Source of the DNA: Lepisosteus oculatus
Lineage: Eukaryota
Assembly: GCF_040954835.1 (NCBI RefSeq)
Contig: NC_090710.1
Coordinates: 31,580,586-31,644,585, forward strand
Length of the DNA stretch: 64,000 nt
Direction of reading: 5' to 3'
The notes under the pieces are model-generated. The model was given only the letters and a program-made list of their open reading frames with translations, did no database searches and was not told the origin of the DNA. Numbering within the stretch: the first letter of the stretch is position 1; each line of letters starts with the position of its first letter. A program made the translations under genes and the position numbers. Positions 1-64,000 of this stretch are shown here, one piece after another.

Positions 1-231
1 CTGGGGTGGTGTGCAGTACCCCTATTTAATGAAAATTGTCAGTGAGGATTGCACTGAGGCCCTGCAACTGGGGATCACCTGCCTTCACCAGAGTTGGTAC
101 AACTAAAGGCCATTCACCTTCTGAGGGAATAATATAGTGAGGATCTGTGTGTTTACTTTACATCTGGATGCCTGCGGTTTGTTTGCCCTCTTGCTGGTAC
201 TGTTCCGAGAGCTGCTGGTGCCCCCTTAAAG

Positions 232-364
232 CGCCCCCATACTCGTTCTCTTGGAGGGGCTGGAAGAGGCCGGACCTGTGGCCGGGCGATACACCTACTC
301 AGTGCTGCCACAGGAGGGAGATGTGTTTCCTGCCGCAGTCAAACACATCTGCACCCCTGATGAG
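232..364 (+). CDS. RNF17: candidate internal exon of the Tudor-domain gene (low confidence)
   Basis: Open frame ...SAPILVLLEGLEEAGPVAGRYTYSVLPQEGDVFPAAVKHICTPDE ending at GAG|gtacgg (364/365); phase 0 out matches the next exon; no strong domain signature. Confidence 0.3.
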
Positions 365-615
365 GTACGGAGCCAGCCCAAATGAGAGACTAAATACAAC
401 ATCTGCTGTGGCCCAGAGGAGCTTAATAGATGAACTTAGAGTGTTTGTGTAGTGAGTTATTTTACTCTTTCCTTAAGATTATTGAATGTCATTTGATGGA
501 GGGTAGGCTGGGTGTACTCCAGAGTGAATAGCAGAAGCTGCCTTCTTGCCGACAGCTGCTTCCCAGGCCGGGCCCTCAGTCAGGGGGTCACTAACGATCT
601 CCTCTGCACAACCAG

Positions 616-742
616 ATGTTCCTCCTGCCCTGTGGGGAGGCTCACCGCGCGCCTCCGGACGCTGGAGGAGACCTGGACGAAGCTCTGGACTGCGTCAACG
701 ACAGCGCTCACAGCCTGCTGCCGCTCTCCGACTTCGTCTCGG
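616..742 (+). CDS. RNF17: Tudor-domain gene exon (N-terminal extension of the last Tudor domain)
   Basis: Acceptor ccag|ATG.. at 615/616, donor TCGG|gtaacg at 742/743; translation FLLPCGEAHRAPPDAGGDLDEALDCVNDSAHSLLPLSDFVSG fits the extended Tudor N-region. Confidence 0.55.
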
Positions 743-861
743 GTAACGGCCGGCTGGCGGCGCCGTTTCCTTTCCGCGGACGCGCAGGACAGTCTACGAC
801 AATGAGCGCTTATTGTGTTCCTGAGCTCTGCTTGCCTTCCTTTTCTTGCACGGCCCTGCAG

Positions 862-997
862 GGGGCCCTTGCTTGGCCGAGTACAGGGACGGCATGTACT
901 ACAGAGCGCAGCTCCTCCAGATCGAAAGTTTCAACCCCGTGAAGATCCTCGTGAGGCATGTCGACTATGGCTCAGACGATGTCTTGACCACAGACTG
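862..997 (+). CDS. RNF17: Tudor domain core exon
   Basis: [44 protein letters not shown] matches the Tudor core (C.A.Y.DG.YYRA...V.FVDYG..E.V); acceptor ctgcag|GG, donor CTG|gtaaac. Confidence 0.8.
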
Positions 998-1509
998 GTA
1001 AACTACGGAGTTCAGTCCGGACCCGTTTTTTTTTCTTTTTTCTGGAAGCCTCTCCACACGAACAAAGTCAGTTTATTATCCAGGCTCCCGTGTTTTTGCA
1101 ACTCGTTTCTTTCACTGCCTAATGTATCGCGTTTTGATCTGCAGTACAAATTGTTTGTATGCGAGATGGTTCAGGTTCTTCAGATATCGTAAGCTTATTG
1201 AAGACCCAAGCCTCTTGGCATGAGCAGCAACACATGACCGTGAGAGTAAAGATATTGCATATGTGTCAGCTCAACTCACTGCATATGCAGTGCTTATTTT
1301 ATTGAGGGTACCGTCACTGAAGATGTATTATAGACGCAGACCTGTTGACAAGAGACGTGTTAGCTGTTTTTCTTCACCATGAAACTCCCAACCCCTGTTG
1401 ACCTCCTGCAGTCTGCCTTAATTACTCAAAACGTCTAGACCCCCCTTTAAAAAAAAAAAAGGAAATCAGTTTTTTCCGGCAAGTCGAGTGACGTGTTTTA
1501 TCTCTTCAG

Positions 1510-1699
1510 CCTCCGTGAGATTCCTCTGCAGGTGCTGAGGTTCCCGTGTGAGCTGCTGCAGGTGAAGGTGGCTGGGATTAAGCCTCCCAGGAATGATGGC
1601 GAAACTCAGAGACTTCCCTACCGACCAGAGTGGAGCTTGAAATCCATGTATGAGGCGATCGACCTGCTTCAGGGCAAGCAGCTGACCGCCTACATTGTG
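1510..1699 (+). CDS. RNF17: Tudor domain C-terminal part exon
   Basis: LREIPLQVLRFPCELLQVKVAGIKPPRNDGETQRLPYRPEWSLKSMYEAIDLLQGKQLTAYIV matches the LP.QA..C.L..IKP motif after the Tudor core; acceptor tctcttcag|, donor GTG|gtgagc; phase continuous with 862-997. Confidence 0.8.
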
Positions 1700-2743
1700 G
1701 TGAGCATTTCAAATAACTCTGGTCGAGCCCAAATATTGGAGAGCTGTGGCAGGCAGTGTTGAATAATTAAAAGTAAAATATTTGAATAGTAGGTACTTTA
1801 TTAACATATGTTAGGTTCCCAAAACATATAAGAAACTAGGCAGTTTCCATACGAAAAAAACATAGGTCAAATTTGATTAAAGTGATTTTCCATCCTGGGG
1901 CTTCCTAATCAATTAAACAATTTCTAGGAAGGTGAGTATAGGTCCCTTTGATCAGTCAGCAGCCTTTGCTGTTACAATATAAAGCACAAATCTTTATTCT
2001 TGAACTGCAAACATGATTTTCAATGCATTAGCTATTTTAATGCCTGTTCTACGGCGCATCCTTTTTAAATTTGTTGGTAAACTCATTGTATAATTTATTT
2101 AGTATGTTTCTACTGGGAGTTTTTTTACTTTTGTTTACCACTTTGCATCATCTTTCATTACTTTAAATCTAATCTAAAAGATTAAATACTAAATCTAATA
2201 AAATACTGCCTTTACTATACACATGTATATAGTTTGTCCTGATGCAGCATAATGTTGGGTCTTTAGTTGGAGAGAACAAGACCCAGACAGATTAATTGCA
2301 ACTGTAACTCTAAAGAGTGAAGAGAGCTCTGTCTCAGACAGAACAGAATTTATTAAAAATGTGCAGTTTTACTTTTGCGTGCAATAAGACATATTATTGA
2401 AATGCTTTTTATTAAAACTTGAATAGGTACAGAAGTCCTTTTGCTTTCATTAAGGTAGTTTGCTGTATTTGTTTAGTTTTTTTTACCTACTGTATATTGA
2501 GTGCTGGAGTATACATTAGTTTGAATTTTTGAAAATTGCTCACGAATAGCATCATGATTTTTTAAATATCTGTAAAATTCAGATTTGTATATTTTTAAGT
2601 GATATGATCACAAATGTATTCCCTATTGTTTAATTGGACAGTTAATGAAATATATTTATGATGGGGGATGTATGATATAGCTCTGAAGTAATCTGTAAGA
2701 TGGACACTGCACAATTTTCAAAATAAACGTTTTGTTTCACCAG

Positions 2744-2839
2744 TCAACAAAACCTGCAATCAAAGCACATCTATTTGATGAAAATGAAAAAATGGTTCTG
2801 TTGCCACTTGTGGACAAAGGTCTTGCAGAAGCTGAATAG
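2744..2839 (+). CDS. RNF17: terminal coding exon of the Tudor-domain gene (stop TAG 2837-2839)
   Basis: Acceptor tttgtttcaccag|; STKPAIKAHLFDENEKMVLLPLVDKGLAEAE* is a typical Tudor C-terminal end; AATAAA signals near 3600-3720. RNF17 assignment rests on the terminal Tudor plus tail-to-tail synteny with CENPJ as in human 13q12. Confidence 0.65.
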   Translation, partial: STKPAIKAHLFDENEKMVLLPLVDKGLAEAE

Positions 2840-3877
2840 AAGAGGTTAGTCTGTTTTCACACTTTCTGTAATGTTCACAGTTGTCACTTGTGTCCTTTAA
2901 GTTAAAGGTTGATAATTAGAGTATTGCTCAAGAAAGATGAGGACTCATTTATACTGCTCTGCAATAATTGTCCTAAGCAGTTTCAGTTTAATTTTGCAAA
3001 TAGCCAGGCACCTTTTACACAATTGAGGACAAGCAAAAGGACAGTTTTGCTGTTTAGAGTTGTACTGCAGCATTCTCCAACTTGACAGTGTTTTGAAGTT
3101 ATAAACATTTACCTAAAACAACAATGTATCTATTCTAATTGAGGAAAGTAAAATGAATCTTATTTCTAGTTGGTGCAGGTATCAGTGGAAGATAGTGTCA
3201 TTCCTCCATTCTTTTCAGAATCTGAAGTGACAGAAGGCTATTCTTGGATACCCAGGCATTAAGAGAATCTTCTCTCAAACTACTCTAAGGAAAATAGAGA
3301 TGCATTTTTTTGTTTCTGCTCTATTGTTTGCATGGGTGGTGTTTTAGAAAATGACTTTTGGAAGGCAAAACTGTTGAAAGACCCTTTATTCTAAACTTTA
3401 TTTTCAGTGTAGAATGTTGCAACTTTTCTGTACAATGTAAACTAATTCTGAAAAAAACTTACCCTCCGTTTATTTCCTACTTCAGTGCGTTAGCAGACAC
3501 GGCTAAAATCTTTTCCTGTTTGTACTTGGGTGTTTTATGTTGATAATGAAGAAATCTAGACCATTGATATGGTTGTACTTTATTTTTGTTTGACATTTAA
3601 AATAAAAAGGTTTGACATGGAGCAAGTATAATTCATGAGCAGAATTATTCAGTTTTATGAAGGAAATGGCTATAAGTTAAGAGCTCCCATTTTGATTTAG
3701 TGAATAAAAATAAATTACATTTTAATATACATTATGTACACTTCATTATAAAACCTCAGACGCAAACTCCACTCCTTTTCACTGCACACAACACAACGTG
3801 GGGACAATATACCAGTACAGTACAGCCAACTACACCACTCTCTTAATTCTACACACAGACCTTAGACAGGGCACTAA

Positions 3878-4121
3878 TTAGGAGTAAAGAATTGATTGTG
3901 AATGAGGAGACAACAGAGCCTGCTCAGAGTCTACTTTTGTGTCCATAACAATATTCCCATCCTTGTCCTTGATTCGAACTCTGCCGGTAGGGTACTTGGT
4001 CTCTTGCTGGCCGTTGGCGTACACAGTTTTCACAGTTCCATCCGGGTACTCCCGCCTCTTGTACTCCGCAGTGTGGACTTCCCTCTGCCCGTTGTTGAAT
4101 TCGATGACTTTGCTACCATCT
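3878..4121 (-). CDS. CENPJ: CENPJ terminal coding exon (G-box / TCP10 C-terminal domain)
   Basis: [63 protein letters not shown].. matches the human CENPJ C-terminus almost residue by residue; acceptor ctgcag at 4122-4127 (minus); stop at 3875-3877. Confidence 0.85.
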
Positions 4122-4867
4122 CTGCAGCAAAGGAACAAAGAAAATGAGCGTTTTCCCATGGAATTTAATCTACATTTTTTCCATCTGAGAGATACAACTA
4201 AACATAAATAAATCACGTTTTAAGGAAGAGAGGGAAACGCTGCATTTGTGAGGACTTTTGTTCTTGCTCGTAGTAAAAAAAAATGCCTTAGTATCCCATA
4301 AAGAGGCCTGGTGGTTATCCAGTAATTGAGAGGGCGAGCTGAGAGGAGAGGGGATGGTCCCAGGATGCTGGGCTCTGCTGTCGAGCCCGCATGAGGCGTC
4401 TTGGGTTCATTGATGAAACACTGGTGGGGGGCTGTGCACCTGAGAACCCAGTGAAGACCCCACTCAGCCTTGACACTTAAGAAGGTAGAGCTTTAAGCAA
4501 AGGAGGCAACTGGGATGCCAGCGGGATCTTGGAGCGCACAAAACAGGAAGCACCTGTCAAGAATCCCAAGTAGCAATGATCCCGTCGTGTTCAAGATGTA
4601 TTGAGTGTATTTACTAACTTCGACTTTTTCACAGGACTATTTCAAGATGCGTCCAACATGTGCATGTTCCGAGAAAATAAACGTGGAGAAATGTGTAGAT
4701 GGGCATCTTGGACATAGAAGGAACATCTTGAACCAGCAGCAAAGCCATCTGGTCCTCCCCAAATTCAGCCGTTGTAGGCTATTTCCTGCTAAGTAGATGA
4801 GTAAAGAACAAAGCTAAACTATTCATATTGAACCAAGCCAAACTCTTTACGGAACTTACAGCTTTAC

Positions 4868-4980
4868 TTGAATGATAGTTCCATCAGGAAACACACTCTC
4901 CTCCTGTCCATCAGGATACAAATTCTTAATGGTCTGGTCAGGAAACGTGATTTCTTTCCTGCCATCGGGGAAATGCTTCT
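4868..4980 (-). CDS. CENPJ: CENPJ exon (G-box repeat)
   Basis: [38 protein letters not shown] vs human [38 protein letters not shown]; acceptor cag, donor CAA|gtaaag. Confidence 0.88.
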
Positions 4981-5353
4981 CTGTTAAAAAGGAGAAGGGA
5001 AATAGAGGGTTAATTTTGTACACATTCAAAGTTAACTGCCTTCAGATGAATCTGAGATGATGGTATTTGGAATGGAGTATTATGGGTTGTCTCATCCCCT
5101 CCATCATGAGTTCACACACACCTCTCTGTCCCCAGATGTAATACTGATAGGTACAGGAGCTCTTTCATCCGCAGGGCACTATCTCTTTCAAACAATGGAA
5201 CCATCTTCTGCCTGATCTTGTGGTACCACTGTTGCACTTACACCTTGTTTGGTTAAATTTCGTCTGTCATTGCATTGCTATAGTGGGAGTGTGCCGTGAA
5301 ACAGATTTCCCCAGTGGGACAATAAAGCAATGAAAAAAAAAAGAGAAAAGTAC

Positions 5354-5438
5354 CTATTTGATTATTGGGAAACTGTAAGACCTCCAGGCCATCGGGGTAG
5401 GTGGTATGCGTTGTCTGAGCATCAGCATAATAGTACAC
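5354..5438 (-). CDS. CENPJ: CENPJ exon (G-box)
   Basis: [28 protein letters not shown] vs human [29 protein letters not shown]; acceptor gtttag|, donor ATAG|gtac. Confidence 0.88.
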
Positions 5439-5786
5439 CTAAACACAGCAGCCGAGGCCGCAGAAGGGAAGAGTTTGTTAGAGAGAAAAAGAGTTTGTTG
5501 GGGTTAAACATTTTTGTTCTGCAACAGCAGAACCTGTTTAACCCGACAATGGGATTAACTTTATCAACCGTGATTTAATAAGCGTTTCCTGAGGCATGTA
5601 GATCAGTTTGATTGTTCTTCATCCTCACCTTCTGTCACAAATCAAGCGTCAGTCAAAATGTAAATATACATCTTCAGACAGTTCTGAAATACAGGCTACC
5701 ACTCAGAGGTATCCAGTTTTTCTGTTCAGAGGTAAACTGGCCTTTTCTTCTCTCCCTTGGAAGAGGAACAGTAGCTAAGTACTTAC

Positions 5787-5923
5787 CACTCTCTGATCCG
5801 CCAGTATTTGCTTGACATCCCCGTTAAAGAAAGTGACTTTAACACTCTTTCCATCAGCCATCACCTCCTTCTGGGTACCGTTGGGGAAGACGATGACTCG
5901 GATTCCACTCTTTAATACTTTTT
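5787..5923 (-). CDS. CENPJ: CENPJ exon (start of G-box domain)
   Basis: [46 protein letters not shown] vs human [47 protein letters not shown]; acceptor cagatag| chosen by phase, donor GTG|gtaagt. Confidence 0.85.
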
Positions 5924-6061
5924 CTATCTGAAAAACATGTTAGGCGGACCTCTTTTGTCAAGCATTTTATTCTTGGCCTTCAATAATTAATATAAATTCA
6001 CTGACGGCTCGGGTTTCAAAATCTCTTATGAAGACTTGAGTCACTTGCAAGCGAGGTCATA

Positions 6062-6155
6062 CTTTTCCATCTGGATGAATGGTTTCCTCCAAAATTTCTC
6101 CATTTTCCTCGACTCCACACAGGTCTTTTTGTGGTTCGTCAGTCGGTACTGTGCT
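6062..6155 (-). CDS. CENPJ: CENPJ exon (acidic stretch before the G-box)
   Basis: STVPTDEPQKDLCGVEENGEILEETIHPDGK vs human [24 protein letters not shown]; acceptor tattgcag|, donor AAAG|gtatga. Confidence 0.7.
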
Positions 6156-6950
6156 CTGCAATATAAATAGTTGAGCGTTTGGATATTATTACTCGTGCCG
6201 CCAGAGCCAGTTAAATAAAATAGTATGAAAATGGATTCATCTGCTTTACCCACCTACCAGGATTCCCTAATGAGATTGTAAAGGTCCTGCCTGTGTTTTA
6301 TTGCGATAGTACAGTCCCAGGCTCACCCATCATTACTTTAATTTCTCTCCACCTTATTGAATTGGAGATATCATGACTAAAAGATTATTGTAACGGGTGG
6401 ACAGGAAACCTGCTTTTCACATTCCACAGTTCACCTTTTCAAACAGGCAGCATTTTAGTCAAATGAACTTTATCACAGCATTAAAACAAGCCTTCAGTTA
6501 CTTTTCTGTAGGAGTGCATGCTAAAAATAACATTTTGTAAGTATGTCATTGCAAAATAAACAGTTCCACCTACAGAAAAAAACTCAACCCTAAACTATAT
6601 TTCTAGGGGGTCACGCTGCCTCTTGATTTTGTTTGACTTTCTTCTATTTCTTTATTATCTGAAGTCATTAACTTGTAAACTAAGTTTAGATTAAGAAGCA
6701 GAATCCATAGAAAACACCCACTGTTCAACATTAAGAACATTACCACTCATCAATGGCCAGATTCTGACCAGTTTTATAACTGCTTACTGATACCGTGTCG
6801 ATGTTTAATCCACATCTTGTTGCACAAAAAATCCATTACTGGAATTACTTCTAAGACTTGTGGTTCTTGTGGCATAAATGTATTGGTATAAATGATTTCT
6901 GAATGCAGAAAAGATCTTACTATGCTCTAATTTCAAAAAGTAGTACTCAC

Positions 6951-7066
6951 AGCAGGTAAGACAACAGGAGACTCTGGGTGCAGTTCAGTTTTCCTCAGTT
7001 CAGACATCACCTGCTCCTCTATGCTGGACACAGCTGTGGGGACTGGAACAGACCTAATGCTGTTGA
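6951..7066 (-). CDS. CENPJ: CENPJ exon (Ser/Pro-rich linker)
   Basis: Acceptor tgttttag|TCAAC, donor CCTGCT|gtgagt; NSIRSVPVPTAVSSIEEQVMSELRKTELHPESPVVLPA; phase fits the neighbouring exons; only weak similarity to the human linker. Confidence 0.55.
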
Positions 7067-7494
7067 CTAAAACATTACAGTAATTGTTCAGTAAGCGGGC
7101 ATTCATGTGTGAAAAAAAATTCAAGGACAAGCATCATAAAGCTGAAACCCAAGAAACATTACAAAAATCCCTGGCTACAATTAGGGAAGAGGTAGAGAAT
7201 GAAATATTAAATATTTGTTACATTCCAAACCAAATGTTTATTAAATGAAACAGCAAATTCAGACAGAACACAACTTTGTGTATACAGTATGAATAATGTG
7301 ACGCACATATCTTTGAAAGTAAACTCTGCTTGATATTCTGCTTGCCACCTACAACCCTGTAGCTCCCCGCTGGCAGCCCACTGGAGCCCAGCAGGCGTGA
7401 GCCTGGCCAGTGCCTGGATGGGAGACCTGGGAAAAACTAAGGCTGCTGCTGGAAGAGGTGTTAGTGGGGCCAGCAGGGGGCGCTCGCCCTGTGG

Positions 7495-7865
7495 TCTGTG
7501 GGTCCTGCCCCAGTATGGTGATGGGGACACTATACTGTAAAAAAAAAAGTTGCCGTTCTTTGAATAATGTGTAAAACCAAGGTCCTGACTCTCTGTGGTC
7601 ATTAAAAATACCAGGGTATTTCTTGAAAAGAGTAGGGGTGATAATCCCTAGTTTTCTGGCCTTTACCAATCCTGGCCTCCTAATAATCCCCCTCTCTGAA
7701 CTGGCTTCACCACTGCTCTCCTCCCCACTGAGAGCTGGTGTGTGGTGAGCGGACTGGCGCATCATCCAGGTGGGGCTGCACACTGGTGGTGGAGGGGCAG
7801 TAAAGTGCTTTGAGTGTAGTGTCCAGAGGTGGGCTATACAAGTGTAAGGAGTTATTAATTATGTA
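7495..7865 (-). mobile_element. full-length copy of a SINE-like interspersed repeat ('AAT-head' family), reverse orientation
   Basis: About 88% identical to 36590-36990 over about 370 bp; shares the core ggggatcccctccaccaccagtgtgcagcccc acctggatgatg; ORF-track ORFs 7207-7783 fall inside it. Confidence 0.7.
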
Positions 7866-7918
7866 ATGCATAGGCAACTTCCCTAAAAGGAAACCGAAGA
7901 CGCCCTCTGTACCTGTAC

Positions 7919-8032
7919 CTTCTGCCACAGTGCTGTTCTCCCTCGCTGTCTTGGTAGGCGGGGGGCTGTTTGTGGCAGTAACCTGGAGACTCTTAACAGA
8001 TGAAATACACGTCGCGTTACTTTCAGCTGCAT
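7919..8032 (-). CDS. CENPJ: candidate CENPJ exon (linker region; reading frame uncertain)
   Basis: Strong acceptor ctttcggtctttgtag| and donor GAAG|gtacag; open in two frames; a phase-compatible chain needs frame 2 (..ESNATCISSVKSLQVTATNSPPPTKTARENSTVAE). Confidence 0.35.
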
Positions 8033-8135
8033 CTACAAAGACCGAAAGCGATCACATGTTTTGCCAAACCTCGGTAACAATGTTTTGCCATCGGCAGCTT
8101 CCTACATTTTAAAGACTCAACTGGACTGCCTTCAC

Positions 8136-8207
8136 CTTTTGTTTCTGAAAATACCCCAGCCAGTTTATCCCTACTGACACGAAAAGCAGACACCCAGGGA
8201 GGAGCTA
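8136..8207 (-). CDS. CENPJ: candidate CENPJ exon (linker region)
   Basis: Acceptor ccagccttacag|, donor CAAAAG|gtgaag; APPWVSAFRVSRDKLAGVFSETK (compare human APPRDLGNLDKGQAA); a phase mismatch with exon 8909-9136 implies a further unlocated small exon. Confidence 0.4.
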
Positions 8208-8419
8208 CTGTAAGGCTGGATCCAACACTACACAACCGGTGCCCCAGGAAACACCTGCCAGCCAGTTGTCCCAGTACTAGTGCTCACGGGGAGTGAACAA
8301 AGTGGTATTATTCTTAAACGTTAAAGCGTATTTGCATAGAAATACCCAGAAATAATAGGTAACATTCTGCACTTTTGCCTCCAGTCCTGATCTTCTCATC
8401 TCAAACACAAACCACTTGG

Positions 8420-8800
8420 ACATAATACAGCAAAAACAGTCATTTGGACTGACTTCACTGTCCCAATACCTATGGAAGTGTGTGAAGTTGCAGTACTGTA
8501 TGTGTCACCTCAACCACGATTCCTGGTGTCAAAGACGCACAATTTCACAGTCTTCCTCTGTTCCAAAACCAGGCGGTTGGATGAATAATGAAAGATCTCA
8601 TCTCTTTGTTCTGTTACAGGTCAGAAGTACTGATCTATAGCCAGATGGTTAATGCCGATTTTTTTTTTCTACGTCAGAGATACTATTACTTATTCGACTG
8701 ACACTTTTATCCCAAGACAATTGAAACATTTGCCCCCATTTACACAGCTGGGAATTTTACCGTCGCTATTCAGGTGGAGCTTATGGAGGGAACCGTCTCT
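8420..8800 (-). mobile_element. second copy of the same SINE (body/tail portion, head truncated) in a CENPJ intron
   Basis: About 90% identical to 10325-10650. Confidence 0.65.
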
Positions 8801-8908
8801 AAAAGTATTAGCAAAATAAAAATTGTAACCGTTGGCCGTCAGCGGTCAGCGTGATCCCGTCGTTCTGCACCTAAGGCAATAAGGAGCTCGAGCAGACCCA
8901 GGACTCAC

Positions 8909-9136
8909 AGTGGGCTGGGGCCGCCGGCCGCCGGCCGCGGTGCCTTCAGCACCCGCCTCTGCCTTCCTCCAGGCCTGCACCCGCAGGCGCCCCAGCACGC
9001 CGACCTCCTCGCGCAGCGCGGCGTTCTCCCGGCCCAGGGCGTCCAGCTGCAGGCGCAGCCGCCTCTGTGCGCCGGCCCAGCGCGCCTCCCGCCGCCGCAG
9101 CTCCTCCTGCAGGGCGGCCGCCTGCTGCCGCAGCGC
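8909..9136 (-). CDS. CENPJ: CENPJ coiled-coil exon (very GC-rich)
   Basis: ALRQQAAALQEELRRREARWAGAQRRLRLQLDALGRENAALREEVGVLGRLRVQAWRKAEA.. vs human [61 protein letters not shown]; acceptor ttgttgcag|, donor ACT|gtgagt. Confidence 0.82.
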
Positions 9137-9339
9137 CTGCAACAACACCAGGCCCCAGCCGGTCAGCGCGGGCCCCCTCTGCGCCTCCCCGCCCTCTGGG
9201 GCGACCCCAGCAGCGCGGCCACAGCCCTCACAAGCCCCAGCTACAGCTAGTCTGTGGGTCCAAGTGTGCTTAGACACCACTCTGGTGTGAAAGAGCAAAA
9301 GGCAGATGTTCTTTCTCACAATGTCAACATGGCCCAGTT

Positions 9340-9435
9340 ATAATAATAATAATAATAATAAACTTTATTTTATATAGCACCTTTAAAGGTGGCTTCTCAA
9401 AGCGCTTTACAGGATGACAATAACAATAAATAAGA
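9340..9435 (+). mobile_element. 5'-truncated/partial copy of the AAT-head repeat
   Basis: (AAT)7 then ..tatatagcacc..caaagcgctttacagg as in the other copies. Confidence 0.5.
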
Positions 9436-9587
9436 AGACTACAACAATAATTAAGAAGATTGTTATCTCCCAGCCCCACCCCTTTGATGCTTCCTCAAAC
9501 ACACAACAAGCTTGCATCTGCCCAGCAGTCCAGATCTCCGGCCCCTCCCGGCTACTGCAGAGACAGTCAACATGAATGGCCCCGACC

Positions 9588-9753
9588 TGCATCTCCTCTC
9601 GCTCCTTCTTGTCGGGAATGGCTCTGGCAGCGGCCGCGTACTTCTCAAACACCTTGCGCTCCTTCTGTAGTTTCTTCATCTCCTCCTTCTTCAGCTCCTC
9701 CAGTCGAGCCAGCTCCTCGGCCTTCTTCTGTTCAAACTCCGCCACCTCCTTCC
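9588..9753 (-). CDS. CENPJ: CENPJ coiled-coil exon
   Basis: [55 protein letters not shown] vs human [55 protein letters not shown]; acceptor ctgcttgcag|, weak donor CAG|gtcggg. Confidence 0.85.
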
Positions 9754-10011
9754 TGCAAGCAGCATCTCGTCTTAAACACCATCGCAAACTGGGAATCCCC
9801 CCAGAACCGAACACTAAAACACTTGCAAGGACTTGAAATCCATTGACCCCGATTGTAACCAAAGAATCATCTCTTTTCAGTTCAGTAAGTCCATTCACTC
9901 ATTTGGCAGAATACACAAGAATCAATGCAAGGTGATTTCTCAGCCTGCCCTTCTGGATCTCTCTGCAGAGGTCTCATTTAACGATGCCCCAGGTAGCTCT
10001 CATCTCCCTAC

Positions 10012-10144
10012 CTCAGCTTTTCCAAAGCCGCCTCCCTCTCCTGCCGGAGACTCGCCAGCGCGGAGTTCTCTGCCCTGAAACGCTCGATTTGCGTCTCCAG
10101 TTCCACCAGCCTCTCCCTCAGCAGAGCGGACTGGGGGTTGTGGC
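10012..10144 (-). CDS. CENPJ: CENPJ coiled-coil exon
   Basis: [44 protein letters not shown] vs human [41 protein letters not shown]; acceptor ccttgcag|, donor CTGAG|gtaggg. Confidence 0.85.
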
Positions 10145-10319
10145 CTGCAAGGACACAGGAGGAGGAGGGAGGGGTGGCATTAATACGCGATTCGTCCAAC
10201 CGGTGCAAGCGCTCGTCCAAGTGCAGGCTGAGCTGCAGGGCCAAGGGTTCGAACCCGAGTCACGTCACCAGCTGGCTGTCAGAGGACTTCCCCTTTCAGT
10301 GGCAAGCAGCTAATTGGGA

Positions 10320-10765
10320 AGTCTGTGAAGTTGCAATGTGTGTTACCTCAACCACGATTCCTGATGTCGAAGACGTACAATTTCACAGTCTTTCTCCGTT
10401 CCAAAACCAGGCGGTTGGACGAATAATGAAAGATCTCACCTCTTTGTTCTGTTACAGGTCAGAAGTACTGATCTATAGCCAGATGGTTAATGCCTCCAAC
10501 CGTGTTAAATTCTTCCCGATTTTGTTTTCTACATTAAGGGATACTATTATTTATTTGGCTGATGCTTTTATCCACAATAACTTACAAGATTTGCACCCAT
10601 TTACACAGCTGGGAATTTTACTGTCACTATTCAGGTGGAGCACCCCTGTTCAATGGTACGACAGCAGTGCCTTGCCTGGGATTTGAACCCACAGCCTTCC
10701 AGTTGCGAGTTCCTGTTCCTGACCGCTGTTCCACGCCGCTGCCCCAGCTTGTACAGCGCATACGT
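10320..10765 (-). mobile_element. tRNA-derived SINE (tRNA-like head at 10650-10765, minus orientation) in a CENPJ intron
   Basis: The reverse complement reads ..ggaaggctgtgggttcaaatcccag.. (tRNA T-arm) followed by the conserved teleost SINE body ..cagctgtgtaaatgggtgcaaat..tgtggataaaagcatcagccaaataaataa. Confidence 0.7.
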
Positions 10766-10816
10766 GATGCAGCACAGCTTGCTCTCCCACCCTGCAGTTA
10801 AATATCCCCGGCTCAC

Positions 10817-12224
10817 CTGGCGCCGTGCTGACGGGATCATCCTCCCGGGAAGGGGCGGGCTTTGGTTTGGGTTTCAGAGCCGGAAACAGCCTGGTCATCA
10901 GGTCTGAGGCCAGGGGAGGCCCGCTGTCTGCAGGACTGCCTCCTGGTTTACTGCCTGCCGCCTTCACCGCAGCCACTTTCCTCTTGAGCCCTTTGTCTGC
11001 GGCAGAGAGCCTGCCGGCCGCATCGTTGCCATTGACGTCTTCCTCTAGATCGTTCCATGTGTCGTCATCATCGAACACAAAGGCGTCCTCCGCCGCTGGC
11101 CCCGGCGCTGCAGGCGCTGTGGGGCTGGCGCTGCCCGTACAGCCAGCCTCGCCGCCGTCGCCGCGCCGCACGGCTCCGTCCTCGTAAGACGTTTTGTCGT
11201 ACCGGACACGAGCGTCGCAACCGTGGCCGCCGGCGCGAGCTCTCCCCACCCGCGGGGCCCTCCCCCCCGTCAGGGTGTCATCCATGTCCTCCGAGGCCGA
11301 GCCGCTCTGCCATGACGAATCGCTGTCTTCATCACATTCCCCGTTTCCGTCTCCGGGACCTTTATCCAGGTCCTTCAACACGGACTCCGACCTCGCCTGC
11401 TCTGTCCTGGTGTCCCCCGTTTCAGGCGGACTCCGCGCGGCCCGGTCGTGGGCGCTCCTCTCCGGACCCGTCTTCACGGCTTTCGGAGGTTTAATCGGAG
11501 TAGAGGACAGCCTGCGTCTCCTGCAGTCCAGCCGGTCCAGGTGCAGCACCCTCTGCACGAAGGAGGAGTTGCTGGAAAAGGATATTTCATCCGCCGCCTG
11601 TTCCAGGAGCTCAAATTCATCCAGCTCCAGGTTCTCCTTCTGCTTCTCTTTCTCCCAGCTCTCCAGCTTCCTCTGGAAGGACAGCTCAAAGGAGTACTCT
11701 TGCTCTGGAGGGGGGATGTGCATTGATGTTTTCGGTGGCACACACTGTTTTGTCTCCTCTGAGCACCCCTGCTTCGCCGGGGCCGTCTTGCCAGGCCCGG
11801 CACAGGCCGGCATGGAACCTCCTGCTTTTTTGCCTTGAACCTTCACGGCCAGTGCTTCTTGGGCCTGTCCCGAAACACTCAGCTGTTTTGACTCTACAGC
11901 AGCGCTGTGCCCAGCGGCACTGCCAAGAACATTTTGCGCCTTGCTTCCCTTGGCCAAGGAGACAACCTGCGACCTGTTTGGCGGGCCTGTCAGGCGCTCA
12001 GAGCTGCTTTCTTTGCTCAGTATGGCAGTCTTGCGCTGTACGGGCTGTTGACTGCTTCTGGGCGCCACTGTCCTCTGGCAGCTCGTCTTGGGCTGGGGTT
12101 TAGCGTCAGTTTTACTTGTCTCTTTGACTGGAGCGGCCTTTCCTTTAGTGAACCGAGAAAGACCCTCTCCTCGCTTCAGGAACGCCCTTTTCGGCTGGGC
12201 TTTTACCTCTGCTGCAGCCCGGCC
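10817..12224 (-). CDS. CENPJ: CENPJ large central exon (1408 nt)
   Basis: Continuous 469-codon frame; contains [39 protein letters not shown] (human [38 protein letters not shown]), FDDDDTWNDLEE.., LKRKVAAVK, DLMTRLFPALKPKPK; acceptor tttctaaag| at 12225-12230, donor CCAG|gtgagc at 10816. Confidence 0.88.
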
Positions 12225-12765
12225 CTTTAGAAACAGGAGATAACAGAGTCACTCTTATAGCTAAATGCTTCGAGTACAAAAGGTCCAGGGGACACGAAAC
12301 TGAAAGACTGAAGAAACCTATGAGTCGAATTATTTTTTCATCACAGTCGGTAATCGAAGTGGGTTGTTCCCCTGTGTGTTTGTGATTGCCCCTATATAAT
12401 TACCAAACAAATGCAAAGTCTTTACAATATTCATAAGAAAATACTTACTCTTAATAAGCCAATCATCTTTTTAAAAGTTTGCTTAATTATGAACAAAATT
12501 ACATGATACAGCCATGATAATTTGGGGTCAATTAAAAACAATTCCATAACTTTTCTAAAACATAACGGATATTATATCATTTTTCAAAACTTTTCCAGGT
12601 CTGGAAAATGACATTTTCCAGGATTTCCATGACCGTGGAGTATGGTTGTTCTGCATCAGGACCACAGCAGTCATGAACATGCGGTACTGTTTTAATCCAG
12701 GGCCAGATTCATCTCCATGGCATGAAGTGGGAAGTGTGGGTCAACAGATCTGACGGTGCGCCGAC

Positions 12766-12868
12766 CTGCTCCCGGTTTTCTCCCAGCCTCTGTTCCTCCA
12801 GCCTCATCTGCTCCTCCAGGAGCTCCTCGAACGTCTGCTTCCGGCCGCCAATCCCAGGCTTGATGGGC
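12766..12868 (-). CDS. CENPJ: CENPJ exon
   Basis: RPIKPGIGGRKQTFEELLEEQMRLEEQRLGENREQ vs human [34 protein letters not shown]; acceptor cacacag|, donor CAG|gtcggc. Confidence 0.8.
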
Positions 12869-13481
12869 CTGTGTGCACCGAGATCCGCAACAAGTTAACA
12901 TTGGAACAAAATGTGCAGGGTCACTCGGTTTCTCATCCGGGCTCATGGAGGATTCTAAACGACGACTAAAAGAATCAGAATTCTGAAACAACACGGAACA
13001 TTGCTCTGCACCAAGTAGGGGCTTTATCTATCTAAAAAAAGTTTTTGGAAAGATCTGTGCTTTGGAAGGGGTCTATGACGTGTGCATCTTCCCAGACTTG
13101 GACGTACAAGTCCTTGAAGCCTGGCGGTTCAGTTACTGATCTATTTCCAGTCTCGCCCTGTGCAATTTAAAATGTGCTCACAATGGCAGAACACACCAGC
13201 ATCAATACAGTATTCCTGCTAATATGCACTGTGACAGACGGCAATATTACAGTCAACAATACAAGATCTTAAACCGCGAAAGGAACTGGTACCATCTTTG
13301 ACTGATTTTTGGTGAAAAAGTTAGATTGAACATGTTTTAACACTTGATACGTGCCCCATCTCTCGTACTGAGACACCTTCATTCTGCCGGCAGATGTAAT
13401 GAAATTCATCATCAAGGCCCATTCCGTGCTCCATGTGGTGGTGGTGATGGTGAACGGCGCAGCCCCTGCCTGGGTGGGTAC

Positions 13482-13644
13482 CTGTCACTAGGCAGCGGGC
13501 GTCCTTCTCGTGGAGAAGCTGCTCCGGCTGGACCCGGAGCAAATTCGTCCCTCGCAGCTGGGTGGCTGCACTGGGGCTCGTCTTCATAACCACTGCTTCT
13601 GCACAGCTCTTCTCCACTCGGATCGTCACTCCACAAGCTTCTTC
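13482..13644 (-). CDS. CENPJ: CENPJ exon (N-terminal variable region)
   Basis: Acceptor cttgaacag|, donor GACAG|gtaccc; frame picked by phase continuity with the flanking exons (..SDDPSGEELCRSSGYEDEPQCSHPAARDEF..PLPSDR); low conservation as expected for this region. Confidence 0.6.
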
Positions 13645-13890
13645 CTGTTCAAGACAGGACTTCTCATATGAAACATCACAGTAGTAAAGGACAGCGGTGT
13701 CTTTCACGGTCAGAGAGAGCTGCTCAGGTCACTGACAAACCGCGGACTACAGAGGAGTGTCCCGAACGCCTGGGGAGAGCTACTGACACCCCCAGAACAC
13801 AATCATAAGCACTTCCTCTAGTATGTCAGGACGTGAATCTCTGAACCACACCAAGATCACAGAGCACTGTGTGTGGGCAAGGAGATCTAC

Positions 13891-14130
13891 CCAGACTGCA
13901 GTCGGAGTCCTCCTCTTCCTCGGTGTCAGAAGTGGCGCCTGCAGCCCGCTGCAGGACACAGGGGCTCCCTCCGAGAGCGCCAAGGGCAGGGCCCCCGTCC
14001 ACCTGCAGCCCTGGGGTGCACTGATCCAGAGGAGCCTCCCAGTCACCCGGGGGGTCGGGCTGCACTTCCGGGGTGAGAGGTCGTTCCCAGAGCTCCTCTC
14101 CCTCGACAGCCTGAGGCGCGTCCGGGTCGT
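13891..14130 (-). CDS. CENPJ: CENPJ exon (acidic/Ser-rich N-terminal region)
   Basis: Acceptor ttttcctcag|, donor CTGG|gtagat; DDPDAPQAVEGEELWERPLTPEVQPDPPGDWEAPLDQ...TSDTEEEEDSDCSL; phase-consistent. Confidence 0.6.
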
Positions 14131-14489
14131 CTGAGGAAAACAACCATCACTGCCCATCCCTCAAGTAACGATAACTTAGCTCATTCAAAAAAACAAACAA
14201 AAGCTATACACTTTCAGAAAAAAAATTAAATGTACCTAAATTAATCCAATTATCCCCCATATACATATTAACATCTGAGAAAAACATTATTCAATCTGCT
14301 TATTTAAGAATATCTAGCAAATCAGAATGGCTTTAACCCACAAATAAATAAAAAAATCTATAACCGTATTCCAGAAAAAAGCTATTTTTTTGTTCCAATG
14401 CTCCTTTTTCTAAATCATTTTACCAGTGTTTCTTGTTAGGAACTGGGCTTCAGCTCCCCGGTGATGGGCAGAAGCGAGTTCAACAGTAC

Positions 14490-14700
14490 CTGCGAGGGCC
14501 CGCGGACCGGGCCCGCTGGCTGTACCTGCGAGGGCAGCCTGCCCCTCTGCCTGTGACGGCGGCCTGCTGGCTGTACCTGCGAGGGCCTGCTGGGCGGAGG
14601 CCATGTGCAGCAGTCTCTGCTGCTCCTCCAGCAGTCTGCGCAGCTGCTGCATCTGCTGGTTCTTCAGCTGCTCCTGCTTCTGCTGCTGCCACTCCTTCAG
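14490..14700 (-). CDS. CENPJ: CENPJ exon 2 (coiled coil; 3' end carries ALAGTAS repeats and three in-frame candidate donors)
   Basis: LKEWQQQKQEQLKNQQMQQLRRLLEEQQRLLHMASAQ vs human [40 protein letters not shown]; acceptor cccttgcag|; donors GCAG|gtac at 14490, 14526 and 14577, all in phase. Confidence 0.75.
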
Positions 14701-15127
14701 CTGCAAGGGCAGGACTGTCAGAACAGCGCGAGGAGGGGGCTCTTTTCCCTGTGCCACACTCACAAACTACCTGCCCCCCCCCAGCAGGGAAATCCTGCAA
14801 CTCCAGAACAGCACAGACGCTGGCTGGCTACATTACTGCAGGCAGCGAGGGACCTTGTCTGTATATCCAACGTGAGGGATATCTCTGCCTACTAAGAGAG
14901 AGGCCTACGAACATCAATAAAAAATTATACCCATCACGAGCGATAAGCCGATCTCATCTGAGCTTTTTTGGGGGTTTGGTTTTGTGCCCTTACTTCAAAC
15001 AGAGAGTGACAGCTGACCACAGGACTGTGTTAAAACTCGTCTCTGGAACCAGTCACAGATGAGTGTGGACTACACCTGAAAGGAGGAATGAAATGCAGAT
15101 ACAGACATGTATCCTGGATGACTGCAC

Positions 15128-15466
15128 CTGTTCCAGCTGTCGCATTAAGGGAGCGCTGTGCCTCTGTCCCGCCGTGTCGAGCTCCTCCGGGCTGCCCAGC
15201 CGAGCAGCCGGGCCGGGCGCTGCGGACTCCGGGCCGGCCGGGCCGAGCGAGTCCACGCTGAGGCAGCTGCTGCTCCTGGACACGGGCAGAGGCAGGAACT
15301 GCGCGGAGAACGAGTCGTCTCCGCCCGGGGCGGCCGGGCTCCCGTCCCGGCCGGCGCGGCTGAGGAGGGCCGGCGGCGGGTCCAGAATCACCCCGGCTCG
15401 GGGGCTGCACGACATCCAGCGGGCCAGGAAACTGGGTTCGGGCTGCAGGCCCGCCGAGGCCGACAT
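15128..15466 (-). CDS. CENPJ: CENPJ first coding exon (ATG at 15466-15464)
   Basis: MSASAGLQPEPSFLARWMSCSPRAGVILD.. vs human [32 protein letters not shown]; donor CAG|gtgcag at 15127. Confidence 0.85.
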
Positions 15467-17324
15467 GGTGGAGGGGATGCAGCGCTGGGAAGGCAGAGTT
15501 CAGCTCAGAGGGCTCCCATTGAGGGGCTCAGCGGCGTCTCACTTCAAAACCTAGGACATTCACGTCATCAGATGCACGCATTTATCGGGCAGAAAATAAC
15601 AGATTATTGTTGCAGAAACTTAACAGACTAAAATCCAACAGACATTAGCTCGGGCAGGAATCTCATCATCCGAAATCCACTTCACCTTTGCCCCTTTTTG
15701 CACCCCAGTCTAACCTCATCGCCGGAGATCTGAACGTACCCATCGCACGTTTCTCCGTGTGAAAAGACGGAGATGCTCATGTCTTCCCGGTAAGACTCAC
15801 CAGAAGCTGTCGTTCCCCGTTTCTCCAGTGTCTCCTGGAGCTGCAAAAAGATATCGACCCGCGGACACGAAAGGAGAGCCGCGGGTTCACTACAAGCGCT
15901 TCGACCAAGACATAACTTTTTGTATTCCCTTTTGAACTATCAACCTTACCCCACAGCTACACGACGGCCCGACTCACGCAGGACCGAGCAGCAGTGAGAC
16001 GGCAGAAGCGCACTTCTTCCGCCTGCAAGAGCTTTACACGTCTGCCGCTGGACTAGTGTAACATGTCCACGTCTTCAGCTATGCATGTGCAAAAATGGCC
16101 CCTTTTTCAGTTCGTGGGGGGCTTTCCCGAGACACCGCACCGTCCTCTCGCCGTTCAAGACCCCGGGACATGCGTTGTCCATCTCAGCAAAAAGAAATCG
16201 CACCAAACCGGGCTCCTGTGTGCGAGTCCAGCTTAACATTCATTTGTCGACCTCCTCTCTCACATCACGAATCTGTGCCAAATGGCAAAGGACTGTCTGC
16301 ATAACTTTCTTAAGAGACGGTTGTTGTTGTTGTTTTTTTTGTTTTGCACATGTCTAATCCGAGTTGTATTTTATTGCCAGCGTAACCCTGTTTGAACGGG
16401 GTTGTCTCCGCTTTCCAGAGCCTTTTCATCGGCAGGATATCACAACTTTAAGAGCCGGGACGAATTCAAAGGGCTGTGTCAAACCGAGTTTTTTTCAGCG
16501 GAGATTTACTCACCTCGTCGATCCCAGACGTTTGGAGACTATGTATGAATGCACGAACTCACGCAGATGCGAACTGGGGAAAAAACACTTTCCGAATATA
16601 CCGCCATATAAAAACAATACCCGCGAGAGAGACAACTCAGCGCCAGGGCTATGGGTTATGGGAATTGTAGTTGGACAGGCGGAGTTTTCACGCAGCTAAA
16701 GGCGAGGAGTTCTGATTCTGGACTACATCTCCCACAGTGCAGTGCTCCGAGGACGTTACAGGGTTGAACCGCCGGTGGGGTACGAGGTCGCCCGTGTTTG
16801 CGCTGTTGTCAAGGCGGCGGGGAGACGCTAAAGGTGTTGACATTTTGTATTTGTCCTCTTCTCTGCTGTCAAAAATGCGATGAAAGACGCATTTCGCAAG
16901 ACCTTGCTGTTCTTATCACAAAAGCAACGGCACAGGACCGCGCTCGAAGCAGCGAAATTAAATCTTGTTCTCTCGTCTCCAGGGCCCGAAAAAAAGATAC
17001 TTCTTCACTCATTCTTGAATGTCATCCTACTGTTAGTTACCGTTGGTCAAGAACTCTGTTTTGTTCAACACAAGTTTACGATACCGAGAAACACGGACCC
17101 TATAACACTCGTAACTATATTTTTTCTTCTTTCAGCCTCATATACAGTGTAGTAAAATCTTAGTCTATCCCCGTGGCTCTCCAGTGTGAATAAACAGATC
17201 TACACAGTATATACTGTATATACTGTACACGGTCTTCGCTTTATAACGCGTTTTTTTCCTCTCTCCCCCGCAGTCGCAGCTCTGCGCAGACCCTGCCAGA
17301 TGCGCGTTCTGCCGGGCGGCTGCG

Positions 17325-17332
17325 TGACGTCA
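17325..17332. promoter_or_regulatory. perfect palindromic CRE/ATF motif TGACGTCA in the shared promoter
   Basis: Sequence gcgTGACGTCAcacc read directly; functional status unknown. Confidence 0.3.
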
Positions 17333-17845
17333 CACCTGCGCAGCTCAGCGAGTCTGCGGCTGCCGAGCGCTAGGAAGAACAATATATTTGCCCTTTCACA
17401 CAGCTGGGACTCCCAGCAGCTACAAACTTTTAAGTCGCACCCCACAACGATCCCACCTCCCCCCAGGTAAAACTAAACAGAGCTGTATCGCTTTCACAGC
17501 CGCCATTTCGTCTAGTCCTCTGGTGCGCAGTAAGGAGAAGTTGTTTTCTTTGGACTGTGTAAGGCATTAAACAAGACAAGACAAGAACTTTTCTCGGAAG
17601 CGGAACTGTTTTATCCAGGAAGGACAGGATATAGTCTGTGCATTTGAGTCGGTCCTGTTTTCTTATTCGTCGCTTTATTTTATCCCTTTTATTCAGACAG
17701 AAGACGTCTTCCGCGTCCGGCAGCCGTGGTGGGAGCTGACCAGTTCAGAGGTTCAGGAACCCAGGCGGATCTCTCTGGGGTCCGATAACGAGCAGATTGA
17801 GCCGACCTGTAAGAGCCCAGCTGTCCTGACCTGTCCTGTTTGTGT

Positions 17846-17889
17846 AAACACAAACACAAACACAAACACAAACACACACACACACACAC
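17846..17889. repeat. (ACAAAC)n/(CA)n microsatellite in the PARP4 5' region
   Basis: aacacaaacacaaacacaaacacaaacacacacacacacacacc. Confidence 0.9.
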
Positions 17890-18042
17890 CTCTCAGGAAA
17901 TACACCTTCACATGTCCTCGGTGGCTTGGGATCGGTTTCTGCTCTGTTCACGGACTGTGTGTCGTGTCGTGTAGGTGAGACCGAGCTGCGCTCTCCTGCC
18001 TTCTGACGCGTCTCCCGTCGGCTGCGCCGAGGACGCTAAACC

Positions 18043-18168
18043 ATGCCGGCCTTTGACAACTGCCTTGTGGCCCTGGAGGTGAAGGACCTGCACATCGGAG
18101 AGAAGAAGAAGTTAAAGGCTGCAATAACAGACAATGGGGGGAGCATTGCTTTTGTCATCAACAAGAAG
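18043..18168 (+). CDS. PARP4: PARP4 exon 1 coding part (ATG 18043; BRCT-like N-terminus)
   Basis: MPAFDNCLVALEVKDLHIGEKKKLKAAITDNGGSIAFVINKK vs human MVMGIFANCIFCLKVKYLPQQQKKKLQTDIKENGGKFSFSLNPQ; donor AAG|gtacag. Confidence 0.85.
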
Positions 18169-18640
18169 GTACAGTGTCCCTAAAACGTGCATGAAGCAGG
18201 GAGCAAAGTTCTGATGGTAGAACAGGCTTCGTGAAATGCTACATTTTTTTAGAAATCAGTGGATTTCAGTTGTGGACGTGACCTGTGGGCACACATTTAT
18301 GACAAACATTGAAAGCCGTCTGTGCCGGGACTTGCAGGAGGCACTGGTTTTGGTAAACTTAAACAGGCAGCAAGCTTGCATTCACTCTGAACTTTCTAGT
18401 TTGTCATCACCAATGATATCTTTTACGTGTAAAGTGCCTTTCCAGTCCCAAGGATGCTGTACGTAGTGATAAAAAAAAGTACAACTAAAAGTAAAAGGAA
18501 AAAATAGACAAGAGCATACAGGTTCATACAGATAGAATGTGGGACAATCAGCCACAGGTAAAAAAAAAAAAACAGAAGTTTTGATATAATTTTTTTTAGA
18601 TACACGTTTTCTCAACTAGACATTGCTGAGAAATTCAAGT

Positions 18641-18853
18641 AGGGAGCTGCGCCAGCACGCGTAGGCTGCAAAGGAACAAGTAAAGGTTTATTCCAGCTGA
18701 AAAGAGAAGAAATGAAACACAACGTTTCGGCTGTGGAGCCTTCTCCACCTGAAGAAGACTCCACAGCCTTCACACCTGAAGAAGGCTCCACTCCCAAAGC
18801 TGTGTTGCTTTTCTTCTCTTCTCAGCATGGAGTAAACCATTACTTGCTCCTTT
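18641..18853. mobile_element. palindromic (foldback/MITE-like) element, copy 1 (PARP4 intron 1)
   Basis: Near-perfect inverted arms of about 100 bp (ctgcaaaggaacaagtaa..gttcctttgc) around a short centre; flanked by the direct repeat tgagaaat. Confidence 0.65.
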
Positions 18854-18947
18854 GCTGAGAAATGTTTTTCTTATGGCCCTGAAAGGCCGTTATGTGCCAA
18901 CGACAGGCTCTCTGCCGGTCCCGAGAGCAGCAGACCTGCATCGCTCA

Positions 18948-19148
18948 TGTCCTGTGTCCTGTGTCCTGTGTCCTGTGTCCTGTGCCCTGTGCCCTGTGCC
19001 CTGTGCCCTGTGCCCTGTGCCCTGTGCCCTGTGTCCTGTGCCCTGTGTCCTGTGCCCTGTGCCCTGTGCCCTGTGCCCTGTGCCCTGTGCCCTGTGCCCT
19101 GTGCCCTGTGCCCTGTGCCCTGTGCCCTGTGTCCTGTGTCCTGTGCAG
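18948..19148. repeat. heptamer minisatellite (CCTGTG[CT])n, about 28 units, running into the acceptor of PARP4 exon 2
   Basis: tcctgtg/ccctgtg units read directly; the last unit is ..cctgtgcag|TGCACC. Confidence 0.9.
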
Positions 19149-19344
19149 TGCACCCATGTCGTTGTCAGTAACCTGGACAGCGTGAGCTCCAACCGCCTGA
19201 AGAGCATCCGCAGGTTCCAGGTGCCGGTGGTGGGGGTGGAGTACGTGTCTCAGTGCCTGGAACAGGGGAGACTGCTGGTGGTGGAAGGGTACTCTCCAGC
19301 TCTGCCACATCCCCGTGACCCCCCTCGCACCCCAAAACTGACAG
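19149..19344 (+). CDS. PARP4: PARP4 exon 2
   Basis: CTHVVVSNLDSVSSNRLKSIRRFQVPVVGVEYVSQCLEQGRLLVVEGYSP.. vs human CTHIILDNADVLSQYQLNSIQKNHVHIANPDFIWKSIREKRLLDVKNYDP; acceptor ..ctgtgcag| is formed by the end of the heptamer minisatellite; donor ACAG|gtagtg. Confidence 0.8.
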
Positions 19345-19703
19345 GTAGTGGCCGGCGGCTCAGGTGGCCCGTTCACCACCCGCTGTCAAACGCAGTGCGG
19401 ACGCTTTTCACTCAGAATTATTCCTTCTTCTAAGAGGCAGAAAATGGACCCTAAAAAGTGCAACAGAGGCTCCCAGAGCCCAATACAGCAGGTTTCCGGA
19501 GTCTCCTGACACTTTCACCGTTTTGAAGTCAGAGGTTTATTTTAAAGGGATTTGGGGCACCTGACATTATTCTAAGACTCCCTGAAGCCTGTTCACTCCT
19601 GTCTCATTTTCTTTCTTCCACTGAATTTACATGCTTCTCAAGGCAGGAGTTTGGGCTTGTCATTTAAAAGCCGGGGGAAACTGAAGATCTCTGTCCACTC
19701 CAG

Positions 19704-19791
19704 GTCAGCAGCCCAGAGAGCAGCCAAAAGACCTTCCGGAGCAGAATGAGGAAGAGAAGGCTGAGGAAGGCCCAACACTAGGCCATTTCAG
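19704..19791 (+). CDS. PARP4: PARP4 exon 3 (acidic linker)
   Basis: QQPREQPKDLPEQNEEEKAEEGPTLGHF; acceptor cag 19701-19703, donor CAG|gtgtgg; phases link exons 2 and 4. Confidence 0.65.
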
Positions 19792-20079
19792 GTGTGGTGG
19801 GCTTGTGCAGAGCAAACTGCAACACGAGATGATGCCTTACCTCTGTTTTTAAAAGCGTCTCCATTTTCTCAGGAATGAGGATTAAGGATAAGATCATGTC
19901 TACGACACTTTGTTCATGGTTTATGTCATTCCCATTGTACAGTGCCTTGCAAGTACAAAATGACTGATGCCCATTTCTTAAAATCAGTGTTTTGTTTAAA
20001 ACCTGAATGCTCAACCTGAAGACTTTCAGTCTTAATCAGCTGACAACATATGGGAAAGATAAGTAAATTTCAGGAAAAA

Positions 20080-20650
20080 TTGAAAAGAAAAAAACTTAAA
20101 TAGGTTGATTGCAAAAGTATTCAGGCCCACAAACCTGGTAGCAGCACTTTTGGCAGCACATACAGTTGCAAGTCTTGTAGGGGAGGTCTCTACCAATTTT
20201 GCACACCAGCGTAGTGCAATTGTAGCCCATTTCTCTTGGCAGATGTGCTCAAGCTCTCAAGATTTATGGGAATCATTTGTGGGCAGCAGTTTGCAAGTCT
20301 TTCCACAGATTACTGATAAGACTCAAGTCCGGAGATTGATTGGGCCACTCAGGCACATTCACTTTCTTATTGTCAAGCCTCTGGCCTCGTGCTTTGAGTC
20401 CCGTTGAAAGGTGAATTTCTGTCCCGGTTTTGGGTCTGAAGCAGGTTCACCTTTGTGATCTGTCAGTATTTTGCTCCCTCTGTGTGCCCACCAGTCTTAT
20501 CGAGCTTCCCAGTCCCTGCTGATGAGTGTCAGAACCCGAACATACTGCCGCCACCACCCTGCTGGACAGTGGGCATGGTGCTGACTGAGTGATGACCTCT
20601 TCTGGCTTTCAGTCAGATGTAATGCTCTGCGTTTAAAGACATGAGAAGGG
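20080..20650 (-). mobile_element. Tc1/mariner-type DNA transposon remnant (transposase antisense) in PARP4 intron 3
   Basis: ..ttttggcagcacatacagttgcaagtcttgtaggggaggtctctaccaattttgcacaccagcg..gattactgataagactcaagtccgg.. is the characteristic Tc1-like sequence; homologous to 30930-31520. Confidence 0.65.
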
Positions 20651-21016
20651 CCAAGCGCCTTTTTCTCATTTGTAACCTATCTAGCTTGTTTGGTAGTTAG
20701 TAGTTAATTGGTTTATTTTTTTTTAAAAAAATCAAAGTTTTGTCTTATCTGACCAAAAAGCCTTTTGTCACCTTTCGGTACTTTGGTGCAGACCTGGTGG
20801 TGGAAATGCCTCCACTTGAATTAACCCCTGGACTGGGATCGAGGATCACAGTTCCTGCTGGGGAAAAGGCCAGGCAGAAATGTCGATTGCGTTTTAGAGC
20901 CAGCGCTTTTCATGACTGCCAGAGTCAAGTGTAAACATGTTTTAGTAGCCCACTTGATGTGTTTCTGTTAATATATTTGTCTTTTATTCACATTTGCTGT
21001 GTGCTCTCCTGTTTAG

Positions 21017-21095
21017 GGTTTATGGTGAGAATGAGAAAGGCTTGCCGACATACCCAGAAGATTTCCAGGTGGCCAAGTATTCTGTTTTTGACAAG
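21017..21095 (+). CDS. PARP4: PARP4 exon 4
   Basis: VYGENEKGLPTYPEDFQVAKYSVFDK vs human EFGMQNVEIPHLPQDFEVAKYNTLEK; acceptor tttag|, donor AAG|gtaaac. Confidence 0.85.
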
Positions 21096-21344
21096 GTAAA
21101 CAGACTGTTTTCTTCCTGTATTCAAACATTCTGCTTTAATCGTCCTCTGTTCTGTAGCATTGTGTAATAATTATTGCAGGCAGGTATAGTGCAATCTTTA
21201 ATATTTGTTTTATAAGTCTGTCATTTTTTATATATGTGAGACATGGCCTAATATAAAATAATTTCAACCCTTTTATTCTCTCCAATAGAAAATATGAATA
21301 GCACAAAATGACAGTTCTGATTTACAAAATGAATCATATTAAGA

Positions 21345-21460
21345 AGTTTAATGGGGACTCCCCTCCACCGCCACCAGTGTGCAGCCCTACCTGGATGATG
21401 GGAATAGCTTATCTCTGGTACAGCAGTCATGAAAGCGCTGTACAATCACGGACAGAAATG
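21345..21460 (+). mobile_element. AAT-head family partial copy (variant 3' module)
   Basis: ggggactcccctccaccgccaccagtgtgcagccctacctggatgatgggaat..ggtacagcagtcatgaaagcgctgtacaatcac, shared with 47060-47160. Confidence 0.55.
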
Positions 21461-21774
21461 AGTCTCATAAACGTTCAGTATTGACTGTGTTCACACAGCC
21501 ACCTGACAGTTTTCAGATTGCATTCGAAGAAGATTCATTTCTATGCAGTTTGTGCAGTAAAATAAAAATAAATCAGTATTGTTATGCAGTTTCTACAAGG
21601 CTTTACAATAAGTATCTGAGGACATGCGGGATCATTGGAGCTCGGCAGGCTAGGGTCCAGTGCAATGGAGAGTGAACCGCGGATGGTATCGGCGCAGATG
21701 TGCACACTACTGGCAGGAGTCCTGTCCGTGCTGCTGTGAGCGAGGGCCGGCCGGAGAGCCGATCCCTCAGCAGC

Positions 21775-21807
<33 letters not shown>

Positions 21808-21808
21808 A
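21775..21808. repeat. (GTCT)n(CT)n microsatellite forming the polypyrimidine tract of PARP4 exon 5
   Basis: gtctgtctgtctgtctgtctctctctcag. Confidence 0.85.
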
Positions 21809-21809
21809 G

Positions 21810-21908
21810 GGGGACGGTGTGGCCGTGGTGGAGCTGCAGTGCTGTGCGGGGAACCCAGAGCTGCCGTTCCGCGTCGCTCGGCGGGAGGGGGAGCGCTGCA
21901 GCAGCCAG
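21810..21908 (+). CDS. PARP4: PARP4 exon 5 (3' boundary ambiguous)
   Basis: GDGVAVVELQCCAGNPELPFRVARREGERCSSQ vs human GGQEAVVVELQCSRDSRDCPFLISSHFLLDDGMETRRQ; acceptor sits directly after a (GTCT)n tract, ctctctcag|; weak donor CAG|gtcgcg; an in-frame alternative is the weak donor TCC|gtctgt at 21957. Confidence 0.55.
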
Positions 21909-22299
21909 GTCGCGGTCTCCTCTCCCTGCCGCCGCCTGAGCTTCAGCATTTCCGTTCGAACCTCCGTCTGTAAAAATAGAAACATCCGCCGGGATTTTTC
22001 TAGACCGGATTCTGTTTTTACAAAAAAAACAAAACCTCCCAGAATGAAAAGCTTTATTAACAAAAAACTTTGCAAAGGAATGGCATGCATCTGAAAGAAC
22101 TGTAATCTCTCTGCTGTTCAGCAATATTAAAGGGTACCGTAGGCCTCTGCTCCTACACCAGTTTGTCGTTGCCTTAACATTTGAACTGTTTGCAGCTTTC
22201 AAAGGTTTTATTTTTAAATGGTTCCTTTTAAAGGTGTCAGGGGTATGGTCTTTACAAAGGTACTGCCAGCTCCTGTTCACTCCCTTGATCTCTCGGCAG

Positions 22300-22458
22300 G
22301 TCCTGAAGACCAGAGGAGACCTGATATTCACTGCCACGTCAGAAGCTGCCCTGCAGGCCTACGAGCTGGTGACGAGGGAGCTGACAGCTCGGGGCTTCAG
22401 GGAGCTCCAGGATCCCATTGGGGAAGCTCGCTTTCTGGGCTCGGAGAAACTCCAGGAG
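22300..22458 (+). CDS. PARP4: PARP4 exon 6
   Basis: VLKTRGDLIFTATSEAALQAYELVTRELTARGFRELQDPIGEARFLGSEKLQE vs human AIKKTSEDASEYFENYIEELKKQGFLLREHF..; acceptor tctcggcag|, donor GAG|gtcaga. Confidence 0.75.
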
Positions 22459-22826
22459 GTCAGAGCGAGTGGTTGATGTCTAAGGCACGAGAAGCTCAGG
22501 AAAATATTGTTAAATGACGCGATTCGTACGATTAAATTGCAATTTGGAGTTAGAAGTGCTTTGTCCTTTTTACAGTGAAAAGCATAACAGCAGCCAGACT
22601 GCCTAATAACCCGATCTTGCGAGAGTTTTTGCATCACCGGTTCATGGTGAATCCTTGCATGAATCCAGTCCGCAGACGCCTCGTGGCCGGACAGAGGACA
22701 CTTGCGTTGCTCGGTCTCTGTGGCTTCCTTGCCCGTCGTGGGGATCCGCGGGGCATTGTGGGGCAAGAGGGTGTGGCGCGAGAGAGAGGGGAGCTCCTCC
22801 TTGACTCTGGCATTTTCTCCCGACAG

Positions 22827-22964
22827 CTGCTCCTGGAGGAGAGTCTGAACAGCAGCACCATCCCCCGGGAGGTGGGGGAGTTTGTGGAGCTGCTCTGGAC
22901 GGAGGCCCTGGGCTGCCTTGGCGACGTGCTTGCCACCCCCGTCTCTGCCATCAGCCCTGGGGAT
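22827..22964 (+). CDS. PARP4: PARP4 exon 7
   Basis: LLLEESLNSSTIPREVGEFVELLWTEALGCLGDVLATPVSAISPGD vs human LLLEEVMNSSTLSQEVSDLVEMIWAEALGHLEHMLLKPVNRISLND; donor GAT|gtgagc. Confidence 0.85.
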
Positions 22965-24158
22965 GTGAGCAAGTCTCGGTGATGCCCGTCGTGCCGTCTC
23001 CCTCGTTCGGAAGGAATCTGCTCGCCGAGATGAGTCAGCGGCCAGTACACTGTAGAAAGCCGACAGAGACTAATGAGTTTACCAGGACACAAGAAATTCT
23101 GCATGTCCCAGGGCCTCATGGGAAAACTGGGGTTCGGCGAACCGAAGTCGCGATTCAACCTATTAAAACCTCTCAAACGTTCTTTTCCGCCTGTGATAAA
23201 TAAGGAAAACAATAACAGTTAAAGGGAAGCAAAACAATATAATTTGGGAATAAGGCTGTATAGATCGTTTTAGACACGGTGAACGAGAGAGAAATGGCAG
23301 GCGTGGCTCGAGCCAGCAGGCAGCGCAGCTCACACGTGCTTGTCGAGCTGGCGGACGCTCTAGACTGGGGGGTCGCGCGAGGTTAAATGGCATTTTGTGT
23401 GGAAATTCATAGCTGCATCAGATAAATCTGTGTGTAGCAAGGGATTGCTGTGCTGTTATTTCAAATGAAGGATGTCTGGCCATCGGGCTCTGACTGCATC
23501 ATGAAAACTACAGCAATTGGCTGTTCTTCCTCACTTGGGGTTTTAGGTGCCTGCTTGATGGGCGTCTCGGCGTCCAAACTGCGCTGTGTCATTCCCATTC
23601 ATGACCGACTACAGGAAGGTGCTTCCGAGTAACTACGGCAACCGGTGCTTCTGCTGCTCCGCCTGCCAATCAATCAATTACCATGACAAGGCAAAGTAGC
23701 AGGAAGTCAGTCCTGCCTGTCCACTGTTAATGAGTACCTATTCCCACAGGATCTCACAGTTCATCCTCGCTCAGCCCTTCTTCTGGTCTGACCGTTTCCC
23801 CCATTTTCTTCATCGCTTCCTAGCTTCGGCCCTCGTTTGTGTTTCCGACTTTGGCTCTGGATTTCCCCCTGCGCTCGGCTGGGCTTTTCCCGGTCTGGAT
23901 CTGAGCTAGTGCCCTGGATACGCTTCCGGATTCCCCCCCCCACCCATGCCTTCTCGTCTCGACGGGCTGCGAACTCTCTTTTGTTTTCCCACTACGGTGT
24001 GGCTTGCGCCCTCGATCTGCCCCTCTGCGGTTGACGTCTGCCTGCCTGCCTGCCTGCCAGCTCTGCCTCGCACCTGGGTTCACACGCTGCCGGGGACGCC
24101 GCGCCCGGCCCGGGGAGAGCGGCCGTCTTGACGTGTCTCTCTTGTTTGTCCGCTGCAG

Positions 24159-24332
24159 GTCAGCAGAGCTGAGGGCGCCCTGCTGCAGGTGCACAAGGCT
24201 CTGAGCGCTGGGGCCGGTCACAGCGAGCTGGCTGCCCTCATGGCCGAGTTCTACAGAGCCCTGCCCCACAAGGACCCTGCCCGCCCCACCCCCACGGCCA
24301 AGATCCTCTCTCAGAAAAGAGACCTCTGCCAG
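24159..24332 (+). CDS. PARP4: PARP4 exon 8 (followed by a GC-AG intron)
   Basis: VSRAEGALLQVHKALSAGAGHSELAALMAEFYRALPHKDPARPTPTAKILSQKRDLCQ vs human VSKAEGILLLVKAALKNGETAEQLQKMMTEFYRLIPHKGTMPKEVNLGLLAKKADLCQ; the protein junction CQ|LIRD forces donor CAG|gcaaga. Confidence 0.85.
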
Positions 24333-24402
24333 GCAAGACGAGCTGGGCCCCGCTTCTTGTATTATTAATTAACGATATTTCACCAAAATCTCCCATTTAC
24401 AT

Positions 24403-24404
<2 letters not shown>

Positions 24405-24446
<42 letters not shown>

Positions 24447-24560
24447 TGCTTACACTTATATAGCGCCTTTTCTGGACATTCCACTCAAAGCGCTTTACAA
24501 GTAATGGGGATCCCCTCCACCACCACCAGTGTGCACCCCGCCTGGATGATGCAACGGCAT
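24405..24560 (+). mobile_element. AAT-head family partial copy
   Basis: (AAT)16, tatagcgccttttctggacattccactcaaagcgctttacaagtaatggggatcccctccaccaccaccagtgtgcacc.. Confidence 0.6.
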
Positions 24561-24801
24561 GTAGGAAACACATACCAGGCCACAGCCTTAGGGGTTATTT
24601 AATCATCGCTAAACTCAAACACATATACTGTGGCTTTAGAGCACACACCAAATGGAAGATTGTAAGAATTGGATACTAAAACATATTGTCCAGATATTAC
24701 GAGTAACTTATTGTAATCACGCTTTTCTAAAAGGTACATCTCTTTGTTAAAACTGAGAAAAGCATGCCTTTGAGTGCCTTGTGTCTCGTGCTCCCCGTTA
24801 G

Positions 24802-24953
24802 CTCATCAGGGACATCGTCAGTGTGAGTGAGGCCACGCTCTGGAGCTCCACGCCCTCCTCTCTGGCCAAATACCGAGCCTTGCGGTGCAGCATGGAGCAG
24901 GTGCACCCTGGCAGTGCCGAGTTCTCAGCCGTGGAGAAGCTGCTCCACGACAG
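24802..24953 (+). CDS. PARP4: PARP4 exon 9
   Basis: LIRDIVSVSEATLWSSTPSSLAKYRALRCSMEQVHPGSAEFSAVEKLLHD vs human LIRDMVNVCETNLSKPNPPSLAKYRALRCKIEHVEQNTEEFLRVRKEVLQN. Confidence 0.88.
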
Positions 24954-25149
24954 GTACCTGCGGCTCTGCCTGCACAGGGTAACGGGTCTGTGGGGGCGGA
25001 GAAACCACGTCCACCGCAAGGATGAGCTTGCCACGTGGAGCAGGGTTCAAATCGATTAACTACAGAGCAGCTTTAAAAAAAAAAAAAAGAGCTCCTACTT
25101 CGATGCAAATCATTTTACTGAGATGACCTGTGCAGCAGTGGGAGATGTA

Positions 25150-25480
25150 ATTGAGCTTTGAGTACAGTACGGGCACCATGATGGTTCGTTCGGGGGTCAG
25201 AGCTCTTGCCTCACAGCTTTTTGGGTCCCGAGTCTGACTCCAGGCTGGGGATAGTCTGTGTGGAGTGTGCACCTGTCCCCCGTGTTCATCCATCCTGAGT
25301 GCTCTGGTTTCCTCCCAATTCCAGCAGAGTTTGGTTCCAAATTGGCCCATTCTCTGTAGCCCCGTCATGGACAGGTGTCGGGTCCTGTCTTGCCTTGTGC
25401 CTTATACTTCCAGGGTGGGCTCCTCGCTGCCACAATACTCAGATGTATTCAGTACCTCAGTTCTGAGTATATCTGAATGT
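25150..25480 (+). mobile_element. tRNA-derived SINE (second family)
   Basis: Head ..ggtcagagctcttgcctcacagc..ggtcccgagt..; body ..ggagtgtgcacctgtcccccgtgttcatcc..ctctggtttcctcccaattccagcag.., related to 28030-28320. Confidence 0.65.
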
Positions 25481-25610
25481 TAAATGCATTCCTTATTTTA
25501 AATGGCTGTTTGAAGTGTTTTTAACCCTGCCATGTGAATGGATGAGCTTTTGTTCCTGCCTGGACCCGAGCGCGCTGGAGGCCAGTTTGACACAGGGGGC
25601 TGTGTTTCAG

Positions 25611-25748
25611 TTCCAGGCCAGTGCAGATCAAGAAGGCGCTGCGCGTCTGCAGGGCGGCGGAGCTGCAGAGCTTCCGGAGACAGCTGGGGAACGTGCGCCC
25701 GCTGCTCCACGCCTCCGCGCCCGGCAGCTTCGTGGGCATCCTGTCCAG
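25611..25748 (+). CDS. PARP4: PARP4 exon 10 (PARP regulatory/catalytic region)
   Basis: SSRPVQIKKALRVCRAAELQSFRRQLGNVRPLLHASAPGSFVGILSR vs human ..LQIFRVGRVNETTEFLSKLGNVRPLLHGSPVQNIVGILCRG; tandem acceptors cag|TTCCAG|GCC at 25610 and 25616, both in frame. Confidence 0.85.
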
Positions 25749-26055
25749 GTGACACTGCGCCTCTTCACTGCGCGACGCTTCCTTGCCTTTCCTGTTCCTT
25801 GTTTCATGTCTTAAATATCGGAATTAGAAAAGAATCCAATCTGTTACGACTGCAGACGTGTAATTACTTTGGTGCAGAGGGAGGTAACGCCTTCAGAATA
25901 GTTATAGCTGAGTGCTCTTAAGATCTCTCTCTCCTGCTTTAGTTTTTTTTTTCCATTTGTCTGAAGAGCCCAGGTGTGCCACAAGATGGGAACGAAAAGC
26001 ATTAGGGGAACAAAGAGCATCCTGAAACCCAGGAAAGCATGTGTGTGGTGCAGTA

Positions 26056-26235
26056 ATGCAGTAAAGCCCTACTAAAGCATGACAGCTTCATGTATTGTTG
26101 TTTTCCAAAGCACGTCCAGCATTTTGCCCATACAGCTAGATATGCAGCTGGGCAATGGACTGAGGCAGTGTGATTGAAGTGCCTTGGGCAGGTGTACAAC
26201 CCAGGATTTGACTCCACCTCCACCTTGAAATGTGG
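26056..26235 (+). repeat. about 175-bp dispersed repeat, copy 1 (upstream of PARP4 exon 11)
   Basis: About 88% identical to 26536-26705 (..taaagcatgacagcttca..ccaaagcacgtccagcattttg..gcagtgtgattgaagtgccttgggcaggtgtacaacccagg..gactccacctccacctt). Confidence 0.6.
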
Positions 26236-26415
26236 CATGGTGTGGCTTGTTTTTCCTATAAGGGGGAGTACAGCATGCGATTTATCGATCAGGGATGGAT
26301 GGGGGCGACGCCTCAGCCGTAAGAGAGCTCAGGAACGGAAGTGGGTTTCAGGAGGCTCGGCTGCTTCCTGCCTCGGCGCTCTGTGACTAACTGTGCGTGG
26401 CTCTTGATGTCGCAG

Positions 26416-26514
26416 GGGCCTGCTGCTGCCGAAGACGGGTGTGGAGCAACATGGGATTGAGAGGACCGATGCTGGGACCCTGGGCAGTGGCATTTACTTC
26501 AGTGACGCGGTCAG
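26416..26514 (+). CDS. PARP4: PARP4 exon 11 (catalytic domain)
   Basis: GLLLPKTGVEQHGIERTDAGTLGSGIYFSDAVS vs human GLLLPKVVEDRGVQRTDVGNLGSGIYFSDSLS. Confidence 0.9.
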
Positions 26515-26535
26515 GTTAGCAGAGTCCCTCGTTGC

Positions 26536-26705
26536 CGTGTGGCCCTAATAAAGCATGACAGCTTCACGCCTCACGTACTGTTGTTATCCAAAGCACGTCC
26601 AGCATTTTGGCCATGCAGCTGGGCAAGTGACTGAGGCAGTGTGATTGAAGTGCCTTGGGCAGGTGTACAACCCAGGCTTGGACTCCACCTCCACCTTCCT
26701 TCTAC
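26536..26705 (+). repeat. about 175-bp dispersed repeat, copy 2 (starts 20 bp after the donor of PARP4 exon 11)
   Basis: See copy 1. Confidence 0.6.
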
Positions 26706-26934
26706 ATGTCCTGAGGCCCAGTAGTCCTCCTCCCTGCTGGCTCGTTACCTGACGGTGCTCCACGTTCCTCACTCGCACATCCCTGGGTGGAGGAACGCCA
26801 CAGTGTGCCGCGGGAGTTAGCACTGGAGACTGCCGATTTACCTCTCTCTTGAATCATAGTTTAATTAGGAATCAATCACGCTGTAGTACCATTTTCTACA
26901 GCTGTGTTTCCAGTGTTGTAGAGAGACCATTAGT

Positions 26935-27265
26935 ACACCACTGCAGTGTCATAATAATCCATTAATACTCCATTAATACACTACTGCAGTGTCATTAATA
27001 CTCCATTTATATGGCACTGCAGTGTCATTTATAATTCATTAATACGCCACTGCAGTGTCATTAATACTCCATTAATACACCACTTCGGTGTCATTAATAC
27101 TCCATTAATACACCACTTCGGTGTCATTAATACTCCATTAATACACCACTTCGGTGTCATTAATACTCCATTAATACACCACTGCGGTGTCATTAATACT
27201 CCATTAATACACTACTGCATGTCATTAATACTCCATTAATACACCACTGCAGAGTGACTAATACT
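26935..27265. repeat. 33-bp minisatellite, about 10 tandem units, in the PARP4 intron before exon 12
   Basis: Unit cattaatactccattaatacaccactgcagtgt repeated head to tail with point variants; no unique spacers. Confidence 0.85.
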
Positions 27266-27311
27266 CCACGTCAGGCTGGTCTCCGTGTTCTTGCTTGCCC
27301 CCGGTACGCAG

Positions 27312-27495
27312 CACCAGTATGAAGTACTCGAAGCCCAGCGCCGCTGATGGCACGCGTGTCCTGGCGGTGTGCGACGTGGCTCTGGGTCAGTGCAAGGAGC
27401 TGGTGAAGAGGGACTTCAGGCTGGTGTCGGCACCCGAGGGCTACCACAGCGTGCACGGAGTCAGACGGACCCCGCGTGGCCCTTCCGACTTCGAG
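27312..27495 (+). CDS. PARP4: PARP4 exon 12 (catalytic domain)
   Basis: TSMKYSKPSAADGTRVLAVCDVALGQCKELVKRDFRLVSAPEGYHSVHGVRRTPRGPSDFE vs human TSIKYSHPGETDGTRLLLICDVALGKCMDLHEKDFSLTEAPPGYDSVHGVSQTASVTTDFE. Confidence 0.9.
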
Positions 27496-27719
27496 GTGCT
27501 GTGTCCGCCCCTCTTCCACACACTCCCTAACTCCTGCACGTCGGCTCTCGAAACAGACCGAGCCACAGAACCGCCGCCGTCTGTTTTGGCCTTTTTGTAA
27601 TTCCCTCATGATTTGAACACACTTAGACGTAGTCTACGAGAGATTGTGTAATGAGGAAGCTGCTATGTCTACATTTTGATTTCTGTGCGATAGAAAGTTT
27701 GTTTGTCGGTGTATTTCAG

Positions 27720-27876
27720 GATGATGAGTATGTGGTGTACGATACGAACCAGGTCCAGCTGAAGTACGTCGTCCAGTTCTCGGCGTGCGATGACCAGGTC
27801 AAGGAGTTTGAGCCCTCTGTTGATGTTTCCGCTCAGCAGCTGGAGCAGCTGGAGCAGCCTCTGACCTTCGACACAG
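27720..27876 (+). CDS. PARP4: PARP4 exon 13 (catalytic domain end)
   Basis: DDEYVVYDTNQVQLKYVVQFSACDDQVKEFEPS.. vs human DDEFVVYKTNQVKMKYIIKFSMPGDQIKDFHPS. Confidence 0.9.
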
Positions 27877-28029
27877 GTGAGCTACCTGTGCAGCTGGGGG
27901 AAAACAGAACACAGCGGAGCTTTCCTCTCTGACATCATCTGCAAATCACGAGACAACTTTCTTCACTAACAGAACTCCTCTGCCTGGCAAACTTGACAAC
28001 TTTCACACTTGACACGTATGTAGGCTGCA

Positions 28030-28320
28030 GATCATCTTGAGCAGCACGGTGGCGCAGTGGTTATCGTTGTTGCCTCGCAGCACTGGGGCCCTGGGTTCAA
28101 TTCCTGGGGTGCTAGTATCTGCATGGGGTACCTCTCCTCTGGGTGCTCTGGTTTCCTCTCACAGTCCAGAGGCACACTGGTAGGTTAACTGGCCCTGGTG
28201 CAGGTGTGTGCGTCAGTGTGTGTATTGAGGCAGACTGGCATCGTGTCCAAGGTGTATCTTGCTGTGTGCCTGTTGCTTGCTGAGTCAGGCCTCAGCTCCC
28301 CTACGAACCTCTATTAGATT
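28030..28320 (+). mobile_element. tRNA-derived SINE
   Basis: ggtggcgcagtggttatcgttgttgcctcgcagcactggggccctgggttcaattcc (tRNA-like A/B boxes) then ..ctctggtttcctctcacagtccagaggcacactggtagg.. Confidence 0.75.
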
Positions 28321-28586
28321 AGGCCATTAGAAAAAATAGATAGAGGAATGGATTCACTTTTAGCACTTTACTCTCTCCATCATAGTTTTGAAGAGAGGAT
28401 TTCACAGATGGACACCTTTTTTTAAAACTGTAAAATTGGAGTATTAATAGTCCTGTTAGACAGGCTTTAGAAAACACTCAGCTAAGGACATTCATAACTG
28501 TCATTGAGGTGGTTTCTGCGCTGGATGCAGCTGTGTGGGTCTGGGTCTGGGCCGGGCTCTGCTTTAAGACTTCGTGTTGTCCGCAG

Positions 28587-28729
28587 TGTCTGAGCGCGAA
28601 GCAGACGGCCCCGGGGAGTACAGGGACCCGCTGCGGGAGGTGACCGCCGGTCTGCAGGACAGCGCTGGCCGGCCCCTCCTCCTGCAGCGCGTGCACGTCA
28701 AGGGCAAAGTGATGGACCTCCTAGCGCAG
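28587..28729 (+). CDS. PARP4: PARP4 exon 14
   Basis: ..TAGLQDSAGRPLLLQRVHVKGKVMDLLAQ vs human KAGLQDASGNLVPLEDVHIKGRIIDTVAQ. Confidence 0.85.
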
Positions 28730-28835
28730 GTAGGGGGGACGCCAACAGCTCGGGGGCCCCAGTTTGACGGCCCAGGACTCGCGTCGCCCACCTGCGTGCT
28801 GACATGTGGCCGCCCGTCTCCGGCTTGTCTTGCAG

Positions 28836-28967
28836 GTCGTGGTTTTTCAGACCTACACCAACCACAGCGCTGTTCCCATAGAGGCCAAGTACGTGTTTCC
28901 CCTGGATGAGTCGGCAGCGGTTTGTGGGTTTGAGGCCTTCATTAACGGGAAGCACGTGGTGGGAGAG
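28836..28967 (+). CDS. PARP4: PARP4 exon 15 (VIT domain)
   Basis: VVVFQTYTNHSAVPIEAKYVFPLDESAAVCGFEAFINGKHVVGE vs human VIVFQTYTNKSHVPIEAKYIFPLDDKAAVCGFEAFINGKHIVGE; donor GAG|gtaata overlaps the AAT-head of an inserted repeat. Confidence 0.92.
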
Positions 28968-29032
28968 GTAATAATTAATAATAACAATTCCTTACGCTTG
29001 TATAGCGCTTTTCTGGACACTCCAGAGGGTAA
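28968..29032 (+). mobile_element. AAT-head family fragment abutting the donor of PARP4 exon 15
   Basis: gtaataattaataataacaattccttacgcttgtatagcgcttttctggacactcc begins at the first intron base. Confidence 0.5.
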
Positions 29033-29298
29033 GTAGTGAAACAGAGACATGATGAAAATAAAGTAAACGATCAATCACTACTTGTGCAAACTGAGGAGGT
29101 GTATAGCTATGGGAATGAAAAATGATTTAGTGCTATTACACATAAATCTTGCAAGTCATAATCGTGCCATCGCTGGGGTAGAGTTTCCTGAAACTGAGCT
29201 CCGCGTGGAGTATCGGCCGATGGCACGGAGCATCACCGTCTCTGGACCTTGCCGTCTTCTGTGTTAAAACCCCAGTGTTTTTGCACTCCCCCCCCCAG

Positions 29299-29385
29299 GT
29301 GAAAGAAAAGGAGCAAGCTCGGAGAGAATACAGAGAGGCCATTGAGAAGGGGCACGGAGCTTACCTCATGGACCAGGAGGCGCCT
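29299..29385 (+). CDS. PARP4: PARP4 exon 16
   Basis: VKEKEQARREYREAIEKGHGAYLMDQEAP vs human IKEKEEAQQEYLEAVTQGHGAYLMSQDAP. Confidence 0.9.
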
Positions 29386-29787
29386 GTAGGCCTTGCATGT
29401 TTTATCTGCCTGCTCCTCCGCCGATCTGTCTGGTCTGTCAGCGCGTTTATCTGTGTGTCTCGCCTTCTGTTAACTCTGTCATTCCCTCTTGATGCTTGGG
29501 TTTTAAAATGGAGCTGTTTCATTTTGTCTGGGCCGATGCTTGATCTTTGGAGTGTGCTTTTTTCCCCCCAAAACGTATAGGTTTGCTCTAGTCTGCGTGT
29601 AGCAAGCGAACTCTTAAGTTCTGCTATTATTAGTATAAAACTCTCTCGGGATTTCATCTGCTTTGGCATTGTTTATGTTAGTGCTTGGGGACATAGAGAA
29701 CGTCTTTTCTTAGGTCAGTGAGGGAAACGTCATGGTGCCTTAAGGGCTGAGGGCCTGAGCGTCTTCCAATGTTCCTGGATATTTTAG

Positions 29788-29952
29788 GATGTGTTCACTA
29801 TAAGTGTTGGCAACCTCCCTCCGGAGTCCACGGTGCTGATCAAAATCACCTACGTGGCAGAGCTCACCGTCAGCCACGGCGACATCACCTTCCGCCTGCC
29901 GGGCAGCGTGGCGCCGTGGCAACAGAGCCACGCCCTCACCCAAAGGACCCAG
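29788..29952 (+). CDS. PARP4: PARP4 exon 17 (VIT)
   Basis: DVFTISVGNLPPESTVLIKITYVAELTVSHGDITFRLPGSVAPWQQSHALTQRTQ vs human DVFTVSVGNLPPKAKVLIKITYITELSILGTVGVFFMPATVAPWQQDKALNENLQ. Confidence 0.9.
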
Positions 29953-30284
29953 GTACGAGCCCGGTTTGGCCGTTCAGGAATGCATCACAGGGCCCGCAAC
30001 ATCAATCAAATAATAAAAGTTCCGTTTGACAAGCACATGAAGTTGTTTTTAATATTTCTGTCAGATGATAAAAGACAAGCTCAGCTGTGTAGCCTATATT
30101 AGTGTCAAAAAGATGTCCACTTGAAAGCGGCTTGGATAGATTAAGCATATTTGCGATCTTTCTGTATGACAGTACAGCTAAACTGTTCCAGTTTATTTTG
30201 CAAGATAAATAGCTTTCGGCACGTTCTCTGTTTTGCGTCTAGTCACCTTTCCTGTTTCTCAAGAAAGAAGTATATTTGTTGGTT

Positions 30285-30514
30285 CAGGTGGGTAGCTGCG
30301 TCAGCATGCGTAGGCTGCAAAGGAACAAGTAATAGGTTTATTCCCTGCTGAAAAAAAGAAGAAAGAGAACACAACGTTTCGGCTGTGGAGACTTCTTCAG
30401 GTGTCACACCTGAATTAACATGTTCACACCTGAAGAAGGCTCCACGGCCGAAACGTTGTGTTCTCTTTCTTCTTTTTTTCAGCATGGAATAAACCTATTA
30501 CTTGTTCCTTTGCA
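30285..30514. mobile_element. palindromic MITE-like element, copy 2 (PARP4 intron)
   Basis: About 90% identical to copy 1; flanked by the 10-bp direct repeat tatatttgtt (30271-30280 and 30516-30525). Confidence 0.7.
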
Positions 30515-30686
30515 GTATATTTGTTAAATCACTTGTACTGATAGAGGTGTTGAGCAGATGGACACTTCAGGAAATTTAGAGTAGTCGCTTGTTAACGATG
30601 TGTGACATCGCACCATACCTGTGATCTTTTGCACGCCCCTCACAAACAATGAGATCATGAATGACCGCTCTTTCCCTGCTCTCCAG

Positions 30687-30730
30687 GACACTGTGGGCAA
30701 GGTTGCTGTGAATGAGGTAGAGAGCGAGAG
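30687..30730 (+). CDS. PARP4: PARP4 exon 18 (44-nt exon)
   Basis: DTVGKVAVNEVESE vs human DTVEKICIKEIGTK; acceptor ctctccag|, donor GAG|gtgagt; phase links exons 17 and 19. Confidence 0.8.
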
Positions 30731-30929
30731 GTGAGTTACGAGCTATTGAAAGGGATAGTTTTTTTGTACTGCACAGTACCTTGCAGAAGATTGCAGCCCC
30801 TTCCTGTGGTCTCCCATTTGTGAAATTACAAAACGATGAGTACACCTTTTTAAAACGGAATATTTGACTCAGAACTTGAACGTTCAAACTGATGGCCTCT
30901 AAAGTGAATAAAATTGCATTGAATGTTAG

Positions 30930-31520
30930 AAAAAAAGTAAAGAAAAATATGCAATATGTTTATTGCATAAATATTCATGTCAATGACCTACATATTTGGT
31001 GGAAGCATCTTTGGCATCAGTCAAAGTCTTTTTGGGTAAGTCTCTACTGACTTTGCACACTGCCTTGGTAAAATGTTTGCACAGTCTTTCTGGCAGGCAT
31101 GCTCAAGCTTTCTCAAGTTGCCTGGGGATTGCTGATGGGCAGTAGTTTTTAAGTCTTTCCACAAACCGTAAACAAGATTCAAGTCAGTATATTGACTGTG
31201 TCACTCAAGAACATTCACTTTCTCATTCTTAAGCTGGTCCAGTGTAACTTTGGCCTTTTGCTTTGGATCACCGTCCTGTCGAAAGGTGAATTTTTGCCTC
31301 AGTTTTAGGACTGCAGCAGATTATTCTCTGAGGTTTGTTGGGTCTTTGCTCCGTCTGTATGTTCCCATCAGTGTTGACAGGCTTCCCAGCCTCTGCTGGT
31401 GAGAAACAGAACTAGGTAACTTTCAGTATCGCAATCGGCCACATGGTGGCGGCCCTCACCAGTTTCCTCCTTGCCTGGCTGCTTCAGTGGGGATCGATGG
31501 CCAGATCTACCGACTTCACC
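30930..31520 (-). mobile_element. Tc1/mariner-type transposon remnant in a PARP4 intron
   Basis: Homologous to 20100-20650 (..ctttccacaaaccgtaaacaagattcaagtcag..cattcactttctcattcttaagc..gaaaggtgaatttttgcctcagtttt..). Confidence 0.6.
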
Positions 31521-31913
31521 ATACTCAGCTAATATGTGTGACATGTAAAGGTTTTTTTATGCACCCAAATTAATTTGGTATTCTACAGCAAAGCATTTGA
31601 ATTCATGACTTTTCCAATTTTCTTTTATATTAATGATCTATTTATTATTCTTTTTGTTTTTTGCTTTGAGTGTGTGGTGTAGAAAATATGAAATCTGTTA
31701 AGGGATCTGAATACTTTCGTCAGTTTACTGTAAATTACATCCCGAATACCATATCACCCTGGACAATGGTAATGTTTTTATTTTGGGCATGCCTGTGCTC
31801 TTTGTTGCTGTTTGTTGCTACATTACCTGCTGAATCGGACAAACTAAATCTTTTTTCAGAAGGCCTCATTTTAAAATCCAACTGAAAACTACAGGGCTGT
31901 TTGTAATCTGCAG

Positions 31914-31995
31914 GTGTTTTGCCCTGGACATGTCAGTTGAAATGCCCTACGAGATCACAGACATCCGCTCTGTAACACACCAGATCGAAATCAAG
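31914..31995 (+). CDS. PARP4: PARP4 exon 19
   Basis: CFALDMSVEMPYEITDIRSVTHQIEIK vs human SFSLTMSIEMPYVIEFIFSDTHELKQK. Confidence 0.85.
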
Positions 31996-32353
31996 GTATT
32001 GGCCATGTGTTCTGTAGTGTTCTTGTCAGTGTGAAACCTCCCAGCACACTTCTATGGCTTGTGGTGGACAGTGCAGTATACCGTTACAGTAAAGGACTTT
32101 CAGTACATACTGTACTGTACACGAGGAGCTGAACAAGCATACTGTTTTCCAGTCTTAATCCACTGATAAAATAGGGTTTGTGGATTGCTTCTTTGTCCAG
32201 AAATGCCTTTTGCATTTTCAGCAAGTGGAACAAATGTGCCTGTGTTATGCGTGTTTTTTTTTTTTGTTTCTTTATTGTGTTTTTAAGCTTTGAATTTTTT
32301 AATCTGGCTCCATACCGCATCCCTGCTCATTAGGTCTGTTTGGTGCATTTCAG

Positions 32354-32491
32354 AAAACGCAGTGCAAGGCTGTGATCAGCACAGAGGGAGGCAGCTCTCT
32401 GGGGGCCGATGGCTTCCTTCTGTCCATCACCTTGGCTGAGATGCACCTGCCCCGAATGTGGGTGGAGAATCACCCGGAGAAAGACAGCCAG
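32354..32491 (+). CDS. PARP4: PARP4 exon 20
   Basis: KTQCKAVISTEGGSSLGADGFLLSITLAEMHLPRMWVENHPEKDSQ vs human RTDCKAVISTMEGSSLDSSGFSLHIGLSAAYLPRMWVEKHPEKESE. Confidence 0.9.
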
Positions 32492-32811
32492 GTGAGCTGG
32501 CAATGCCACAGGTGCAACAGGTATCCTTGTTTGCTCCCCACGTGCTGTGAAGTCTGGTTTTCATTTTGCATCGTCAATCCTCCTCCTGCTCCTGTTGCAG
32601 TGCCTGGCTCTTGTTCCATTGTACCACTTCTAGCGCATTTATTAAGAGCCTTCGAGTCTCGTTCCTGCCACCTCCACTGAACCTCACCTGTCTGGAGAGC
32701 ACCTGCGTGTGGAGTTGCAGTTCCAGGAAGATCACGAAGGTACCTACCTTCGTGCTATTCCACACACTGTCTGTGCTTCATGGTGTCTGTCTGGTTGATG
32801 TTGTTCCTTAG

Positions 32812-32995
32812 GCGTGCATGCTGGTGTTTTATCCCGAGTTCGAATCCAGCGGTGAGGTGGGCGCCGGCGAGGTTGTTATTGTCCTGGACTCTTCCAATTC
32901 CATGAGGGGTTCGGCACTACAGGACGCCAGGAAAATTGCTCTGCTGGTGCTGAAAGCCCTGAGCTGCAAAGTTAACGTGCTCTTCTTTGGTACAG
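32812..32995 (+). CDS. PARP4: PARP4 exon 21 (vWA domain start)
   Basis: ACMLVFYPEFESSGEVGAGEVVIVLDSSNSMRGSALQDARKIALLVLKALSCKVNVLFFGT vs human ACMLVFQPDLDVDLPDLASESEVIICLDCSSSMEGVTFLQAKQIALHALSLVGEKQKVNIIQFGT. Confidence 0.9.
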
Positions 32996-33653
32996 GTGGG
33001 TCAGACAGCTGTGGGGAAAAAAAAGGCTGGGACACTCCTTGAAATTAAAATTCTTGTGGCCCTACTCGAAAATAAAATTAGCTTAGTCGTTCATAAGCGA
33101 ATTGATTTTATACCTTTTTAGTGGGAAGCACCTAACCAACATTAGACTTGATGTCGCTTCAGAGCCCACTAATAGAAAAGTAAAATGAAGTACAAACAGT
33201 TGTCACAAATAATGTGATTAAGGAGATAATTGACATGATGTTAACAAACCTGGTACAGATCTCCCTTTCAAATTCAAAGAGCTTTTATTGGCTTGATTGA
33301 GCGAGTGTTGCCAAAGCAATAATAAGTAGAACAAAAACATCCGTCCATCCATTTTCTAACTATAGGGATACAACCTATCCTGGCAAGCAATGCATGCCAG
33401 GCAGGATTAAACCCTGGGTGTGATGCCAGTTCATTGCAAGGCACACACAGACACAAACACACTCACACCAGGGCCATTATAAAAAAAAAACATTTCTAAT
33501 GAAAACATACGAAAAATATATTTAAATTGCCAGTGTCTGTAAAAGTTTTTTTTTTCCTGATTGCTACTGCTTTGGCAACCCAGTGATTCGTTGGTCCTGC
33601 CAGAAAAGTTCTTTAAATTTGATGACTGTGCTCATTTCTCTTGTGTGTTTCAG

Positions 33654-33724
33654 ACTATAAGGAATTGTTCCTCTGCTCCCAGGACTGTAAATCTTCCTTT
33701 GAAGCTGCCAAGAAGTTTATTATG
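33654..33724 (+). CDS. PARP4: PARP4 exon 22 (vWA)
   Basis: DYKELFLCSQDCKSSFEAAKKFIM vs human GYKELFSYPKHITSNTMAAEFIM. Confidence 0.8.
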
Positions 33725-34444
33725 GTAAGTACTGAACGATACGATCGGCTTTTAATCCCAATGTAAGAAAAAATCTGAAGAAACAAAAATATTTTATATT
33801 TGAACTATACCTGTACACGCAATACAAAGTCATTCAGAAATGTTGTAGAATTCAGGTGGTGCTGGATTCCGCAACTTGAAATTATTCTTTGGAAAGAAAA
33901 AAAATTATGGAAATGGAGCACTAATTTTATTTATGAATATATTCTTTGATATTCATCCTAAATGGCCACTGATGTTATTTATCTACAGTAAGTAGTTAAT
34001 CCTTTTTTTTTGGTGAATTTGTCATTTTGTGTCACACGACATAGTAAGTGTTACGTGTCTGGTGTTTCCCTTTGTATCCCATTCCTGTAAAACCCGGGGA
34101 ACCTTTTCTAACAGACAAGTGAGGACTGCCAAGTGTTTAGATGAGCAGAAACCACAGAACAGTGTTTTAATGAAAAAAAGGTTCCAGACTTCAGAGTACC
34201 AATCAACTCAAACAGGGATTTAGATATATTTCATGATCTTTTCTTGTGACCTTTGAAAGTCCTTGTCTCTCTATTATAATTTCTGTGCACAGCAACTGGT
34301 TTTGGGCGTTAACACTGACAGAAAGGATGTCTCTTATATCATGCTCTGGCCTGATTGAGATGTAACCTGGGCGTAGTTCCGTTGTTTAGTATCTTATTTC
34401 GCTTTCTCTGAAATGAATTGCTGCTCGTCTTCCTGTTCGCACAG

Positions 34445-34632
34445 ACCACTCCACCAGCGGGGGGCGGCACTGAGCTCTGGAGGCCGCTACGCACTTTCAG
34501 CCTCCTGGCTCCCTCCCGAGGCGTCAGGAACCTCCTCCTGATTTCCGACGGACACGTGCAGAACGAGGGGCTCACCCTGCAGCTGGCCAGGGAGAATGTC
34601 CCGCACACCAGAGTCTTCACGTGTGGCGTCGG
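34445..34632 (+). CDS. PARP4: PARP4 exon 23 (vWA)
   Basis: TTPPAGGGTELWRPLRTFSLLAPSRGVRNLLLISDGHVQNEGLTLQLARENVPHTRVFTCGVG vs human ATPTMGNTDFWKTLRYLSLLYPARGSRNILLVSDGHLQDESLTLQLVKRSRPHTRLFACGIG. Confidence 0.9.
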
Positions 34633-35892
34633 GTAAGGACAGGGTGCAGGGATCAGAGCCCCGCGCTATCCTCCCGGATATCGGTGGCTCGTCACGAGGG
34701 TCCTGCCGGAAGGACGGCATCATCACCTGTGCCTGTGTGGTGTTCGGGGTCAGGGGGCAGGAAACGAGTTGGTTCACCACGCTGTGGCTGCTGTGGCCTG
34801 CTGTGGGCAGGCCTCAGGCAGGACCTGCGGACATGTGTGTCACTTTCGGCTTCAGCCTCGTCCTTCTCTTTGACTGACCTCGTGGAGAGAGAGAGAGAGA
34901 AATTTATTTTGAGATACGTGCATGTGCATTGGGATCCATGCTTGCGCTGGTCTCTTGGGACATGTACGGTAGAATAGACGACACTTCCACACTATGTACA
35001 CAATGTTTCACACAGTGCAGCAGATGAGCAGGAGCAGGAGTCTCTGGGCGAGAGACAGATAAGCCCCAGGGGACTGTAGGCAGTGCGTTGACAGAGAGTC
35101 CGCAGTGCAGAGGGGCAACCGGACTGGGGTTCAAAGCCAAGATCACAGGCAGGTAGTGGTTGCAGAGCCGCAGGCATGGTGCTGAGGTAGAGACCAGCGA
35201 AGGCACTGAAGGAATATCAGAAAGAGGAAATCCAAAGCAGGCAAGAGGTTGTAGCGTTGCAGAAGATTAAGTGGTCCGGGTCATACACGGGAATCAAGGG
35301 GGAGACCCCGGAATTGTGGTTGAGGGAACAAGCAAGAGTCAAGTCTGGGACAATCTAAAACAGAAGGGGAATAGTCTTAAGTACTCAAAGACCAAACTCT
35401 GTATCAGAGCTGTGATCAGAGTCCAAGGTTCTCCGATATCCCTGTATCACCTGGAGCGGCGAGATGTTCATGGCCTCCAGGTGACCCAGGTCTCTTGTTA
35501 ATTGGTGCCCATGGCAACTGCTGCTGAGTGGCAGGTGGGCTGGGCAGAGGCCGGCTGCCACGACAATGCTAGCTCAAACCCCACCCCCCCCGGGCAGGAG
35601 CCGGGACAAATATGACAAGGTTGACAGTTACAAATGAGGGCAGGGCAACTGATTGACATCACTGATGGATCCAAGAATCTCATCCAGCCGTTTCTTGAAA
35701 GAAGCCAGGCTATCAGCTTCAACAACATGGCTGGGTAGCTTCTTCCACATTCCCTTACCCCCCTGTGCGAAGAAGTGCCTCCCTTTTCTCACTTCCGCGC
35801 AGTTGCCATCCTGCCTCGTGCTCTGCTTGCTCTAGTGCAGCCATTCGTCTTGAGCAGTGCTGATTTCCAACGCCCTCTGTCGCTTTCTTCAG

Positions 35893-35992
35893 GTCCGCAG
35901 CCAACAGGCACATGCTGAGATCCCTGGCTCGGGCCGGAGGCGGAGCCCACGAGTTCTTCGACGCAAAGACCAAGCACACCTGGCAGGAGAAG
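35893..35992 (+). CDS. PARP4: PARP4 exon 24 (vWA)
   Basis: SAANRHMLRSLARAGGGAHEFFDAKTKHTWQEK vs human STANRHVLRILSQCGAGVFEYFNAKSKHSWRKQ. Confidence 0.9.
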
Positions 35993-36589
35993 GTGAGGCC
36001 GCGTGGAGAGGGACGCGGGGGGCCAGCTCGGTCTATTGATAGCCTTACATTTTTTTTAGACTTGCGCTTTTCCATTTCGGCTGCCACACTTGAGATGTCG
36101 GAGAAATACCGGCCTCGTCCGGGCGGGATCCAGCCCCAGCCTTGTAGGGAGCAAATGAAAACCCCATTCCCTTGGAGCTCTCAGCACACACGGAGGCAGT
36201 ACCCAGCCTGCAGGTTGGGGCAGCTAAACGGCTGTACACCCCAAAATATACTGTACCAGCTTTCCAGCACCATGCAGCTACCTTCATTCCCTTCCCAGGC
36301 CTGCTTGCACCCAGAGAGCCAAAGACACGCCGTTTCTCTGTAGTCAACCCCCATGAGCACATGTGATTGTTCCAGTCAGGCAGCACTGTTCGGCTCCGTG
36401 AATCACGTGATCTGTAGCAGCAGTGTGGGAGGCCCTTAGGGCTGTGGGCTCAGAACCTCTGCAGCGCTCTTGAGCGAGGTACAGGTACTTCTAGGACGTG
36501 CCGCGGTCAAACGCAGCTCCCCTGCTAATGTAGGGCGCTCTGGATGAAAGCGTCTGCCAGATGAGTTAAATGAAGATTTTAATTCATTA

Positions 36590-36990
36590 AACTTGGATTC
36601 AATTAGAACCCTAATGCCCCAACATAGTGATGGGGACACTAAACTAAAAAAAAAGGCGCCATACTTTCATTCAGATGAGACATTAAACCGAGGTTCTGAC
36701 TCTCCTTGGTTATTAAAAATCCCAGGGTGTTTCTCGAAAAGAGTAGGGGTGTTACCCCAGCGTCCAGGCCAAATCTGCCCCTGGCCTTTACCAGTCGTGG
36801 CCTCCTAATAATCCCCATCTATGAATTGGCTTCATTACTCTGTCCTCCTCCCCACTGAGAGCTGGTGTGTGGGGAGTATACTCGTGCATCGTCCAGGTGG
36901 GGCTGCACACTGGTGGTGGTGGAGGGGATCCCCGTTACCTGTAAAGCGCTGTATACATGTAAGGAACTATTTATTCATTTACATAAAAAG
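36590..36990 (-). mobile_element. full-length copy of the same SINE-like repeat (in a PARP4 intron)
   Basis: Homologous to 7495-7865 end to end. Confidence 0.7.
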
Positions 36991-37153
36991 AGCAGTCTAC
37001 TTAGCTGTCTCTCTGGCGCCCTCAACGGGCCGCTCCATGGCCATCACCTCCTGGAAAGGGCTGTCGCAGTACGGGAACGGCCGCGGCGTGCTGGGCAGGG
37101 CGCTCCTCTGCGGCGCACCTGTGGAGAGACTCGCTGTGCTGTAACCTTGCCAG

Positions 37154-37324
37154 GTGACGGCCCAGGTGAAGCGCATGGCCTCTCCGGGCTGCAGCTCGGT
37201 GTCGGTGAAGTGGCAGCAGTTCCGCTCCGGAGCGCCCCCTCCTGTCCAGGCCCCTGCGCAGCTGCTCTCTCTCTTCAGCGACTGCCGCCTCCTCGTCTAC
37301 GGGTTCGTGCCGCACTGCACAAGG
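37154..37324 (+). CDS. PARP4: PARP4 exon 25
   Basis: VTAQVKRMASPGCSSVSVKWQQFRSGAPPPVQAPAQLLSLFSDCRLLVYGFVPHCTR vs human IEDQMTRLCSPSCHSVSVKWQQLNPDAPEALQAPAQVPSLFLNDRLLVYGFIPHCTQ. Confidence 0.9.
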
Positions 37325-37699
37325 GTAAGCGGGGCTCCTGCTCGGCGCTCGGACGGGACTTCGGTGCGCTCTCCGGTCAGGTTTCTTCATGCAGATACTA
37401 TGTGGGAAAGGTTACAGTGTACTGAAGTGCCAGAGGACAAGCTGGCCTGGTCCTGATCTTGTATTTATTCCAACCATCCAAAAGGGAATTATATCATTTG
37501 AGACTGTTGTTAGTGTTATTAAATCACGTTGGCCGTTCAGACCAAGGACGCTTGCAGTGGAACAACAATGACTGCCCTCTGATAACTCATCAGTATTGTT
37601 TAGGACTGAGAGGACTATAGTCGCTCTAAGACATCTCTCTAGACCATGTACGTGTTTCCCCTGGCTGGAGAATGAGCGATCGTTTTGTTTGCCTTCAAG

Positions 37700-37780
37700 G
37701 CCACTCTGACGGGCAAGGTGAGCGATCGGGAGATCGAGACCACGGTCGCCACCACAGAGCTCCAGAAGACCAAAGGCACG
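37700..37780 (+). CDS. PARP4: PARP4 exon 26
   Basis: ATLTGKVSDREIETTVATTELQKTKGT vs human ATLCALIQEKEFRTMVSTTELQKTTGT; unusual acceptor ttcaag|. Confidence 0.85.
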
Positions 37781-37895
37781 GTAAGACGAGGAGCACGGAT
37801 GTGGCGTGTGGACACCTTGACGTCGCCGGCCCGGGTTTCTCTGGTTCCGCGATGCGTGATGTGTGATGTGTGGCTCCTGTGTTGTCGCTCTGCAG

Positions 37896-37976
37896 CTGCT
37901 GCACACACTCGCGGCGAGAGCGGTCATCAGAGACTACGAAGAGGGGAGCCTCCACGCGGAAGAATCGGAGCACGAG
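37896..37976 (+). CDS. PARP4: PARP4 exon 27 (followed by a GC-AG intron)
   Basis: LLHTLAARAVIRDYEEGSLHAEESEHE vs human MIHKLAARALIRDYEDGILHENETSHE; no GT is available at the phase-0 junction; donor GAG|gcgagt. Confidence 0.85.
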
Positions 37977-38908
37977 GCGAGTCCGGGCAGAACCCGAGCC
38001 GCGGCTGCTGGGCGGTGGGCTGCTCTCCGCTGGGCTGATGTTGAGCCGACAGCGGACAGCAGTGCTGCTCTCCTCGGGAGTCTGCAGCGCCAGGAGCCAT
38101 GAGCACTGAGCTGCTTACTCACGCAGGAGCAGGTGGAAGCACACGGGGAATCGTGAGGTGGACACGTGTGCTTTCAGCACAGCAGATTCTGGGTGGGACC
38201 TAATGGCATCACGAACAGGTCGTAGTCTGAGCCCCTCACATCCCAAAAATGAGGCACGACCGGGCCAGGTCAGTCCCGGCGTGTGAGACCTCTCCCAGAA
38301 GCCAGCTGCTGCTGAAGGCGGTGTTGGCCGACCAGGAGGTGACACTCTTCCCTCTGGCCCAGAAGTCCCTCACCAGTGCCTCAGGGTGATGACACCGGAC
38401 ATGGCATTGTAGAAGGTGCCACTCTTCGGATGAAGCCTAGTCCCTGACTTGACAGCTCAAAAAATATCCCTCGGCACGATTCTTGAGTGTAGGGGTGTTA
38501 ACCGCAATGTCTGGGCTGAATTCTGCTTCGGCTTTGCGAACAACTTCGCCTCCCTACATTTCCCCCCCTAGTGACATCGTTCAAGCACGTTCTGCACCTG
38601 ATCGGCGCTGGCGGGGGACTACTGGTGTATAATGGGAGCATTCTGTGCTTCAGTGATGGACAAAGTGGGTGTAGTTTGTCTCCAGGGATGAAATATGGTA
38701 TATAAATATCATCAGTTTTTAATTGCTGGTATAACATTGTTTTCTATGATGAAGGTTAAGAGGTGGCCAGTTTCAAACTGATATACCATAAACAAGAACG
38801 TTTTTGGGGGTGGGGGTATTAGCATAATATCCACTTTTTAAGTTTCCATCTTATTCCACTCGGTGGTAAATAAGTTTTGTCATCCCGCTGTTTTTTTTTT
38901 TCTTCCAG

Positions 38909-39004
38909 GCGAGGAAAGCAGAGTTAAAATCGTACATCATTGGCCTGAGCAAAGAGTACTCAGTCGTGACGCAGTTCACCAGCTTCGTCGCCATTGAAGA
39001 AAGG
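38909..39004 (+). CDS. PARP4: PARP4 exon 28
   Basis: ARKAELKSYIIGLSKEYSVVTQFTSFVAIEER vs human MKKQTLKSLIIKLSKENSLITQFTSFVAVEKR. Confidence 0.9.
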
Positions 39005-39638
39005 GTGGGTACCCAATGGCCCGAAGGGCATCTAAACTCCAGGGTGACAACTGGCTTATTCTCTCCCTTCTGCAGTCACTTAAGAAGGAGGCGCTGCAGT
39101 CAATACAGAAGCCAGGAGTGTACTACGGTGCTGAAACATTTCCCTTACAGGTCCTCCGGTCACCTTAAAAGCTGATTTGTTCAATCTGTATTTCTGGTTT
39201 TGTTTGCTCACATGTTCACATGTTCTAACGCCCGTCGAGACACGGGGACCAGGACAAAGGGCTGTGGCTTTCTCATGTGCAGCGTTGGGGAAAGACAGTT
39301 TAAAAAAAAAAATCCATTACAATTACAAGATACACGTATCAGGCGTGAGATTAATGAGACGTTTGGGGAAACTCATTTAAAAAACTTTCAGTGATTCCTG
39401 TAGTATGTGTGTAGTGTACTGTAGTACAATACCTGTTGACAGTTAATGCCCTCAGACTTCTTGTTAGTTTGAAGAGAAATCCCTTACACGAGTCACATTT
39501 GACAGTAATGGATTACTGTTTACAAGTAACTTTCCTCAACATGTGTTCGTATGCCTACAGTATGTGTTCCATAATTCTGGGCTGGTGGACACGTACACCT
39601 CCAGCGAGTTCTGAGATTGGTTTGTCTTCGTATTTCAG

Positions 39639-39752
39639 GATGAAGAAAAGCAAGAATTTGGTTCTACAGACATAGAGGAGCTGATTGCAATGGAAGATGT
39701 GGACTGTCTGCCTTACTTGGAGTGGGAGAGTCGAAACCAGGGTTCTAACCAG
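39639..39752 (+). CDS. PARP4: PARP4 exon 29
   Basis: DEEKQEFGSTDIEELIAMEDVDCLPYLEWESRNQGSNQ vs human DENESPFPDIPKVSELIAKEDVDFLPYMSWQGEPQEAVRNQ. Confidence 0.88.
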
Positions 39753-39794
39753 GTAACCGTTAGTTAACGACCTTATAATTCATGTCATACAAAT

Positions 39795-39900
39795 ACAGCG
39801 AGTGCAGACTCTGGACACTCCACTCACAGCGCTTTACAGGTCATGGGGATCCCCTCCACCCCCACCAGTGTGCAGCCCCACCTGGATGATGGAAGGTTAG
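39795..39900 (+). mobile_element. AAT-head family partial copy
   Basis: cactcacagcgctttacaggtcatggggatcccctccacccccaccagtgtgcagccccacctggatgatgg. Confidence 0.55.
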
Positions 39901-40059
39901 TATTGTCGCTGAAGCCTGTGCCTCTCTCTGTTAGCTGAGCACACTCCTTTGTATCGATACAACCTTTGTATCGCAGGATCTCTGCAATGTGATCAGGTGT
40001 ATTCTGTGCCTTCCACAGGAGCTTCTCAAGCTGTAAGGATCAGAAAGACATGGAAAACA

Positions 40060-40340
40060 TATTGTTGGTGGTGGGGGACAGTGGCAGGGTGACAGAGTGG
40101 TGGGCATTGCTGCCTCGTAGCGCTGGGGCCCCGGTCCGGTTTAATTCCCCCACCTGGGGTGCTGTCTGCGTGGAGTTTGCATGTTCTCCCTGTGCTCACG
40201 AGGGATTCCTCCCACAGTCCAAAGACGTACAGTACCGGTAGGCTTATTGGCTGGTGGTAGAATTGGCCCTGGTGCGATTGTGTGTGTCTTCCCTGCGTCC
40301 CCCTTCCAGGCTGCTTTCGTTCATGAACATGAAGGTTATT
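40060..40340 (+). mobile_element. tRNA-derived SINE (same family as 28030)
   Basis: ..ttgctgcctcgtagcgctggggccccggtccggtttaattccc..gtggagtttgcatgttctccctgtgctcacgagggattcctcccacagtccaaagacgtac.. Confidence 0.7.
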
Positions 40341-41066
40341 TTATAGTGTGCAGTACTTTAAAATAAAGGAATTGAACCCATTGCAGTGATGCTCACCACT
40401 GACATTCACTACCTTTTTCAGATGTCCACACGTGCAAATCTCCTGGATTGTGTACATCTGCAGTTCCAGTTTATCACAACTGCTGTTTTCTAAAAAAAGG
40501 TCCCTATTTAAATGTATAAGGATTACATACTGTATGAAAACACAAAAAGGTCATTCAAATAAATGATTGGCATTTAATACCCAGTTCACTGCAGTGGTGT
40601 TTTCACTTCTCTTAGATTACTGGTGATTATTTGATGAATACGTCATTAATTTGTCTGTTGTTGGTGCTGCTTCAGAACAGCGTAAGCATTTGTGGTTCCT
40701 AAATTTTATGGAGTTTTCATATGAAAAAATACAAGACAGCTTTTGATAAAAATGAATACCGTCAGTGTGGGATAACAAGCACACAGAACATCTTGTGAGG
40801 TTAGTTTTAGGTGTGTATTTCTGAAGCTACAGTGCAGTATGTGAACAAAAGCACAAGATAAACGATTGCCACTTGCAAAATGTTTCTCTGAGCTACAGAC
40901 AGGATGAAGATCTTGACTTTGCTGCCAGTCATGTTTGGTAAATAATAACTGTGTGGAGACATATCGGAGTTACAGTGATATCTCACACACTGTATGTAGT
41001 TTCATGTGGAACAGTCCTTTTGTACAAATGACTTCCATGCGTGTGACACACTTTGTTTGTTTTTAG

Positions 41067-41141
41067 GAATATGAGGAGGAAGATGAAGAAGAGATGGACA
41101 GAGAAGACCATGTGCTTCAGTCTCATTCTTTGTCTGAATCT
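41067..41141 (+). CDS. PARP4: PARP4 acidic 75-nt exon, copy 1 of a tandem duplicate
   Basis: EYEEEDEEEMDREDHVLQSHSLSES; acceptor ttttag|, donor TCT|gtgagt; phase 0 in and out. Confidence 0.65.
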
Positions 41142-41389
41142 GTGAGTGACAAACTACCTTCTCTGTAATGGTTTCTCCAGTCAGATGCCACCTTCCTCAA
41201 ATGGAGCAAGTGTTTTTTATTTCCTGTACCTTTGGCCATTTAACCTACCAATATTATACCCCTGGTATCTTGTGCATCTGACATTTGTCCTCTCATTAAC
41301 AGAACAGAACATTTTTTTGTGTTTATCAACAAAAAGAGCAGAGGATAGAAAGTACAGTGCGTCTTTTTAACTCAATCCATATGAGAACT

Positions 41390-41560
41390 TTTCACTGCGG
41401 GACTGGGGGAGGAAACTGGGGCTCCCAGCAAAAACCCATGCGGAGGCGCGCGGAACATGCAGACTCCACACAGACAGCACGTCTGGGCCAGGATTGAACC
41501 CGAAGCCCAAGCGCTGAGAGGCAGCAACGCTCACCGCTTTGCCACGGTGACATCCCTTAG
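41390..41560 (-). mobile_element. SINE fragment (reverse orientation) between the two copies of the PARP4 tandem duplication
   Basis: Reverse complement ..tgtcaccgtggcaaagcggtgagcgttgctgcctctcagcgcttgggcttcgggttcaatcctggcc..gtggagtctgcatgttccg.. Confidence 0.6.
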
Positions 41561-42205
41561 TGTTGTCACATGTGCGCACACGCTAATCTCCTGAATCACG
41601 TTCAGCTGTAGTCCTCATTTATTACACTTACCATTATCTAAAACAGGTCACCTCTTAAACATAGAAGGATTACATTTAGAAAACATAAAAAAGGTCATTC
41701 AAACAAATGGTTGGCATTTAATACCCAGTTCACTGAAGTGATGTTTTCCACTTCTCTTAGATTACTGGTGATTATTTGATGAATACGTCATTAATTTGTC
41801 TGTTGTTGGTGCTGCTTCAGAACAGTGTAAGCATTTGTGGTTCCTAAATTTTATGGAGTTTTCATATGAAAAAATACAAGACAGCTTTTGATAAAAATGA
41901 ATACCGTCAGTGTGGGATAACAAGCACACAGAACATCTTGTGAGGTTAGTTTTAGGTGTGTATTTCTGAAGCTACAGTGCAGTATGTGAACAAAAGCACA
42001 AGATAAACGATTGCCACTTGCAAAATGTTTCTCCAAGCTACAGACAGGATGAAGATCTTGACTTTGCTGCAAGTCATGTTTGGTAAATAATAACTGTGCG
42101 GAGACATATCGGAGTTACAGTGATATCTCACACACTGTATGTAGTTTCGTGTGGAACAGTCCTTTTGTACAAATGACTTACATGCATGTGACACTTTGTT
42201 TTTAG

Positions 42206-42280
42206 GAAAATGAGGAGGAAGACGAAGAAGAGATGGACAGAGAAGACCATGTGCTTCAGTCTCATTCTTTGTCTGAATCT
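42206..42280 (+). CDS. PARP4: PARP4 acidic 75-nt exon, copy 2 of the tandem duplicate
   Basis: ENEEEDEEEMDREDHVLQSHSLSES; splice sites identical to copy 1; lies inside the about 1.15-kb duplicated segment. Confidence 0.6.
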
Positions 42281-42704
42281 GTGAGTGACAAACTACCTTC
42301 TCTGTCATGGTTTCTCCAGTCAGATGCCACCTTCCTCAAAACAGAAAAAGTGTTTATACTGTATTTCCTACATTTTAAAGCTTTTCCACATTATATAATG
42401 TTAAATGAGAAAACACAAGATAACTTCACTAGGAAGTGAACAATATATTATAATGTTTTCAGAAAGTACAAGAACAGAGGACTGTACCTTTATGTGAGCA
42501 AAAGTATGACGTGCATTGACAGCTGGAATTTGAACTTTTAAAAATAAAAATAAGGAAATATTTCTCTCTGCTGAAAATGAACAATGCAGAGACTTGCAGT
42601 AGTAGCAAGGTGTTTACATTTTTATGTTTAAAAAGTTTGATGTGATGTTTTTTTTTTAATAAATCTTTCTGTATGTGTAACGCCCTTTATTTTATTTGTT
42701 TTAG

Positions 42705-44147
42705 CATTATGAATGTGCCGAATATACATTTCTGCACATGCCTCTGTTTGAGCAGAGTGAAGCCCAGCTGAACGTTCCCTATATAAAACCTACATTTTCG
42801 TGTGTGACCTCCATGGCCCAGTCTCCTTCCCCGCCTGTCGCTGCGCCGCAGTGCTCTACAGCGGGCTTCCTCTTTTCTGCTTCAAGCTTCCACCCCCCTG
42901 CAGCACCCACAGGCCTCTTCGGCGCAGGAGCAGCACCCACGGGCCCCTTCGGCGCAGGAGCAGCACCCACGGGCCCCTTCGGCGCAGGAGCAGCACCCAC
43001 GGGCCTCTTCGGCACAGGAGCAGCACCCACGGGCCTCTTCGGCGCAGGAGCAGCACCCAGGGGCCTCCTCGGCGCAAGACCAGCACCCAGGGGCCTCCTC
43101 GGCTCAAGACCAGCACCCAGGGGCCTCCTCGGCTCAAGACCAGCACCCAGGGGCTTCCTCGGCGCAGGAGCAGCACCCAGGGGCCCCTTCGGCGCAGGAG
43201 CAGCACCCAGGGGCCTCTTCGGCGCAGGAGCAGCACCCACGGGCCTCTTCGGCGCAGGAGCAGCACCCACGGGCCTCTTCGGCGCAGGAGCAGCACCCAC
43301 GGGCCTCCTCGGCGCAGGAGCAGCACCCACGGGCCTCCTCGGCGCAGGAGCAGCACCCACGGGCCCCTTCGGCGCAGGGGCAGCACCCACGGGCCTCTTC
43401 GGCGCAGGAGCAGCACCCAGGGGCCCCTTCGGCGCAGGAGCAGCACCCACGGGCCCCTTCGGCGCAGGGGCAGCACCAAATGGCTTCTTTGGCACAGGAG
43501 CAGCAAACACAGGCCTCTTCGGGACAAGACCAGCACCCACGGGCCTCTTCGGCACAGGAGCAGCACCCACGGGCCTCTTCGGGACAAGAGAAGTACAGAC
43601 AGCAGAGACGCTGTCATGTCAGCCACTGGGGATTGGAGAGGCTTCCCTCGTGCTCTCTGGAGAGAATTATGGGGACACGCCGGTCCCTGTCCTGGGTGCG
43701 CTGGGCAGCGTCCTGCCAGATTGGGGCACACTTCATTCCTTCCCCTCTCCCCAGCCCCAGCTGGATCTCCCAGATTCATACCAGGCCGGGGGCGGCTTCA
43801 GGACCTTCTCAAGAGCGTCGGACAAGGACAGGAGAAGCGGGGATGCCGTTGCTCTCAGGTCTTTCCCAACTCATTCACCAGTAACTGTGGATTCAGCCCC
43901 ACACCTGGGTCCATTACAGGACCCAGCGCCTTCACGCTTGATCTCCCAGGATGCATTATTCAGCCACGAAGGTGTTCCCCTGCCCCATTCCCTGTCCCCA
44001 CCATGTTCGCCTGACCTGATGACTGCTGCAGAGTCGCCCAGACCGGCTGAAGGGGCGTCGTGGGCTTTGGGAGGAGGGGCGGGCATCTCGGCTCGACGCG
44101 TCAAAAAGAAGGCCGCTGTACCTTCAGCACGTCTCCGCCTACAAGAG
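42705..44147 (+). CDS. PARP4: PARP4 large low-complexity exon with an AGAAPTG(L/P)FG decapeptide array (3' boundary uncertain: 43971 or 44147)
   Basis: Acceptor gttttag| at 42704; continuous 481-codon frame; about 22 near-identical 30-bp units from about 42900 to 43600; Pro/Ser-rich tail like the human PARP4 low-complexity exon; candidate donors GAAG|gtgttc (43971, phase 1) and GAG|gtggga (44147, phase 0). Confidence 0.7.
42900..43600 (+). repeat. PARP4: coding 30-bp tandem repeat (about 22 units) encoding AGAAPTG(L/P)FG inside the PARP4 large exon
   Basis: gcaggagcagcacccacgggcc[tc]cttcggc units; variants R for T (agg) and LL for LF; internal block ARPAPRGLLGSRPAPRGLLG. Confidence 0.9.
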
Positions 44148-44417
44148 GTGGGATTCGCAGCCCACGCCCAGCAGGAGATGGAAGAACGCGGAAAACGAAA
44201 ACCAAGCGCAGGGGTGGTAGTCTGGTAGTTACACCTTTTTTTTCCATCTTCTATTCTGATCACTTGTGATGTCTAGTCACGTTTGCCGCTGCCCACGCGG
44301 TTATGTTTTCTCTGCAAGCCATTTCAAGCACACTGCTCCTTGTATTGAACCCCCTGTAGGTAGTGATAAAAGCACTAGCTTGGCTGATGCAAACCAGGGC
44401 GTGTATTTTCTTACCAG

Positions 44418-44526
44418 CTTTTCTGGAGCCATCGCTATCGGTGTACGATTCTGATGATGGCGGCCTTATTCCCATCAGCATTGAGCTTTTGCCCTTTTGC
44501 CCAGATGTGTCTGCCCCGCTGTCAGG
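44418..44526 (+). CDS. PARP4: candidate PARP4 small exon (needs transcript evidence)
   Basis: AFLEPSLSVYDSDDGGLIPISIELLPFCPDVSAPLSG resembles human ..AFQSSDTESDE..DDSIPCFLELKEED; acceptor ttttcttaccag|, donor CAGG|gtgcgt; its phase-2 output is what exon 44658 needs; pairs with a 43971 end of the large exon. Confidence 0.4.
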
Positions 44527-44657
44527 GTGCGTGTGAGGTCAGGGTTTTGAAGCTGCTTCAGTGTCTTGTGTGCAGACCTGGATGAAGGGCCACGTCCGGC
44601 CTTGGAACCCGGCTTTCATGACCTGTGCTAGACCTGTGATTTGTGATTGGATTCCAG

Positions 44658-44748
44658 CCGCGAGACCAGGGAGGAGCTGCCATCTGGATCTTTGCGGAGC
44701 CAGAGCTGTGTGTTATCCTGGAACCAGCTGTTTGCACTGCAGCACAAG
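44658..44748 (+). CDS. PARP4: PARP4 exon
   Basis: RETREELPSGSLRSQSCVLSWNQLFALQHK vs human KEEDEIVCTQHWQDAVPWTELLSLQTE; acceptor ttccag|, donor AAG|gtaagg. Confidence 0.75.
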
Positions 44749-44936
44749 GTAAGGGCCCCTTTACCTGTTTAATTAGGGCAATTAATTAGGGAGAAGATCT
44801 CACATACTGTGCCCATTTTACAGTCCTTCATGCCTGGTGTGTCGGCGTGAATGTTCCTGTTGCGCAGTAAGTGAGTACTGGTCTGCTGCTTGGTGTCTGT
44901 GACGTGTAACTCATATGTTTATAATGCCTTGTTTAG

Positions 44937-45039
44937 GATGGGTACTGGCCGTGCACTGCAGAACTGGGCTCTCTACTGGGTGTAGATCTCGACTTCCTTG
45001 CCAACATATTCCTGAAGGAAAAGGGCATCCTGTCTCTAG
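44937..45039 (+). CDS. PARP4: PARP4 exon
   Basis: DGYWPCTAELGSLLGVDLDFLANIFLKEKGILSLG vs human EDGFWKLTPELGLILNLNTNGLHSFLKQKGIQSLG. Confidence 0.88.
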
Positions 45040-45120
45040 GTAATTAATATCAAAATGCAGAATCTCAGAGCACAAGGAATCGTTCAACTCAACCAAATGC
45101 CACCCTGTCATCAGTTTATT

Positions 45121-45238
45121 AAGGTGGGTAGCTGCGTCAGCATGCGTAGGCTGCAAAGAACCAAGTAAGAGGTTTATTCCCTGCTGAAAAGAGAAGAAAG
45201 AAAACACATTTCGGCCGTGGAGCCTTCTTCGGGTGTGA
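45121..45238. mobile_element. half (left-arm) copy of the palindromic element in a PARP4 intron
   Basis: Matches the left arm of copy 2 up to the centre; flanked by the direct repeat tcagtttatt. Confidence 0.55.
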
Positions 45239-45835
45239 TCAGTTTATTAATCACTGTGATTTCCGGTGACCTCATAGTACTGTGGAAATCTGCTGGTATG
45301 CTGTACTGGCGAACTTTAACGTTTCTGTGGCTCGTGGGGCACAAATACAACACCAGCACACTAACTGCCAGACACACAAACGCAGTCCTGGAAATTGTTT
45401 CCTGGCTCCTCATGCAATTTCCTGTTGTGTGCAATAAATAAACCGCATGAGCCAGACACACCTTGCTGTAATATACCAGTACCACACACACCAGAGACAC
45501 TAGTTCAGCGGCACCAGCATCATGCTGCTTCAGTACACCTTCCTGCTGTTGGGAAGCCATCATCTCCACGCTGGTCTGATCTCCAGTCTAGTCTTTAGAC
45601 TGATTAAATAAACGAGCGTGGATTTCACATGGGGCATTCTTAAGGCGGTGCCTTTTTTACTGAAGTCCTTATTGAATGTCACTGTGCAATATTTGTGTCA
45701 GAACTACACAAAGCCTTCTTCTCATGGCATGTCCTGGAGCGGTAAGCAGCTTTCGATTTCTCCTGACCGCTTGTTGGCGGTGGGGTTTTTTTTGCTGTTG
45801 GATTGTTGGCACAATTAGGACTTTTCCGTTTCAAG

Positions 45836-45968
45836 GCTTGAAGGCTCGAGAGGAAATCCTGCAGCTGCTGGCCACCCTGCTAGTTCTCCAACTCCTTCGT
45901 TTTACGGGACAAACCGAAGGAATGCAGCTCACCTCCCTCTTTCAACTCGAGGACACGAAGCAGCCCAG
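45836..45968 (+). CDS. PARP4: PARP4 penultimate exon
   Basis: LKAREEILQLLATLLVLQLLRFTGQTEGMQLTSLFQLEDTKQPR vs human VKGRECLLDLIATMLVLQFIRTRLEKEGIVFKSLMKMDDPSISR; acceptor tttcaag|. Confidence 0.85.
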
Positions 45969-46615
45969 GTGCGTCCCGTCTGTTGAGTTTTAGTCTCTGC
46001 TTTTTGTTTTTGACACGACCGAGCTTCCCTTTCGGATCGAGATCCCCAAGAGCGAAAGACAGCCCCCAGTACTTCTGCCCCAATAAACTGATTAAATTCG
46101 TGTCCCAGAATTGGACCTACAGCTGTGCTCGCTCAAGCTGGTAACTGCGATTATAAAGCATCCCGTCATGCAAGATTTTTAATAGAGTTTAACGCTGAGG
46201 GAGGCTGTCCCCCTCTTCCCCCAACTTCTAAAACGTTCCTCTGGGAACAAGGAGCGCTGGTGGATTAAGCCCGTTCGGCGGACGGAGATCGGCCCAGTTC
46301 TCCCAAGGGGTTCTCGACAAAGATGATCGTGGCGCCTCTTCAGGCATGTCACCCCAACGAGCCCTCTCCCAGCGTGCACCTGTTACCCATACTCCTCCCA
46401 TCGCTGCAGAGAGAGGCTCGTGTTTGCTGGTCTTACCTGTACTTGTGTTAATTGTACACCTGTCCCTTTAACGCGCAGAGAGGAGGAGAGACTTACCAAT
46501 AACCCTCGCTCTGCCTTTCCAGCCAGGCAGACATTCGGTTTGTGGAGTTGCGTCTCTGTGCGTCGCGAACGCTTGCCTCTCGGTAGTCATGCTGTGCATC
46601 TCCCCCCCACCGCAG

Positions 46616-46799
46616 GCCGGCGCGCTGGGGCGACGTGAGCCGAGCGGTGGCGTGGGCCCGCGCGGCCGAGCGGCGGCACCCCTGCGCCTGCAGCCGGCTG
46701 GAGCTGGGCCGCGGCTGGGAGTCCGTCACGCGCCGGCTGCTGCGCCTCGAGCCCCTGGAGCGCCGCTCCCCCCTGCGGCCGGTCCTGAACAGGGCCTGA
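46616..46799 (+). CDS. PARP4: PARP4 terminal exon (stop TGA 46797-46799; extremely GC- and Arg-rich)
   Basis: PARWGDVSRAVAWARAAERRHPCACSRLELGRGWESVTRRLLRLEPLERRSPLRPVLNRA* vs human NIPWAFEAIKQASEWVRRTEGQYPSICPRLELGNDWDSATKQLLGLQPISTVSPLHRVLHYSQG*. Confidence 0.8.
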
Positions 46800-46984
46800 C
46801 CCGGCCCAGCCGGCCCGCCCCCCACGCCATCACGGGAGCCGCTGGACGACATGCCTCCCGGCGTATTTCTGCACTTGCCCTGGTGTATGTTTACCGCAAG
46901 ATGCACTTGCCCTTCTTTCAATCAGACTGTGCTTTGGGGATGATTTTCTAGATTTAAATAGGAGGTAGTTTCATATATGGAACT

Positions 46985-47165
46985 TAATAATAATAATAAT
47001 AATAATAATACTTACTGACATTTATATAGCAGTTTCTGGACACTCAACTCAAAGCGCTTTACAGGTACTGGGGATCCCCTCCACCACCCCCAGTGTGCAG
47101 CCCCACCTGGATGATGGGAATTGCTGTTCTGGTACAGCAGTCATGAAAGTGCTGTACAATCACTG
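46985..47165 (+). mobile_element. AAT-head family copy in the PARP4 3'UTR
   Basis: (AAT)10 then the tatatagcag..caaagcgctttacaggtactggggatcccctccacc.. module. Confidence 0.6.
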
Positions 47166-48280
47166 ACAGAAATAAAGCGTCAAACTTTCGGTATTGATTG
47201 CGCTGGTGCTGTTCCTGCAAATAGATTGTGAAACACCTCTGAAGGGGGAATAAATAATGCAAACCACAGTCTGGTGTACACGTGGTGACTTCTCTGCTAA
47301 CTACCGGTGCTCTGGAGCCAGCACTCCATGGCCTCTTCATTCGTTTCCAGGGCCAGTGAAAGGGGACCTGCAATGCTGCTTTTACATTTCAGGATTAGGA
47401 AGACCTGGCATTGAGGTGTGCACTACAAACCACCAGACCAAGTAACATGGTAACATGCAAAACCACAATGAGTGTAGACGGTAAACATGTGAAATCTCAA
47501 CTTTACATCATAAAATAGACAGTTTCCCAGCATGCGCAGCACCATTGTCCGCAATTCCAAACGAGGTAAAACACACTGTAAACAAGCAGGCTCGTGAATA
47601 TCTCTCTTTTAATCCAACGGAAAACTTGCTCGAGGATTCAAGATGGTTTTGTCAACAACTACCAGTTAACTCTGCATACAGATCTTGATGGAACGTATTT
47701 TGCTGCACAACCTGTACTTTCACAAAGTTAAGAGATTTTTTTCTGCGCGCAGTTCAGAATTTGTAAAACGTTGCCATACTGTCGATTCATTGTTGTTGCC
47801 GAGATTTAATGACCGGTCTGAGACATGGAGACTGCAGTTCGCCTGCGAGGTGAATTTAGCTGAAGCAGGGGCGGCCCCTAGTGGTCAAAGGGAGGTGGCT
47901 TACAGTGCAAAGCTCTTTACACGAACTGCACTTCGAACACTTAGTTACAGTTTTACAGGGTACACGTCACCCTCTGGAACTGGATGAAGCCAGGCCTTAA
48001 AACAACACTGGTGAAATCTCCATGCGTGGCAAACATACTGTATAGGTAAAAAACAGATTCAAGTCAAACCCCCTTCCAAGAGCTCGACGACAATCAAGTG
48101 CTGCAACACAACACAAGATGCCCACTGGATTTTCGGTTTGTATTTATTTTACTTAATTAAGACATTTAGAACCGCGTTCTAAAATTCATGAGAAGAATGA
48201 CAGTTGAAATACATACAATAGTAAAAGAAAAAGACATTCAAAGGGATTCGAGACTATGTACACAATTCCTCCTCAGCTGG

Positions 48281-48453
48281 CTACACGGAATCAACTCTTT
48301 TGAAAGTGACCACGCTGGACACCTTGTGGATTGCAGTGTCGAAGGAACGGAGGAGCACCTGTTCCGATTTGGCGATTAGCTGTGGACCAGACTCCTCCCA
48401 CTTCTCTGGTACCTCCATGTCTTTGTCTGTGTAGATCAGGAGGTCAAACGCAC
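48281..48453 (-). CDS. MAD2L1: MAD2L1 terminal coding exon
   Basis: AFDLLIYTDKDMEVPEKWEESGPQLIAKSEQVLLRSFDTAIHKVSSVVTFKRVDSV* vs human SFDLLIYTDKDLVVPEKWEESGPQFITNSEEVRLRSFTTTIHKVNSMVAYKIPVND*; acceptor tttttacattccag|. Confidence 0.9.
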
Positions 48454-49035
48454 CTGGAATGTAAAAACCAGCAAACTCGCAATTCAAGTCTTTAAGTAGT
48501 ACTCTGTATTCACCTTCCAAAAAAGCATCGGATATTTTTTTTGCACGTTAAAGGAAGGCATCTATCCATATGGAAGACACCTGCACTGCAAAGTTTGCAA
48601 GGCTTTTACAATTAAATCTTTGACAATTCCATGTGCCTCTTTGTAATTCATATTTTTGCTACATGCTGTAGGAGATGCCCAATTTTACAGCCAAGTGAAG
48701 TGTCCTCATCAATTCCCAAATCTCTTCCTCTCTTTCTAGGGCTCTCATCAGTTCATCTCATCCTTCTTTATGAACTTCGTAAATCCTACGAACACTCTTC
48801 TGGAGCTTGACACGCTTTTGCCTTTGCATGAGAACTTCCAACTAAAATGCTGGCACTGGGTCAATTACAATTTGCGGTAGTGTATTCTTGTAGTTAATGT
48901 GCCGCAGCATCAAACCGTTTTTGCACAACCTTAACACACAATCACTGGAAAATTAAAAATTTATTTCCCTAAAAATTGGCATTGAGAGAATCCCACACGG
49001 TGAAAACATCAAATGCAACCACTGTCAGTACTTAC

Positions 49036-49139
49036 AATCTGTTTCCAAGACGGGCAGAAAGGTTACAGTGGCAGTGATCTGTCTGATGATGATCTGGATT
49101 TCCTTTTGGATGGCTTTAATCGATTTTTCTCGTGGACAG
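49036..49139 (-). CDS. MAD2L1: MAD2L1 exon 4
   Basis: SCPREKSIKAIQKEIQIIIRQITATVTFLPVLETD vs human SAPREKSQKAIQDEIRSVIRQITATVTFLPLLEVS; donor GATT|gtaagt. Confidence 0.9.
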
Positions 49140-49494
49140 CTGTTTGTAAAACAAAAAAAAGCCGTATTCTAAATGCAGAGTGATATAAAACAAAAAATAA
49201 CCCACACTGAAGCACAAAGACCTTTTGATTTCAACAAGTTGTTTATACTCTGGAAATTGAACACGAGATATTACAACTACCTTGACTGAAGAATAGCACA
49301 AACACTTCCTAAACCAAGACATCTGGACAACATTGTAATTCATAAATAAGAAATGCTTTACAACTGAGTTTTCTTAAATTATAAGTTTAAGCAATCCTTT
49401 AATCAGAACTGGTTAAGGGAATTCTGACACAATGGTGTTACTTTAGAAGCCATACAAAAATTAGTTCCCTTTCCTCCATTAAATTATTAAATAC

Positions 49495-49615
49495 CTCGAT
49501 TCCTTTGCAGTCTTGTCACACTGAATATCAAACTGCCATCGCTCCAGGACCTCATTGGTTTCCAGGCTTATAATGACGATGACTAGCTTCTGTACGGTGC
49601 AGTCAACTAGCCAGT
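49495..49615 (-). CDS. MAD2L1: MAD2L1 exon 3
   Basis: DWLVDCTVQKLVIVIISLETNEVLERWQFDIQCDKTAKES vs human DWLYKCSVQKLVVVISNIESGEVLERWQFDIECDKTAKDD. Confidence 0.9.
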
Positions 49616-51138
49616 CTTTAAATTAAAGAAAGATGTTGACATACGGTTTATAGAAAGTGCTTAATGTTTACTACTTTCAAAATACAACAAGCCTCCCACT
49701 TGCAAAACATCTGACCCATTTCAGGTTCGACAAGCCTCCAGGGCCTGCTCCTTCCAGAGGTACACAAGCCAGGTGAAACGTGGTGTTCGAACTTGCCCCT
49801 AATTAAGAACTTGAACAGAAACCAGCAAAGATTCATACCATACTTAACACGGCTTACAGCTTCATGGCAAAAACAGATTCAAGAAAATCTGCAAATAACC
49901 TACACTTCCAGTATTCATGAGTCAAGCTTATTAGCTTATTACCTGGTAACATACACAGAAGAACACTGCTATTTTTCAGGAAAACAGTAAACATTGGGAT
50001 ATATAGTTAAGTATGGGAAGTTTAAATCAAGAGGTTGAGCAACGCATTACTAAAGCCTTGACTACAATTGTACAATTTTTGTCTCAACATTGCAAAATAG
50101 ACATTACTGCACAGACCAGAGACAAGCAACCAGACATTCCCAGGTTTAAAAAGGCACCCTACCCTGACAGGGTGCTCACCTTTTTGGTCTTAAACAGAGA
50201 ATACCAAGATTCAATAATCCAAACTCCTTTAAGGCACAAACAACGTCAACCCAACAGAAGTGCCCTTTGTACCACAATGCTTCTGTCTGGGTTAGGACAG
50301 TGTTACAAACGGGGGGGGTTACGAAACTGGTGAAAATCAGGAATTGACCGAGTGGTTCCGTCAATCACTGAAATAATTATTGATCATCCCCAACGTGTAC
50401 GTGATTTCTAACCATAAACCCCCGTGGCTGGTATAACTAGAGGCACGTGTATTCTCTGCTCTCTGGCACAGCTTTACAGAGGAGTAATCCAGGCACACTT
50501 GGCTAAGGGAAGCGCATGATTCTTTTTTCACAAGCCGCGTTGCCTTTCAAGTCGTCCAGGGGATCAAGACTCCCAGCGCACAGTGCGATTCAATCCGGGA
50601 CAGAGGTGCTGCACGCTTGGTCAAGCCAGCAGCACACATATCCAGACTGCGCTCTCCCTCGAGCGTGCCCGTGTGGACAGGCGTGCGCCGCCTGTTTCGA
50701 CAGTGAACGGCAAGCCACTGCCTGTCACTCCTGCCAGAGCTCGGCGTCCCTCTTTCACCCCAGTGTGGTTTAGAAATGCCACTGAAATGATCCAAGTGTC
50801 CAAGCCTAAAGAGCAAAATCCGCCTGTATGTTCCTGCGTATTAAACACTTACTCAATTTTCTGTTCGGTTTTCGCCGTAGCTTGTCAATTCCTTCTATAA
50901 GTGACATGAGAAATAAGAGGACGTCACATGGCCCGCAGCGGTCATGTCCAAACTGACAGACCCGAGGATCTCATCCGGCAGCGTCTTGGAACGAGACTGC
51001 GGCGAGGCACCTTCATCCACACTCCTCCTCCGCTCTGAGTCAATCAAAGTGCCTCCCCCCTTCCCTGTTCCAAACACCATTTCACCGAGTCTTCATGTTT
51101 CATTGCCGATTCTGAAGAAGCCTGGAAAGACGACTTAC

Positions 51139-51285
51139 CTTTCAGCTGTCCCACCACATTGGTCAAGTAGTTCTTCAGCTTGGGATCGGTCGTCACGTAC
51201 AGAGGCATATCGTAGTGAGTGACTCGGGTAAACGTCTCTGGAGGGTAAATCCCTCGTTGGTATAAGATATTGTTGATGCCAAACG
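51139..51285 (-). CDS. MAD2L1: MAD2L1 exon 2 (HORMA domain)
   Basis: SFGINNILYQRGIYPPETFTRVTHYDMPLYVTTDPKLKNYLTNVVGQLK vs human SFGINSILYQRGIYPSETFTRVQKYGLTLLVTTDLELIKYLNNVVEQLK; donor AAAG|gtaagt. Confidence 0.92.
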
Positions 51286-51950
51286 CTGTGAAAAATGAGA
51301 AGGTCCATTTTTTTAAAATAGTGCAGAGTACCATAACCTAAACATTGCATATTAGAGTTCCATTTTAAGTACGCCAAACCAGAAAAATACACGAGGCGAG
51401 CTACACGAAGTTTCTGGAGACTGGCTAATCGATCTATTATTGCACGCAAGACACCTCCCTCGTGTCTTTGGGCCGAGAGTCCTATTCTAAAGAATAATAG
51501 GAGACAGACTGGCGCATCGCAGGTCCTGTAAACAGAACACGGCCGGGTCAGCTCAAAGACATCCCGGACCTAGACGTGGCGAAAACCAGCGATGACGAAA
51601 GAGAAGATCACTTTGTTGTCCATATACAAGTTCTTGCATTAGGAATCTGTCTTTTCTCATACCCCAGCTTGTTCTCCATGAGACACACAGGCAGGGAGAG
51701 AAGCTGGGGGTCAGAGCGCAGGGTCAGCCATTTATACGGCGCCCCTGGAGCAGCTGGGGTGAAGGGCCTCGCTCAGGGGCCCAACGGAGAAGGATTCCTC
51801 TGCCGGCCGCAGGAACTAAACACACACTTTTGTGCATGTCATACCTCTCAGTACACAAACGCTAGCTCGTACTTAAAAACTGTGTACAGCACTCAGTGCT
51901 CTGGGGTTTTCAGAAGGGGCTGTTTCTTATTCATGGTGCAATGACATGAC

Positions 51951-51971
51951 GGGGGGGGGGGGGGGGGGGGG
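51951..51971. repeat. poly(G) tract (about 21 G) in MAD2L1 intron 1
   Basis: Read directly; possible assembly-length uncertainty. Confidence 0.85.
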
Positions 51972-52285
51972 CACTTTTTCATCCAATTAGTTGGCGCATG
52001 GGGTCTTAAAATCCCACAAACACCGAATAGTTAGACAAAAGCTTCCCACTGCTTTTTTTTTTGTTCAGTTTAGCGTGATACAAGTCGATAACTTCCGCTG
52101 CACGGCTCCCGACTCCTTTTAATAATGCAGCTAGGTAGATCCGCACTCACACCCTCGACGGGGCAGAAACAAAGGCCTGGTTCCTATTTTACCGAGTTTG
52201 TTTTGTTCCTTCGCACCGGGGGCTAACTTTCGCCCCCGCCATCGCCACCCCCCACCCAATATCACCAATGACGCCTCCGACTCAC

Positions 52286-52349
52286 AGAAAAACTCCGCCA
52301 CCAGCTCGGCGCTGCCCTTCAGCGTGATCCCCGTTAGCGTGCTCTCCAT
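52286..52349 (-). CDS. MAD2L1: MAD2L1 exon 1 coding part (ATG 52349-52347)
   Basis: MESTLTGITLKGSAELVAEFF vs human MALQLSREQGITLRGSAEIVAEFF; donor TTCT|gtgagt. Confidence 0.85.
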
Positions 52350-52620
52350 GTCGGCGGCGCAGCTCCCCGCTCCTCGGTTTGAAACAGGGGAGCGACCTGC
52401 GCGCACTTTTGAAAACCAACAGCCAAGCAGGAGGCGCAGCGCTGATGACGTCGGCGGTGACGTCGCGCCGCCTCCGGGCGTTCTGGGATCCATTGCTAAT
52501 CCTGAGCGCCCTCGGCTGCGCGGACATAGCGCTGGTAAAGAGTTGTGTGAAGGCGATTGGGGTTTTTTTTTATGTTCATGGAGAAACCAAAAAAAATAAA
52601 CAACAGCAGACAGGTGTTAC
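52350..52620 (-). promoter_or_regulatory. MAD2L1 promoter / 5'UTR (CpG-rich; two TGACGTC motifs at 52446-52465)
   Basis: Immediately upstream of the MAD2L1 ATG; CpG-dense; tgatgacgtcggcggtgacgtcgcg. Confidence 0.45.
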
Positions 52621-52924
52621 GGGCAAATGCCTAAATATTTTGAAAATCCCAGGCTTCTCTGCTTTGAACAATACAGTTCAAACAGAGGGGATCGAGAAAG
52701 TTTTCAAAAACATCGGCATTGAACGATGATTTGCAATACTCTTGGTCTATTTCTTTTACCAATTACCATAAACCGACTCCCCTAAACAGATCCTTCTGTC
52801 CTGGTATTTTATTTATTAATCAGCAGATTGTGCAGGCCGAAAGTTAAATTCGGCAGGACAACGGGGACGGTAACTCGAGTTCAGCGTCACTTCATCCCTG
52901 TAAGTCCACTTACAGGGATGAAGT

Positions 52925-53830
52925 TGTACAGCTGCTTAGGTGGTGTCATAGCAATAACCTGGACTTGAACATAAAGAAAACGAAAGAGCTAATAGTGGAC
53001 TTTCGGAGACACAGGCCACACACTCACAGCCCACTCAGTATTGATGGAACGGAAGTGGAAACAGTCACCAGCTTTAGGTTTTTGGGAATTCACATCTCTA
53101 AAGATCTAACCTGGACTGTGAACACTGACTCTATCATGAAGAAGGCTCAGCAGCGCCTTTATTTCTTGAGGTGCCTCAAGCGATGGGGGATGCCAATACA
53201 TGTGTTGGTGAACTTCTACCGCTGTACTATCGAGAGCGTCCTCACCAACGGGATCACCGTGTGGTATGGCAACACCTCTTCGCGAGAAAGAAAGGCACTG
53301 CAGAGAATGGTCAATATGGCCCAGAAGATCATCGGCTGCGGTCTCACCGAGATTAAACAGCTCTATGAGGACCGCTGCCGTGGTAGAATTCTGGCCATCA
53401 CAGAGGACAGTCACCACCCTGGGCATGAGCTCTTCACCCCACTGCCCTCAGGCAAGAGATATAAGAGCATGCGGACACTTACCACTAGATTCTTCAATAG
53501 CTTCTATCCACAAGCAGTGAGACTGGCGAACACATTTAGCCATCCCCCTCGGACCACACCTACACCATCACCATCTACCTCTTTATGATTTCTTATCTGT
53601 TGCACATCTCCAGTCATTGTTTACACGTCTGTATTGTTTACATTCAAACTGTCTGCATGTTTACGTGCACATTGTCTATTGTTTGTTTGTACATTGTCTT
53701 GATGCACTGTTTGCACTTTGTCTTGTTTTTTTACACTTGTTTTACAATTGAGAGACTTTCTGTAAGAATTCCATTGTACCAGTACCGGTTACATATGGCA
53801 ATAAAGTTCAAGTTCAAGTTCAACGTCTCA
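52925..53830 (+). mobile_element. 5'-truncated non-LTR retrotransposon (LINE) fragment: reverse-transcriptase C-terminal ORF plus 3' tail
   Basis: ORF 52965-53588 (..KELIVDFRRHR..LSIDGTEVE..FRFLGIHISKDLTWT..AQQRLYFLRCLKR..FYRCTIESVLT..ITVWYGN..RKALQRMV..AQKIIG..LPSGKRY..TTRF.NSFYPQAVRL) matches the common fish LINE RT C-terminal region; tail ends aataaagttcaagttcaagttca. Confidence 0.65.
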
Positions 53831-54949
53831 TCTGATGGACCGCACCTGCTAGATACTGAGCTGCTGGTTTTAGGATATTTCTGCTTCTTCTTCAGGATGT
53901 CTTCCGCAACAATTCAAAACACGGGTTCAACAACACCACTTCCAGGAACAATGGAGAGCACGTCCGCATTGTTGTTTTTGCAATACTCTCCCACCTTTTA
54001 GATGTAACCAGACCGCGTCCAGCGAACCTACAGCACCCCCATACCAATACTTGTATGAAGGGGTTAATATTGTATTGGAAATTGACTGGGCCAGATCGTG
54101 GCGGCGCTGGGAGAAACGCGCCTTGTTCCCAGTCCGTACACACCCAGGTCTTCAGGGAGACCAGTGGCCGGCGAGCCGGTGTGGTTCCCAGTTCAGTGTC
54201 CCCTGGACATCTCGCGGGACTCTTCTCACCCCGCACATACAGCATGATTGCTAAGCAAAACATTAGGATAAGAGACGCGCCCCGCCTTCCCGCTCTGCCC
54301 CTCCTGCCTGTCACTCGCCCGGGGCCTGCAGTCACCTGTCACACGACTCTGGTCCCTAGCTAAGGCGTGGAAGACACCCAGAACCCGATATAAACACACG
54401 CTGGAGCCGCCGGTGTGATTCAGGTCCCGGAGAGCTTTGGGAGCGCAGATCTGGCGGGTTACGGACTTCCAGGGTTACACTGAACCGGACTCGACACCGG
54501 GACCAGAACCGCGCCTGCCGGCCTCAGATCAAACCCCGGAGTGCTCGATCTATCGGGGGTTCGTGGTTGACACACCATTTCAAAACACGTAAAATATCGT
54601 CGCAGATTCCAGAAACACAATAATAAAAACTGACACCTAAAATACCTATAAATCAACGCCCCTCAAATTCCTATTGAGTGCATGTTGTGCACCGTGATTC
54701 TGCAGTTTTAATACGCGCCGGATTTCATGCCCGTTCGGTGTGCATGCTCTCACAGCTCGCTCCCGTGCCTGGTTACTGCACACGCCGCTGTTCGACACGT
54801 GATCCTGTTATTCCCCGTGTGTACAGTCTGTCACCTCCCCACGCGTGTCGCACACACCCGGACGCACAGGTCTCAGGCCAGCCCTCTCCCTGCGGAGAAT
54901 GCTGATGTCCTCCGTCACCGCACACTTCATTTGTAAAGCATCACGTTCT

Positions 54950-55635
54950 ATTCATGTCGTTTAAAATGTTTCATTCCCTACTGACCCAATATTTTGGGTG
55001 TTTATTCGCTTCACAATGAATTGCACTAATTATATATATATTTGTGTGTGTGTGCGTTTTGCGCTAGAACGAGAACGCAAAGCAAAGGCTGGTGTCTCCC
55101 GGAATCCCCACTCTGTCTCAGAACGAGCTTTACGAATCCTCTGCGAAAACAAAACTCAGCAAAACCTGCCCGATCTCAGCCGGGAGGGTTTGGAAACCTC
55201 CGTGATCTGTGCTCGACTCGGGGTTTCACGAGAGCACCCCACGCGCCACCCAGCCCCAGGGGCGCAGCTCGCGCTACACTGCGACAGCGGCGTCCGCGAG
55301 CTGCCCCGCGATTGGTCGAGGCGCCCGGCCGCCGCCGATTCCCGCCTACTTTCTCATCTCCTTGTCTGATAGGCCACCCAGCGGCGTCATTCATCGCCAT
55401 GCGCGCTACCATTGGTTATCTGCCGCCCATAATTCCCCGCCCCCCCTGCGGCGCGGCCGTCCCGCCCCCTGAGGGCCAGAGGCTCGAGTTGGTCGCGGCT
55501 GGGGGGCAGGCCTGGCGGTCGGCTGTGGCGCAGACGTGCGGCGTCAAGTTCATTGAAAAAGAAGGGAAGAAGACGAGCAAGAACAAGGAGGAAGCGAGGA
55601 AAAGAAACAGGGAGGCGAGGAAGGCGGCGGAAGAG
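54950..55635 (+). promoter_or_regulatory. MPHOSPH8 promoter / 5'UTR CpG island (extends into intron 1 to about 57600)
   Basis: Very high CpG/GC content around the ATG at 55636 with (TA)n(TG)n at 55030-55055. Confidence 0.5.
55030..55056. repeat. (TA)n(TG)n microsatellite upstream of MPHOSPH8
   Basis: tatatatatatttgtgtgtgtgtg. Confidence 0.85.
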
Positions 55636-55755
55636 ATGGCTGAGCACTCGGCGGGGGCGGCCGAGCGGTCGGAGCCCGGCGACGGCGGGCAGGAGGAGGG
55701 CGAAGAGGGGGACGTGTTCGAGGTGGAGCAGATCATCGACATGAGGACCTCCAAG
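55636..55755 (+). CDS. MPHOSPH8: MPHOSPH8 exon 1 coding part (ATG 55636)
   Basis: MAEHSAGAAERSEPGDGGQEEGEEGDVFEVEQIIDMRTSK vs human MAAATAEAGAAGGDGTGEGEDVFEVEKILDMKTEGGK; donor AAG|gtgagc; sits inside a CpG island. Confidence 0.8.
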
Positions 55756-58101
55756 GTGAGCCCGGAGCCCGGCCCGGAGCCCGGGGCGGCCCGGCGTCCG
55801 TGTCTGGGAGCCCGCGGCCAGGCGGAGTTGGGGCTCCGAGGCCCGTACCGCAGGGGTCACTTCCCGGGCTCTGTCCTGCCTGGAGAGAGAGAGATAGTCT
55901 TCGTCTCTCTGTTTATAGGTTGTTGTTTTTTTTATTAATTACCTCCTGTTGTCGTCGTCGTCGTGGCTGTGGCGGTTGTTGTGGTTTTCCCGCTGTGCAT
56001 GCAGCCGTGCCCGGGTTTTGAAGAGTTAATCGGTGAACTGGGATGTGTCACACGTTAATACTGCGGCGGCCCGGGTCAGGGCAGGCGACAGAGAGGACTC
56101 CTCGGTCAGCCGGGTGGCTGTGAGAGCGGACCGCTTTTTGCCCCGCAGTTTGGATTGCCGTCACGTTTGGATTTATGCTTCGTCAGTCTGTCGGTCCTTC
56201 CCGTGTCTTGACCGGTGTCCAGTGCCCGGCCACACACACACACATATAAACCCGCCGCTCATTTTCCCAAGCGCACAGTCCAGACGAGCTGTAGTCAACG
56301 GCCCTGCTGCTCTACGCGACGTGTTTTGTACAGTATGCGTTTGTCACTTGGGGGGGGTCAAATTCGTTTTAATGTCTTCGGCTCGGTAAGACCACTAATA
56401 CTTATAGGGCGGCTTCCTGTTAAACTTGACACCCGGGCAGAAGAGGGACGTTCATCGGGTTTTAAAAGTCCCTGAACCCCGAAGAATGGAAGATGGCGAG
56501 TTTTATTTTTGAACCCACCCCAGTGCAGGGCAAAGCCCCCTGCTTGCTTTTAAAGGGTGGAGCCGACAGGAAGACCGCTCTTCGGAGTGGGTGCTGAAGG
56601 GTTGTGCCCGTTCCTGGCCACCTGCTTCGGCCTCCCCACCACCTGCTGCTTCGGCGATGCCTTTGCCACCCCTCTCCAGATGACCGAGTGTCTTACAGTG
56701 CCGCTGCTGCTGCCAGGGCTACAGGTTTCCCCTGCAATCCACCCCAGTCGGTTTCAATGCGTAAATAGTATTGCAATCCCAGGAGAACCCGCAGGGAGTG
56801 AGGTTTCCTCTGGAGCAAGTTCGCTCACAACGAACCTTTGCCCGCCAGTTGGTGCGTCTCGGAGCTCTGCAGCCGATGGAAGTTCTGCCCTATTCTGAGT
56901 CTCCAGCCCAGTACTCTTTCAGTTGGCACGGTGTGGGAGACTGTTTCTGTCCCTCGCATTGTAGCCTGGCGCGTGTTTTCCCTCGCTCTCCGCGGTGCAC
57001 GGTGTTTCCTTATTTTTATCTTCTGCAGTGCAGTGTTCTTTAGTATACAGCTCCGCTGAGCCCTGCTCGACCCTAGATCGCCGAGGGTGCTGGGACACTG
57101 ACACGGCCTCTGGGCGGACGAGTCGTCCTCGCCGGCGTGGACGGGGAGGGCCGTGGCCACACCTGGCGTGCTCTGTGCCGGGGAGCCCGGGGGGCCCTTC
57201 TCTTTGTGTCTGGGCTCGGGCCCCTGGGAAGAAGTGTCGGGGTGTGCCTCCGAGTGCAGCAGCCGCTAATCTGGAGGGGTTCCTGTTGCCAAGGCAGGCT
57301 GCGCCGACACACTCTGCGCGTGGCAGATGGCTGCGGAGGCCTTGGGGAGTTGGGGGGGGTGTTTTGAAGCCGGGGTGGCGAGAAGAGACCCCCAGGACCG
57401 CAGGAGCTGGTGGAGCAGAGAGGTTAGCAGGGCCTGTGGCGGCGCTGGGCCTGAGCTACAGCCGGGGAGTCTGGCAGCGAGCCAGTCTTCGCCCCGCCCC
57501 GCCTTTCCGAGCTCGTCTGCCCTCGGCACCTCTGAGGTCCTGTCTGCCGAGTCCCAGAAGCCCTTATAATCCGCTGGGGGGGGCTCTCTCGCTGAGCTGA
57601 GGCTGCAGCGAGAGAGCGGGGCTGTGTGTGGCAAGCACTCTGTGTAAAAAAAACAAAACAAAAAAAACAACAACAAACAAAAAAAAACGTGAACCCTACA
57701 GTTAGACTTCAGCCCATTTTGCAGTTAAAAGCCGATTAATCAAAAGGTCCTGTCCATACCTTTCTTGAAAGAAGCCGGGGTATCAGCCAGCTGTGTTGCT
57801 GGAGCAATCTTATTCGGCATCCCACCCTTCTGTTTCATAAAGATGTCTCCTCTCGTTTGTCAGTGCACTTCCTTCCACGTTTTTTTTTTCCCCCGTGCGT
57901 GCTCTCTTGCCGACGTGGTCGCATTCGTGCGGTAAAACCTTGGTTTGATCTGTTGTAATGAAGGTGCTCGGGGACCTTGATGTGGCGTTGGTGAGTGTGC
58001 TGTGGAGTATGTCAGGAGAATGTCAAGTGGCCCTGGTCCCCAGGGTGGCGTGCGCGGCGAGGGCTTCATCCGGCTGACCCGCCTCTGTTCCCGCGCGGCA
58101 G

Positions 58102-58248
58102 GGGGAGGTCCTGTACCGAGTGCGCTGGAAGGGCTACTCCTCCGGAGACGACACCTGGGAGCCCGAGTCTCACCTGGAGGACTGCGACGAGGTGCTGCAG
58201 ACCTTCAAGAGGAAGCTGGGTGAAAATAAAGCAAAGAAGGACAATATG
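58102..58248 (+). CDS. MPHOSPH8: MPHOSPH8 exon 2 (chromodomain)
   Basis: GEVLYRVRWKGYSSGDDTWEPESHLEDCDEVLQTFKRKLGENKAKKDNM vs human GKVLYKVRWKGYTSDDDTWEPEIHLEDCKEVLLEFRKKIAENKAK. Confidence 0.9.
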
Positions 58249-59734
58249 GTAAGGAAGAGTTCTCTTTTTTTTTTTTTTCCCCCTCAATGCATGTAGGGTC
58301 TTTAAAAAAGTGACATAATTATCAAGGCTACTTGACATTTTCCCAATGGGTAAACAACAAAATCACACCTTCTCTCTGTGGAGCTGTCTCAGACTGGGAC
58401 CACAAGAAGGTTATAGCCAGTTATTCACTGGTGATCTTATTCATTTTTGGCTGCAAGCTTAATGGCAGCTGCACCTGACCTCTGTATAGCCATACAAGAG
58501 AGTGTGTGGAGCAATTTCAAGCTAATTCCCAGATTGCTCACAGGCCTTAGAAATGCTTCAGAAGGTGAGTTATGCCCTGCAATAATGAATAATGCAACGT
58601 TGCTTATTCAGACCTCAAACCAACGTTTGGCTTTGGGTGGAAAATCGCAGTGGGCACCGTCTTAGCCTTTTTTATCCTGTAGGGTATGATGTCAGCCATG
58701 CTCATTTTGACAGCTCACAGTTTGAATCTCGGAAACAAAAGTTAAGTCAAGCAAGTTACTGTGCCTGTGACTAACGTTTTCTCTCTTTTTTTCATGTCGC
58801 ACTTCAGTGAATTTTCTCCCCCTTCTGTAGGAATTAGAATCCAGGGATGGCGCGCAGGTTGGTGTGGTTTGTGCTGCAGATCTGGTTATTTAAACTCCGC
58901 AGCGGAGAGCAGCACGGAGGCACTTGTCATGTTAACCCAGAAAGATCAGGGGTCTTGTGCATCAGGGCCCATGAGCCTGTGCATAGTGGAAAGGCACCAG
59001 TGACTGTGGACAGCTGGTCTAAAGCAGAACACTGTAACCTGAGCAGCTCGGGAGGGGTGGTAGGTCAGCCGCGCCCCAAAGCTTACATGCTGTTATCTCG
59101 CGGAGATAGTGAGGTTCTCTGCTGCCAGCTCCTGCTCTGGAAGCCTGGGTTCTGTCTCGCTGAAAGCTGAAGCGCCAGTCGAGAAGCGGCGCCGTTCTAA
59201 TCCTTCTTACATCTTGGAAAATGCAGGTGGAGGGTGCACAGGTGGAGAGAACGCAGGCAGTAAGCTGTAGTACAGTGCAGGAATGGGCACCCGAGGTCAG
59301 TATTGGAGCTGATGAGGAGCAGGTGGCAGTGGCAGCCAGTGGGGCTCAGACGGACACGTCGCAGGAGGTAAGGGAAGCCCTGGGAGCGCAGGAGGAGCCG
59401 GTACTTGTTCTAGAGGGGTAGAAGGAGGTGCGCCAATGTGGGCGTGTGGACCCCACCCATAGTGCCCTCGGGACCTCAGAGCCGTTGAAATGAAAAGGGC
59501 AGATGTGTAGAAAGTCTAACCTTTCTCTGCATACCTTTTTCCTGGACACTCGTACCCGTGGACAGAATGAAATGCCTGGGAGGGGGTGTAAGACGCACTA
59601 TGTGTGGCTGGAATCCTGCCCAGTGCCTTTTGTCCCTTGCCGGGTTTAGCATTCTTCTCCTGGTACTCTGCACGAGTTTCAGACCAGCTCCGGTCTGGGC
59701 CGATCCTGTTAGTTTTTTTCTGTAATTTTGAGAA

Positions 59735-59790
59735 TCGTCATTTTTTTTTTTTGTTTGTTTTTTTGTTTTTTTTTGTTTTTGTTTTTTACA
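59735..59790. repeat. T-rich (T)n/(TTTG)n tract in the MPHOSPH8 intron
   Basis: tttttttttttttgtttgtttttttgtttttttttgtttttgtttttt. Confidence 0.8.
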
Positions 59791-61960
59791 CCTGGATTTA
59801 AGGTAGCCTACGGTGTCCCGTGGCCCATCACAGGGGTTGTGGCCTGACAGGATGAGAGCGTAGGCAGACTCTCGGGCCGCTTGCCCTTCAGCCCCGTTGC
59901 GGGAAGCGCAGCCCCTTGCCACAGCTCGGCTCCAGCTGGAGAGCAGCACCACGTGCCTGCAAGAGCCCTGAGGGCCCTGGAGACTGTCCCCCCCAGCCCC
60001 CCCCCCCACCTCTGTCGGCGCTCAGAGACGTGATCCAGGCACCAACCACGTGCCTGTGCCAGCTCAGGCACCTGGGAGCCCTCTGCGGTGGATTTGTTTT
60101 TTACCTTGTTTCTGTCCCTAATGGAAATGGCTAACTGCTTGCTACAAAAAGTACCTTCAGTACCTGTTAAAATGACATAATGTACTCCTGAAGAAATGAG
60201 GTTAGAACGTTGCACCGAAAGCGAAATGACAAATCCGAGCTGTCGCAACAGGTGAGAAGGTCAAAACGGCGCAGGAATTGAATGGTAGTGCAGAGTCACA
60301 CCCTGCTTTTGAGCACAAATGGGCACTGAGATTATAAATATGGCAAAGTACATGAAGTGATGAACTTGGTTGCGTGCAGTTAGTACCAGTACAGTCCTTG
60401 GTGACTACTACAGCTCCAGGTGCTTCTCAGATGGGAGCCTGGCTGCACAATGGACAGACTTCTGTTCATGTTGTTGCTGATGGTAGTTGGAATAGAATGG
60501 TAGATGTGTGCCTCCAGGTAGAGTCTGTTTGTAATAGTTTTTTTCTACTGTGTCTGTTAGGGCTCCAAGCTTAACTGTGGTCCCACTTTCTGATGCAAAT
60601 GCAAGGCAAAAGTTTGTCCAGGCTAGTTCTTTGTTCATCAAAGGAAAACGTTTCAGAGAAACTGGCAAAGAATGGTGATGCCTGGCATTGTATTTGTCTT
60701 CCTAAATTGCAGGTTTTTCAGCTAGCCACCTCTTGCTTCCCGCTGATTGCCTTTGCTGACCTACTAATAAGGACCATTCAATCCATAGATTTTCTCATAG
60801 AATTCGTGATGAAGTGTTGGACCCGTCACTGTTAGTTCTGCTGCAACATTCGATTTTAGTTAGACTTCTGCAAACAGCTGTTTCTCCTAAACATTTAGAG
60901 ACGCTTATGATTTGTCCTGGATAGTTTTTTGACAACTGCATCCAATGCCTTAAACAGGGTCTAAAAAACACTGGTATATCATGTACTAAATTATTAATAT
61001 TGAAACATATACGTGCCCAAAGGACTTTATGGACAGTGCTAATTATTGAGCTATATTGTCTGCCCGGTACGATAGCAAGTATTTCTGCTGTCATATATGA
61101 AGTAGGTTATTAAACACTTTATCTGCAGGTCCCCTTTAGATAGTTTAGTCTTTTCCTGTTCCTGTTGGTTTATTACAGTTTCTTTTTTAAAAGTGTCCTG
61201 ACCTTACTGCTAACCAAATTGAACTCTATTCTATCCCTTTCCACTGGTTTCCTGTAGTTGGTATCAGTTTTTTTGTTCATTAGTATCTGTATATTTACTT
61301 TGTCCCATTTATGCATCATGGCTGACATACCTAAGGCAGAGGAGTGTTTGCCCACTTAATGGCTTTATATTTAGTTTAAATATAATTTAATGACTTCATC
61401 TGAAAATTAAATGAAAAGAACATTTTATTTGAAGGAATGAGTTTTATTTAACCAGTTACTGCTATTATTGATTGTCCTCAGTGTTTAGTATGAAATTAGC
61501 ACTTGACACTGGATCTAAGGTTTTGCACTTCACTACCTTAGAAACCTGATAAGTTTTCAGTGAAAGGCCTTCCTTCCCAAATGGGACAGAAAAAAATCCC
61601 AGGCCTGCACGAGTGTTCAAAGACGCTTATGTTTATAAACAGTGTTTTCGCTGTAGTTTCTGGAACACGGTGAATAAGACATTACTCATTCTGCAGGGAA
61701 GTTTCTACCTTCCAAAAACCGCAGCTGGAGAAAAGATATTTATCTAAGCCAGCCAGTGCTTATGATTTTGAGAGAAGAAATTCAACCTTTGTCAAATTTG
61801 GACTTAAATTGAGGCCGAGAACAATCCTTTTTGGTTTAAGAGCAGATATATACTTGTTGGCCTTTGGTATTTGGGAGATTCATGCTAAACTTGGGTGGGG
61901 AAAGAGCTGGAGGAACTACAACAGATTCATGACGCCTTTATGGTCTTTTTCTCTCTTTAG

Positions 61961-63100
61961 AAGCTTCCCATGAAGAGCGACCTGTTTGATGCGGACTCGG
62001 AGAGCGAGGCAGACAGGAAGGAATCCCCTTCAAGGAAGGTGAAGAAGAAAAAGAAGGTGAAGGAAGGATACAGTGCCGCAGACGGTCAGAGGAAAGACAA
62101 GGAGAAGAAGAGCAGGTCCGATCAAGCGGCCGGGCCCGAGGGTAAGGACTCCGAGGAGGGAGACAGCGAATCGGCAGCCTCCGTGGCCGACGCTGGGAAG
62201 CCATCAAAGGCCAAGAAGAGAGCTGTGGAGCCGGCGGAGGAGCTGAAGGCCAACAAGAGGCAGAAGAAAGAAGAATCCAAAGGTCTTGCAAAGCACAGGA
62301 AGGTCCCCGGCAAGAGCAAGAAGAAGCATAAGGGCTCCAAGGAGCACAGGAGTGACGCGGAGAAGCAGCCGGACTCCGCGGAGGACTCCCCTCGGGAAGA
62401 CGCTGCCGAGCCCCAGGCCGAGCCGATGAGCGTGCCGACCGAAGGAAGCGGCGCAGAAAGCGTCGCGCCCAGCTCCTCGGAGAAGACCCCTCTCCCGACT
62501 CAAGGCGACGCGGACCCCTGCTCCGAGCAGGGACCCCCAGAGCAGAAAGCCGCCTGCAAGAAAACCAAGGTGCAGCAGCCGGGGGAGACTAAAGTGAAAG
62601 CCCTGCTAGTGAAGGAGCCCGCGCAGGAGAAGAGGAGTGGGAGGCCGGAGGGCCAGCTACAGAGGAAGGAGAGTACCCACGCCAAGCTCAAGAATCTGCT
62701 TCTGGCCAACAGGCCACCGGACTCGGCGGCCAAGGCTCACAAAGCCCCGAAGAGCGCGGCGGAGGACGAGCCGGGGTTCCTCTCCTCGGACTCCAACGAG
62801 GGGGGCAGCTCGGTGAAGAAGAAAGGCAAAGGCAAAGCCCGGGACGCCTCGCCCAGGGCCCCCAGCAGGGCCAAGCAGGACGAGGCCAAGCTGGATCCTC
62901 CCTCGGGCTCGGGGGCCGCGGGGAAGGGGAGAGACGCCGGCAAGCCCGCGAGGCCCGAGGAGCCGATGGAGTCCCCCAACCTGTTCGAGAAGTTTCTGTT
63001 GACGTGCGAGGCGAAGGACAGGATGCCCAGGAGGCCGAGTAGCCACACGCCCAGCTCCGCCGTGGAAGACAAAGCGGACCAAACGAAGATTTCCCCCAAG
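61961..63100 (+). CDS. MPHOSPH8: MPHOSPH8 exon 3 (1140-nt Lys/Ser/Glu-rich exon)
   Basis: Acceptor ctctctttag|, donor CCCAAG|gtgtgc; continuous 380 codons; KLPMKSDLFDADSESEADRKESPSRKVKKKKK.. vs human RLSLNNDIFEANSDSDQQSETKEDTSPKKKKKK. Confidence 0.75.
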
Positions 63101-63879
63101 GTGTGCTGATCTTCTCGTGCCTTTGCGCGTCGTCGGCTAGCTCTGTTCAGATGTTCGTACCTCGCGTTTGGTGAACCAAGGTTTTCTTCAGCTGCCAAAG
63201 AAACAAAGTTCATATTTTGAAAGAAATGACCAATTTCACTTTTTCTGACTCATTTTCTGCATGAATTTACATTTCACTATGTTCCTACGATGAGAACAAA
63301 GCACTTGTTCCACACGTGGTTTGTGCTGCATTGCTCTGCTCGAGTTGGGGTCGGAAGTGAAGTTAATTCATGTTGTGGTTCTCGCTGGCTGGTCAAGTGA
63401 TGACCTGCTCTTGGTGGGAGGGAAGGAGTTTTTGGTTGGAGGTGCTCGGCCACCCCGCCAGAATAACGCATGTACTGCATCCTTGAAAACCTGAGCAGGC
63501 GCAAGTGTAGCTCCCTTCCACACACCATGAATGCGATTCTTGGGAGAGCACTGTGGGACCAGGGCTGCCGTCAGTCTTTTAGAACCTGTGGGACAGCTAA
63601 ACCAGATGCTTGCAGAGGCCCAGTAAGTCATCTGGGGGCCACTAGTGTATTGCTAGCAAGTATGTAAAACATCTTTCCCAAAGGGAGGATATGCATACAA
63701 TCGTGTGATTACTTAATTAAATGTTCCAAGATGGGGTGTAAACGTTATATCTTCCGCTGACGTACATCTAAGTAATGAGCTAGAAAACGCCATATTGTAA
63801 TATTTAGTTTCTGTAGATAAAAGCAAAACACGGAACAGTCTTTTACCTGTAAGCAATTGTTGTTGTTTTTTTCATGTAG

Positions 63880-64000
63880 CCCCCAGGTAAGCCAGAGAAG
63901 AAGATGAAGCCCGTGAAGGAAGTCCCTGTTCAGAGACCAGAGCCAGAGAAGGTGGAGAAGACCAGGAAAGAGTCCAAGATTGTAGAGTGTAAGCAAAGGT
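63880..64000 (+). CDS. MPHOSPH8: MPHOSPH8 next exon (partial, runs off the window)
   Basis: Acceptor ttcatgtag|; PPGKPEKKMKPVKEVPVQRPEPEKVEKTRKESKIVECKQR, open to the window end and in phase with the previous exon. Confidence 0.55.

Follow-up and report, generated by a model that had tools for sequence, protein, structure and literature searches.

The presence of two nearly identical copies of a small acidic exon within a single gene of the spotted gar, Lepisosteus oculatus, raises the questions of how the pair arose and whether both members are used. The gene around the duplicated exon, in the 64,000-nt stretch of DNA analysed here (the window), is L. oculatus PARP4 (vault PARP), which lies on the plus strand. 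PARP4 is organised, on one strand, as a BRCT domain, a PARP catalytic domain, VIT and VWA domains, and a C-terminal vault-interaction region. Pfam searches with plus-strand open reading frame fragments returned BRCT, PARP, VIT and VWA in this order; the PARP (E = 2.8e-10) and VIT (E = 5.8e-14) matches were above the curated cut-offs, and those to BRCT_3 and VWA were weaker and below them, as expected since the queries were single-exon fragments. RefSeq holds spotted gar PARP4 under four accessions, XP_069034865-68 (P0008), which share one sequence of 1948 aa, carry no isoform label, and are titled 'protein mono-ADP-ribosyltransferase PARP4 [Lepisosteus oculatus]'; RefSeq XP entries are computational models. 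When this protein was compared with the window by tblastn, identity was roughly 97-100% per exon, with most exons at 100%. The record was reached by way of the largest PARP4 exon (exon D, below) and a cluster listing, because the representative of its cluster is a different entry, a 218-aa fragment. The non-repetitive part of exon D, used as a query, matched an NCBI protein named 'PARP4-like [Lepisosteus oculatus]' at 97% identity, and the 90% cluster of that protein also includes the full-length XP_069034865-68. The spliced local peptide, used as a protein query, retrieved no more than six gene calls, all fragmentary and from contigs of metagenomes or other eukaryotes. An older gar annotation holds a C-terminal fragment of PARP4 only (P0007).

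The duplicated exons, designated C1 (41067..41141) and C2 (42206..42280), are both on the plus strand, are both 75 nt long, and both have phase 0 at either end. They follow exon A (38909-39004, plus strand, phase 0 at the relevant boundary) and exon B (39639..39752, plus strand, phase 0/0), the upstream neighbour of C1, which encodes DEEKQEF...NQGSNQ (residues 1185-1222) as determined by sequence reading and tblastn. Downstream lies exon D, the largest PARP4 exon (42705..~44224, plus strand), equivalent to human exon 30 (PMC4038475); tblastn places residues 1273-1778 here at 100% identity as far as 44222, and the end at 44224 was set by eye. Exon D contains a coding array of 22.8 copies of a 30-nt unit (42900-43582), the only repeat reported by TRF, which does not handle periods above 500 and is therefore blind to the C1/C2 duplication, with its period of 1145. 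C1 and C2 share 73 of their 75 bases, the two differences being T41070A, which replaces Tyr with Asn, and the synonymous T41084C. The pair is thus adjacent, on the same strand, of equal length and phase, and similar in sequence, as in tandem exon duplication. Each copy has an acceptor of the form ...ttttag/GAA and a donor TCT/gtgagt. The donors, TCT/gtgagtgacaaa, are identical for at least 12 intronic bases, and the acceptors, ...tttgtttgtttttag/G in C1 and ...ctttgtttttag/G in C2, differ solely by a 6-nt deletion in the polypyrimidine tract of C2. TGAC branch-point-like motifs could also be seen by eye, without a quantitative splice model, upstream of both acceptors.

C1 encodes EYEEEDEEEMDREDHVLQSHSLSES (residues 1223-1247 of XP_069034865-68) and C2 encodes ENEEEDEEEMDREDHVLQSHSLSES (residues 1248-1272). 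The RefSeq protein reads ...SNQ-EYEEEDEEEMDREDHVLQSHSLSES-ENEEEDEEEMDREDHVLQSHSLSES-HYECAEYTF..., with both 25-mers back to back at residues 1223-1272, so that 24 of these 50 residues are Asp or Glu and 8 are Ser. The doubled exon is therefore already implicit in the current NCBI gene model, in which both copies are spliced in together, and a literature search found no paper describing a PARP4 exon duplication. The initial annotation of this DNA, made from sequence, had called a duplicated 75-nt acidic PARP4 exon with intact splice sites and phase 0 in and out, and had pointed out that both copies could be included without a frameshift to give an internal 25-aa repeat; the sequence bears out the first statement and the RefSeq model, with its tandem 25-mers, the second.

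Given this gene model, both C1 and C2 would be expected to be constitutively included in vivo. Use of the two copies as alternatives, whether mutually exclusive or as independent cassettes, had also been raised in the initial annotation and is possible in principle, since the exons here are all phase 0/0 and any combination stays in frame. Annotated PARP4 isoforms of largemouth bass do vary in their copies of analogous linker units (0/1/3 and 1/2/3), and the inverted pair of SINEs that flanks C1 (described below) could loop this exon out, the two elements being strongly complementary as RNA (duplex -164, compared with -88 +/- 7 for shuffles). Nevertheless, the sole gar protein sequence on record, a single isoform under its four accessions, has both copies, and nothing in reading frame, intron length or splice-site type was found that would enforce mutual exclusion: an exon of 75 nt is 25 codons and causes no frameshift, the intervening intron of 1064 nt is not too short, and both exons have GT-AG sites, without U2/U12 incompatibility. 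Alternative use is thus considered unlikely.

The extent of the duplication was mapped by repeat search, blastn and alignment. Three collinear families of direct repeats spaced 1139-1145 bp apart were recovered, namely 40544-40604/41688-41748 (61 nt, 93%), 40600-40899/41745-42044 (300 nt, 99%) and 41056-41201/42195-42340 (146 nt, 98%), and blastn merged these into a single match of 40415-41201 to 41563-42340, at 92.4% over 793 columns. This average conceals two distinct levels of identity, which were resolved by column statistics on a MAFFT alignment that included the flanks. The core of unit 1 (40544..41201, plus strand) is 658 bp long, with C1 preceded by 523 bp of intronic sequence and followed by another 60 bp. 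It is 97.7% identical to the core of unit 2 (41688..42340, plus strand; repeat search, blastn and alignment statistics), with 15 substitutions in 652 ungapped columns, one 1-nt indel and one 6-nt indel (K 0.023); the intervals 40548-41200 and 41688-42340, reported earlier as about 97% identical, correspond to this core. Immediately upstream, the left arm of unit 1 (40415..40543, plus strand) is only 68-71% identical to that of unit 2 (41563..41687, plus strand; blastn and alignment statistics), with 40 mismatches in 125 ungapped columns (68%; K2P 0.43). The homology of the left arms is nonetheless secure, supported by E = 7e-15 within the window and by z values of 8.8 to 24.5 relative to controls. 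The break in identity at 40544/41688 is sharp, its maximum chi-square of 140.7 comparing with a largest permuted value of 26.3 (0 of 2000 permutations reach it), and arm and core differ 18-fold in divergence (Fisher's exact p = 8.8e-23).

Identity also falls abruptly at the right edge of the core (41201/42340), from 97.7% to about 60%. The right flank of unit 1 (41202..41384, plus strand) shows weak collinear homology, at 58-62%, to that of unit 2 (42341..42523, plus strand). The best local alignment of the two joins matching offsets of +101 and +98 bp from the core edge at 68% identity, and the forced end-to-end alignment of 41202-41384 with 42341-42523 outscores 3300 of 3302 real segments of the window (2/3302 reach its score) and all of the AT-matched controls (0/222 reach it). 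This homology is weak (z about 3), and if it is spurious the right core edge would instead be a duplication breakpoint. With the right flank included, a unit comprises 129 bp of left arm, 658 bp of core and ~183 bp of right flank, ~970 bp in all, and once a 178-bp SINE is subtracted unit 1 directly abuts unit 2. The sequence upstream of unit 1 (40200-40414 and, beyond a further SINE, 39753-40080) showed noise-level homology to that upstream of the junction SINE. The 1.15 kb previously given as the length of the duplicated segment is therefore its period; clear homology covers ~0.79 kb, or ~0.97 kb with the weak right flank.

Since one duplication gives one age to the whole unit, the 18-fold gap in divergence between arm and core requires a second process. 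The probable explanation is that a small symmetric exon, which encodes part of the disordered PARP4 linker and lies just upstream of the gene's largest exon, was truly duplicated in tandem within the gene, and that the pair has a history in two steps. In the first, an older head-to-tail duplication would have produced two units of ~0.97 kb, each with left arm, core and right flank, at whose junction the SINE is now found. In the second, the 658-bp exon-bearing tract would later have been homogenised by gene conversion between the units, or by an equivalent unequal exchange, the outcome being a 97.7%-identical core inside flanks that are ~60-70% identical. Of the possible homogenising mechanisms gene conversion appears the most likely, judged from two sequences in one genome: a sharp-edged block of high identity within lower paralogous identity, the signature of a conversion tract, is seen here, weakly so on the side of the right flank. 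Both units have flanks that have diverged, and indels not shared with the other. At K values of about 0.4-0.6 in the flanks, any plausible gar clock would make the event very old, which is hard to square with a bowfin PARP4 in which the exon is not doubled. Alternatively, the left arm might conceivably represent two copies of an ancient interspersed repeat and not a remnant of the early duplication; within the 64-kb window, the only sequence searched, no further copies of it were found.

An exon set in a sharply delimited, highly identical block might also result from an old duplication without conversion, if purifying selection, acting for instance on intronic regulators of splicing, had been strong enough to preserve the core; conserved intronic elements do occur around regulated exons. 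Selection of this kind would have to hold 523 bp of intron to ~5% of the flank rate in both copies. Divergence within the core is nevertheless equal in exon and intron (2/75 in the exon, 12/517 in the upstream intron and 1/60 in the downstream intron), so that coding constraint does not explain the core identity. Moreover, conservation of the PARP4 linker does not extend even to bowfin, and the core matches no known RNA family. Preservation by selection is for these reasons very unlikely. An RNA gene in the core, considered separately as a reason for its identity, was rejected because the best Rfam match (SCARNA7) scored 18 bits against a cut-off of 65 bits and ARAGORN found none.

In the initial annotation, the locus was attributed to a single recent tandem duplication of ~1.15 kb through unequal crossover between SINEs. 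The identity of the core (97.7%) fits such an event, as does the presence of one SINE between the copies and another upstream of the first. The upstream SINE (copy 1) is a tRNA-derived element on the plus strand, spanning roughly 40060-40330 with its matched core at 40082..40186, and the junction SINE (copy 2; 41385..41562, minus strand) lies between the two units in the orientation opposite to that of copy 1; both were delimited by blastn. The two match each other at 72% over 105 nt (40082-40186 and 41453-41552) on opposite strands only, and also match the window at ~28044-28200 (copy 2 at 28045-28107). At its 41560 end the head of copy 2 contains tRNA-type motifs resembling A and B boxes when read in reverse, a call made by eye against the known Pol III box consensus. 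The earlier placement of a SINE fragment at the junction (41390-41560) thus holds, within SINE-like sequence at 41385-41562, and the unequal crossover built on it is not supported. Crossover between direct repeats predicts the arrangement repeat-X-repeat-X-repeat, with the repeats in one orientation and X identical, and this is not seen here. Instead of same-orientation copies at both breakpoints with a hybrid at the junction, the two SINEs are in opposite orientation, the junction SINE is outside the repeated unit, and blastn within the window detected no SINE-like sequence, or any other shared repeat, after unit 2. The 183 bp after the first core are, furthermore, not near-identical to the sequence after the second. 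Neither could a single event yield adjacent segments of 68% and 97.7% identity with a sharp step between them, and a recent date agrees poorly with the very slow clocks of gars. A single crossover of this kind is accordingly very improbable.

An assembly artefact, either a falsely duplicated haplotype or a collapsed or expanded repeat, might be suspected since the older annotation, with its C-terminal fragment of PARP4, suggests that the region was earlier hard to assemble. However, the window contains no Ns, the copies differ by 15 substitutions and two indels, and their flanks are very different, with a SINE and 183 bp of non-repeated sequence between the copies, a pattern unlike that of haplotigs or stutter; an artefact is extremely unlikely. 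Although the sharp core edges on both sides might recall a young interspersed element that inserted twice and had a segment exonised, this can hardly be entertained, given that there is no other copy of the core in 64 kb, no inverted repeat of at least 40 nt in the region and none apparent by eye at either end of the core, homology between collinear flanks on both sides, and an acidic stretch at this place also in PARP4 homologs as distant as that of an intron-poor eukaryote from a metagenome.

The two-step history does not by itself give dates. Substitution rates in gars are among the lowest in chordates (PMC12863190), and the 2.3% divergence of the core need therefore not be young. The two gar genera, which split 100-115 Mya, are reported to be 'over 83% identical' (PMC12863190). 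Ages were calculated from a pairwise divergence of at most 17%, giving at least about 13 My for the core and more than 200 My for the arms, and were set aside because this figure is not trusted to reflect neutral divergence per site. The literature consulted gives no explicit neutral rate of substitution in gars, and without a usable neutral rate the events cannot be dated in absolute terms.

Tandem duplicated exons are present in 7-17% of metazoan genes (PMC3342872; Letunic 2002; Kondrashov & Koonin 2001), and C1 and C2 resemble these pairs in being adjacent, of the same length, phase and gene, and similar in sequence. Such pairs are linked in the literature mostly to mutually exclusive splicing, whereas the gar product is annotated with both copies. 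The sharply bounded, near-identical tract within more diverged paralogy is like that expected of concerted evolution or ectopic gene conversion; the defining test of concerted evolution is incongruence across species, and the gar case rests on two sequences of one genome. Alu/SINE-mediated non-allelic homologous recombination shares with this locus a SINE at the unit junction, but the gar SINEs are inverted, have no third copy, and lie outside the repeated unit. A further parallel is the hypervariable region of PARP4 itself. Daugherty et al. 2014 (PMC4038475) found the largest exon of the gene to be disordered, to differ widely between vertebrates in both length and sequence, and to be under positive selection in primates and bats. 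The gar exon pair likewise falls in the linker that joins the VIT/VWA region to the C-terminal domain, but is separate from the hypervariable exon (PMC4038475), small, and upstream of it, and it varies by exon duplication rather than by point substitution. The gar case is thus an ordinary exon duplication in a part of the protein already known to be hypervariable. Taken alone it matters little, adding 25 acidic residues to a disordered and poorly conserved linker, and any functional consequence of this addition would be putative. Its modest value is twofold. It illustrates two-level identity neatly and on a small scale, in a genome that evolves at one of the slowest rates among chordates, and it adds a data point for the repeated gain of lineage-specific tandem repeats by the PARP4 linkers of fishes.

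The initial annotation had proposed a comparison with orthologs, and this places the doubling outside bowfin, sturgeon, bichir and the sampled teleosts. Bowfin, sterlet, bichir, tarpon and eel each have a single, poorly conserved acidic stretch after a conserved VD.L.Y motif. Distant, intron-poor PARP4 homologs likewise have a single acidic, serine-rich stretch at the same position, in one case adjoining gene calls for PARP, VIT and VWA. None of 120 other proteins matched the gar 25-mer with up to 9 substitutions allowed, and a scan of metagenome contigs for exact matches to the exon gave nothing. Among the species sampled, of which the spotted gar is the sole gar, the doubled exon therefore appears to be specific to the gar lineage.

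The linker in its entirety is unstable. Across 106 fish sequences in which both anchors were found, it ranges from 85 to 805 aa, and in 40 of the 106 it contains tandem repeats (at least 8 aa, at least 80% identity); since 12 of these 40 are isoforms of one species, with other species also repeated, roughly 30% is a fairer estimate per species. Such repeats extend the hypervariability described in mammals (PMC4038475) to a different mutational mode. It is conceivable, though we regard it as quite unlikely, that recurrent gene conversion keeps the acidic exons near-identical because a PARP4 linker with its acidic module doubled is at a selective advantage. If true, the gar would represent one case of a convergent, lineage-specific expansion of linker repeats across ray-finned fishes, and the linker would act as an 'accordion' of length and charge within the disordered region that evolves under positive selection in mammals and has been proposed to face pathogens. 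The repeat units are unrelated between fish lineages, with a 37-aa unit present twice in conger, a unit of 27/28 aa present one to three times in largemouth bass, and further repeats in pike, mudminnow and others.

The hypervariable largest exon of PARP4 (exon D, window positions 42705-44224) was found to contain a 30-nt tandem array of 22.8 copies, at 42900-43582, that remains in frame. As translated in the RefSeq gar protein, the array forms residues 1338-1567, corresponding to 23 decapeptides of the AAPTGLFGAG type with 17 FG motifs and 10 GLFG motifs, and is similar in composition to the GLFG repeats of nucleoporins. A Pfam search with the array returned no match at E ≤ 0.01.

An older NCBI gar model, XP_015219583.1, represents only a C-terminal PARP4 fragment of 218 aa, whose counterpart lies at 43.9-46.8 kb in the window, suggesting that the previous assembly, or the annotation of it, was interrupted within or close to exon D with its many repeats. 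Comparison with the current gar protein identified three amino-acid differences and a 20-residue gap, which suggests some polymorphism among the sequenced gar individuals.

Independent, lineage-specific tandem repeats were also observed in the PARP4 linker, the disordered stretch between the VIT/VWA region and the C-terminal domain, in Conger (P0016), Gymnothorax (P0018), Esox (P0032) and several isoforms of Micropterus salmoides (P0086 and others). The conger repeat is acidic and consists of two copies of 37 aa, while the units in M. salmoides are 27 or 28 aa long and are present in zero to three copies depending on the isoform. In the moray (Gymnothorax), the equivalent of gar exon B, the upstream neighbour of C1, appears by eye to be duplicated. 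Overall, linker length among fish PARP4 proteins ranges from 85 to 805 aa.

Exon C1, the first of the two duplicated 75-nt exons, is flanked by an inverted pair of SINE copies (40082-40186, + strand, and 41453-41552, - strand). Their RNA complementarity is strong (duplexfold -164, versus -88 ± 7 for shuffles), and such pairing, as predicted from sequence, could promote looping out or skipping of C1, although C1 is present in the RefSeq PARP4 model. An Rfam match to SCARNA7 at 41591-41750 (- strand), straddling the boundary between the left arm and core of the second tandem unit, fell below threshold, scoring 18.4 bits (E = 0.12) against a gathering score of 65. This match is most likely due to chance.

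Elsewhere in PARP4, the exon that encodes the BRCT domain begins at about 19146, and a microsatellite of 28 CCTGTGC units (18951-19146) abuts its acceptor. Among the neighbouring genes, a CENPJ-like gene with a Tcp10_C match (3878-12068, - strand) lies upstream of PARP4, and a HORMA-domain (MAD2-like) exon was located at 51044-51334 (- strand). The gene downstream of PARP4 (55042-63109, + strand) resembles MPHOSPH8, as judged by its sequence, and is a putative MPHOSPH8 homologue. An MPHOSPH8-like gene adjoining PARP4 in holosteans is consistent with the chimeric PARP4 model of Amia calva (P0036), to which Pfam annotation adds ankyrin and chromo domains.
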